A stretch of 64,000 nt of DNA from Tubulanus polymorphus (taxonomy: Eukaryota; Animalia; Nemertea), in assembly GCF_964204645.1 (NCBI RefSeq), contig NC_134033.1:186001-250000 (forward strand), read 5' to 3'. Numbering within the stretch: the first letter of the stretch is position 1; each line of letters opens with the position of its first letter. The notes below the pieces were generated by a model. The model worked only from the letters and a program-made list of their open reading frames with translations, ran no database searches and was not told the DNA's origin. A program made the position numbers and the translations under genes. Shown here piece after piece: positions 1-64,000 of this stretch.

Positions 1-1311
1 AAACAACAGGAACCTGAAATATATCAATATAAAATCATCATCATCATCATCATCATTATACAGCAGTTAAACAGTTAGTGGACCCAGTAACAGTGAACCT
101 GACTTCAACAGAGTCTGACTCTACAGTCAGAGCTGGATGCAGATTAACAGCGGGGAGGGGGGGGGGGTGTTATCTTTGCTCAGATAATTTGAAATAAACA
201 AAATTCATTAACCTGAAAGAAATGTTGCGTTGAGTCAGTAACGAGTTTGAAGAATGTGTAAATGAGTTTAAACGTAGAGTTAACAGCTACAGCGTGTTCA
301 GTTCTCTGTTTTAATAACATCTCGACGAGTTCAACGCTCCACACGGGATCTTTAATAAAATCCATCACTAGTCGAAACGACGCGTATTTCTCAGAGTCGT
401 GACTCACACTACGACTCATCTGACGATCCAATAATAGTGACAGTTTACGTTTCCGTGACGACGCGTTTTTATTCGATTTCGTTCGATTCTGTTTGAAACG
501 AGACGAAAAAAAGTCAAATTTACGAATTTGAATTCTATAATTTATGAAAAGGATTGCGTTAAAGATTCACCTCTGATCTGACGGGGATTTTAGTTAATCC
601 AGCGAAACGCATCAGAAATCGAGCTTTACTTTTGAATTTATCAACTGGAAAAAATATAACGGAAATTTGTGTGGAAAAACGACAATTCTATTTTTACTGA
701 TTTCAGGATCCAGTTCGACATTTGAACTGAGTTATTTTCGTACCCTGTATATCGACATCTTGCGTTGAACCTTTCTCCGCTTCAAGACGCATGAATTGTC
801 TCAATTCAATCATGTGATTTCTCAATCCGTCTGCCATTCTAAACGCGTGATAAATTCCTTCAGATAATTCTACATCACCTTCTTTCTCAACTATATAGAA
901 ATACAAACAATATACAGCAGTGTTACACAGTGCGGACTAAATAATACTTAGTCCGGATCGACCGGATATATTATATCATAGATCAGTGTTACACAGTCCG
1001 AACTAAAGCCTTAAATCTGGTCTTTAATTGTTAGATCAGTTCCTGGATTCAGTTTCACAGCCATAACATCTTAGACTAGCCTCAAGTTGACTATAGAACT
1101 AAGTTAGTCTTAGACTGGTTTAAATCTAAGTCACATGACTATGGAACTGGCCAGTGATGTGTAGAATTGTGGTGCGATTACTTACGATACTTGGTCACTT
1201 CCTCTCTGAGCGGCTGCGTGTGCCAGACCAGAGCGGCAAACGTGCTGTGAACCATTTCATCAAGCTGTACCCCACCAGCTGAACTCGAGTGACAGTATTC
1301 TATACACCTGT

Positions 1312-1355
<44 letters not shown>

Positions 1356-4300
1356 CAGCAGCAGCAGCAGCAGTAGTAAAATGAATTAGTTTAAACATAT
1401 AGAAAACATTGATAAAGAGGAATTTAATGCTTACTTTGTGAGTAATTTATTTGCGAGTTGTGAATCAGTTTTCGCGATTAGATTCGATAAGAAACCATGA
1501 ACCAAACCTTCAGCCGTATCGGCCTCCTACAAATAGACAATACCGCTGTAAGTAGATGATGTCATAAGGTGATACGTGTAGGCAGCCATGTTTACTCGTG
1601 ATTACTCACATATTTCCCGGAGAGCGATCTCTCGATGGTTCCAGTTTTGTCTCCGGCTCGGAATAAAGTCGTCCACAGATCGCTGCGTAAAATCGCTTGT
1701 TCTCGAGACTCGTGTTCTTCTTGTACAACTGTAGACTTCGGTAAAACTGAAATAAATAAATACTCAAACTGATGATGTCATAGGGGGATTTATAGAGGCA
1801 GCCATACGGAGTATAGAACGTACCTTTCCTGGAGTCTAAAGCTGCTCCGCTGAGTTGACCGAGAACTTTGATACTAGTCATATATAAATCAACTAACCAC
1901 GGCATGTGAATATCAGGAGAACCTTTAGCTGTTACCTGTCAACACATATATAAACATTTCATCACAGGTGGAGGCAGGCTCCTCACAGAGGGCGCTGCCT
2001 CCTAGCCTGCTAGCTGAGGAGACAGGCTCCTCACAGAGGGCGCTGCTACCTAGCCTGCCAACTGAGGAGACAAGCTCCTCACAGAGGGCGCTACTCCCTA
2101 GCCTGCTAGCTGAGGAGACAGGCTCCTCACAGAGGGCGCTGCTACCTAGCCTGCTAGCTGAGGAGACAGGCTCCTCACAGAGGGCTCCTAGCCTGCTGAC
2201 TGGAGACCAGCTCCTCACAGGGGGCGCTGCTTCCTAGCCTGCTAGCTGAGGAGACAGGCTCCTCACAGAGGGCGCTGCTTCCTACCCTGCAGACTGAGTT
2301 TCAGATGATTGATACGTTACCTTGAACTTGTAACCCCACTCACTGCCGTGACTGTCGGCTTGGAACAGAAAACGTAAATGTGGACCGTGAAAATGGACAC
2401 ATTCTGTCCAGTTCTCAGATCCGACTTTCTTTTCAAATCGTTGTTTATTTCCTCGAGAATCTGTGAATTCTAAATAATCATCGACCAAACTGAAAATATA
2501 AATCATTCACCCTATGACATCATTCACCCTTCCACATCATTCACCCTATGACATCATTCATGTCGTTAACTGACATTTAGTTTGAAACTTACGCCGTATA
2601 AAGTTCACATTGCGGGTCGAATTCTACGAGGAACACGGATGTTCCCGGGTAGAAGAATGTTTGAGTCACGTGATCAGGACCTTTATAGTTGTGTTCTGAT
2701 TCAATATTCCATGTGAATAAATTAGTAAAACTACTCGAGTTTTCAGCATTCTTCTCCTGAAATCATAGCAATTATTGTATCAGTAGCAGCTGTGAGGTCT
2801 GGAGCAAGGGGTGAGGTTTGGAGGGACGTGAGGGGAGCTGTGAGGTCTGGAGGGGGAGATGTGAGGTCTGGAGGGGGAGATGTGACGTCTGGAGGGGGAG
2901 ATGTGAGGTCTGGAGGGGAGCGGTGAGGTCTGGGAGAGGATCACCGAGGAAAGTGAGGATGATGGAGGAAAGTGAGGATGATGGAGGAAAGTGAGGATGA
3001 GGGAGGGAAGTGAGGATGAAGATTCTCACCAGTACATTCAGTTGATTGCACACATTCAGTAAATGTTTGGTTTTTTCGACCAATAACAGCAGACGATCGG
3101 AAACCGCGACCAAATTCTTCGATGTAAATAATTTATGCATAATAACCAATGACAACAGCTGAAAACAATGAAATCTCACGATTAGAAAATAAACGTTGAA
3201 TTTACCGCAGTTTCTAGAATTAATGAAATATTTATTTTACCAAATGTCTAACGAGCAACGACAGAAAACTTGCTGATAAAAACTCGATTTTCAACGAAAG
3301 CGACTGAAAATATAAAATCAAACATTTAAAAAATTTAAATCTAACAGATTTTAACGGATGTCGCTGTTCGGCACTGACCTCGGAGTCGAGTTCAAGGTCA
3401 CTCAACTGCTGTAAGGCTTCAAGAGCTCGTGATATAATCATTGATAGATCTGTGAATAGAGAGAATTAACTGATCTTAACTGTGGAACTGTCTTCCACTT
3501 ACTGTGGATTTGTGTCCACACTGTGGAACTGTCTTCCACTTACTGTGGATTTGTGTCCACACTGTGGAACTGTCTTCCACTTACTGTGGATTTGTGTCCA
3601 CACTGTGGAACTGTCTTCCACTTACTGTGGATTTGTGTCCACACTGTGGAACTGTCTTCCACTTACTGTGGATTTGAGTCCACACTGTAGAACTGTCTTC
3701 CACTTACTGTGGATTTGTGTCCACACTGTGGAACTGTGCCCTTTAACTGTGGAACTGTCTTCCACTTACTGTGGATTTGTGTCCACACTGTGTGGAACTG
3801 TCTTCATCTTACTGTGGATTTGTGTCCACACTGTGGAACTGTCTTCCACTTACTGTGGATTTGTGTCCACACTGTGGAACTGTGCCCTTTAACTGTGGAA
3901 CTGTCTTCCACTTACTGTGGATTTGTGTCCACACTGTGGAACTGTGCCCTTTAACTGTGGAACTGTCTTCCACTTACTGTGGATTTGTGTCCACACTGTG
4001 TGGAACTGTCTTCATCTTACTGTGGATTTGTGTCCACACTGTGGAACTGTCTTCCACTTACTGTGGATTTGTGTCCACACTGTGGAACTGTGCCCTTTAA
4101 CTGTGGAACTGTCTTCCACTTACTGTGGATTTGTGTCCACACTGTGGAACTGTGCCCTTTAACTGTGGAACTGTCTTCCACTTACTGTGGATTTGTGTCC
4201 ACACTGTGGAACTGTGCCCTTTAACTGTGGAACTGTCTTCCACTTACTGTGGAACTGAGTCCACACTGTGGAACTGTGCCCTTTAACTGTGGAACTGTCT

Positions 4301-7300
4301 TCCACTTACTGTGGATTTGTGTCCACACTGTGGAACTGTGCCCTTTAACTGTGGAACTGTGACCACTAACTGTGGAACTGTGTCCACACTGTGGAACTGT
4401 GTCCACACTGTGGAACTGTGTTTCTTATGGTGGAATTTCTGAATTTCTAAACTTACACTGTATAAATATAGTTTGAATGTATTCCTTGTCGGTCTGGTTG
4501 ATTTTATCGGCCTCCAATTGGTGGCGACACCAGGCAATAAAACTCATCTGTAATGACGAGATCAGTTTAACGAGGTGCGATGATTCAGCCGGTGGTTGCT
4601 TGGTAACGGTTTGTTTCAGTGTTGCGGTGAACTCCGACCCGGCTACGGACCACAGAGTGTCCATTATTGATATCACATGTTCGCTGTTAAATTTCTACAA
4701 AAATAAAAACAAAATCTTTGAATTTTTATCAAAATTTCATCAAGATTTTCGTTTGTTTTTTGTTAGAATTTGTAGAATCTTACGGTAATTCCGACACCTT
4801 TTGGTAAATTGAGTAAACCACTCGGGTCGATGTGACTATAAAACTGACACAATGACTGAATGATCAGCTCAACAGACGGCAATCGTTGGCACTCTTCCAA
4901 CTAGAAATAAACAACAAACTTCAAAACATCAAAACCGTTTTAATTTAACGGCTATAATTTGAATTTTGAATTTTACAAACCGTTATATTTTCCATGAGTA
5001 AAAACAGTTGTTTCCTGCGAGCTTCTTTATCCGGGAAAAATACCGCAATTCCTTAAATAAGCAACACTTACAGCATTCAGTACATGTTACAATCTAAAAA
5101 CACGGGTTTGAGCTAAAAACTGGATTAAAACTTACCATTTTTAATGATATTCCGAGAGATAGCTACAAGTTTACTTTCACTGGCGACTGAGGTGGTGGCA
5201 CCATCACTGGCGAGTGAGGTGGTGGCACCATCACTGATGAGTGAGGTTGTGGCACTCTCACCGGCGAGTGAGGTTGAGGTACTGTCACTGGTGAGTGAGG
5301 TTGTGGTACTCTCACTGGCAAGTGAGGTTGTGGTACTTTCACTGGTGAGTGAGGTTGAGGTACTGTCACTGGTGAGTGAGGTTGTGGTACTCTCACTGGC
5401 AAGTGAGGTTGTGGTAGTCTCACTGGCGACTGAGGTCGAGGTGCCCTCACTGGCGATTGAGGTCGCGGTGCCTTCACTGGCGAGTGAGGATGTGGCACCG
5501 TCACTGGCGAGTGAGGTCGAGGTGCCCTCACTGGCGAGTGAGTTTGATGAGTTATCTATCACAGAACAGAGATGCTGGAACAGTAGTTGTGATGATTCAC
5601 TTTCATCTTGTTTTGATCCAGTCATTTGTGGCAGCAAATTGTGTAATAATTGTAAAGTCAACAAACGACATTGTTCAATTTCTGAGCAACTCCTACAAAA
5701 TAATCATCATCAATTCACACCTTTTTTAATGATAACTAGGCCTGGTTTTAGAGTAACTGGTTTTAAGAGTAGCGAGACCTGGTTTAAGTGTAACGAGACC
5801 TTGTTTAAGTGTAACGAGACCTTGTTTAAGTGTAACGAGACCTGGTTTAAGTGTAACGAGACCTGGTTTAAGAGTAGCGAGACCTGGTTTAAGTGTAACG
5901 AGACCTTGTTTAAGTGTAACGAGACCTGGTTTAAGTGTAACGAGACCTGGTTTAAGAGTAACGAGACCTGGTTTAAGTGTAACGAGACCTGGTTTAAGAG
6001 TAGCGAGACCTGGTTTAAGAGTAACGAGACCTGGTTTAAGAGTAGCGAGACCTGGTTTAAGTGTAACGAGACCTTGTTTAAGTGTAACGAGACCTGGTTT
6101 AAGTGTAACGAGACCTGGTTTAAGAGTAACAAGACCTGGTTTAAGAGTAGCGAGACCTGGTTTAAGTGTAACGAGACCTGGTTTAAGAGTAACGAGACCT
6201 GGTTTAAGTGTAACGAGACCTGGTTTAAGTGTAACGAGACCTGGTTTAAGAGTAACGAGACCTGGTTTAAGTGTAATGAGACCTGGTTTAAGTGTAATGA
6301 GACCTGGTTTAAGTGTAACTCACCAGTTGGTTTTTGTATTGTATAAACTCCACATGAGTTCCATAGTAACATCATTAACATCTAACCATTGATTGGACTG
6401 AGTTCGATAAAACTGACCTTTCTTCGAGCACTGGTGAAAAATATTCATCAAATTAATAAACTAATTAACAACAATAGTAATTAGCGCGTGTTAGTAATTA
6501 GTGTTACCTGTTCTTGAGCTATATCACATAGAAATGTTAACACGCAACAACTGATCTGGTATGGAGACACACTTTCTGGTAATTCCCTTAATGTTGCCTA
6601 AAATCATACAATTCATATCATTTATCAGTTTGAGGGACACAGACCCAGCAGCAGCTGGAGGGAGACTGACCCAGCAGCTGGAGCGAGACACCCAGCAGCT
6701 GGAGGGAGACACCCAGCAGCTGGAGGGAGACACCCAGCAGCTGGAGGGAGACACCCAGCAGCTGGAGGGAGACAGGCCCAGCAGCTGGAGGGAGACACCC
6801 AGCAGCTGGAGGGAGACACCCAGCAGCTGGAGGGAAACGGACCTTGTTGAATGGATAAACATCTTCACTGCGTTGACCGCAACCATAGAATTTCACACTG
6901 TTGACTCCGAGACTTTCGACTCCAGTTTGACGCGGTTCCATAAACCTTAATAATACATACTACAAAACAGAGAACATAATGATGATGTCATTGGGGGATT
7001 TATGGAAGGAGGCTACGATGATTTTGATTTCAAAATTCGCACCTTTCCGATCGGGAAATCCTCGAGAATGACCTCCGTCTCGTCCCAGTCGTCCTCCATC
7101 TTAAAACAAGCAGACGGAACATCTCCGGCCTCGTTCACAGGTTCACCGTCGCTTAGCAACGCAGCTGCCGGGGTCACGTGATCAAACCTCTCCAGGTTAC
7201 GGCTCAAATCAAACTCATCATCAAACAAATCATATCTGAAGAGTCAATCCAAACTGGGTTCTAATTCAGAGTCAATTTAAACTGGGTTCTAATTCAGAGA

Positions 7301-10300
7301 GTCAATCCAAACTGGGTTCTAATTCAGAGTCAATTTAAACTGGGTTCTAGATAAAACAGTTTTACAAAGTAAACTTACTTATCATTGTAGACAAATACGA
7401 ATCCATAACGAGGCCCTCGACCGCCCTTCTCAACCTGAATAATAAACACAGTGGATAGAATTCCACCCAGTTCCACAGCGGTACCAGTGAAACAATGTTC
7501 CACAGTGTATCACTACTGTGGAACTGGCTGCTGAAGATTCACTGAAGATTTATTTACCTTGATTTGTATTCTAGTTAGTTGAGCTGCCCGTTCTGGTTTG
7601 AAAAATAAATTCAATTTGATCACTCCACTTTCAGTTTGGAAATCTTTAAATTAAAAATTATAAACAGTAATAACACCAGGTGGCGGTAACCCACAACAAT
7701 TCTGGAACTGGATCCAAGGAGTGATAAATAATATCTTACTGGTAAATTCAGATGAATATGTATTTTTATCATGCGGTGAATTTGTTAATTTCAGTTTTGC
7801 GTCGCCACCAACAAAACGTAGAGCTAACGGATTTAGAGATTTCCTCCAGAACAGATCTCTTACTGTGACCATCCGTAGGAACAATGGTTTACATGGAATC
7901 ATCTGATTGTATTCTGAAATATATCATAAATCATACTGAGAGTCAACTACTGACTCCTGAGGAGTCAACTACTGACTCCTCAGGAGTCAACGACAGGAAC
8001 TGACTCCCGAGTCAACTGCAGGAACTGACTCCTGAGGAGTCAACTGCAGGAACTGACTCCTGAGGAGTCAACTACAGGAACTGTCTCCTGAGTCTAATAC
8101 CCACCTATAATTTTCTGCAATATGTTAAGCACTGCTGGAACGTTTCCACACGATAAACTGAATGATAGAATTATTTCAGCAACTTCTCCGCATAAACTAC
8201 CACCATCAGCATCATTACTGCTAGAAATACATCAATCACAAATACATCAATCACAAATACATCAATTACAAATACATCAATCACAAATACATCAATCACA
8301 AATACATCAATCACAAATACATCAATCATGATAATCAATAATTAATTAATTGAATGAATGGATAAAACGAACCTTTGTAAATTTGCTAAGAATGATTCGA
8401 CTTCTTTTAAAACGTGTTTTGTTAAGAATTTTGGGCGTTCGCTGCTCGCTTGAGACAAACACAGCGGTGGAATGTGTAACAGAGCATCTCTGAAATAAAC
8501 AATCAATAAATCAATCAACATGTACATGTGAGAGATGACATGTACATGTGAGAGATGACATGTACATGTGAGAGATGACATGTACATGTGAGATATAATA
8601 CCTGGTATGAAGTGTTAAACTATCTCGTAGCTGTGGAACGACTGTTTGACAAGCCGTTACAGTTGACGCCAGAATCTTCAAATACCAAATAACAGACGCA
8701 TCCAAAACACTAAAACCAGGATCCTTCACGACTCTACGTATAGAAAACAATAGACAGTTTACTGTCCGTCTGTCTACCGGGAACCTGAGACAATATTTGT
8801 CCCTAGAAATTCTTCATTTTATACAAACACAAACCACAATCTAAACAGACTGATAATATCTATACAGGTAAACTGTGGAGACTTGATATATCAGAATCCA
8901 AACACAAAGAAACTTAATATCATGTGAAAACTCAACATCAGGATCCAGTTCCACAGTTGTGAGTTCAGATTTGACTCATTGAAAATGAACTAATTTGAAC
9001 TCACAACTGTGGAACTGGATCCAGTATTGTAACTAACCTGAGACCCTGTATTTTAATGGCTCTAATTCTAGTATCACATCCATCAGACTGACATCTCTTT
9101 ATATTTATCTGTACGACTACAAAATATTCAAATTAAATTCACAATGTGAGATGGTTACCTCCATAAATCACCCTATGACATCATCGATTTTATCCTTTTG
9201 ACCCCAGTAGGAAAGATGGCTGCTGTTATAAATCCCCCTATGACATCATTACGGTACCTCTATGGAATGTCTGCACATTCTCCAGTAAAACTATGAATCC
9301 TTTCATATGACTGGGTACGTTAATGACCTTCACCTCTGTCAGCGGTTTCGGTACTTTCCCCACGGCGACGGTGATTGTGTTCGGCATGTAACTTTTATCG
9401 GTTGGACTGACGTATAGTGATAACCGTTTTAATACCACATTCGGCTTCATCCATAACCTACAAATAGACATACCACATACAGCGAGCTGACCTAACTAGC
9501 TGCAGCTGTGGACTGTAAACCCCGGGGGAGGGAGTCACTAGGGGGCGCTGTACGGGGGGGCTGATATTTACCGGATCCAGTGAGATCTAGCTGAACCGTC
9601 CGACTGTAAACCCCGGGGGAGGGAGTCACTAGGGGGCGCTGTACGGGGGGGCTGATATTTACCGGATCCAGTGAGATCTAGCTGAACCGTCCGACTGCCA
9701 ATAAGTCGATGTGTTTTCATCAAACAGATTATTTACATCGTTTGAATTTGAGGATAATTCGACAACTTGACAACATTTCATTTGAACGATCGGTCGTAAT
9801 TCCTCGTCTGCTGTTAACAGATCGTCTGCTGTCGACTCGACAACTAAAATACAACAATACAACAATTACAATCAAATCTTATATTGATGAGTTTGAAATA
9901 TCTGTTGAACTCAGTGAGTTTGGAATATCTCTGAAACTCAGTGAGTTTGAAATATCTGTTGAACTCGGTGAGTTTGTTCTTACCTCTTTCGCTGACTTTT
10001 TTCAGGACGTTTTTCAAAACTAGAGTTCGTAAACTGACGGCATTGTTGAATCCGTCGAGAGGAATGAATGGTAACGCTGTCACCGGGGAACGGTTTCTCT
10101 GTAAAAACTACAAACAACAACAACAAACACCGTTCAACTGAAACCTAAGTCTTCAAACATTTTCTAATTTTGTCACGATAAACTTACGTTGAGTAAACGA
10201 TCACCATGGCGACCAATAGAACATTTATCATCATTGAATACATCGATAAAACCTGAAAAATTTATCACAAAACTTCAAATTCAGCTAGAATTAGGGTTTA

Positions 10301-13300
10301 ACTGACATAAGGTCTTTTAGCTCATGTTTGTTCAACTGTCCGATGTGTACATGTTGAGCAGACGGACTCAATGACCTTGACCTCACACTCACCGGGTGTC
10401 AGCGAACACTCCTGTAGCGTCTCAATCACGTAACTCAGTTCCTCTTGTATATAAGTGTTGTTGTTCATCTTTTTAACGGCTTCGAGCATCGGTGAAATAT
10501 CAGCGGTTCCATTTCCTTCGACGTCAAATTTCTGAAACGCCGCGATACATTCATCTCGATCGACATGACGATTCATCATAAAATCACTGAACTGAGCTAA
10601 CGTTACAACCTCCTGAAATACAATCACTGAACTGAGCTAACGTTACAACCTCCTGAAATACAATCACTGAACTGAGCTAATGTAACAACCTCCTGAAATA
10701 CAATCACTGAACTGAGCTAACGTTACAACCTCCTGAAATACAATCACTGAACTGAGCTAACGTTACAACCTCCTGAAATACAATCACTGAACTGAGCTAA
10801 TGTTACAACCTCCTGAAATACAATCACTGAACTGAGCTAACGTTACAACCTCCTGAAATACAATCACTGAACTGAGCTAATGTAACAACCTCCTGAAATA
10901 CAATCACTGAACTGAGCTAATGTTACAACTTCCTGAAATACAATCACTGAACTGAGCTAACGTTACAACCTCCTGAAATACAATTACTGAACTGAGCTAA
11001 TGTTACAACCTCCTGAAATACAATCACTGAACTGAGCTAATGTTACAACTTCCTGAAATACAATCACTGAACTGAGCTAACGTTACAACCTCCTGAAATA
11101 CAATCACTGAAATGAGCTAATGTAACAACCTCCTGAAATACAATCACTGAACTGAGCTAATGTTACAACTTCCTGAAATACAATCACTGAACTGAGCTAA
11201 CATTACAACCTCCTGAAATACAATCACTGAACTGAGCTAATGTTACAACCTCCTGAAATACAATCACTGAACTGAGCTAACGTTACAACCTCCTGAAATA
11301 CAATCACTGAACTGAGCTAATGTAACAACCTCCTGAAATACAATCACTGAACTGAGCTAACGTTACAACCTCCTGAAATACAATCACTGAACTGAGCTAA
11401 TGTAACAACCTCCTGAAATACAATCACTGAACTGAGCTAACGTTATAACCTCCTGAAATACAATCACTGAACTGAGCTAACGTTACAACCTCCTGAAATA
11501 CAATCACTGAACTGAGCTAATGTAACAACCTCCTGAAATACAATCACTGAACTGAGCTAATGTTACAACCTCCTGAAATACAATCACTGAACTGAGCTAA
11601 TGTTACAACCTCCTGAAATACAATCACTGAACTGAGCTAACGTTACAACCTCCTGAAATACAATCACTGAACTGAGCTAACGTTACAACCTCCTGAAATA
11701 CAATCACTGAACTGAGCTAACGTTACAACCTCCTGAAATACAATCACTGAACTGAGCTAACGTTACAACCTCCTGAAATACAATCACTGAACTGAGCTAA
11801 CGTTATAACCTCCTGAAATACAATCACTGAACTGAGCTAATGTTACAACCTCCTGAAATACAATCACTGAACTGAGCTAACGTTATAACCTCCTGAAATA
11901 CAATCACTGAACTGAGCTAATGTTACAACCTCCTGAAATACAATCACTGAACTGAGCTAATGTAACAACCTCCTGAAATACAATCACTGAACTGAGCTAA
12001 TGTTACAACCTCCTGAAATACAATCACTGAACTGAGCTAACGTTATAACCTCCTGAAATACAATTACTGAACTGAGCTAATGTTACAACCTCCTGAAATA
12101 CAATCACTGAACTGAGCTAACGTTACAACCTCCTGAAATACAATCACTGAACTGAGCTAACGTTATAACCTCCTGAAATACAATTACTGAACTGAGCTAA
12201 TGTTACAACCTCCTGAAATACAATCACTGAACTGAACTAATGTTACAACCTCCTGAAATACAATCACTGAACTGAGCTAATGTAACAACCTCCTGAAATA
12301 CAATCACTGAACTGAGCTAATGTAACAACCTCCTGAAATACAATCACTGAACTGAGCTAATGTAACAACCTCCTGAAATACAATCACTGAACTGAGCTAA
12401 TGTTACAACCTCCTGAAATACAATCACTGAACTGAGCTAATGTAACAACCTCCTGAAATACAATCACTGAACTGAACTAATGTTACAACTTCCTGAAATA
12501 CAATCACTGAACTGAGCTAATGTAACAACCTCCTGAAATACAATCACTGAACTGAGCTAATGTAACAACCTCCTGAAATACAATCACTGAACTGAGCTAA
12601 TGTTACAACCTCCTGAAATACAATCACTGAACTGAGCTAATGTAACAACCTCCTGAAATACAATCACTGAACTGAACTAATGTTACAACTTCCTGAAATA
12701 CAATCACTGAACTGAGCTAATGTAACAACCTCCTGAAATACAATCACTGAACTGAGCTAATGTAACAACCTCCTGAAATACAATCACTGAACTGAGCTAA
12801 CGTTACAACCTCCTGAAATACAATCACTGAACTGAGCTAACGTTACAACCTCCTGAAATACAATCACTGAACTGAGCTAATGTTACAACCTCCTGAAATA
12901 CAATCACTGAACTGAGCTAACGTTACAACCTCCTGAAATACAATCACTGAACTGAGCTAACGTTATAACCTCCTGAAATACAATCACTGAACTGAGCTAA
13001 CGTTATAACCTCCTGAAATACAATCACTGAACTGAGCTAACGTTACAACCTCCTGAAATACAATCACTGAACTGAGCTAACGTTACAACCTCCTGAAATA
13101 CAATCACTGAACTGAGCTAACGTTACAACCTCCTGAAATACAATCACTGAACTGAGCTAACGTTACAACCTCCTGAAATACAATCACTGAACTGAGCTAA
13201 TGTTACAACCTCCTGAAATATAGTGCAATTACATGTGGAACTGCTTGGGCAACATGTGGAACTGGATAGTGGAATAACATGTGGAACTGCCTCAACAATA

Positions 13301-14343
13301 TGTGGAACTGCCTGGACAAGGGGAACTGGTTCTAAGGGTTTTCAAAGTATTCAATTTTCAATGTATTTATTTTTTCTTTGTACAATAAATTGTGAATTGA
13401 TCGTCAAATAGTTGTAAAGCTGAGACTAGTTAAAACATTCACTCAGGGCTTTAAGGTTAGCTGGCTAGGGTAAGGATTAGGGTTACTGTAAGGATTAGAG
13501 TAAGGATTAGGGTTACTGTAAGGATTAGAGTAAGGATTAGGGTAAGGATTAGGAGTAGATTTACCTCATTTCTTGCAAGTCCATTTTCCAACCAGGACAA
13601 TAATTCAACAACATGTTGCTGAACGACATCAACCGCAGTTTCATCTCTGAAAATACAACAATCATCAGCATCCATCTATCGATAACATCAAACCTGACGT
13701 TTAAATACTTACTTCAGTTTCACCGCGGCAACTCGTAACAATGCCGGGTCGAATATATGTGACAACTGTTCCGTCAGCGGACCACTATCGCCATCTATTA
13801 ATACACAGAATATACTTCATTTACAATTCAAGTAATGCAGGTTTGTTTGGATAATAAAGGGTTAATCTACCTGTATTACTGCTGTCTGTTGAATCTGCTG
13901 CATTCTCATTCTATCAAAATAAACATTAAATAAACCGAGATTAAATGAGGCTGGTTTTAAACCGGTTTAAAACAGAGATTAACAATCAATCGCTGAGGCT
14001 GGTCTTAATCTCAAACCCGAGTAACCACAGTTTAGTGTCACCAGGAATAACCAATTAGTTAATCAAAGCTTTAACCTAGTTTTAGTTTTGCATCGACCTG
14101 TTAACAGACAATTTAAGCTGAATTTGAGCCGACCGAGCTGAGACCGCGACAGGGTTAAAGTTAAAACCAGGCTCGGATCGGATATATTTAAATGACGGTT
14201 CTCACCAGATCCGGGACAATATCAACTGAAAGTGGCATCATCAACGAATCCCTCTCCCGCAGCTGCTGCTGCTGCTGACCGGTTACCGCGTGATTCACTT
14301 CATCCTCATCATCACCGCTCAATCGATATCCAGCGTTACCCAT
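1..14343 (-). CDS. ZZEF1: ZZEF1-like (zinc finger ZZ-type and EF-hand domain-containing protein 1), multi-exon, 5' part only; continues beyond the left edge
   Basis: ATG at 14343 gives MGNAG (the ZZEF1-type MGNA start). Phase-consistent GT-AG exons 14343-14206, 13910-13871, 13794-13713 (IFDPALLRVAAVKL), 13646-13565 (VVELLSWLE), 10612-10393 (EF-hand FQKFDVEGNGTAD), then a DOC/APC10 domain (NLFDENTSTYWQSDGSARSHWIRLWMK...DKSYMP...GCDTRIRAIK), and later exons including ESEHNY..FDPQCEL..DDYLEF..EWGYKF. This order matches ZZEF1. ZZ fingers not seen in the window. Confidence 0.88.
1968..2292. repeat. Intronic minisatellite, ~48-bp unit (ggctcctcacagagggcgctgctacctagcctgctagctgaggagaca)
   Basis: About 6-7 imperfect copies inside a ZZEF1 intron. 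Confidence 0.85.
3477..4420. repeat. Intronic minisatellite built on actgtggaactg (42-bp unit with 20-bp inserts)
   Basis: Visible tandem periodicity; the source of several spurious ORFs. Confidence 0.9.
5170..5542 (-). repeat. Coding 30-bp tandem repeat (~12 x SLASExTTT-like decapeptides) within a ZZEF1 exon
   Basis: Exon ~5692-5137 stays in frame across the array (ORF 5125..5664) and ends at a GTAAG donor. Confidence 0.75.
5755..6318. repeat. Intronic 21-bp minisatellite (gagacctggtttaagtgtaac) starting at a splice donor
   Basis: About 26 copies abutting the GTGAGT donor at ~6322. Confidence 0.9.
6643..6836. repeat. Intronic 21-bp minisatellite (cccagcagctggagggagaca)
   Basis: About 9 copies between the donor at ~6843 and the exon 6597-6508 (ATLRELPESVSPYQISCCVLTFLCDIAQEQ). 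Confidence 0.85.
8941..9022. mobile_element. 82-bp MITE-like element with 27-bp perfect terminal inverted repeats
   Basis: ggatccagttccacagttgtgagttca (8941-8967) and tgaactcacaactgtggaactggatcc (8996-9022). Confidence 0.75.
9039..9843 (-). CDS. ZZEF1: ZZEF1 exons encoding the DOC/APC10-like domain
   Basis: Three exons giving LFDENTSTYWQSDGSARSHWIR / LWMKPNVVLKRLSLYVSPTDKSYMPNTITVAVG / VVQINIKRCQSDGCDTRIRAIKI, the DOC-domain signature; junction CG|G at 9663 joins in phase. Confidence 0.85.
9511..9696. repeat. 91-bp tandem duplication spanning a ZZEF1 exon 3' end and splice donor
   Basis: Two copies of gactgtaaaccccggggg...gctgatatttaccggatcc, offset by 91 bp. Confidence 0.9.
10393..10612 (-). 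CDS. ZZEF1: ZZEF1 exon encoding the EF-hand
   Basis: tttcAG acceptor at 10614-10613 and GTGAGT donor at 10392; EVVTLAQFSDFMMNRHVDRDECIAAFQKFDVEGNGTADISPMLEAV contains an EF-loop (DVEGNGTAD). Confidence 0.85.
10581..13220. repeat. 40-bp satellite, ~66 copies, each containing the EF-hand exon's splice acceptor and first 31 exon nt
   Basis: Unit caatcactgaactgagctaacgttacaacctcctgaaata; on the minus strand gtatttcAG|GAGGTTGTAACGTTAGCTCAGTTCAGTGATT. Confidence 0.95.
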
Positions 14344-15289
14344 CACAACAAACAGCGCCACCACAACAATACTATCTGTAACCATGGCAATAACAAACAA
14401 TTCTCACATTAATCAATTTCATTCCTAATTCTTGATTCAGTTTAAATCTTTAGCGTTAATTTCATGACACTGAACCCTCAGAGTGAGTTAGACTAATCAG
14501 TAATCTGTCCGTGGCTTCTATTTACCAAAATGGTTTGTGGAAATATTCGATGACTGACAGGGGATCAGTGGAGTTGGAGACACAATGACTAGAGTAAGGG
14601 AGGGGCCTGGAATTCATGATTCACTGATGTGAGCGTTTTAATAAATTATTTCATTGAGTGAAATAAACACACAAACTGCCGTCTCAGACCACGGCAGAGA
14701 TATCAACAGAGTTGAGGCCTCATTAAATTCACTGCCATCCTAAATCATTGATTTAAAGGTGCCCACATGGGCTACTTCTCTATAGAGCTGTCCAGAGGGG
14801 ATAAACTCAGCTGCCCAGCTGAAGAGGAGCTGTCATTTGCATCTCCATACAAACAACAACAGGCCAACAGCTAGGTCTGGTCAGGCTAGGAGGACTAGTG
14901 AGGCTCTCCAGAGTCTGGGATTACTGGGACTGCCACTGGTGGGCTAATTGAATTCTGTCCAACCACGAGACCTGTTAAAACCCGAAACCACCACATACGT
15001 TTCATTATTGTTGATAAACTTTCGCTTTTAAAACTCTTTTCGATTTCGATTTCAATTTCAACTCTTCGCCTTCTGGCCCAGTCCTACTACTAGCCTAAAG
15101 CAGCAAACTGTCTCTAACCCTAACCCATCTCTTCAACCCCTCCTCTCTGTGTCTCTCTTATTAAATATGGTTATTTACCTCGACAGTCGCAAACATTATA
15201 ATTTATTTCAGTCGCAATTCTGGTTAATCCACAACCCGGAAGTCTGACATTTCTGCGGGGATTCCCAAGCTCTTAGGGTTTGTTCGTGT

Positions 15290-15575
15290 CCGGCAGATCC
15301 GGGCTAGGGTTAATGGTTCGAGTCCCGACGAAACGCTAACCCTAGGGTTAGGGTTAGTTCGCAGCGCCAGATCCTGGTGAGCTGGAGTTGGCGGGTTCGA
15401 GTCCCGACGAAACGCTAACCCTAGGGTTAGGGTTAGTTCGCAGCGCCAGATCCTGGTGAGCTGGAGTTGGCGGGTTCGAGTCCCGACGAAACGCTAACCC
15501 TAGGGTTAGGGTTAGTTCGCAGCGCCAGATCCTGGTGAGCTAGAGTTGGCGGTTCGAGTCCCGACCAAACATTAA
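15290..15575. repeat. 79-bp tandem repeat (~3.5 copies) with a Pol III B-box and a telomere-like palindrome
   Basis: GTTCGAGTCC at 15316, 15395, 15474, 15552; CTAACCCTAGGGTTAGGGTTAG in each full unit. Confidence 0.85.
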
Positions 15576-15747
15576 CTTAGTGAGCACGGATTAGGATTAT
15601 GCCAGATCTAATCAGTGGACCGAACGGTGTCTCCTGTCGGCTACAACCCGCCGCTTATCTGCCATACAGTGCGAGCGAGTCTTATCATTACGGGTTGATG
15701 GTTTTCGCGTCGAGTTCAACCACCACAGATTTGTATTCGTTGATAAT

Positions 15748-17258
15748 CAGTTCAGTCTCAGTGGAGGAGGATCTACAGCTCAGACTCAGTGGAGGAGGAT
15801 CTACAGCTCAGTCTCAGTGGAGGAGGATCTACAGTTCAGTCTCAGTGGAGGAGGATCTACAGCTCAGTCTCAGTGGAGGAGGATCTACAGCTCAGTCTCA
15901 GTGGAGGAGGATCTACAGTTCAGTCTCAGTGGAGGAGGATCTGCAGCTCAGTCTCAGTGGAGGAGGATCTGCAGCTCAGACTCAGTGGAGGAGGATCTGC
16001 AGCTCAGTCTCAGTGGAGGAGGATCTACAGTTCAGTCTCAGTGGAGGAGGATCTACAGCTCAGTCTCAGTGGAGGAGGATCTGCAGCTCAGTCTCAGTGA
16101 AGGAGGATCTACAGCTCAGTCTCAGTGGAGGAGGATCTACAGTTCAGTCTCAGTGGAGGAGGATCTGCAGCTCAGTCTCAGTGGAGGAGGATCTACAGTT
16201 CAGTCTCAGTGGAGGAGGATCTACAGTTCAGTCTCAGTGGAGGAGGATCTACAGTTCAGTCTCAGTGGAGGAGGATCTACAGCTCAGTCTCAGTGGAGGA
16301 GGATCTACAGCTCAGTCTCAGTGAAGGAGGATCTACAGCTCAGTCTCAGTGGAGGAGGATCTACAGCTCAGTCTCAGTGAAGGAGGATCTACAGCTCAGT
16401 CTCAGTGGAGGAGGATCTACAGCTCAGTCTCAGTGAAGGAGGATCTACAGTTCAGTCTCAGTGAAGGAGGATCTACAGCTCAGACTCAGTGGAGGAGGAT
16501 CTACAGCTCAGTCTCAGTGAAGGAGGATCTACAGCTCAGTCTCAGTGGAGGAGGATCTACAGCTCAGTCTCAGTGAAGGAGGATCTACAGCTCAGTCTCA
16601 GTGGAGGAGGATCTACAGCTCAGTCTCAGTGAAGGAGGATCTACAGTTCAGTCTCAGTGGAGGAGGATCTACAGTTCAGTCTCAGTGGAGGAGGATCTAC
16701 AGCTCAGTCTCAGTGGAGGAGGATCTACAGCTCAGTCTCAGTGGAGGAGGATCTACAGCTCAGACTCAGTGAAGGAGGATCTACAGTTCAGTCTCAGTGG
16801 AGGAGGATCTACAGCTCAGACTCAGTGGACGGAGTCGAGGAGGCTCTCTGTAAACATCTCAATGAATGAAACCTCAGTGGACTGAGGATCTACAGTTCAG
16901 ACTCAGTGGAGGAGGATCTACAGTTCAGTCTCAGTGGATGAGGATCTGCAGCTCAGTCTCAGTGGACGGAGTCGAGGAGGCTCTCTGTAAACATCTCAAT
17001 GAATGAAACCTCAGTGGAGGAGGATCTACAGTTCAGTCTCAGTGGAGGAGGATCTACAGCTCAGTCTCAGTGGAGGAGGATCTACAGTTCAGACTCAGTG
17101 AAGGAGGATCTACAGCTCAGTCTCAGTGGAGGAGGATCTACAGCTCAGTCTCAGTGGACGGAGGATCTACAGTTCAGACTCAGTGAAGGAGGATCTACAG
17201 CTCAGTCTCAGTGGACGGAGTCGAGGAGGCTCTCTGTAAACATCTCAATGAATGAAAT
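15748..17258. repeat. 28-bp minisatellite (cagtctcagtggaggaggatctacagct) with three copies of a ~45-bp interruption at the 3' end
   Basis: Tandem periodicity; gacggagtcgaggaggctctctgtaaacatctcaatgaatgaaa at ~16828, ~16964 and ~17214. Confidence 0.9.
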
Positions 17259-17616
17259 CTGCAACATCTAAACCTGAAATTGAGTGTATTTGTTGCTGAG
17301 TAGACAAACTGCAACCTGGATGTCCCATTATACAATGTAGAATATAATATATCTTTATTGAAAATTCTATAAAACGTTTGCAATGCAAACTATAATTAAT
17401 CATTAGACTATACAACAGGTAAAATGCGCTGTAATATGTTTAAACAATTAGATCCATTTAAACCGTACATACAAAAATATCTGATTCCAGTATAAATTAT
17501 ATCAAAATTTCCTTTAAAAATTATTATGATAATTCTTATTGATATATCATCAAATTTGAGCTTTTTTATCACAGAATTACTTGATAACAATATGTACAAT
17601 GAGATTCTCTCATCAG

Positions 17617-17800
17617 AGAGTACATCAGGGGTAAGTACAGCAGAAAGTACATCAGTGGTAAGTACAGCAGAAAGTACATCAGTGGTAAGTACAGCAGAAA
17701 GTACATCAGGGGTAAGTACAGCAGAGAGTACATCAGTGGTAAGTACAGCAGAAAGTACATCAGTGGTAAGTACAGCAGAAAGTACAGCAGAGGGTACACA
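17617..17800. repeat. 27-bp minisatellite (agtacatcagtggtaagtacagcagaa)
   Basis: About 6 copies. Confidence 0.85.
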
Positions 17801-18156
17801 AGAAAATTAATCATAAACAGATTATTTGATGGTTTTAGGTTATCCGGCAATAGACTATGTGAAGCGTGTGAACTCGATTATATACGTATAACTTTATGAT
17901 TAAGCAGCGTAAATAATCGTGAAATAATAAATCAAGTAAATCAACTTGATGTTGATTTTGTGCTCCGTATTATAACTGCTAATTTCATATACCACCTGAT
18001 GATATTATGCTCGCAATTAAAAATATTTCATCCTTCCTTAAAATACTGTTACAAAGTGCTAGAAATGTTACAAAATACACGCGATATCAGTTGATAACTG
18101 ATTCGAGGCTTCAAACGTTTGAAATAAAACACGTGTTTGATTCTAATCTCAACGGG

Positions 18157-18483
18157 AACTGGATCCGGGAAGTGTAGATTAACTGGATCCAGGAAGTGTA
18201 GATTAACTGGATCCAGGAAGTGTAGATTAACTGGATCCGGGAAGTGTAGATTAACTGGATCCAGGAAGTGTAGATTAACTGGATCCAGGAAGTGTAGATT
18301 AACTGGATCCAGGAAGTGTAGATCAACTGGATCCGGGAAGTGTAGATTAACTGGATCCTGGAAGTGTAGATTAACTGGATCCAGGAAGTGTAGATTAACT
18401 GGATCCAGGAAGTGTAGATCAACTGGATCCGGGAAGTGTAGATTAACTGGATCCAGGAAGTGTAGATTAACTGTATCCGGGAA
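18157..18483. repeat. 24-bp minisatellite (aactggatccaggaagtgtagatt), just downstream of the receptor A stop codon
   Basis: About 13 copies. Confidence 0.9.
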
Positions 18484-18642
18484 TGGCTGTGTTCTGCTCA
18501 TGCGCAAGCGATACTTATGAGAACTGAAAGGATAGTGATCGAGGTCGAGGAAGGACTCGAGATGTAACCCCCCCCTCCCCTCCCCTCCCCACCCCCCTCC
18601 CCTATATCCTTAGACTGAACACGGCGGATGAGACACAAATAA

Positions 18643-21600
18643 TCAATGAACTCTTTTTTTCTGCTTCTCGAGTTCTTCTTGTATTCTGCGTCGTTCGGCT
18701 TCTTCTGCCTCCAATCTAGCGATCAGTTCGGCTTGTATTCGCGGTTCAACGACGCGATCGAGTTCCGTGTACGTAGAGAAATCATCGATATCACCGATCA
18801 GTACGCTAGGGGGCGCTTGATGGTGGATGTTATTCACGATGTGTAGATAGGTCGGTTCCTTTGTCTGAAAAAAAAATCATTCCATTTTTCCAACCATTTA
18901 ATTATTTTTCTGATGAAAACGTGCTTAGAAGTAACTTCTAGTTCGCTTGTCACTAGTGGAATCCTCGATTGCCACAGTTGGCAGCTCTCTATTCGAACAC
19001 GATTATTCGGTTTATTAACGGTTAAAACGAGTATATTGACCTCATCTGGATGAAATTCCGGATTATCGACTCCACAGATTCCGTTCCTAACTATATCTTC
19101 ATCTTCATCGTCATCGTTATTTACATCTTGATAAGGATTCTCCTCCTCACCAACTGTTTGATACGGGTTCTCATCTGAAATTATACAACATTTTCTGAAT
19201 TCAACGTGGAATCTATGATGGAACGCTTGCTTGAATTCGCTTAATCTAATCTGGCAATTTGAAAGTTTCGTCAGATCTATAAACTCTTCTATACAATGGG
19301 AACATCGTCGAACTGATTGGATCTTTATTTCATGTGATGGGTTAGACAGGGATTAGCAACTCATAGTTTATTTAGCGGATCCGGGAACGGAGGGAGGAGT
19401 CTCTACTGTAGGAACTACAGCAAAATACTGAGAAAACGAATGAAGGATTTTATCATTTATGTAAAACTCGATGAAGGACTAAGGCATAACAAATAAATGA
19501 AGCACAAGTGCCGACATCAGTTATGGCTTCAGTCACGTGACCGCCGGGAATATTTGAGGAACACATTTTCAATTCCAATTTCAGAACCGGTATTTTAGAT
19601 TAACCGGTATCAGATATTGCACACAGAATAATTTGCGAGATTTCCTCTTTAAATTCGCTATACAGTGTGTTACTCACCCATTCTCTATACAGTGTGTTAC
19701 TCACCCATTCGCTATACAGTGTGTTACTCACCCATTCGCTATACAGTGTGTTACTCACCCATTCTCTATACAGTGTGTTACTCACCCATTCGCTATACAG
19801 TGTGTTACTCACCCATTCTCTATACAGTGTGTTACTCACCCATTCGCTATACAGTGTGTTACTCACCCATTCGCTATACAGTGTGTTACTCACCCATTCG
19901 CTATACAGTGTGTTACTCACCCATTCTCTATACAGTGTGTTACTCACCCATTCGCTATACAGTGTGTTACTCACCCATTCGCTATACAGTGTGTTACTCA
20001 CCCATTCGCTATACAGTGTGTTACTCACCCATTCTCTATACAGTGTGTTACTCACCCATTCGCTATACAGTGTGTTACTCACCCATTCTCTATACAGTGT
20101 GTTACTCACCCATTCTCTATACAGTGTGTTACTCACCCATTCGCTATACAGTGTGTTACTCACCCATTCTCTATACAGTGTGTTACTCACCCATTCGCTA
20201 TACAGTGTGTTACTCACCCATTCTCTATACAGTGTGTTACTCACCCATTCGCTATACAGTGTGTTACTCACCCATTCTCTATACAGTGTGTTACTCACCC
20301 ATTCTCTATACAGTGTGTTACTCACCCATTCTCTATACAGTGTGTTACTCACCCATTCTCTATACAGTGTGTTACTCACCCATTCGCTATACAGTGTGTT
20401 ACTCACCCATTCTCTATACAGTGTGTTACTCACCCATTCGCTATACAGTGTGTTACTCACCCATTCTCTATACAGTGTGTTACTCACCCATTCTCTATAC
20501 AGTGTGTTACTCACCCATTCTCTATACAGTGTGTTACTCACCCATTCTCTATACAGTGTGTTACTCACCCATTCGCTATACAGTGTGTTACTCACCCATT
20601 CTCTATACAGTGTGTTACTCACCCATTCTCTATACAGTGTGTTACTCACCCATTCGCTATACAGTGTGTTACTCACCCATTCGCTATACAGTGTGTTACT
20701 CACCCATTCGCTATACAGTGTGTTACTCACCCATTCGCTATACAGTGTGTTACTCACCCATTCTCTTTACAGTGTGTTACTCACCCATTCGCTATACAGT
20801 GTGTTACTCACCCATTCTCTATACAGTGTGTTACTCACCCATTCGCTATACAGTGTGTTACTCACCCATTCGCTATACAGTGTGTTACTCACCCATTCGC
20901 TATACAGTGTGTTACTCACCCATTCTCTATACAGTGTGTTACTCACCCATTCGCTATACAGTGTGTTACTCACCCATTCGCTATACAGTGTGTTACTCAC
21001 CCATTCGCTATACAGTGTGTTACTCACCCATTCTCTATACAGTGTGTTACTCACCCATTCTCTATACAGTGTGTTACTCACCCATTCGCTATACAGTGTG
21101 TTACTCACCCATTCTCTATACAGTGTGTTACTCACCCATTCGCTATACAGTGTGTTACTCACCCATTCTCTATACAGTGTGTTACTCACCCATTCGCTAT
21201 ACAGTGTGTTACTCACCCATTCGCTATACAGTGTGTTACTCACCCATTCGCTATACAGTGTGTTACTCACCCATTCGCTATACAGTGTGTTACTCACCCA
21301 TTCGCTATACAGTGTGTTACTCACCCATTCTCTATACAGTGTGTTACTCACTCATTCTCTATACAGTGTGTTACTCACTCATTCTCTATACAGTGTGTTA
21401 CTCACCCATTCTCTATACAGTGTGTTACTCACCCATTCTCTATACAGTGTGTTACTCACCCATTCTCTACACAGTGTGTTACTCACCCATTTCGTAGTTC
21501 ATATTCTTCTCTGCTTTTTTCGTCTTTTTGCCTTTTTTGTTTTTATCTACTTGAGCCGCACTATCTACAGACCCTGAAAATACGGCGAATTTCACGTGTC

Positions 21601-24600
21601 ACATTCATACTTTGAGTATTTTGTTTCATGAGGCCAAGTTGAAAGATGCTTCCATAAAATGGATTGAAAACAAGGATATTTTAAAACCAGTTTTTCTTTC
21701 AAATATTAAGTTTCTGAAAACATTTTTAAAATCCCTTTGAATAATTTTTATTTCATGGATTTTTTTTACCTTTCGTTTTCTTCTTTTTGCTTTTATCGAC
21801 GGTAGAGTAAATTGGACCCGTGGCGCCACCTGCACCATTTACAACTGAAATAAACAAACGGTTTGATGACATCGTGAATAATTCCTTTTCAGGAATTGAT
21901 ATTTGAAAGATAGGATAGATAGTCCCTTCCTTATCTAACAAGTAATTTATTATTAAATAAACGAATCATGCTGTTATTCAGTTATTCTAAGCATTTCTTT
22001 GAAATCAATCTATAACTTATAGATAAATCTGCATTGCTTACCTTGATTCCGGGATTTTTTCTTGTTTTTGTCGACCAGGGCGTAGAGTGGCTCTCCTGAA
22101 AATTAATTTATAAATCTATACCGATTGCCTATTTTCAGAGTCTCTGGTTAATCATCGACAATTATGATTGGATTTTTTACATTGAGCCATTAAAAGTTTT
22201 ATCGCTACATTCTCAAAAATTGCCGAGCATCGCCGAACACCTGAACAAAAATATGTGCGAACATGATTTCAATTCGCCGAACGAGACTCGGTAGTTTTCG
22301 GAGGTATCCGGTGATGATCGGTCAGTTAAAAAATCGATAAATAAAGGGCTCCGTTAAATAAAGATGTATAAAAGCCTCACCGGTTTTCTTGACTTCAGAA
22401 ACTGTGAATATAGAAATAAATCTGTTTAAGTTTTTACTGTATTTGTTCATATTCACTTAAAATCACAATATCAATAAAATAATAATAGAACAGTTTAAAC
22501 TATAATGAGTTTAAAAGATCATTCAGAAATAATTCCGCCCTTCATCTGAGTCTAACAATGGAGACTAAAGAAGGATAGTAGTAACCACCCGAAACATTTC
22601 TAATAAAATATTTTGTAATACAAAATGAATTTGTTTTAATAATTAAATGAATTTTCAATGAAATAAGAAAAATGAAAAGCTTTTCTTACCAAGATCGTCA
22701 ATGTTCGAATACGGATCTGAAAAATAACGAAAATACGTTTTATCAACCTTACATTGATAAGAATATTCACAAGTCGTACTCATGAATTGAAAACACTGCG
22801 CGCTGAAGATGTGGATAATTTCTCTCACTTTATAATCAAAAACTGATTCTCAAGACATCATTACACGATACATCGACTGGAGACGGGTGGCTCCGGGATG
22901 CGGATGAATGACCTAATACACTGAGGTTTGATACCGTTATAATATATATTACCAAATTCATTTAAAGCGACGTCCGCAGCAGCAGCAGCAGCAGCAGCAG
23001 CAGCTGTCGGTCTGGTTACAGGTTTTTTGTTCACTGTTGCGTACTCATCACCTAACACAGAAATTAAAAATCAAATATGAATCATTTGAAATCAGACAAG
23101 TTTGAAATTTTATATCTTGTTACAGATAAGTTTGAAAGGCAAGTTTCACCTTTAGGTCCGACTATGTGATTAATATCGATATCGATTTGAGCAGAGGGTG
23201 AACTGTGAAAACAAACCGGAAAAAATACATTTTGTGTTAGAATATGTATTGACATTAGATTACAGTGAACGAATTGAAGAAATATGAACCTTTTCGAGCG
23301 ATATTTGGTCCAGATCCACTGACCGTCTCGACGCCTTTTCACAAATAGCAACACGATGACGATGACGATGATCGCGATCAATGAAATACCGACAATAACA
23401 CCTCCGATCAGTCCGCTGTTGATAGTAGTAGCAAGAACTAGAGAGGATAGAAAAAACAGCGCTGTCACAAATACAAACATCCGATCTGCCTGAATTACAC
23501 CTGACACATCGTAACTGATCTAACACTATAAACATCAGGCATCAATATGAATTCTATTTATTTTTTTATATGCATAATACCCAACACCCCAACTGGATTA
23601 TTTAACCTCACGAAGTGTAGCCCGCACAATGTAAGCAGCCAGCAGGACTCGAACCCACTTGTGTCGCTGATAGTCGACCCAACAGCATCACACTTTTTCT
23701 CACTGTGAGCTACTGAGGCTGCTTCGCTTTATTTGAGGGATAGTTCCAATAAGATGTAACCCGGGAGATTGATGTGGTTGAAGAGATTGAAGAATGTAGC
23801 CGGGTAGTTTTAGCTGGATCGCTAGGGTAAGGGTTAGATGGTTATCCCAGTAACCGGGCGCCGCATATTTGAAAATAAAATTGATTTGTATTTGTAACGT
23901 CGACTGTAAAATGGCGCTAACTCTAACCCTAAACATTTGTTGGTTTATTTGCTACTAAAACCGGCGCTAATATAGGATCAAGTAAACGAAGGATTCGACA
24001 GCCGAATCTGATAATCGATTTTCATTACTTCTTGTTAATTAATTCTAATGATTTATAAGGTGTTCTGTATTAAAAGTCACCGAATATCACAGATATACAT
24101 TTAACAAACCTGTATCTTCTTCTAGTTGAAGCTCGTGACTGACAATGACGTCATCACTCTCAGTAACAATCAGTTTGTAACTATAGTTACGGTCTGGATG
24201 AATATTAATATTTATAATAATCAAACCATCAGTGATTTCTATCAGTTTTGTAGAATTACATTGATTTGTATTTGTGATACAGTATTTCACGTAGACGCTG
24301 TATTTATTTGAAGGAAATGATGATAATTTTATCACGACCAGATTCCCATCTCGATTTATTGTAGCTTGTTTCAATATGGTGTTTATAGCGCTTGGAATAG
24401 CTGGAAAAATGAAAACAATAAAATTAGATTTCGATATTAATTCTTTACGTAACTTCAGTTAAATATACCGTGTTTAACAATAGGCCTAATCGATATATGT
24501 GATATAAAACTTGATGCGAGTTTGAAATCTTACCATTAGTTTTAGTAGTAACTATATCAGTAAATGAACTCGAATTATCAGCAGGATTTAAATTGATACT

Positions 24601-27600
24601 TTTCACTTTGAACTGATAATCAGTCGCTGGTTTTAATGCGGTTATTTTTGTTTGCACCAGTTTTCTATAACCGGGGTCCGGTATTTTAGATTTATTCACG
24701 AATCCTGTAGAATCCGAGCCTCTGTAACTGACGGTGAACGTTTGTTTAAAGCCACCCTCGAATTCAGACACCCAACTCAGTGTCACAGATACAGCTGTTT
24801 TTGCGATAACTGTCAGATTTGACGGTGTTTGTGGAGGTCCTGAAATAGAGATACAGATTAATACACATTTCGCAAATTGCATCAATTTCTATATTTAACC
24901 GTTTAGAGTTAAATAAAAGATTTGTTGTAAAAAAAGACTTAAGTTCGATATTTCTGATTGAAATTGAAACCAAAAGATGAACAACAAACATTAAACCCAA
25001 AATCCTTCCAAAACTGATCATCCAGGTCTCACAGTAAAATCCCCCGTATGAAGAAATAACCCCCCCCCCCCACGGGCGCAGTATATACTCACCAGTCTCT
25101 GTGAGTCTCAGTAATATTTCTAAACTACCGATAGAATTTTTGAGTCGACACGAATAAAATCCATAATCAGACACTTGAACTGATTGTATGATAACATCAA
25201 ACTGAGTTAAACTAGTTTTATTTATTTCATGTTTGTCGTTTGTTGAATTGTGGCTGCAACTTAAACTTGTCTCTGATGGATTCGCGTCAAACTTTATCGT
25301 AAATTTGGCAGTTTCTCCAATATTTGCAGCTACGAATTTCAGCTCGTTTGACAGTTTTGGTGAATCTATTGTAAAATAGAAATATATTTGGTGATGTTGT
25401 AACAAGTGACAAACAGTTGGGCAAATTGTCTGCAACATCAGTACAATTAATAAGATATTTTTGTTTCTAGGAGGCGAGGTCAAATTACACCTGACTGACC
25501 TGTCAATCATCTTAAACAATAAGTACTTACATTGTACATGAACAGTAGCGATATTACTGATTGTAAAACCTGCTGTGTTTGTCGCTTCACATCTGTATCG
25601 TCCTGAATCAGCTTTTGATAGATTTTCTAGGGTAAGATAATCATTCGTGGATCCGATAGTTTTCCAGACAGCCGCTGGTAGAGTTGAGAATTTCCAGGTG
25701 TAAATGTAACTATCAGGGTTTCCACCAGTTGCTGCACAGTTTAACCGTATTGAATTGTTTTCTGTAATTACAGATTTTACTGGAGTCAATGAAACCGAAT
25801 CAGCAGCATCTGGAAAACATAGAATATTGATAATTATTCATATATAATTCTATTGCGTAAATATAAAAATACAACTTTTTTCATTAAAAAAAAATGATTA
25901 TACTATTTATGAATCAGCTCACACACTTACACAGTATTGACAATGTGATGGATTTGCTGACACCAGGTTTACCATTCTGATAAGCGGTACATTTATACTG
26001 TCTTCCATTCTTATCCTTATCAGTTGACACTACTAGACTACTAGTAGATATGTGTCCACTGTGAGGTCCAGGTTTATGATTGGTTGCTGGGTTGGGTGAC
26101 ATATTGGTCCATGTTGTCGCCACAGAGCTGAATGCCCAGACAATCGTAGACACCGGGTTACTGGAGTCAGTTGTACATGTCAGAGTTTTTGATGTACCTT
26201 GAACAACTGAACCGTTTGGAATTTCAGTCAGTGTAATTGACTCTGGTGGAACTGTAAATATGAAATTGAAATTATTCGTTTAATTTCATCAAACGGTCAG
26301 AGAAAAATAAGAAAAGTGTTTCTCACTTACAGTGAATTGTAATTGTTGTATCTTTGCTCAGATTTCCAGTTTCACATCTGTATCGAGCCTGATTCATAGG
26401 TTTAGTTGCAGTAATAGATAATATACTAGTAGCAGAAAACCCGTGATAGACTGCATTAGTTTGACTGGTAGCTGGTTGAGAGATGAGTTGAGTCCATGTT
26501 TTAGAGGAATATGTGAACCAGTGAATCTGTACAGCCGGGTTTGATGAGTCAGTTTTACATTCTATCTGTTGATTATTGTTTACAAACACATGATCTACCG
26601 GACTCTTCATCAGTGTCAGTGCTGCTGCTTGGACTAGAAATAATTCGATATTTTCAATATAATTGTCAAAATCCGGGGAAGTTGATGAAATAAGAATCCA
26701 ATTCACTTGACGCGAATAACGAGTAATTAGTGTGTAACTATGTGTAATACTTACAGTAAACAGTTAATGTAACTTTATTAGAAATCACTGATACTGATAT
26801 ACCAGCTCCAGTGGCTGTACATTGATATTCTGCCTGGTTATCGGTTTTACTGACAGATGTCGAATACATTAGCTGACGACCAACTCCCTGTTTCACAGCG
26901 CTGCCCCCTGGTGTTCTAGTTATAGCGAGGGTCGGTATCGGGTAACCCCCAGTAGCTGTACACGTGAAGACAACAGTCGCGGATTCCTGAACGGGTGACT
27001 CCGGTCCTTGTAATGTAACACCACTCGGCGGGTCTGAAATTAAAATAGTTTGATTAATCGATAATTCATGTATGACAGCAGTAACACATTATTTAGGAAC
27101 ATTTCATAGTTGCAGGAGGGAAAATCCAGAGTCCACCAAATCAATTTTAATTTCTGAATTTTTTAACTTTCATAACACTTTTAGATTTGATAAATAAAAC
27201 TATGTTTAATTGAGTAAAGAGTAAAATAAATACTCACATGTAACATTGATAGTAATACTATCAGCAACTGATCCCACAGTATTCGATACGTTACATGTAT
27301 AAACACCTGAATCAGTTCTCCTAACGGGCTGGAATCTGAGTTTATTACCAGACTGTCCTGATGGATTGACACCAGTCCATTTATACTTCAGTCCTGTAGC
27401 TCCAGACTGTGAACCGTCACACGTGACTGTTAACTGTGAATTCTCCTGTACTGTAACGATGTTGTTGATGACGGGGGCTGGTTGAGATGTTAGAACTGGT
27501 CCACTAGGGGGCGCTGTAAATATGAAATGATGCAGATTTGATTTTAACAATAATGAAAACAAATCATCAACAGACATCACAGTTTATGTATCAATGCGCA

Positions 27601-29635
27601 CTAATGGCGCGGATGAATATACTATGAGTAAAGTGTTATACGTTTCATTTTCTCAAACTGGATAAAACTTTCATATGTAAAATTTATTCGTGAAATCTTC
27701 AATCAATATCAACACTCAATGAATATCTCAGAACAACTGGTGAATACGAGATTTTTTATTGCTCAACACAATTAGAAATTTTATATATCATTGAATAGTT
27801 TATCATTCTCACCTAAAACAGTAACTACTGTTTTACTGTTTGGGAAAGAGTTCATGTAGTTACATGACCATCGTCCAGCATCAGTCATCTGTATATTTTC
27901 TATACGTAAACCGTAACGTCCATTTGTGACGTCACATTGTCCAGTGTATCGGGGATCACTGATAGTTCCACTTGGACAGTTTGACTTATCAAACGCATAC
28001 TCTCCTGGAGGACCACCGATTGTCATTCTAAAGTCGCAGAAATTTTTACTGGCTGGTGAAACCTGACATTGTACATCAGTGGTGCCACCTACTATTACAA
28101 TTGATCGTGTTGCAACCACAGTGAGTCTCGTATCCACTGGGTCTATACAGTTCGTCTGCTGTCCTGAAAACAATATGTTTAAACTGTTTTGGGAGAAATT
28201 GTAAGGTTCAATACTTAACCTTAATTAAATGCTAATATGTTCCATTATAACAATACTCAGGAAATGGGGATTACAATTAAATTTTTCAAATTTATAAATG
28301 TTACTTCAGTAATGTCATAACTAGAATGAGGCTAAGCCTCGGCTTTTAATTCACCGCCACATGTACAGTTTGTGGCGGAGTCACATGTGCAGAAGGATGT
28401 TATTAGACAACATGTAGTGTAAAAAAAATATACCAACAGTTACAGACTGTGATTCCCTACTTCAGTCCAAAGTTTAAAATATTGGTCAAAAATTGCGGCC
28501 TCTTGACTGTTAACGACGTTTTTCATGTGAACCGCATCGCCTCAATTTTTGATAAAATCGGTCGCTAGTGTGTTAACGATGTTTTTCATGTCGGTCTCCT
28601 GGTGGCCATAATTTGAATCAAATCGACCTAATTTTGATTTGGGTTTCGCCCAAGTGATGCCCTAGTCATATACTAAGTTTGAAAAGAATTGGTCGACAAT
28701 TGCGGCCTCTCTAGACTGTTAACGTCACTTGCGGTTTATAATAGAAATTTAGATATAAAACACATTTAATTAAAACTACTTGTAAAAGTGTTCTTCAAAA
28801 AGAAAAGTTTTAAGATGAGATTTAAAATCGTAAATGTCATTGCAGTTCCAAACCTTAGGAGGTAGATTATTCCATAAAATTGGTGCGTAAACTACTCTGT
28901 GCTCTGTGCATTAAGTATTAATTGTGGAGCAATTAACTGAAACTGAAACTGATCATTGCTAAATATTATGATGTTCTACCCGGACACTTTCAGCCGTTTT
29001 TTTACCTGTTGTGTATTTGGATGTGAGTAGAACTATCACGAACACGAACCACACTTCACTCTGAATATAGAACATAATTACAAAATTATCGAGTTTGTTA
29101 TTCACAAATTAATCAATTCGGCGTTAAATTAGTCCGTGAATCTGGGTGCAGAAACTTGAAATGATTCTGTTTCCTTTACTTTGATCTACTCGTCGTAGGA
29201 ATTCATTATATATAGCGACTTGTGTGAATCTGAACCCCAGAAACTATTGACAACAGTTCTCTTATGTTAGATATGTTGTATCTAGGGCCAATGGCTAAGT
29301 TTTTAATTTATCCAGACAACTTATTGAATTTCGACCCCGTTCTTGAGCTATGTCGTCATTTTTATGTCACTGAGCAATATAGTTTTAGTTCTAACGCTAG
29401 GTGGCGCACCGGGCTCATTCTTTGCACTGCACAACCCCAATACTGACTTGTTACCGGACGGATGGACGGACGGACGGACGGACGGACGGACGGACAGAGA
29501 CAGACAGAGACAGACAGAGACAGACAGAGACAGACAGAGACAGACAGAGACAGACAGAGACAGACAGAGACAGACAGAGACAGACAGAGACAGACAGAGA
29601 CAGACAGAGACAGACAGAGACAGACAGAGACAGAC

Positions 29636-29676
<41 letters not shown>

Positions 29677-29975
29677 TACAGACACAGACACAGACAGACA
29701 GACAGACAGACAGATAGGTAGGCAGGCAGGCAGGCAGGCAGACAGGCAGACAGACAGACAGACAGACAGACAGGTAGGCAGGCAGACAGGCAGGCAGACA
29801 GACACACAGACAGACGGACAGACAGACAAACAGACAGACAAACAGACAGGCAGGCGGGCGGGCAGGCAGGCAGACAGACAGGCAGACAGACAGACAGACA
29901 GACAGACAGCCAGACAGACAGACAGAGACAGACAGACAGAGACAGACAGAGACAGAGACAGAGACAGAGACAGAC

Positions 29976-30042
<67 letters not shown>

Positions 30043-30164
30043 GACAGACAGACAGACAGACTATCTATGTATCAGAACAAAGAGATTTCTACAGTTTTGC
30101 GATGGTTGTGCAGTTGTTAAGGACGATTTTACTTTACTACTATACTCACAGTTTGACCGTTCAT
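18643..30164 (-). CDS. IgSF type-I receptor A (signal peptide, IgV + 6 Ig, FN3, membrane-proximal domain, TM, ~270-aa multi-tyrosine tail); nephrin/sidestep/CD22-like architecture
   Basis: Leader exons 30164-30150 (MNGQT) and 29060-29006 (SEVWFVFVIVLLTSKYTTG). One Ig domain per phase-1 exon from 28163-27813 (DAGRWSC) to ~25364-25093 (DYGFYSC); FN3 exon ~24839-24534 (PPQTPSNL..LSW..LKPATDYQFKV); TM exon 23437-23290 (GLIGGVIVGISLIAIIVIVIVLLFV-KRRR); short tail exons; stop at 18643. Confidence 0.85.
19654..21491. repeat. 27-bp satellite, ~68 copies, each containing the splice donor of a receptor A tail exon
   Basis: Unit ttc(g/t)ctatacagtgtgttactcaccca; on the minus strand AATGG|GTGAGTAACACACTGTATAG. 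Two variants are interspersed. Confidence 0.95.
23630..23722 (-). mobile_element. Degenerate tRNA-derived (SINE-like) head
   Basis: Minus strand GCAGCC..TAGCTCA..GGGTTCGAGTCC..GGCTGC has A/B-box remnants and paired ends but no proper anticodon arm. Confidence 0.45.
28320..28725. mobile_element. Probable non-autonomous interspersed element (Helentron/HINE-like) with internal subrepeats
   Basis: Repeated aattgcggcctct..gactgttaacg blocks (~28491 and ~28698); similarity to invertebrate HINE-type repeats is from recall only. Confidence 0.35.
28785..28900 (-). mobile_element. 3' remnant of a CR1/L2-type LINE ORF2
   Basis: Minus-strand translation YAPILWNNLPPKVWNCNDIYDFKSHLKTFLF fits the AP.LWN.LP...FK..LKT.LF terminus of L2/CR1 ORF2. 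Confidence 0.6.
29455..30062. repeat. Compound (GGAC)n/(GACA)n/(GGCA)n microsatellite in intron 1 of receptor A
   Basis: Direct inspection. Confidence 0.95.
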
Positions 30165-30360
30165 TTTCACCAAATTTTCTCGTGATCAAAATATATCGAT
30201 TGAACATTAAAAGTTGAGTCATTCACTTCATCGGAATTTCAAAACTCTGTTTTCGAAGTTATGGCAAAACTCTTCAATCTAAGCCTAAAACGTAGCATCA
30301 AGAGCACATCTACGTAATCCATATTAAGATATGCTAAGACGTTTTTCACTACCTGGTCGC

Positions 30361-31113
30361 TTTATATATAGCTGACTACATTTTTGTCAACACACACAAT
30401 ATCGGTCTAACCTACGACGCGTTGTATTCATATATTCGACAGTAGTACAAGCGGTACAGGGTACTGCTTTCACAGTACAGTGCTGTTGACGACATTCGTC
30501 TGATTTGCGATATAGTAATGTACACGACGTTTAGATATCTTTACTGTTATTATATTCCTATATTTGTTCAAAGTGCGGGAAAAACCCGCGCAGTAGGTTT
30601 TATTTTTCGCCATTCTAAATCATGACTGATTAATTTCAATAATAGGATCGTGTCCATATGGAAACCATCCTCAGCTGGGAGAGTCTCAATATCATCAAGA
30701 TCGAATTCCGGGCAGGATGCTACAGACGGTGAATCTTAGTAGCAGAAAACCTGTGATGTATGTAGTTCAAATTACTTTTAAAAGATTTCACTGATACAAA
30801 TGTCTGATGTAATTAGTTCATTTTCGATAAAAAAAATCCTGAGGATTTGGCTTTCTACATCAACGTCATAATTTCACATATCTATGATGATGTGCAAAAA
30901 GTGACGTCAATTATCAATAATTTCAGTTATTTATTCAAAGTTCAATTCTTAATCCATCAATCGTCATGATTAAACTGTTTGAGATATTTGAGGAATAGTC
31001 ATATCAATTGATTGATACATGTACATTAGACTCCGCGCGCTTCTGTCACAGAGTCCATGTCTATACTACAAATAGCTTTAAACTACCACGCAATACATTG
31101 TTCACTTATAAAA
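30361..31113. promoter_or_regulatory. Putative divergent promoter region of receptors A and B
   Basis: Outward-facing TATA-like boxes: TATATAAA (minus, 30368-30361) and TATAAAA (plus, 31107-31113), each 200-300 bp upstream of the inferred ATG; GGGAAAAACCC at 30577-30587. Confidence 0.4.
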
Positions 31114-31409
31114 TACTTCCTGGTTGGAATAGAAAGACGTTTTTTTCAATGTTCATGTGACAGAAAATCAGAGCGTTCCATTCATTACTGTTGATTTGTG
31201 TTTTGTAAGTTAGGTTTCAATCTTAGAACCAAGGAATTTTGAATCTTAGAAAAGTAAAGCTAAGAAGGAACTACGGCTAAAATATCTAGTTAATACTCAG
31301 ATTTGGAAAACTGCCTAATTGTGAAGGAGCAATAATACATGATAGCATATTTGAATACTTCTTTTAGTGAAGAAATTTTGTGGTTCTTTGAGAAGGAATT
31401 ATATACAGA

Positions 31410-34400
31410 ATGTGCAGAAAGGTAAAGATCAGAGTTACAGATCAAATCTGTACGGGTTTAATTAGATTCTGAATACAGTTTCCATCCTGACCCCGGAACA
31501 GTCACATCTGGAGCAGCAGAAATATTTAACTTCACGCGGATTGAGCTAAATCAAAATATTTATTGTCTTCATTACAGAAATTTCTGGTCGTAATTCTGAT
31601 GTTATGTCTGATTATGTGCACAGGAATAAACGGTAAATTAATATCGATCTAACGAGCGATAGAAATGACGAGTCTTGTGTTTTAGAATTTCTATTGAATT
31701 ATAAATTATGATTTATCATTGTGTGTGCAAGTTTGAATTTTTATCCCCTGATCTATGAATACAAGGAATTTGATCCACGAATTTGATCCACCTATGGCGT
31801 CACTGTTTAACTTAAGTCAGCTCACATCTTTAACTTACTTAATTTTACTACGCATTTGATGATGTCATTCGGTGAATGGAAATTTGAGTTATTTTATAAA
31901 CGAGGTGTAAAACGTCTGACCATGAATTAACTTCCATTTCTGCAGCGGTGCTTCGTGATCTCGTTTTTTTATGATTTCGTTTTAACATATCTACTTGTAA
32001 ATTGTTTTCAGGACAGCAGACGAACTGTATAGACCCAGTGGATACGAGACTCACTGTGGTTGCAACACGATCAATTGTAATAGTAGGTGGCACCACTGAT
32101 GTACAATGTCAGGTTTCACCAGCCAGTAAAAATTTCTGCGGCTATAGAATAACACTGAGCGGCCCTCCAGGAGAGTATGCGTTTGATAAGTCAAACTGTC
32201 CTCGTGGAACTATCAGTGATCCCCGGTACACAGCACAATGTGACGTCACAGCTGGTCGTTACGGTTTACGTATAGAAAATATACAGATGACTGATGCTGG
32301 ACGATGGTCATGTAACTACATGAACTCTTTCCCAAACAGTAAAACAGTAGTAACTGTATTAGGTGAGAATGATAAACTATTCAATGATATATAAAATTTC
32401 TAATTGTGTTGAGCAATAAAAAATCTCGTATTCACCAGTTGTTCTGAGATATTCATTGAGTGTTGATATTGATTGAAGATTTCACGAATAAATTTTACAT
32501 ATGAAAGTTTTATCCAGTTTGAGAAAATGAAACGTATAACACTTTACTCATAGTATATTCATCCGCGCCATTAGTGCGCATTGATACATAAACTGTGATG
32601 TCTGTTGATGATTTGTTTTCATTATTGTTAAAATCAAATCTGCATCATTTCATATTTACAGCGCCCCCTAGTGGACCAGTTCTAATATCTCAACCAGCCC
32701 CCGTCATCAACAACATCGTTACAGTACAGGAGAATTCACAGTTAACAGTCACGTGTGACGGTTCACAGTCAGGAGCTACAGGACTGACGTATAAATGGAC
32801 TGGTGTCAATCCATCAGGACAGTCTCATAATAAACTCAGATTCCAGCCCGTCAGTAGAACCGATTCAGGTGTTTATACATGTAACGTATCGAATACTGTG
32901 GGATCAGTTACTGATAGTATTACTATCAATGTTACATGTGAGTATTTATTTTACTCTTCACTTTATTAAACATAGTTTTATTTATCAAATCTAAAAGTGT
33001 TATGAAAGTTAAAAAATTCAGAAATTAAAATTGATTTGGTGGACTCTGGATTTTCCCTCCTGCAACTATGAAATGTTCCTAAATAATGTGTTACTGCTGT
33101 CATACATGAATTATCGATTAATCAAACTATTTTAATTTCAGACCCGCCGAGTGGTGTTACATTACAAGGACCGGAGTCACCCGTTCAGGAATCCGCGACT
33201 GTTGGCTTCACGTGTACAGCTACTGGGGGTTACCCGATACCGACCCTCGCTATAACTAGAACACCAGGGGGCAGCGCTGTGAAACAGGGAGTTGGTCCTC
33301 AGATATCGTATTCAACATCTGTCAGTAAAACCGATAACCAGGCAGAATATCAATGTACAGCCACTGGAGCTGGTATATCAGTATCAGTGATTTCTAATAA
33401 AGTTACATTAACTGTTTACTGTAAGTATTACACATAGTTACACACTAATTACTCGTTATTCGCGTCAAGTGAATTGGATTCTTATTTCATCAACTTCCCT
33501 GAATTTTGACAATTATATTGAAATATCGATTTGTTTTCAGTCAAAGCCACAGCACTGACACTGATGAAGAGTCCGGTAGATTATGTGTTAGTAAACAATA
33601 ATCAACAGATAGAATGTAAAACTGACTCATCAAACCCGACTGTACAGATTCACTGGTTCATATATTCCTCTAAAACATGGACTCAACTCGTCTCTCAACC
33701 AGCTACCAGTGAAACTAGTGCAGCCTATCACGGGTTTTCTGCTACTAGTATATTATCTATTACTGCAACTAAACCTATGAATCAGGCTCGATACAGATGT
33801 CAAACTGGAAATCTGAGCAAAGATACAACAATTACAGTTTACTGTAAGTGAGAAACGCATTTCTTATTTTTCTATAACCGTTTCATGAAATTACAATTAA
33901 CTAATTGCAATTTGATATTTTACAGTTCCACCAGAGTCAATTACACTGACTGAAATTCCAAACGGTTCAGTTGTTCAAGGTACATCAAAAACTCTCACAT
34001 GTACAACTGACTCCAGTAACCCGGTGTCTACGATTGTCTGGGCGTCGTACAGCTCTGTGGCGACAACATGGACCAATATTACACCCAACCCAGCAACCAA
34101 TCATATCCCTGGATCTCACAGTGGACAGATATCTACTAGTAGTCTAGTAGTATCTACTGATAAGGATAAAAATGGTAGACAGTATAAATGTACCGCTTAT
34201 CAGAATGGTAAACCTGGTGTCAGCAAATCCATCACATTGTCAATACTGTGTAAGTGTGAGCTGATTAAACAAGAACAACAAATTTATTCTTTTTTAGAAA
34301 AAGAAGTTATTCGCGTGTTAGAATTATCAATATTCTATGTTTTCCAGATGCTGCTGATTCGGTTTCATTGACTCCAGTAAAATCTGTAATTACAGAAAAC

Positions 34401-37373
34401 AATTCAATACGATTAAACTGTGCAGCAACTGGTGGAAACCCTGATAGTTACATTTACACGTGGAAATTCTCAACTCTACCAGCGGCTGTCTGGAAAACTA
34501 TCGGATCCACGAATGATTATCTTACCCTAGAAAATCTATCAAAAGCTGATTCGGGACGATACAGATGTGAAGCGACAAACACAGCAGGTTTTACAATCAG
34601 TAATATCGCAACTGTTGATGTACAATGTAAGTTACATATATACATATTGTTTAAAATGATTGACAGGTCAGTCAGGTGTCATTTGAGCCCGCCTCCTAGA
34701 AACAAAACTATCTTATTAATTGTACCGATTTTCCAGACAATTTTCCAAATTGTTTGTCACTTGTTAAAACATCACCAAATATATTTCTATTTTACAATAG
34801 ATTCACCAAAACTGTCAAACGAGCTGAAATTCGTAGCTGCAAATATTGGAGAAACTGCTAAATTAACGATAAAGTTTGACGCGAATCCATCAGAGACAAG
34901 TTTAAGTTGCAGCCACAATTCAACAAACGACAAACATGAAATAAATAAAACTAGTTTAACTCAGTTTGATTTTATCATACAATCAGTTCAAGTGTCTGAT
35001 TATGGATTTTATTCGTGTCGACTCAAAAATTCTATCGGGAGTTTAGAAATATTACTGAGACTCACAGAGACTGGTGAGTATGAACTGCGCCCCGGGGGGG
35101 GGGGGGGGTTATTATTCAAATGGGGAATTTTACTGTGAGACCTGGATGATCATTTTTGGAAGGGTTTGGATATAAAACATCTAACATCTGGTGTTTATCG
35201 TTCGTCTTTTGGTTTCAATTTCAATCGAAAATGTAGAAAATTAAGATATTAGGTTCAAAACAGGTGACGATGATTTAGAGGTGGCTGGAAATTTCGAATA
35301 TTTCGGGTCTAGGTCTCAAGTTGATAGGAACTAAAGTCTTTTTCACAATAAATCTTTTATTTAACTCTAAACGGTTAAATAAAGAAATCAACGCAATTTG
35401 CGAAATGTGTATTAAACTGTATCTCTATTTCAGGACCTCCACAAACACCGTCTAATCTGACAGTTATCGCAAAAACAGCTGCATCTGTGACACTGAGTTG
35501 GGTGTCTGAATTCGAGGGTGGCTTTAAACAAACGTTCACCGTCAGTTACAGAGGCTCGGATTCTACAGGATTCGTGAATAAATCTAAAATACCGGACCCC
35601 GGTTATAGAAAACTGGTGCAAACAAAAATAACCGCATTAAAACCAGCGACTGATTATCAGTTCAAAGTGAAAAGTATCAATTTAAATCCTGCTGATAATA
35701 CGAGTTCATTTACTGATATAGTTACAACTAAAACTAATGGTAAGATTTCAAACTCGCATCAAGTTTTATATCACATATATAGATTAGATTAGGCATATTC
35801 TTAAACACGGTATATCTAACTGAAATTACGTAAAGAATTAATCAGTTTGTTCCCGTCACTGGAGACTGTTAATTTCACTGACAACCAATGTCGATATTTT
35901 CAATCCAAGCTTCTGCACCGATACGAATTAGAGAATAATTTAAGGAATTATGTAGATAATGCAGTATTAGAATTGTTAAATTCAAATTATGACTGAATTT
36001 TTTTTCTCAATGTTTCAGCTATTCCAAGTGTTATAAACTTCATATTGAAACAAGCTACAATAAAACGAGATGGAAATCTGATCGTGATAAAATTATCATC
36101 ATTTCCTTCAAATAAATACAGCGTCTACGTGAAATACTGTATCACAAATACAAATCAATGTAATTCTACAAAACTGATAGAAATCACTGATGGTTTGATT
36201 ATTATAAATATTAATATTCATCCAGACCGTAACTATAGTTACAAACTGATTGTTACTGAGAGTGATGACGTCATCGTCAGTCACGAGCTTCAACTAGAAG
36301 AAGGAACAGGTTTGTTAAATGTATATCTGTGATATTCAGTGGCTTTTAATACGGAACGCCTTATAAATTCATACCGTTAATTAAGGGTAGTTGACAATTT
36401 AGAGAAATGCTGAAAAACGACTGTCAGATGCCTGCAGTTATTATGTTTCTAAAACTCATGTTTTCAGGAGATGACACGTGGACCGTCGCGTCTCTAGTTC
36501 CACTCATTATTGTTGGTGTTGTTTTTGGTGTCATCGCGTTTGTTCTGGTATTAATTTTATTGATCGTACTTTTGATAAAACAACTCAGAAATGAAGGTTG
36601 CACTTTTATCAACAAATCAAAAAGAAGGTGAGTTTTATAGTAGTTACCCGCACAACTAAATCATTTATCTTATTATCTACAAATATTTGAAACTACTTTA
36701 TATGCAAAAAAAATTTGTAATTAAAAGGTAAATGATACATTGAAATCATTCTTTAATTTTAGAAAAACTGGAGAAGAATCAACTGTTGGTAAATTGTAAC
36801 TTAAAGCAGAAATAGAATTCATGAGAAAATGAACTGTTATTGATAATAGAATTACAGAGCTTCTGAATATTTTATCGAGTTTCTAAATAAACTGAACGTT
36901 CTAAGAAAACAGTATCCATGTATTTAGGATAATTATTGATTATATCATTATTTCATTCATTTCAGTTTATTCAAACAGTAATGAGGTCAATGACACAGAT
37001 TCGCGTATGTATCATTTCAATGCGTGTTATACCTTCAAATATCTCTCTGCAAAATGAGTCTATTTGAAAAAGCGAATTGATATTTCAGATTCTTACGCCG
37101 CGGCGACGCCTTATGTAAATGTAGCTTTTAGCGGTAAGTTAAATTATCATTAAAACTCATCTTATGACAACATTCTAAACAAACAAGAGACATCTTCACC
37201 AAAAGGTTCAGACATCAGCGGGTTTTTATTTCAACTATTCCCTACCTAAGTTCCATGCGGCCGCTCCGCCCGTCCGGGAGAGTTATCATTCTTATTATCA
37301 CGCGTTCTTTGTTTTTCTTCATTAAACAGAGGCTGGAAATGATCCGAACCCTTATGAAGAAGTCAAACATTAG
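31410..37373 (+). CDS. IgSF type-I receptor B, paralogue of A with near-identical ectodomain and a different leader, TM and short (~67-aa) tail
   Basis: Leader exons 31410-31421 (MCRK, GTAAAG donor) and 31578-31632 (KFLVVILMLCLIMCTGING). IgV exon 32012-32362, six more Ig exons, FN3 ~35434-35740, membrane-proximal exon ~36019-36309, TM exon 36468-36627 (LVPLIIVGVVFGVIAFVLVLILLIVLLI-KQLR). Tail exons KTGEESTV / VYSNSNEVNDTDS / HSYAAATPYVNVAFS / EAGNDPNPYEEVKH, TAG at 37371-37373. Confidence 0.85.
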
Positions 37374-39099
37374 CGAAAATACTGAAACCTGTCTCAATGA
37401 CATGTACCCGGTACATGTACATAACACGATGTGCTTGATTCACCGACAACCGGACGTTCTACACTGGACGTGGATTCACAGTTCCCTACGGCAAAACAAC
37501 AGCTGAACTGACTACAGAATTTATCATTGAACTACGATATTAAATAAACACGCTGAACTATAGACCTGTAACTGAATGAGGAACTTGTTGTATGTAAAAT
37601 CCTGCGAATTGATGCCTATTCTTTTTATAAATTTTTAGCGAAATCCGTTTGTTTTATTTTTACCTGCTAACTAATTAGTAATAGTTATATTTAACGACGA
37701 TGTATTAATGATAATCTGTAAGACACGCAAGAGTAGAGATAATTTGATAATCAGTTTAAACTGCTATTAGCTGCTGTTATAAAAATGTAATGTGATATTT
37801 TATTCCTATTTACGACTTTTTTACAAATCTAATAAATAAACAGCGCTTAATATAAAATAATATTGTGAATAAATGTAAGGATGTAAGATTAATGACTGCG
37901 ACAGTTGTTTCAACAGAATATAAACCACACTAGAAAAACTGAATAGATTAAACTTGAATTAGAATTTAGAGAAAGATGAATCAAGTTAGTATTTGGATAT
38001 TACACTAACTAATTAAGGAGTGAACATTGAATTCAAGTTTTAAAATGTTCATGTTAAATCATCATCGTATAACTACCGTAAATTCCGTTTAAATTTCAAG
38101 CTTAAAATTCTGCAAGTTAGGTTTAAATAGTTTGAACACTTATCATTGAAAACTCGACAAGAACGATTTTTCGAAGACAAAAAAATTGCTGAAAGTCGGG
38201 TTGACGGAGTTTTGAGAGTAGACCTGGATATAGGAGACTCGCAGACGAGACGGAAGTATTGTGATTTATGCCGAATAGCTATTGTCGGCCATCCTTGATT
38301 TCGATCGGGCCATGAGCTGCAGACGAGGAGTCCTAGTTTTCTCGGAGGAGTCCTAGTTTTCTCGGAGGAGTCCTAGTTTTCTCCACTCAGAGGAGGGGAT
38401 GCAGACTATCAAAGAACAGACTACACTATACACCAGCGACACCTGGTGTTTCCTCACAGTGTGTAGAATCCCCAGTTCACTCTGTACGCACACTAGCGAC
38501 ACCTGGTGGATCCCGATCACTTCACACAAATTCAAACATTCAAAAATAAACGGCCGAAATAAAGAAATAGTCTTCTCGACAGACAGACGATTTTATTGCA
38601 CATTTAAAGACGAACTTTTTTCACATAAAAATTAAACCATGTTTCAATGATATACAGATCAACCGAGCGATTTAAACACAGACTACACGTATCATATCAC
38701 TATTCAAAACTAACCGTCACTTATTCGGCCTTGACATTGCTTGACGTTAGTACACGTGACCTCGATGAATAGATATAACCCGGAAGTTGATAGTAAGATG
38801 GTAACTAGGAAACCACGCAGGGATTTAGTTTGGGGAGGCGACGCCATTTTGTTTTTTCGAGTTGTTTTAAATACATTGATTATTCAACAATCGGAATCAC
38901 AATGAATTGAATTATCATTCTTATTATCGATACGTGATAATAATTAATTAATTGATATAATTTATCGGCAGATCATCCAGCTACATGACAGGAACTGATC
39001 AGTTTTATAGTAACGACTTACAGAGTGTGGACCCCACTTTAAACATTCGGGTGTTTACACGTCTTTTACCCGAACTCATCACCAAATGAATAAATAAAC

Positions 39100-39203
39100 C
39101 CTTAATCCCGGTCTAGTATTCCCTAATCCCGGTCTAGTATTCCCTAATCCCGGTCTAGTATTCCCTAATCCCGGTCTAGTATTCCCTAATCCCGGTCTAG
39201 TAT
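39100..39203. repeat. 21-bp tandem repeat (ccctaatcccggtctagtatt), ~5 copies
   Basis: Direct inspection. Confidence 0.85.
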
Positions 39204-39572
39204 TACGTGTTGCCCGTGACATCGAAAAATAGGTTTTTCAAGAGATATTTTCAAATCGAAATTGAGTCTTGTTTCTGAAAATCCATTGAAAAATAACACA
39301 TTAGTTTTAACTTGATACACTGGGCCCAGTTTAAAACTAATCTAAACTCGGTGGTTCTACGATAACTGCACAACCGGACGTGAAATGCTAGACTAATAGC
39401 TGACTTAATGCGTAGGGCATACTGGGGCCTATTGGGGCCTACTGGGCGCTGAGTCAAGCAAACTCAAGTTTCATGATCATTTTGTTTACAATTTCGGTCC
39501 AAAAATATCTCTGATATTAATTCGTGGGGGGATAAGTCACGTGGATCACTGGACGCGGCTGTTTTAGTTCCT

Positions 39573-40026
39573 CTAAGGACCGGCTTCAGCGCGGTGGCGC
39601 TGTTCAGCCAGGGTACGGCGGATCAGCGAATCAGCGAGCTCGTCCATCTCTCTACGGCTGAACTCGCTTGCCAGACGTTCGGCGAGTTGACGCCTGCGCA
39701 GAAGATCATCTCCCAATTCATCGAGGGTTCGTCTGGTGGCGTCTCCGCCTCGTTTTAACAGCGAGCGACCGATTGGGTCGAGCATGCGTTTCTTCAACAG
39801 ACTGCTGCCGATTCGATCCAGGGACCTCTTGTCCATAGCGTGTTCCTCATCCCGTTTTATCAAACTGCTTCCGATACGGTCCAACATCCTCTTACGTAAT
39901 AAACTCGAGCCAACTCGGTCGAGCATTCTCTTGTCGCCAGATGGCGCGTCGATCTCACGCTTCCGGAACATGCTACTTCCGATCTTGTCCAACATTCGTT
40001 TCTCTTGACTTTCTGAGGCGACGACG
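39573..40026 (-). CDS. Neuropeptide precursor, pedal-peptide/orcokinin family (MLD-type), main peptide-coding exon; signal-peptide exon not located
   Basis: tttgcAG acceptor at 40028-40027. Repeated decapeptides flanked by basic cleavage sites: MLDKIGSSMF, MLDRVGSSLL, MLDRIGSSLI, SLDRIGSSLL, MLDPIGRSLL, TLDELGDDLL, EMDELADSLI. No C-terminal Gly, so not amidated. Family assignment is from recalled similarity. Confidence 0.85.
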
Positions 40027-40180
40027 CTGCAAAGATAAACAAAAATACTATTTTTATTGATACAGTCTTAAACATTGTTTCACAGTTCTGGATCTAGTTC
40101 CACATATTTAGATCCAGTTCCACATGGATCTAGTTCCACAATTACTGGATTAAGTTCCACAGTTCCAAATTTGTGACTAC

Positions 40181-40286
40181 GGGCTACCGTGCTCAAAAGT
40201 TAGTTAGAAATACCGATGGATAGATACCATAGTAACAATGTCAACTATCCACTGGTTAACTAGCTAACTTTTGAGCAACTGGGCCC
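40181..40286. mobile_element. ~105-bp MITE-like element
   Basis: Inverted termini gctcaaaagttagttag / ctagctaacttttgagc, ending in actgggccc. Confidence 0.55.
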
Positions 40287-40942
40287 AACTGGTTAACTTT
40301 AACCGATCGTTTTGACCCATGGGATGAGCTATTATTGAAAATGCACCAAATTTAGACCAAGGAGAACCACAGTAAACCAGCATTTAATGCAAATCCCCAC
40401 ACTCCCACTCCCCACACTCCCCACTCCCCACACTCCCCACTCTCTACTCATAGATAACAAATTAACTGTAAATCATCAACCTTAATAAATATCCCGGAAT
40501 AAAGTTTAAAACTGTATACGACAGATAAGGCTCAAATAATGACGCAACACGGGCCATATATAAAATCAGATGTAACCATTAACAACGGTCGGTATTGTAG
40601 CGATCGATCGATAACGTCACGTGATTATTGATTGATGTCGTCTGTCATTGATTGAATACGTGTCATATCAGCAAGAGATTTGTTACACCTGGTGATAAAC
40701 ATTATCATTATTACTATTTATGACAACACTCTTGAACTCAATAAATACGCTGGGTATATTCACTACACACACGGCCAATATGACGCGCGTTGGACCTAAC
40801 TAAAGCCTAAAACAAGAGCTTGTTGGCTTATGATCAATTTCAGTTAAGATTTGTTTTGTTTTCTGTCGAATTTCTTTCAGAAAATCGACGAATGAAATAT
40901 GTAAATGTTTTCATAGTTTAATGGGACTGGTCTATATTGGAT

Positions 40943-41646
40943 GCCGCTGGGGACTGGGGGTATCGTGGTATACACCGCCGCGGGGTCTGGGGGTATCGTG
41001 GTATACACCGCCGCGGGGGACTGGGGGTATCGTGGTATACACCGCCGCGGGGTCTGGGGGTATCGTGGTATACACCGCCGCGGGGTCTGGGGGTATCGTG
41101 GTATACACCGCCGCGGGGTCTGGGGGTATCGTGGTATACACCGCCGCGGGGACTGGGGGTATCGTGGTATACACCGCCGCGGGGTCTGGGGGTATCGTGG
41201 TATACACCGCCGCGGGGTCTGGGGGTATCGTGGTATATACCGCCGCGAGGGACTGGGGGTATCGTGGTATACACCGCCGCGGGGTCTGGGGGTATCGTGG
41301 TATACACCGCCACGGGGGACTGGGGGTATCGTGGTATACACCGCCGCGGGGACTGGGGGTATCGTGGTATATACCGCCGCGAGGGACTGGGGGTATCGTG
41401 GTATACACCGCCGCGGGGTCTGGGGGTATCGTGGTATACACCGCCGCTGGGGACTGGGGGTATCGTGGTATATACCGCCGCGAGGGACTGGGGGTATCGT
41501 GGTATACACCGCCGCGAGGGACTGGGGGTATCGTGGTATTCACCGCCGCGGGGTCTGGGGGTATCGTGGTATACACCGCCGCGAGGGACTGGGGGTATCG
41601 TGGTATTCACCGCCGCGGGGGACTGGGGGTATCGTGGTATACACCG
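40943..41646. repeat. GC/CpG-rich 31-32-bp minisatellite (ctgggggtatcgtggtatacaccgccgcgggg)
   Basis: About 22 copies; the source of six overlapping spurious ORFs. Confidence 0.92.
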
Positions 41647-44600
41647 AAACTTTAGTATTTTTAGTTTGAAATCTTTTAAAGGACGAACAATTCAAAAACC
41701 AATAGAATGGAAAATTGAAACCTGTGTTTTTCGTCGTGTTCTAAATTCGTAACATTTTCGATCCAAGATCAAAAGTTAAAATCAACACATTTTTTCAGAA
41801 GCTTTTAGCGCAAAAGAAAGTAAAGACCGTTTATTTTCTCGCTTCCGGGTGTTTCGCGCGCGGGCGCCATTTTATAAATCGGGGGCAACATCAAAAACCC
41901 GGGCGACGAACCGACGACGAGGTTTAGATTCATCTCTGTGTTTTTATAACTTATAATAAAATCCATTAAAATAAGGAAAAACAAATCGTTTATTCATTTC
42001 GAAGCGGCGTAGAGAATATTCTGGGGAATTATAGATTATTCGTGTTGCAAAACGAGGCGATGTTATAAATCAATAAACCTTGCGAAAAAAAGCTTTTATC
42101 TCTCGGTTCATCACAATCAGACAATCAGACAATCACTCAGTTCATCGCACCGTCACAATCACACAACACAAAACTCGTCACCGATAACGTCTGGCTTCTT
42201 CAACGTAAAACGTCACGTGTTAATTGTTTTATCTGCGAATTTGTGGTCCGTGACGACGATTATCGGCGCTAAAACCGTTACAACAATGTGCGCCGTTAAA
42301 TCAACCGTAACTGCGCGTGTGCAGCGAGAAAACTGCCGCCAGCCGCGATATAAATATTAATCGTTATCGGACTGCGACTCGGACTCGGACCGATCTGTAG
42401 CTGATGATAATTTGACTGCATTAATTCACGGTCAGGAACAGGGAGAATTACTAACATGATCCATCATACACCGAACTAATAAACATGGAGAACTTTCAAT
42501 TCGTCGTGCCGTCGACCGTCGCGTCTCAGTTTGTTCAAACGTCGTCGTTTCAGTCGAGAATTATGAATTTTTGTCTAATAATCGGTTCAGTGTTTATTCG
42601 AGTCCCTCAGGGGATGAACACGTGATCACCATCGCTCCCTATTGGCCCTATCCTCGACCCGTTGGGGAGTAGTTAATGCAGAGTAGGTTACATAAAAAGT
42701 TCCTCAAACAACCTCTGTTATTGTGTAAGATTAAGGAACTATTCGACGTCATTTCGGTGACGTCACGTGCGCTAATCTTATAGCTGCCTCTAATCTATAC
42801 GTCAAGGTCAAGGTGACGGACTGAACGGGATAAGGTGCCCGCGGATGAATAATTGTTGCGGCGCTCGCTTCATGCGCGCAATGTAGGGGGTAATTTGGTT
42901 GCGCTAATTAAAGGCTGATTACTGATAGGTCGCTATAGACCCGAGGCTTGGGTAACACCAGTAGCAGGTGCGCGCACGCGCATGTGCAGCAGGTGCACGC
43001 TATACTGTATTATGTATAGAACGCTTTGTGGTGGTTTTTTAGATCTTTGAGAAAAGTCTTGAACTAATTCAGAGTAATGAGACCTGGAGGCTAAAATCAG
43101 AGGCACGCGACCGTGTCTGACTCATAGCCGCACGGGCTATCACTCCCCCCACCCTATCAGCCACACGGGCTATCACTCCCCCCCCCCACCCTATCAGCCA
43201 CACGGGCTATCACTCCCCCCCACCCTATCAGCCACACGGGCTATCACCCCCCTCCCCTCATCAGAGATCAGAGACTTTATTACTTCTTTACAAAACATGT
43301 CAATCATTAAATTGACTTTAAGCCTGAATATCCAAGTAACATCGAATCAATTTGACTGGTGGATTTCTTGTTTTCAATTATTTAGTATTTTATAGACTGG
43401 TAGATACAGACACAGTTTTTGTAGGACTGGTCTCTGAATGGTATACATCGATCAGGCTGTCCCGCGGGATAGAAACAACTCGGTGGTCAGTGTTCACCTC
43501 ACAGAAAACGTGTTAATTCTACCGACTACACAAAACACCATCAAACTCTTTACATAAACACTATCTTTACGACGAGACAAAGTCATCGTTAAAAACATCA
43601 CTGTACTTTAGAAAGCAAAGTAACCCTAGCTAGCAGTGACTTATCTGTGAACAGTGGTAAAAAAAACAGTCGTTTGCTGTAAGAAGCACGAACGTATAAT
43701 TCCATTCGATTGATGACCAGGGTCGAGGCTTTTATAGAGTCTCACCGTCACTGTTTTTATACACCGGTGTTACTTTATTTAGACCAGGTTTCACAAAATA
43801 GTTACCGCAGTAGGGGCTAGAGTTGTGCAATGGCTTAAACACTAAGTCTATCTTGGTTCTATGGTCGATTTCAAGACAGTTTTAAGATAAGACCACTTTT
43901 TGAGGCATCACTGCCCTTGAGTTCAATTCAAGTGTATGGGCAAGAGTTCAATAGTTCTTTGTTGGTGCAATTATGCTGTTCGTTGCCAGCCCAAATTTTT
44001 AAACTTTGAAGATTACGACAAAAAATGATCAGTCGTTTTATCTTCAAATTCAAAGTCTCTCCCGCAACAATTAAGACGGTTGTTCGTTTCCGTAGCAATT
44101 TATTTTTTTTCAACCTGGTAACATAGCGACGACAGAGCAGCCGATAAGAGGAATACAGATAACACGGAACTCACAGTAGGCGGGGTAGTTTCGGTGGCTG
44201 ACCTCACAGCCCCTCACAGCCCCTCACAGCCTCACCGGACTCGGTTAATTACAGCTGACACGAAAATCACAACGTCTAAAATTCGTGACGCTGATAATTG
44301 AAGAGATTCGCGCGCGGTGGTACCGTGACTGATTCTAAACTCCGAGATATCCCGATATACATATCTACAATAGAAATTATCGTTTCGTTTCGCACGGAAT
44401 TCAAGCAAATCTCTAATTAAAATATCATAATGATATCGAGATATCATTTTTCATCGATTTCGGAATAAATGCAGTCAGTTTCACATCTCAGTAATTCCGG
44501 TGTCCTGTGTTAAAAATTGCTCGTTCCCTGAGAATATCATGGATCCAGAGACTATGAATTCAGTAAGGAGCTCACAATAAAACCTAATTTAGCAGAATAG

Positions 44601-45619
44601 CTCTAGCGATGACGTCATTGGGGGATTGACGTACAGTCGGACACGGTGTGAGTATAAGTGTCTATCGTACAATGGAAAATCCATCTCGCTGGTTTTAGAA
44701 GATGCTTTCGAGTAAAATCCGCCAGAGATTGATAGCAGAGTACCTCATATTGAGCACCTCTGAATACCCATTCAGTTGTGCTAGCCGCCATCAGGCGTCA
44801 ATGTCTAATTTGTAGCGATTGTCCGTGAAGAGACTCGAACAAAAATGGCGCCGAAAATCACCACGAAACTTTAGAGACAGTCATTTTTAGTGTGGCGGTC
44901 ACGTGGTATAGCCGTCTGCTTGTCAGTTAAACCGTAACGAGGCGCGTGACAGGAAGGGAGTCAGTGCGCGTGACAAACCGCGGACCCTGCATCAAATCAT
45001 ACCTAATATGGACAAAAAACACGTGACTGCGCTAAATGTAATCACAAGTCAAGAATAACTAATTGATTGTGCTCTAAGAGCCCAGAACAGCAGCTTAAAA
45101 TAGGATCACAATTTACTATCAGTTCTATTGTTAAAACATCTCATATATATCATCATTAGAGTACTATAAACTGCTCATCATCTTTAAGTAGGTATTGTAT
45201 TGTATTGTAAACTGCTCATCGTTTCATCAGATTCTGCCTTTAGAAAGTAAAACTCTTTAAAGATGTGGTATCTTTACGTAACGCTAGAATCCTATAACAG
45301 CGGCCTTTGTTGTTACATGAAAGAAATTAGTGACTTCTAAAAGTGTTTTTAACCACGGTTTGAAGTCATCTCGATTATAATTACCTTTGATGTTGAGTTG
45401 TTTTACCGAGCTGCCCCCCTCCTCTCCCTCTCACCCCCTACTCCCTACTCCCTTCTCCCTTCTCTATCAGTTTTATTATATTTCAAAAGTATCCTAATTC
45501 AATCAGGCGTAGACGGAATCGATGAAATATCAACAGATTGAGAAATGACTGAAAATAGAAAAAACCGATTCTCGTGGACGCGATTCATACCAAGACCGAT
45601 TCAGAGAGTTTTCGTAAAG

Positions 45620-45705
45620 TAACGGCAGTGGCAGAGTGGGTTAGGCTGCCGGTCACTGGTCTCGTCAATCCAGGGTTTATGGGTTCGAACCTTGGTGGCG
45701 ACTTC
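45620..45705 (+). mobile_element. tRNA-derived SINE head or pseudo-tRNA
   Basis: A-box TGGCAGAGTGG and B-box GGTTCGAACC present, but the cloverleaf stems do not pair properly. Confidence 0.5.
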
Positions 45706-48700
45706 GCCAAAGAGTTTCTTGGCCGAAGATTCTTTTCTGGGGAAAAAGAAACATCGAATCTGCTTATAATTTCCTGCGTGGCGCTCAGTGGGGGGAGGGA
45801 ATTAAAAACAAATGTACCGATCACTAAAGGGCCGCCTCCAAAGCCCATACGTACACTGCCTACGTCATAGAATCACCACTCTTACCTTCAAACGTAAGCG
45901 CGACGATAAACGAGGGTATGAACCGTACAGTGGCGCCATCTTAAACGACCTTGAACTTAAATAAATCGCGAATGATTATCTACCCGTCTCAGAAGATGTT
46001 ACAGCTTGTTAAATGAGAAAGTTCGAACTGTTTTTAGTTGAAGATCGTGTTTGTGTATAACAGGAGGACTGCACGATAGGAGAGTTAGAGAACGGCTGCT
46101 GCTGCTACTAATTGGTGCAACCTCGGCAGACGGCGCGCAGAGAAAAAAAACAACACAGTTTTTCATGAGAAACAAACAACTTCAAACAAAAATCCGCCGC
46201 TCAGAACATATTGTTATTTAGGTGCACTAGGTTTTTTTGTCAGCCTTAATCAAACTCACGAAGACTTTCATATCAGTGTTTAGAGCAAAAACAAAGACCC
46301 TTGAAGCGCGTGCGCTAAAGATTAAACTCTGGTCAAAGACTCTATCAGAAAATGAGATATTGCGATATAACGAACACGGTTATCATCAAGGTAACGGTAA
46401 AGATAACAAATAACCCGAGACAATATCTTAATGATTCATTGATTGTACTTGATCCATTGAAGGTTTTCTTCTAACGTTTTGAATTACAAATCATTTCAAA
46501 GTTGTTTTTAGAAAAAGCCATTAATTTAGAATTGAGTATGAAGCGAATGGACCAATGACACGGTTATCATCTGAAGGTAACTGTGTAGATAACAGGTTAC
46601 CCGAGCCAATATCTTAATTTATCTACAATTCATTTCAAAGTGGTTTTTAGAAAAATCCATTAATTTAGAATAGAGTATAAAGTGTATAGGTCAATGACAT
46701 CAAGGTTACTCACGAGTTGATAACAGGTTATTGTCAATATCTTAATTCATCATTGATTGTATCTAATTTTATCTATGAATTCATGTCTAAAAGCTTTTTT
46801 AGAAAAACCTATTAATTTTAGAAATGAGTATAATTTGCACGCATGCGCAGTGTGGGCGATCGACCAGATAATTACATATTGAACGACACATGTTACATTT
46901 TACAATAACATTTTTACTAAAACCATTGTACTGAAATACATCGCCCTTTAGACTAATTCCCTCTTGTAAAGAGCTACACAAACGCCCTCTATAGGCGTTT
47001 TATTCATTTCCTCTATTCCCGGAAGTGTGGGTGATATTCACCTACGACCCTACGCGATCCTCTGTGTGGTACACTGACACTGAAGTTTTATATCTTAAAA
47101 CCAGGATTGTCCCTGTTATTGGAAACAAGGTTCTCAAGTTCATTGAAGTGGCATAATATATTCATTCATTCCATCGCATCCAAGTCTGGTATCAATTGAC
47201 GTGGACAGGGTCGGGGAGGGGGGATGGGGGAGGGTAAGGGGAGGGGGACCTACCACATACTTATCAACCCACTGTATGAGGTCAGTGCTCTCGCTAGAAC
47301 AACATCTCGAGCGAGAGTAACACCTGTCTACTCTCCGATCTAACTAGAAGAACAACAGTAATTGACCGACCATCTCTAAAACCAGTGACGAAGATGCGGC
47401 AGATTTTTACACATTCTGATCACGTGTGTTGGTGCTGATTGCTAGGGTTATTTACCGAGCTGTTTGTGGATACTATTTAGTCGTCGTAGATCACATGGAA
47501 ATAGCGGACGAGTTGCGACTCACTCGAGATCATCGGTAGCCAGTAAATCGACGTTCATTTAGCCAACCATCATGAACCGTGGATCAAATTAACTCCTCTT
47601 CTCATCTCACGCGCGGTGGTCCACTGCTGCTGCTGCTGCTGCTGTTGCTGGTTCCATTGATGCGCTGAAGAGCTGCACAAACACGAATCTGCTTCAACAA
47701 TACCGGCCGATTAACCGTCACTGTTTGTTGTACTCGTTTCGTCGCGTTTTTAATGAAATAATCGAGTGCTTTTTCGTCGAATCGATGACGACAAAATTAT
47801 ATCTTTTTACGGCGATCTCTGGTCAAATATGAGCCGGAAAAAAACCTCATCAAACTCTTCACCGGACGTAATTCAATATTCGTGGCTTAGAATTCGGAAG
47901 GTAATATGATATTAACCGGGGTTTATATTTCGGGACTCGAACCCGCCGTGACACCGCCGCGATGGCGACCGCTGATTGGAGAAGAACTGGTTCGAGAGGC
48001 GGAGCTACGGAGATTCCACAGCATCACCGACTCCAAACCAGACCGCAAATGGTCTGTATAAGCAACTACCATTTCAAAGATAAATAATTTGGTGCAATCT
48101 TTGACCAGTATATCCAACAACGCCCCCCCCCCCGAAAAATCAAAACATATAATGATTATTGATTTTAATAGTGAGCGCGGTTTCATCCCATTCTTTTCTC
48201 GGGAGTTCGGCTGCTAAAAATCAACATTCTTCAATCGAGAATCGAATATCGAATGAACGTAACTGGCGGCAATGCGTACATCAGTCATTCGTCATCGGTA
48301 GCGAGAGCGATTTTCGAGGTGTGTGGATACTAATGAAGTTGAAGCTTATTTGTGCGCTGTATTGAGCCGTCAAACACTCTACATTTATCAATAATTCCAT
48401 GTACAGAAATACAAACGCGATGGAAACAAAAGTAAAAGTAGAATGAATCAAGTATTGGAAAATTGACGACATAAAACGCGTTGAATGTTTCCAATAATCA
48501 GAGTTCAGTAATTGCGTCGTATTTTTCTGCAGTTAATGTTCTTTTGTAAGAATCTAAACAGCATTAGTTTTCCTATTTCTGTATGAATAACGTAATAAAT
48601 ATAGCCGCCAGGCAGCGATTACTACATTGAACAATAGATTTTAGGTAATGCAGCGAATAAAATAATGGTTTACCTCACCCTAGTGTAATAAATGTGATCA

Positions 48701-50400
48701 ATATAGCCGCAAAGCAGCCATGACGACTTTCAAAAATAAATCAAAGACGTGGGATTCGAACCTGAGTGCGAGCGCTTAGTAAAGGAACGCTGATTATCAG
48801 TAGCAAGATCGTATTTCACGCAGACTCGAGCTCGATTACTGTATTTAAATACATTCTCGTTTTATCTGTATAAGATCTGTTGTAGCCGAAGCCGCAGCTC
48901 AGCGTACACCCCTAGCGGCTCCACATACTCCGGCTCGCGTCTCACGCTTCAAATTAATCACATTTCATATTTACAGCGGAAATGTTAATTTAATTCGGTA
49001 TATTCCGGATACACAACGGGTAAAATCGGTAATTAGTTTAATCAGATTTTTGTTGCAGGGCGCATCCAGAATGTCAGCAGCAGCAGTAGCGGCATCAGCA
49101 GCAATGAAAAATAATAAAAACCATTGCATCAACTCAGCTAGGCCGCCATTTTATCAATATGGTGGCTATATATCCACACAGGGTACATAGCCACGATTTT
49201 GAAATAAAATATGCATTTTTCTCGTTTGAAACAATTGCCGCGGTTACGAAATTAGTTGCTATGGTGATTCTAGAATAATCCTCCAGGAACTAATCGTGAA
49301 GAATGAATAGTTTTTGGAATAGTTTTGATAATAGTTTTGAATACGAGTGATTTAGTAGGAGACCCGGGTGGTACAGGTTTCGCTAGAGAGCTCTGTCTGA
49401 GTTTGAGTTCGATTCCCGATGGCAGGTGAAACTGTGATACCCGGATGTGTTGACATAAAGTAGACCCCTGAGGCCACAGTGTGATACACCACTAACATAA
49501 CCTTCATATCTCTCGTCGCTCGTTCTACTGGACGTAAAAACCGTCGATATATTGAAGAAATAAAATGTGTGTCACAGCGAATGCCTGAGGGTAGGACTAC
49601 TAACGCCTCCTTGCGGTCGACCACTATAAACCCTTGAGTCCTAGAATTAGACCTCGAAAACTTTCGCAGGACAACTGACATCCTCTCTTAGACTGACTCC
49701 TCCGCGTACCAGACAAAGATGGCCGCCGCCCTCAACCGTTTAAGGCACTATGGCGAAAATGAGCAAATAAACTAATTTTTAACAGAGTATAATGTGCGGA
49801 ATGATCGCTTGTCGGTCAGTTAGTAGTGCAGAATAGTAATTGCGTTGTGGATGTCAGTTCACCCTGTAGCCAGCCAGCGGCACCAAGTTCTATTCATACA
49901 CTCATCAAAGTTGACTACTACTGACCACTGCTGACCACTGCTGACCACTGGTCGCTTAAGTAAATTATATCTCAGATCGTCGTATTCCCATCTGCGCCAC
50001 AATTTAATTTCGATCGCGCGCGAATATGATTCGTGTGTCACCGTCACCGAAAGATGAAAGTTTCCTTTGTGACTCGCATCCCGCCGGGAGTAACCACGGG
50101 ATACGAGAATGATCCGTCGGCATTGTTGCGCTGCTAGAACAGGTAGAAAGGATATTTAAATTGCGTCAGCTCCGGCACGAGGGGGAGGGAGGAGGGGAGG
50201 AGGGTGCTCCCTAGAGGGGGACGGTGATTTAAGGTAGGATTATCCCTGAATGACAACTCTCAATTCTACGTCACGATACGATATATTGTTTTAATCCGCG
50301 GTCATAAATCAGTGGCATTTTGTCTGAGATACAAATGACTTCTGCTGCCATTTTGTGACGTATATTACCAACATACGAAGTTGTATGCGCACTAACTGAC

Positions 50401-50660
50401 TCCTGACTCGTGAAGGGGTGTGCGTCAGGGAGAAGTTCAGGGGTTCATTCGTCCTGACTCGTGAAGGGGTGTGCGTCAGGGAGAAGTTCAGGGGGTTCAT
50501 TCGTCCTGACTCGTGAAGGGGTGTGCGTCAAGAAGAAGTTCGGGGGGTTCATTCGTCCTGACTCGTAAAGGGGTGTGCGTCAAGAAGAAGTTCGGGGGGT
50601 TCATTCGTCCTGACTCGTGAAGGGGTGTGCGTCAAGGAGAAGTTCAGGGGGTTCATTCGT
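50401..50660. repeat. 52-53-bp tandem repeat, 5 copies
   Basis: tcctgactcgtgaaggggtgtgcgtcagggagaagttcaggggttcattcg. Confidence 0.9.
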
Positions 50661-51394
50661 TCTAACTCAATTAAACGTAACACTATTTAAACCACCGTCA
50701 AAATGAAACTGCTTTCAGAGCTGCGTTAATTGGGTAACAAAATTCCGATTTACTTTTTAGTAAATAAATTTCAAACGCTATTTTGGAAATAGGCTTTGAC
50801 CCCATCAGTTTCTGCACATCAAATTCAAATTCAAATATTTTTATATTCTCGGCGGCAAATATTAGGTCCAATATTTCCGGCACGGCTTAAAACAAAGTCT
50901 TTCGCGTCTCAGTCGATAGTGAGAGTGACAGTTGTTGTAATTTGACGGCTAAGAGAGTGGAGAGAAGAGAGAGGAGAGAGAGGAGAGGAGAGAGAGAGAG
51001 AGAGGGAGGAGAAACCTGTCAGAGTAGTATAGAACGTAATTAGCTCTATTTTCTGGTATTTAGTTGAATTGTGCGTCAAGTGAAGTGAAGTACCATAATC
51101 GGTGGAAGAACACTGCAGTAAAGAGGTCTAAATTACGACAAAGACTCGTGAATATCGGTATTACTACGCGTCGAGCTGTTTACAACAAAGTCGTCTGCCA
51201 GAGAGTACTCTCCTACAACGAGGCTGATTTTCTGAAGTGAAGTTACTTGTGGCCTTTTGTTTTACCCCAATAGTTGCTGTTATTGTGGAGAGATGCGTGA
51301 TTTATCAGAGCTTCAGAACTGTTTTACATTCCAGTCCGATTAGATCATGGACGTATAAACTGTGTGCATGATTGGACTCAAAACTTAACCACAA

Positions 51395-51600
51395 TTGTGG
51401 AACTGGTTAAAAAAATAGAACCAAACAATTGTGGATTTGGTTAAAAAAATAGAACCAAACAACTGTGGAACTGGGTTCAGTATAAGTCGTGGAACTGGGT
51501 TCAGTATAAGTCGTTGAACTGGGTTCAGTATAAGTCGTGGAACTGGGTTCAGTATAAGTCGTGAAACTGGGTTCAGTATAAGTCGTTGAACTGGATTCAC
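51395..51600. repeat. Minisatellite, 24-bp unit (gtggaactgggttcagtataagtc)
   Basis: Direct inspection. Confidence 0.8.
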
Positions 51601-52634
51601 AGTTTACAATGTCGTATCACATTTATTGAAATGTTCAATATTTTCCTCTCTGAGTTTAGATAGAAAACGCACATACGATACACAAATATCAAATATCAAA
51701 TCTCCGATATCGTCGCAAATACTGAATCATGGAAATTGATTGTTCTAGATTTTCCCCACGCGTCACGTGATCAGTCGTTTAGTTTCTTTGTTGTCGGTGA
51801 AATAATTGTCGGCTGCAGGATAAAGCATCAATTCTACGAAGGTCACGAGGAGCTAAAATCGCGCACTCCAGAAAATAAAGAAAACGAGATATCTGCAATA
51901 GGCTGGCTGCTGGCTGGCTGGCTGGCTGGCTAGTTGGCTGACTGACTGACTGACTATTTTCACGCGTGTTAAAGACCAAGGAATCTGTAGATTGCGCGCG
52001 CAGTAGCCTGTTGAATCCTTGCATACAGCCTCAGGGGTCGACTGGTAATAGGCAGGTGCTATAATCTCTTGCATGAGTTGACGAGACGTTATTTTCACAC
52101 ACAAAGTTCAAGTCATTTAAAATTCGTCTTCAAAATGCAGTTTCGCGTGATGCGCAGAAACAGAACTCAATCATTATTTACAACACCTGCTACCCGTATG
52201 TACCTCGTTGAATATGGTAATTTATGCTAATGACCCGGCTGACGATCAGAGTTCGAATCCCGCTTTTTACGTGAAATTTTAATAGTTTTAGAAAGTAATT
52301 CTATTTCATTTCTGAATTTTCTTCCAATTGAAATTCGTAATACTAAAACTAATTAACTCCATGTTATTTAGCTCGCTGATTACAGGATATCCCGGTTTAA
52401 GCCCGGAGTATAACACGCCGAAACAAATCATCCTCAATTCAGAGTTAATCCACGATCGACAGAGATTAATCAAATCCATTTAATCTCGATTAACTCTAAT
52501 CCTCAGACTTGAGATGATAGATGATCTAACGTCTTTATTTTTGTATCTGGATTTTCTCTGGAGACAGGAATACATGGATAACTCTATATAGACTGAGAGA
52601 GAAAGGGGAGGGAGAGCAGAGTCACTGGACCCGA

Positions 52635-52945
52635 CCCGTTCCACAGTTTACTGAACCCCGTTCCACAGTTTACTGAACCCAGTTCCACAGTTTACTGAAC
52701 CCAGTTCCACAGTTTACTGAACCCAGTTCCACAGTTTACTGAACCCAGTTCCACAGTTTACTGAACCCAGTTCCACAGTTTACTGAACCCAGTTCCACAG
52801 TTTACTGAACCCAGTTTCACAGTTTACTGAACCCAGTTCCACAGTTTACTGAACCCAGTTCCACAGTTAACTGAATCCAGTTCCACAGTTTACTAAACCC
52901 AGTTTCACAGTTCTAGACCCAGTTCCACAGTTACTGGATTCAGTC
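52635..52945. repeat. 22-bp minisatellite (cccagttccacagtttactgaa)
   Basis: About 13 copies. Confidence 0.9.
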
Positions 52946-53377
52946 CCATAGATACTGGAAGCAGAGTTCTCTGTTAGTTTCAGAATCACACTCTCTCCCA
53001 ACCCACTCCACTCTCTCCCAACCCACTCCACTCTCTCCCAACCCACTCCACTCTTGTAGGCACTATACATTCTACAACGACTAATATGTATCACTTCCGC
53101 TTCCGTTTATCTTATAGATATTATTGTTATTGTCACAGTTAGAAAAAGAATCCATTTCCGGTGTCGCAAGCAGTGCGTACTCTCACGCACTGCCGAAACC
53201 GTATAAAATCATATTTCTGTTATCGATCCAGTTATTTACACCAGCTCCCCGTAATTAACACCCATTCACTACCAGTTACAATGTACTTAGTGTATTTAGT
53301 CTATGCGAGAATCGCCCTTATTTTGTAGCAAACTAACTGAATGTGACCTTATGTAGTCTAACTGTAAACTTAGCCCC

Positions 53378-53519
53378 AGGGGCCGGTTCCGCAGTTGAGA
53401 CTTAAGTCCAAAAATGGCCTTAAATTTTAACACTGGTCTTAGGTCGTTAGATTGGCAATAGAACTAGAATAGTCTTTAATTGGTCTTAAGTCTAAGCCAT
53501 GACTATGGAACTGGGCCCA
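53378..53519. mobile_element. ~140-bp MITE-like element, same family as 1042-1153
   Basis: Termini ggccggttccgcagt / actatggaactgggcc; shares tagaacta and catgactatggaactgg with 1042-1153. Confidence 0.55.
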
Positions 53520-56167
53520 GGATTCTGTACAACAGATGGCGTATGTTTATATCTGAAGTGGTTGATACTGTGTACAAGTGCAATCAGAAACAATTCCTTC
53601 AATATTCCTTAAACTATAATTGTAAATATAAAACTAACTGAATAGTTGTTCTATTGTGAAGTTTCACGGTGAAATGTGACGTCGATTTCGAAGAAAAGGT
53701 ATTGGAATTTTAATGGACTTCTATATATTTTTATCGAAAATCTATTTTCACACGTGTAACTTCACGATTTTTGAATATTATTTACGACCTGAAAATTTGA
53801 AACTTTTTGATATTATTTATGGGTAGATTTTATTGGTGTCCGTGATGACAGAGGTAACAACAACAATGTCATCGACCGTTATCTCCACAGAACAGGTTCG
53901 CGCTAATCCGCTAAAAAACATCATTCTTAAACATGAATTTATGAATTTTTGAAAGTAGCAGCAGTAGCAGCCTGTACAGCGGTCTGTCGCGTCAAAATAT
54001 TCATTCCATAAATTTCACTGCGCAGGACCGTTAGAACTTGTCTTAACAACTGTCTGAAACATTTCGGGGATTTAATGTTGGCTTTATTTGCATTATTAAA
54101 GCATTACCTACCACAATAGAATTCATTAAATGTTTATATTGACGAAATCATCGATGTACATTCATTTGATGCGCGGAACAGACATAAAATTCCGGTGATA
54201 TTGAAAAAGAAAAAGCTAGTTCTATGAGTTCTATGAAAAAATGCGGGATTCGAACCCTCTCAAACCGAATACAATCGTAAAAGCATAAATATTGCAGGAT
54301 TCGAACCTACTCTGGCCGAAACAAGCGTGTTCATTAACATAGAATTAGCATATTCACTTCTCATGGCTGGTAGATAAATAAACAAATGATTTTGGACCAA
54401 TCATATTATATTTACACGATAACGCCTTAGTTTTCTATAGTAAAAAGTTACGCGTTTCGATATCGGTAAAAAATGATACCAAAAAAAGATGCTGAAGGCT
54501 AATTCTGAGATAGTGTTACCATAAATACATAAATACCTAAAAAAGACGATTTTATCAATTTCTGCTTTTAATGATAATCGAATTTGAAACTTGTGTCATT
54601 TTTGGGGTGAAAATTACGCCCATTAAAAGTCATTGATTCATGCAGGAAAAAAGATTTTTTTAAAAGAAATTATCAATAAAAATGAATTGGAAATTGTAAC
54701 ACAATAAATGACAAATAAAAAGGAGATATATTTTCACCCCTCGGCGCTCCGTGAGTGCGCTTTCATATAAACTACACTTCGAATTTTGAACGGTTTGCTT
54801 TGTCGCAGTTATTATTTCTCTCGAATCGACTTTTTATATTTTTTTTTCGGTTCAAGTTTCAAAGCCGTTAAAGAATCAATAATTATCTAATCGATTTCAA
54901 AGTTCGACGAACACTTTGACTTGCACAGATTGCGTCGAAACTGGAAGGCTATAGTTGATTCTTTCATCGAAGGCAATTTTCCAAAACAAAACACAACGGC
55001 GTAGAGGTCATTATCACAAACAGCTAGAAACCGTTAATGATGTTTGAATTGAAGAGGTGGGCAGTGATTGGCTTACACAGATCTTAGTGATGTTTATACC
55101 TGACTAGTGAATTCATCATTTAGCTATGTATTTATACATTGTGCACATTAAAAGTGGAGAATAAGAAATATTGGAAAAACAAACTGCATTAATTCACGTA
55201 GGCCTTTAGGCTGTGATTTTAATGATCGGTAGAGTGAGTTGGGAGAGAGAGAGGAGAGAGACGAGGAGAGACAGGAGGAGAGAGGAGGAGAGAGAGGAGG
55301 AGAGACAGGAGGAGAGAGGAGGAGAGAGAGGAGGAGAGACAGGAGGAGAGAGAGGAGGAGAGAGAGGAGGAGAGACGAGGAGAGAGACAGGAGAGAGAGG
55401 AGGAGAGACAGGAGGAGAGAGACGAGGAGAGAGCCAGGAGGAGAGAGGAGGAGAGACGAGGAGGACTCCGATATTTCTCACGTGCAATCCATCCAGAAAT
55501 AGCTCAGTCTCAATACATACAATTATTCAAAGTATGCTGAAATCATCTTGCATCATAAAAACCTTCAAACAGATATCGATTAGTAGAATAAAATAATCAT
55601 TGTGCACGTGGATTCTACCTCTGGCAATCGAGGTGACACATTTTGAAGAGTTATTTCGATTGCTGTCAAAATGGCGTCACCAGATTTTCATTATTTATTC
55701 AGACTTACGCTTTTTTAAATATCTCTACGCATGCGCACTGCGTTAACCGTTAAAAACCGTTACTTTAATTCAATTTGGTCGGGCGTCTCTTTCTCCGTGG
55801 ATCGAGGCTAGAAATGTCGCGTGTGCGGTGAAGGACTGAATTCTGTCGGAGCATTCCCCGGGGATTCGTGTCCCTGTATTTTGAGCTTTACTTCCAGGTT
55901 TTTGGCTAATTCGATAAAATCTCTCTATAAAGTCTTCAGTAAAGGATGAAATACTGTTTACTGATACATTTTGCGTCGTTCTCTGAAGAAGAAAGTCCCT
56001 GTAAAAAACCAACTGTGTAAATATTCACAGATCTTATAGCTTTTGAACTCTTGGGAATCAACGGGCAGAGACTCTAAAAGAGGAGACCAATTCAAAAACT
56101 GCAATCACATTACTGATAAACACTGCAGCAGTTTGTATCTAGTTTGTCAATGTCGTTTTTTCATAGT

Positions 56168-56787
56168 ACAGTTCTGTATCCAGTTCCACAGTTCTGTATC
56201 CAGTTCCACAGTTCTGTATCCAGTTCCACAGTTCTGTATCCAGTTCCACAGTTCTGGACTCAGTTTATATCAGTTTATAGTTTTATATTCTGAACCCAGT
56301 TCAACAGTGTCCTTAATCCAGTTCCACAGGTCTGGACTCCAGTTTCCATAGTTCCATAGTTCCATAGTTTCCTTGGTCCAGTTCCACAGTTCTGGACTCG
56401 GTTCCACAGTTTCCTTGGTCCAGCTCCACAGTTCTGGGCTCAGTTCCACAGTTTCCTTGGTCCAGTTCCACAGTTCTGGACTCGGTTCCACAGTTTCCTT
56501 GGTCCAGTTCCACGGTTCTGGGCTCAGTTCCACAGTTTCCTTGGTCCAGTTCCACAGTTCTGGACTCGGTTCCACAGTTTCCTTGGTCCAGCTCCACAGT
56601 TCTGGGCTCAGTTCCACAGTTTCCTTGGTCCAGTTCCACAGTTCTGGACTCGGTTCCACAGTTTCCTTGGTCCAGTTCCACGGTTCTGGGCTCAGTTCCA
56701 CAGTTTCCTTGGTCCAGTTCCACAGTTCTGGACTCAGTTCCACAGTTTCCTTGGTCCAGTTCCACAGTTCTAGATCTAGTTCCACAC
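56168..56787. repeat. Minisatellite of ccagttccacagtt (20-bp then 42-bp units)
   Basis: Direct inspection. Confidence 0.9.
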
Positions 56788-57245
56788 TTCAGTCCGAAAC
56801 ACCCATTTCAATTTTCACAATTAACGAGAAATATGTCGCTACTTCCGGCTTATGAATTTCCGGTGTATTCAAAATGACGTCATAAAATAGAACGGAAGTG
56901 CGTCAGTAAATATTTCAACCAATTAACGCGATCTGATCTGAATCCGATACTGATTAACACCAGTTTTATAGTTATAATGTAATCTATATCATTAACTCAA
57001 ATGGCCCCGATCATCATGGACCCAAATGGCCCCGATCATGGACCCGATTCCACAGGTTGTGGATCCACAGTAGTCTAATACCAAAAGTTTTAAAACATTC
57101 TTTAGCCCAACGCAGATATCTTCGTAAAACCGACCCCAGAACTTCAAATCAAAGTCTGAACCATATTGATAATTTCCAGATTATATCAATCCGAAAGCTG
57201 CCTCAGTGTATATAGACACGAGTAGTGGTCAATCTGACCACAAGT

Positions 57246-57318
57246 GGCGCCGTGGCTTAGCGGTTAAAGCGCCTGTCTAGTAAACAGGAGATCCCCGGTT
57301 CAAATCCGGGCGGTGCCT
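57246..57318 (+). tRNA. tRNA-Thr(AGT)
   Basis: Acceptor stem GGCGCCG/CGGTGCC, D-arm with A-box, anticodon arm CCTGT-CT-AGT-AA-ACAGG, T-arm GGTTCAAATCC, downstream T-run terminator. Confidence 0.95.
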
Positions 57319-59321
57319 TTATTTTTATGCTACTGGCTAATTAATAGTTTCTGTTTCGGGGATTCGGAATTCCAAAATAAACTGGTGTAAATTGTTGTAT
57401 CTTAATCTAAAAAACTAAAGCGAAGAAACAAACATCAGAAAAATTGACACCAAACGCGATTTACATAAAATGAGAAAAATTGACATCTTTTTTTTAAGAG
57501 AAGGTAAATAATGTGTGCGGCTCCGAATCAGTTCGTTAGTTATAAATCAATATTAACCAACATCGCAGTAACTCAGAACGTTCCAGACGTACAAATATCT
57601 TACGTAAAGCATATACGAGTATTTATGTATTTTTACGTCGTTAACGCTACAAAACGCTGCCGCTGATATAAAAGCGTTTGTTGATTCGATAAAAAGAAAA
57701 CGGATACGTTCAGCGTAAACGTTGTGCAACCTGACACGGTTAGGGACCCTCCAGTTAATTGCAACCACAAATTAAACGTCGTATGTCGTATTATTAAACG
57801 TCGTATGTTGTATTATTAAACGTCGTATGTCGTATTATTAAACGTCGTATGTCGTATTATAGAAATCAAAGATCAATGATCCTATCAGACCCGCGCACAG
57901 GGCGGTGAACGGAGTCAGAGTTTCTGATTAACAAAAACAAAGATGATTCTGGATGCTATTTCAACCCCCCTCCTCTCCCTCCCCCTCCCTCCCCCTGCTC
58001 CCCTCCTCCCAAACAAATCATTCGTTATCGATAAAAGCTTTAATTAACAACGTTTATAATTATAATTCCAGGGTCCAGTCTCACGATTCAGGCCTTAATC
58101 GATTTAAGAGTTAAAACTCTATGTGAAACTGGAGCTAGGGCCCAAAATTTATCCTAAAAGAAGAATTGATTAACTTTTAAACCGATTTAGGATTGAAATG
58201 ATTTAACGAAGAGTTAAATCGATTCGTGAAACTGTAGAATATCTCAAGGATTGATGTGGAGTCGATCTGGAGTCGATCTGGAGTAGATCTGGAGTAGATC
58301 TGGAGTAGATCTGGAGTAGATCTGGAGTCGATCTGGAGTCGATCTGGAGTAGACCCGGTTTTAAAACGCGTCCTATATCGAGTTAAAACCTTCATAAGAA
58401 AACTGTGTCGCCAAAAAAATCAAACGAATAAAAATAACGGATAAAAAAGAGAATCGCTCGCGTAAATACTGTATTGATCCGTGTTGACGTCATATCCGGT
58501 TTGTCCGTAGTAATGCAGCTACGGATTGCTGTTTGATGTCAGTGACAGTTAAAGGGTGGCTCTGACCAGCTTGTCTATATTTTTCTTGGTGTCGAGTTGT
58601 TTTTTACCCCCTTGCCGTTAACTCAAGGTGATTTCATCTTGCGCCGAACCAGAAAAATATCCATGTGATGAAATCCAGTATCTACTGAAGTGCTCCAGAT
58701 AAAAGTCGAAACAGAAATAGGAGAAAAATCGAAAATTTACCGGTCACAAATTCTATAAAAGGATGAAACTTAGAATCATATTCAATCTGTACAAATTATC
58801 CGCCGAGTTTCGGTAATTACCAACACAAGGGGGCGCTGTAATCAGATGGGCATTTGATCACCCGTTAAATGGGAATTTAGGGGAGAGAGAGAAGAGCCAA
58901 GGAAGGGAGGGAGGAAGGGAGGAAGGGAGGGAGGGAGGAGGGAGGAGGGAGGAGGGAGGCAAGGAGGAAGGGAGGGGAGGAAGGGAGGAAGGAGGGAGGA
59001 GGGAGGAGGGGAGCAGCTCTATGAACTATTAAGTAAGCTCGTAATTTCTGCTGTATATTTTGTAGCTATCGCGCGCAGGGGAAATTGTACGAACTAAATA
59101 CAGTATTGTCCATCGATAACCGGATATCCGGCTAGCCATTAACTCACAACACAGATAACTACTCCTTCAATAAATAAACCCCTCATTCAGACTATATAAT
59201 CTTAGACTATCTTTAATCTCGCGGACTAGCTTTAATCTCGTACTAGTTAACGGACGATGGCCGCTATCTGGTCGCTTCCGGTTGCTCAGAACGACAATAA
59301 GATAGAAGTCGCCAAAACAAA

Positions 59322-59520
<199 letters not shown>

Positions 59521-60052
59521 TTAGAATAACTAGTAACAATCTACGAGCCGAATGATATATGATATATGATAAATGATATACGGTTGTAGTGTTAATCCAT
59601 CTCAGTTTTCAATGATTGCTTTTGTAAACTGTCTCATTTTCTCTCCCTCTCTCTCTCCCTCTCTCTCTCTCCCCCCTCTCTCTCTCAGTGAGATAGAATG
59701 ACAAGAAGAAGAACAATTTCTATTTTCATTTAAGAACCTCTCAAACATAAAACGTGGAAAAGTTGAATTGAAACCCTAGTTTTGAGGTCGTGAGAGTAAG
59801 GTGTTGATACCGCGAGAGACCGAGCTGACTGCACTCATTCAGTGCGAGATACTTGAAAATCTAGTGTCGTGAAAATCGTTTTATAATCTGCACTCGACGC
59901 CAATTATCCGGTCATTAAGTCTTCGGACCTAAAGCGAAAACGATTAAGCGCTGGTTAGATTGAGATGTGAACGCTGAGACGACGGCAAGAGAGAGATAGG
60001 GAGATGGATCTCCCTATCTAAAAACCGTAATTTCATCTTTTGTCAGACTTTT

Positions 60053-60400
60053 GAACTGGGTCCAGAAACAACTGTGGAACTGGGTTCAGAGTCAAATTAA
60101 ACCCACACAACTGTGGAACTGGATTCAGAGTCAAATTAAACCCACACAACTGTGGAACTGGGTTCAGAGTCAAATTAAACCCACACAACTGTGGAACTGG
60201 GTTCAGAGTCAAATTAAACCCACACAACTGTGGAACTGGATTCAGAGTCAAATTAAACCCAGGCAACTGTGGAACTGGGTTCAGAGTCAAATTAAACCCA
60301 CAGAACTGTGGAACTGGATTCAGAGTCAAATTAAACCCAGGCAACTGTGGAACTGGGTTCAGAGTCAAATTAAACCCACACAACTGTGGAACTGGATCCA
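60053..60400. repeat. 39-bp minisatellite (caactgtggaactgggttcagagtcaaattaaacccaca)
   Basis: About 8-9 copies. Confidence 0.9.
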
Positions 60401-61937
60401 CATGTACATATCTATATCGACATCAGTTAAACTGTCTGATGGGCCGAGACGGTTGTCATGAAGTGTGTGGCCAGGAATTGTAAACAGTAACAGTAACTAG
60501 CCAGTGATATATAAATAATTGAAATGTTTCAATCATGCGGGATGCGTGCTGTGCGGGAAGGGGGTACTGTGCGAGGGGCCGTGCGGGGGGGGGGCGTGCA
60601 GGGGGAGTCTTTGTTTTATTATGAGTCTCTAGGCGTGTGACACGCCGCAGATGCGACATGTAATAATAATCATACTAATATATAACAGCTATAATTCCCA
60701 CAGTGATTTAGATCAGAGACATTTCATTAAGTGCCAAGCGGCTTATACCCGGACTAGAGAGGGCTAGAGAGAGATAGAGAGAGAGGGGGGCTAGAGAGAG
60801 ATAGAGAGAGAGGGGGGCTGGTACGTATTATCTCTACGTGGAGATGTGTGTGAATGGCCGTGGAGTAGTATGGCTCTCAAACTCTGATGTCAGGTTGATG
60901 CCTATACTATCCGGGGTATGGTTGAACAGTATGATCAGCCCCTGGGGCTGGCAATATGTGTCTAGACACAGTTAATTAATCAACGGACGCCCAGCAGTAA
61001 CAGACGTAACCTCAATATGAAAACTGTTCGAAACTTTGGTTGAATCAAAAAGATTTAGACGCCGATCTCTCCAGCCTGGACAAGCAGTCACTGGATCCAG
61101 GGTTTATACAAATAAAAACTTCAGAACAAAGTCAGCTTTAGTTGCACAATGTCACGTGTTCAGTTGCTTGAATGATTGTTCAGATTGGTCTCAGTAAACC
61201 CCCCTCGAAGCCGCCGCCATGTTTAACGCCTGATTTAAAGTGAGCTCAGTGTCGTGATGTGTGTGTTCCCCACGTCATTTTCCTACAGTTATCAGTGTTG
61301 TCATGTGTGTTCCCGGCGTCATTTTCTGCGATACTGTTAAATTAGATTAGTGCACGGCGTCACACACCTGTCTCCATGGCTCACACAGAAATCACTGTCT
61401 CTGATACCGGGTCGATTTTAGCCACGAGGGTTTTACAGATTCTTTGTAACCTTTAGATCCGGCATCGCGCGCGAGACCGAGAGCTACGACGACTACGACG
61501 CAGTCAAAACCCGCTTTGGAAGTTTCGTTTCAAATAGTTTTTAAAGCTTTGATGAAATCGATAAAAATTAGAAAGAAATCGTTGAGACATAGCCGTCGGT
61601 AGATGGCGCACGAAGCCGGTGGTTATGGTTAGAATTTACTAGAAAGCGCGGGCCATGGATCGAAATAGTTTTGAAAAGTCTTCAAAGTTCCGTTACTTTA
61701 AAAATGATATCTACAGGCCGAAAAACCGGTTATAACGATAATAGTTGGGACAAAGCTGTCGGCAGAGGGCGCTTCAAGGTGGCGGCCATGTTTGTTGAGA
61801 TATTCAATGTGTGTGGATTGTAACAAGTCCTGTTTAAATTCCACCCCCAACTGTCAACACATCGCCGAATTAATTAAACTCTGTTCCGACCGCGTGATTA
61901 GAATTAAACTCAATTTCAATCGAATAAATGAATATCC

Positions 61938-62385
61938 GAAACTCCCAACATCTCAGAGAGAGAAAGAGACTTTCATTCAAAACTCCCAACATCTCAGAGA
62001 GAGAAGAGACTTTCATTCAAAACTCCCAACATCTCAGAGAGAGAAGAGACTCTCATTCAAAACTCCCAACATCTCAGAGAGAGAAGAGACTTTCATTCAA
62101 AACTCCCAACATCTCAGAGAGAGAAAGAGACTCTCATTCAAAACTCCCAACATCTCAGAGAGAGAAAGAGACTTTCATTCGAAACTCCCAACATCTCAGA
62201 GAGAGAAGAGACTCTCATTCAAAACTCCCAACATCTCAGAGAGAGAAGAGACTTTCATTCAAAACTCCCAACATCTCAGAGAGAGAAAGAGACTCTCATT
62301 CAAAACTCCCAACATCTCAGAGAGAGAAAGAGACTTTCATTCGAAACTCCCAACATCTCAGAGAGAAAGAGATTCTCATTCGAAA
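61938..62385. repeat. 40-42-bp minisatellite (aaactcccaacatctcagagagagaagagactttcattca)
   Basis: About 11 copies. Confidence 0.9.
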
Positions 62386-62984
62386 ATTTGAAATGTTACG
62401 TTGCTTTTTTCAGTTTTCTATCTAAATCGTGTACTTTATGGCCTAGTATTGTAACAAGCGTTTAAAGGTTGTGAGGTTTGACGAATAACCCAACAGTTAA
62501 AACCTTTGGAAACCAAGCTCTCCGAAGAATTACGCATAGGAAGATAGCCAAGACTAGTCACGTGGCTAATCTGCATGTGTATTTCAGCGATGAAGATTGT
62601 GTCGTCTGGCTACTATTAATATCGATTTGTTACCGGCCGGTATCACGTGAGCCGCACGTGCAACAGAAGCGGTAAATGAATGAAAATGCGATCCATTAAA
62701 AAGCGATGCAGATTTTGACAAAGTGAAAAACGTGTATTTATTCACTAATCAAGTCTAGTTTGATAAATCGATAAAACGTGCTCGGATTATTGATCGTTCG
62801 CCCGAAATTAATCGTTGCTCCGGTGACGCGTATCGATTACTGACTGATTGTTTAGTCGACCTATTTAAAAAGATTTTACAAAAAGGTGGAGAAAATTACT
62901 TTGTCTTTGAAATGGGCCCTGGTGGTGTTTCGAATTTCAATTTTTGGCTTACACCAAAATCAGGAAAGCTCCGGCAGACATCGA

Positions 62985-63076
62985 GCCCCAGTGGCACAAT
63001 CGGTTAGCGCGCCGTACTTATAGACAGTCGTGGCTGAGCTATGCGGAGGTTGAGAGTTCGAGCCTCTCCTGGGGCA
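62985..63076 (+). tRNA. tRNA-Ile(TAT) with an 18-nt intron (63023-63040)
   Basis: Acceptor GCCCCAG/CTGGGGC plus discriminator A; anticodon arm CCGTA-CT-TAT-A[intron]A-TGCGG; T-arm GAGAG-TTCGAGC-CTCTC; T-run after. Eukaryotic Ile-TAT genes typically carry this intron. Confidence 0.93.
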
Positions 63077-64000
63077 CTCCAATTTTTTTTCACCTTTGGT
63101 CGTCGATTTTTTTAAATCTTTAAGTCGTCGATTCTACCGTAATGTAAAAATTAAACACTGAATTATTGTTCTGATACCGCGGCCTAGTATAGAAATATTC
63201 TCAGAGTGAAAATATGTGTTCGTTTCACCGCAAAACGTCACAAATAATAACGTTTTAATTATTGATGGCGATTTCGTAGAAAACGTTTCAGATTTCGGAG
63301 CAGCGAGCAGTGAGTTGCGAGCAGCGAGTTGTGAGTTGTGAGTTGTGTGAAAGTAATACATGTCATGCAGTTTATGTTACAATCCGGGTCTCAGAGTGTC
63401 TTAAAGTATATGTATCTCCTGAATGAGATGGAAGTCTAAGGGTAAGGTCACCACCTAAAGTCCTTGACCCCCCCCCTGCTCAGTATATAAACAGCCCCTC
63501 TGCATTAGATCTACACTTATTTTTACATGAATTACTTGATCGAACCAAATTACATTTAATTTTTCGAGATTTTCACAAAGTCTTTCTTATTTAAAAATCG
63601 TCTGCAATAAAAGTAAAAAATATCGACTTACCCGATTAGAATGCATAACGAGGCGAATAGAAACAACTGATATATAACACAGTTCACAGATATGGACGCC
63701 ATCTCGTGGAGCTTCTAGAAACTACAAAACATGAAAAACACGTGTACGCACAGAGTCAAAAGCCTTGAGAAAATGAGAGGGGACGAAAGCGAACTTATTG
63801 TTTAAAGGTATTCTTTGATAGTTTGTCTATACATGGTTTCTAAGCCTGCTAATCTACAGATATCAGAGAATCTACTGTCCGACGAGGTCAAAGCGATAGA
63901 TTGAGGTAATTAAGGCGTACCGCAGGGTAGTATAATAAGGGCATCATAGTTTCTCCAGACAATGACGACTTATACCCAGTGACAGCGGCGTACCGCAGGG

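Follow-up and report, generated by a model that had tools for sequence, protein, structure and literature searches.

Two genes standing head-to-head in the nemertean Tubulanus polymorphus, A on the minus strand and B on the plus strand, are predicted to encode type-I membrane proteins that share their ectodomain but not their transmembrane (TM) segments and tails, and their sequences point, like those of SIGLEC11/16, to 'merohomogenization', the concerted evolution of the ectodomain alone. What is new here is that this A(-)/B(+) unit recurs in the genome, with leaders and tails grouping by type and ectodomains grouping by pair. We consider it probable that A and B form an ancient unit whose arms have been homogenised by gene conversion while leaders and tails stayed separate, an account that, in its inferred part, would have both receptors bind the same ligand and couple to different SH2 proteins. 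Opposite signalling from a common ligand, and a role in immunity or allorecognition, are put forward as hypotheses.

Gene structure and predicted proteins

Within the window, the whole 64,000-nt stretch of DNA that was analysed, gene A comprises 21 coding exons at 18643–30164 (-; XP_074658381.1, 1222 aa) and gene B 16 coding exons at 31411–37373 (+; XP_074657813.1, 1020 aa, and XP_074657814.1, 1009 aa), with stop codons at 18643 and 37373, respectively. Both are intact RefSeq genes, named automatically as 'synaptogenesis protein syg-2-like' (A) and 'nephrin-like' (B). The RefSeq proteins P0013 (A) and P0015/P0040 (B, 1009/1020 aa) return to the window at 100% identity with GT-AG junctions, in agreement with the initial annotation, which had described two intact-looking divergent genes. 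Ten GT..AG exon joints of B were confirmed in RNA-like contigs (run X2): six lie among the ectodomain exons, and the stretch between the final ectodomain exon and the stop codon is covered at all five of its joints. A-type letters also occur in spliced, RNA-like ectodomain contigs, of which a B allele is a possible source; the A tail exons follow the RefSeq model, and the RNA-like contigs, from one run, cover the full splicing of B.

The ectodomain is arranged as a V-type Ig1, Ig2–Ig7, an FN3 domain and a cryptic second FN3. Pfam recognises seven Ig domains and fn3, and the region previously described as 'membrane-proximal', which has no Pfam match, is predicted to fold as the second FN3; the V-type N-terminal domain has three disulfide-capable Cys pairs. 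These domains are encoded in A by exons 3–7 (28163–27813, 27513–27238, 27033–26755, 26633–26331 and 26251–25931, -) and 8–11 (25809–25531, 25365–25093, 24839–24534 and 24400–24110, -), and in B by five exons at 32012–32362, 32662–32937, 33142–33420, 33541–33843 and 33926–34249 (+) followed by four at 34348–34626, 34801–35073, 35434–35739 and 36019–36309 (+). All nine common exons are of phase 1-1 and open, with AG/GT sites kept in both genes, and are 94.9–98.7% identical in nucleotides between A and B. With the Ig1 exons only 3.8 kb apart, the two genes combine close linkage with highly similar ectodomains, the first hallmark of paired receptors.

An Ig chain with FN3, a single TM and a Tyr-containing tail is also the build of nephrin, SYG-2 and Sticks-and-stones, a likeness that extends to the common architecture only. 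Nephrins are the best matches outside Tubulanus, at 23–25% identity, and the RefSeq names derive from this receptor group; unlike nephrin, the Tubulanus proteins have a V-type N-terminal domain with three Cys pairs, a second cryptic FN3 and unrelated tails. Orthology with nephrin was considered and rejected: a search with an arthropod nephrin (P0019) led to a collinear exon series at C6:7461048–7468110, and its matches included none on C9 or C3. Despite their RefSeq names, A and B are not nephrin orthologues.

The second hallmark of paired receptors, different TM and cytoplasmic regions, is equally clear. The TM exons of A (23290–23437, -, 148 nt) and B (36468–36627, +, 160 nt) are both of phase 1-2, show no significant similarity to each other (E = 12), and encode helices in neither of which a charged residue was found; the juxtamembrane GQWIWTK of A is conserved among A-type paralogues. 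The A tail, encoded by exons 13–17 (23202–23150, 23051–22953, 22716–22690, 22401–22381 and 22095–22042, -) and 18–21 (21844–21770, 21573–21487, 19174–19041 and 18864–18643, -), has 273 cytoplasmic residues, 10 Tyr (YATV, YSNI, YALV, YSTV, YEMD, two NPYQxV, YLHI and STYTEL) and a charged helix at its C-terminus. Only one of these 10 Tyr, in STYTEL, fits the strict ITIM consensus (STYSEL in most paralogues). The B tail (36763–36788, 26 nt; 36966–37004, 37089–37133 and 37330–37373, +) has 67 cytoplasmic residues bearing YSNS, YAAA, TPYVNV and NPYEEV, the last three blocks being conserved in B-type paralogues; no ITAM was found in it, and TPYVNV matches the consensus of an ITSM and, just as well, the pYxN motif of the Grb2 type. 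With one strict ITIM in A, and neither an ITAM nor a charged TM in B, a split into inhibitory and activating partners is therefore not evident from sequence.

Between the arms of shared sequence lies a unique 3.8-kb spacer (28175–32000) that carries both 5' ends; since the two ATGs are 1246 nt apart, a common bidirectional promoter region is likely. Coding exon 1 of A (30150–30164, -) encodes MNGQT and is followed by the donor gtgagt, and exon 2 (29006–29060, -, 55 nt) encodes an A-type signal peptide to which A-type leaders on contig C3 are homologous (cf. P0003, P0002). Exon 1 of B (31411–31422, +) encodes MCRK, and exon 2 (31578–31632, +, 55 nt) a B-type signal peptide homologous to B-type leaders on C3. 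Leaders are type-specific across loci, and A exon 2, a B upstream element at 31101–31198 and B exons 1 and 2 form conserved islands, which the C3 pairs also contain in their spacers in collinear order. Checked against the RefSeq models, the initial annotation was right in its details: unlike leaders with second exons both of 55 nt, phase 1-2 TM exons, the tail lengths and Tyr motifs, and the point that, neither TM being charged, any activation would not be DAP12-type.

Mosaic identity of the inverted arms

The nine ectodomain exons of each gene, together with their introns, form an inverted repeat of about 4.1 kb and about 95% identity, with a left arm at 24035–28174 (-, A exons 3–11) and a right arm at 32001–36384 (+, the B ectodomain exons). 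The arms consist of eight collinear pieces, 93–99% complementary and separated by 3826 nt, and BLASTN aligns A from 28174 to 24035 (-) with B from 32001 to 36384 (+) at 94–95%. In A and B alike, homology sets in 11 nt before the acceptor of the Ig1 exon and ceases 75 nt past the last common exon. Large palindromes such as those of the ampliconic regions of the human Y chromosome likewise have arms around a unique spacer that are kept alike by intrachromosomal conversion. Unlike those palindromes, whose arms hold whole identical genes, the Tubulanus arms end inside genes, whose products share only their middle part.

The arms had initially been described as matching almost base for base, introns included; the near-identity is real, but it is a mosaic. 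Divergence is 3.1% overall in exons (ectodomains about 97% identical) and 8.0% in introns, with 295 further gap columns, and individual blocks range from 0/299 to 19%. In all, 198 substitutions and indels of up to 132 bp separate the arms. Such mosaic tracts, from 0% to 19%, in place of uniform divergence are a signature of merohomogenization. The longest identical run measures 327 bp, against a 99.9th percentile of 110 bp in shuffled data, so the pattern of identity lies far beyond chance. Synonymous divergence in Ig1 is 0.105, versus 0.006 in the adjoining introns (p = 1e-5), whereas in the 3' half the relation is reversed (0.044 versus 0.122 in introns; p = 5e-4).

Within Ig1, an island of divergence at 32141–32256 (+; A counterpart 28034–27919) has 16 differences in 116 bp (14%), is flanked on both sides by identical sequence, and has the 327-bp identical run beside it. 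It sits between the extra Cys of the V-type domain, the segment most variable across the family. If A and B are true opposing receptors, this unconverted, hypervariable island would mark where the arms are kept different. Over the arms as a whole dN/dS is 0.49, indicating that both partners are constrained.

Recurrence of the unit and phylogeny of its parts

The A(-)/B(+) head-to-head unit is also present on another chromosome, and at least four further tight pairs were recovered. A census of Ig1 exons found divergent (-,+) exons separated by 3.6–4.0 kb at C9 and four sites on C3, besides two looser pairs, and A-type C-terminal exons (-) and B-type TM exons and tails (+) are interleaved across C3:22.80–23.21 Mb. 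The C3 pairs P1 and P2 are likewise inverted repeats, 90–93% identical with introns; being recent tandem copies of each other, they were counted as one event. In a further pair, g2/g3, matching persists at the N-terminal exons Ig1–Ig2 alone, with identities between the partners of 95% and 92.6%; Ig1 is the one exon for which the partner is closer than any other gene, and no pairing was seen in FN3. No relatives outside Tubulanus were found in the data searched, within which the receptor family, expanded and clustered, is so far known only from this genus.

The initial annotation had proposed that ectodomain and tail phylogenies be compared across related species; we compared them across the paralogous loci of this one genome, and ectodomains grouped by pair and tails by type. 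A tree of Ig1+Ig2 resolved three clades with 99–100% support, each joining an A-tail gene with its B-tail neighbour (three independent within-pair groupings, with P1/P2 as one). Forcing the A-tail genes to be monophyletic in this tree cost 291 lnL units and was rejected (AU p = 3e-34). Ectodomains thus group by pair and not by tail type, in the tree and in identity matrices alike, as merohomogenization predicts, and its second prediction, signalling parts that are type-grouped and older than the ectodomain similarity, is borne out as well. A-type tails share 72–81% of their amino acids between loci (dS 0.47–0.65, dN/dS about 0.25), B-type tails keep their motifs, and tail and TM exons together give a dS between loci of 0.47–0.74 (0.74 for the B TM) with dN/dS 0.22–0.38. 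Within pairs, by comparison, ectodomain dS is 0.05–0.06 in the window, 0.12–0.16 in P1 and P2 and 0.19 in g2/g3, versus 0.32–0.42 between loci. Ectodomain dN/dS is 0.42–0.49, rising to about 1 in recent copies, versus 0.22–0.27 in tails. The AU test and the type-grouped tails support the earlier suggestion of an old duplicate pair with a homogenised ectodomain and distinct leader, TM and tail.

Origin of the matched ectodomains and comparison with known receptors

In the account we favour, A (-) and B (+) diverge from a 3.8-kb spacer holding both promoters and the type-specific signal-peptide exons. The sequences show that the arms, exons and introns alike, are repeatedly homogenised by short-tract intrachromosomal gene conversion, and that the separate evolution of leaders and tails predates the copying of the unit to other loci. 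Conversion would be limited by homology, halting just outside the outermost conserved exons and so not spreading into leaders or tails. The expected outcome is a pair of receptors whose ligands are identical or almost so but whose SH2 partners differ. Judged by known SH2 specificities, A, with its ITIM and its repeated Y[AS]xV, could serve for inhibition or as a scaffold, and B, with pYxN of the Grb2 type and pYEEV of the Src-family type, for activation. That the two are true opposing receptors, an ITIM arm against a Grb2/Src-type arm, facing a ligand that evolves fast, in the immunity or self/non-self recognition of nemerteans, is a tentative proposal that we consider possible rather than probable.

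Because close inverted repeats convert mechanically, 'kept matched' need not mean selected. A and B might be ordinary nephrin/SYG-2-like genes of adhesion or neuronal recognition with a bidirectional promoter, undergoing neutral conversion with neither ligand matching nor opposing signalling. Their RefSeq names, their best outside matches and their architecture of many Ig domains, FN3, TM and Tyr-rich tail are all nephrin-like; conversion boundaries fall at the ends of homology, as expected of a passive process, and both tails carry Tyr motifs without an ITAM or a charged TM. However, the true nephrin orthologue lies elsewhere (C6:7.461–7.468 Mb), and in the data searched the family occurs only in Tubulanus, where it is expanded and clustered. 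Its ectodomains evolve faster than its tails, typical of recognition receptors with fast-changing ligands, and the matching left at Ig1–Ig2 of g2/g3 looks like selective retention at the likely binding end. We regard this explanation as unlikely, though the most serious of the alternatives; were it true, the locus would be a clean case of homology-limited conversion creating chimeric within-gene similarity.

Far less probable is a single recent inverted segmental duplication that placed an ectodomain cassette beside an unrelated leader and tail by exon shuffling, with no ongoing conversion. The sharp repeat boundaries beside exons and the overall divergence of about 5% could be read as one young event, but block divergence from 0 to 19% misfits a single age, the tree holds three separate pair clades, and the same leader/tail combinations occur at other loci with tail dS of 0.5–0.7, which makes the pair far older than its arms. 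In a flip-flop switch, the spacer would turn over when the arms recombine, and each tail would exchange its promoter, leader and N-terminal domains for those of the other. The geometry permits this, as the inverted arms flank both 5' ends, yet it is very improbable: no flipped copy is present in the germline assembly, and an A leader always accompanies an A tail, and B a B, in every gene with readable ends (P0013, P0040, P0003/9, P0002, P0011, P0016, P0017 and P0018, with leader exons also read in the spacers of P1, P2, g2/g3 and g5/g6). Inverted near-duplicates can be assembly errors, and DNA-like run X1 gave no contig spanning a whole arm, but a mis-joined haplotype or fold-back chimera is scarcely credible here given the 198 substitutions and 132-bp indels, arms that on both sides run into unique sequence with intact, paralogue-conserved exons, the same layout at at least four more loci, and spliced RNA-like contigs linking the B arm to B's own TM and tail.

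Homogenisation by conversion within an ancient unit, the reading we prefer, has its closest parallel in human SIGLEC11/SIGLEC16, to which the pair had aptly been compared. These too are head-to-head IgSF genes a few kb apart (about 9 kb, with about 3 kb converted), in which N-terminal ectodomain exons and introns are homogenised and TM and cytoplasmic parts differ (PMC5701461). Unlike them, the Tubulanus pair shares its whole ectodomain (nine exons, 4.1 kb), the unit is multi-copy, and both partners have Tyr-motif tails, with neither TM charged for an adaptor such as DAP12; the ectodomain itself (7 Ig + 2 FN3) is unrelated to that of Siglecs, and sialic-acid binding is not implied. The pair also resembles merohomogenized leukocyte receptors (KLRC, KLRI, KLRB, Ly49, PIR; CEACAM1/3), for which trees likewise place binding domains with others of their genome or locus and tails with others of their type (PMC3210942, PMC5112662). 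Ectodomain homogenisation in vertebrate receptor pairs has been read as a means for opposing receptors to keep pace together with a ligand that changes fast. Those leukocyte receptors belong to vertebrate immunity, and their ligands and opposite signals are established, whereas the Tubulanus pair is known from sequence and was compared across paralogous loci of one nemertean genome. Clustered pairs of fast-evolving IgSF genes, bearing Tyr motifs that are ITIM-like or of other kinds and with copy-number variation that acts on whole pairs, are also described for Botryllus Fester/FcoR and Hydractinia Alr (PMC12582321; bioRxiv 10.1101/2022.03.04.482883); the Botryllus pair joins a receptor to a different co-receptor rather than two receptors with one ectodomain, and palindromic ectodomain homogenisation is not reported there.

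The layout of the Tubulanus pair is that which defines vertebrate 'paired' immune receptors, here recurring at several loci of an invertebrate. In the literature searched, ectodomain-restricted homogenisation of receptor pairs was confined to vertebrate immune gene families, and, if A and B are true opposing receptors, paired receptors with conversion of this kind would have arisen independently in a protostome. That a ribbon worm shows the same genomic logic, with its head-to-head unit, type-specific leaders and tails, homogenisation at three places and ectodomains evolving faster than tails, suggests a general, convergent solution and not a vertebrate speciality. We know of no receptor system described for nemertean immunity or recognition, and the locus offers a concrete entry point into that biology.

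Among the C3 copies, conversion has also carried an A-type TM exon into a B-tail gene, which amounts to a natural experiment.

Gene models and transcripts of the divergent pair

Exons of both genes were joined computationally, and the translations were checked against RefSeq proteins. Gene A, on the minus strand from 30164 down to 18643, comprises 21 coding exons that translate exactly, across GT-AG junctions, into the 1222-aa XP_074658381.1; gene B, on the plus strand from 31411 to 37373, gives XP_074657813.1 and XP_074657814.1 (1020 and 1009 aa) with the same exact translation and GT-AG junctions. RefSeq and the sequence reproduce everything that the initial annotation gave for the leaders, the second exons of 55 nt, the TM exons in phase 1-2, and the length and motifs of each tail. 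On sequence alone, the TM helix had seemed in both genes to be followed by a donor in phase 1; RNA joints and RefSeq ruled this out, showing the phase 1-2 TM exon to be correct and to be followed by a short phase 2-1 exon.

Four public runs were aligned to 31400-37399, one of which (X2) behaves as RNA. Among the joints listed, contigs of X2 support at least ten of the junctions predicted for B with GT..AG joints: six connect ectodomain exons, and all five at the 3' end are present, leading from the last ectodomain exon to the TM exon (36468-36627, plus strand), 36763-36788 (26 nt), 36966-37004, 37089-37133 and the last exon from 37330. The leader-to-Ig1, Ig1-Ig2 and Ig5-Ig6 joints are absent from those listed, beyond which X2 has 17 more. 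Because these joints match the predicted junctions, including those of the complete tail, gene B is expressed and its tail is spliced as modelled. The spliced contigs also show A-type letters at sites diagnostic between the two genes; this suggests that A is transcribed, although these letters could instead represent a B allele in that animal. The A tail exons are based on the RefSeq model and on their conservation in paralogues.

Of the ten tyrosines in the cytoplasmic part of A (273 aa), a single one, in STYTEL, satisfies the strict ITIM consensus; the other tyrosine motifs are of Y[AS]xV/I type, two NPYQxV, YLHI and YEMD, and the C-terminus is a charged helix. That of B (67 aa) carries YSNS, YAAA, TPYVNV and NPYEEV. 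TPYVNV matches the ITSM consensus and, given general SH2 specificities, is just as good a match to the pYxN motif of Grb2 type; YEEV is similar to the Src-family pYEEI motif. As first reported, both TM helices lack charged residues, and a search for residual homology between the A and B TM exons returned nothing significant. In A exon 19 (21487-21573), one tail module has lost its tyrosine, reading SVDSAAQVDKNKK in the window gene and SVDSAEPLYAQVDKNKK in paralogues on contig C3. Most of the adjoining intron 19, between two tail exons, is occupied by a 27-nt minisatellite (19653-21491; 68 copies, 97% matches), which is open in several frames and lies outside the RefSeq A protein.

Mosaic divergence between the inverted arms

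The ectodomain exons of A and B lie in an inverted repeat (24035-36384), whose arms (24035-28174 and 32001-36384) were recovered by a repeat finder as eight collinear pieces, 93-99% complementary, around a gap of 3826 nt, and were joined by BLASTN at 94-95% identity. Nine exons lie in each arm, all of them open, in phase 1-1 and with their AG/GT sites conserved; in these Pfam recognized seven Ig domains and one fn3. The exon previously termed membrane-proximal gave no Pfam match and is confidently modelled as a second FN3-like sandwich (pLDDT 84-92; Z 9.6-9.8 and rmsd 2.1-2.5 Å to solved FN3 domains). The first domain, Ig1, is predicted to be a V-type Ig (pLDDT 84), its model matching antibody V domains most closely, and it has six invariant cysteines.

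An assembly artefact, raised initially as a mis-assembled haplotype posing as the second arm, is ruled out by the unique flanks, by the differences between the arms (198 substitutions, with indels as long as 132 bp), by recurrence of the layout elsewhere and by RNA joining the B arm to the B tail.

Divergence between the arms is 3.1% in exons and 8.0% in introns, the latter with a further 295 gap columns. Over its 299 bp, the Ig1-Ig2 intron is identical between the arms, and divergence rises to 12-19% in later introns. The arms share an uninterrupted identical stretch of up to 327 bp; with the differences shuffled, the 99.9th percentile of this length is 110 bp. Within Ig1, a 116-bp island (32141-32256) holds 16 differences, and synonymous divergence in this domain is 0.105, much higher than the 0.006 of the introns next to it (p = 1e-5); in the 3' half of the arms the relation is reversed, with 0.044 at synonymous sites and 0.122 in introns (p = 5e-4). 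A mosaic of blocks ranging from 0 to 19% is not what one duplication of a single age would give; it is the pattern produced by repeated short conversion tracts. Inter-arm dN/dS is 0.49 overall, so both copies are under constraint. In a test for positive selection between A and B, Ig4 showed 13 non-synonymous differences against 1 synonymous, which was not significant (p = 0.14). In a DNA-like public run (X1), contigs at 32867-33499 and 36312-36590 show A-type letters at some diagnostic sites and B-type at others, and one such contig runs on into the unique TM exon of B; these mixtures suggest haplotypes with different conversion mosaics.

Recurrence of the unit and histories of its parts

Within the 268-Mb assembly, where the window is C9:186001-250000, ten paralogues of the C-terminal exon of A lie at C3:22.80-23.11 Mb, every one of them on the minus strand, and paralogues of the B TM and tail exons are interleaved with them on the plus strand. 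Mapping of the exon series over 200 kb showed head-to-head A(-)/B(+) pairs in this cluster, of which P1 and P2 form inverted repeats of ~11 kb each, 90-93% identical including introns; P3 and P4, in the rest of the cluster (22.99-23.21 Mb), are known from exon coordinates only. A genome-wide census of Ig1 exons found divergent (-,+) pairs 3.6-4.0 kb apart at the window locus on C9 and at four C3 sites, with two looser pairs besides. The spacers of the window and of the C3 pairs hold the same conserved islands in collinear order (A exon 2, an upstream element of B, and B exons 1 and 2). Leaders and tails of RefSeq proteins in the family are each of two types, and the type of one always goes with that of the other. 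Given these paralogues, pairs, islands and matched types, the A/B unit is evidently old and copied as a whole. Flip-flop switching between the arms is unsupported in the germline assembly, where every gene with readable ends has a leader and a tail of one type, A with A or B with B. Elsewhere, a second array of about eight family Ig1 exons (C3:24888982-24932841; coordinates only) lies entirely on the plus strand and thus has no head-to-head partners, and C12:1.33-1.46 Mb holds six B-like TM exons without a B tail.

The ectodomains and tails of these genes differ in their histories. In Ig1, Ig2 and both FN3 domains, identity is 95-99% between window A and window B and only 70-88% between either of them and any C3 gene. 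A tree of Ig1 and Ig2 recovered clades of window A with window B, of g2m_A with g3p_B (a further C3 pair) and of the four P1/P2 genes, with 99-100% support, and forcing the A-tail genes together cost 291 log-likelihood units (AU p = 3e-34). The ectodomain-versus-tail phylogeny suggested initially, run here across paralogous loci of one genome, thus groups ectodomains by pair. Dating by dS agrees: within pairs, ectodomain dS is 0.06 in the window (dN/dS 0.42), 0.12-0.16 in P1 and P2 (0.41-0.65) and 0.19 in g2/g3 (0.38), and between loci it is 0.32-0.42 (0.44-0.49); between loci, the A-tail C-terminal exon gives 0.47-0.65 (0.22-0.26) and the TM exons of both types 0.47-0.74 (0.27-0.38). The pairwise clades, with tail dS above ectodomain dS, bear out the earlier proposal of an old duplicate pair with a homogenized ectodomain, and these comparisons show concerted evolution restricted to the ectodomain. 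For vertebrate paired leukocyte receptors, Fossum et al. coined the term merohomogenization for it (PMC3210942); SIGLEC11/16, likewise head-to-head, show the same ectodomain-confined concerted evolution (PMC5701461).

In the window as in P1/P2, the inner homology boundary precedes the Ig1 acceptor by 11-16 nt. The outer one lies 75 nt past the second FN3 exon in the window and beyond the TM exon in P1/P2, which accounts for the A-type TM of P0011, a B-tail RefSeq protein from a C3 paralogue. Both positions fit homology-limited conversion. At C3:22921564-22934146, the inverted repeat runs through the TM exon, and the B-tail gene has an A-type TM and the juxtamembrane GQWIWTK. In the P0011 tail region, the YSN / YAxxT..VN exon pair is present three times in tandem, and two of these copies have lost the YVNV tyrosine.

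Candidate roles, relatives and neighbouring features

With its expansion and clustering, its restriction to Tubulanus in the searched databases and ectodomains that evolve faster than the tails, the family resembles one of recognition receptors. It could instead be a cell-adhesion family in which palindrome conversion acts passively, and we consider it rather doubtful that A and B are true opposing paired receptors. Orthology to nephrin or SYG-2 is ruled out because the matches of an arthropod nephrin query include a collinear gene on C6 but none on C9 or C3, and the family is only 23-25% identical to nephrins.

Searches by tail profile, exon length and full length found no relatives outside Tubulanus in the databases covered. 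The A-tail C-terminus profile, run against 1.84 billion representatives, retrieved only four Tubulanus proteins and one repetitive ENA sequence; the exon-length search returned a single RefSeq fragment; and full-length matches drop from Tubulanus (at least 42% identity) straight to arthropod nephrins (25%). Literature searches found neither a description of the family nor an invertebrate case of ectodomain-restricted homogenization of a receptor pair.

Tandem repeats are unusually abundant around the gene pair. A (GACA)n microsatellite of ~159 copies (29465-30061) lies in gene A intron 1, within the A/B spacer, and minisatellites at 15748-17220, 17614-17790, 18157-18483 and 40943-41646 (periods 28, 27, 24 and 33 nt) occur on both sides of the pair. 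A 164-aa ORF on the minus strand (39576-40067) resembles a neuropeptide or prohormone precursor: a short MLDxIGSSLL-like peptide recurs in it at least six times, with dibasic KR/KK sites on either side of each copy. Another minus-strand ORF (10325-10636) contains an EF-hand-like stretch.
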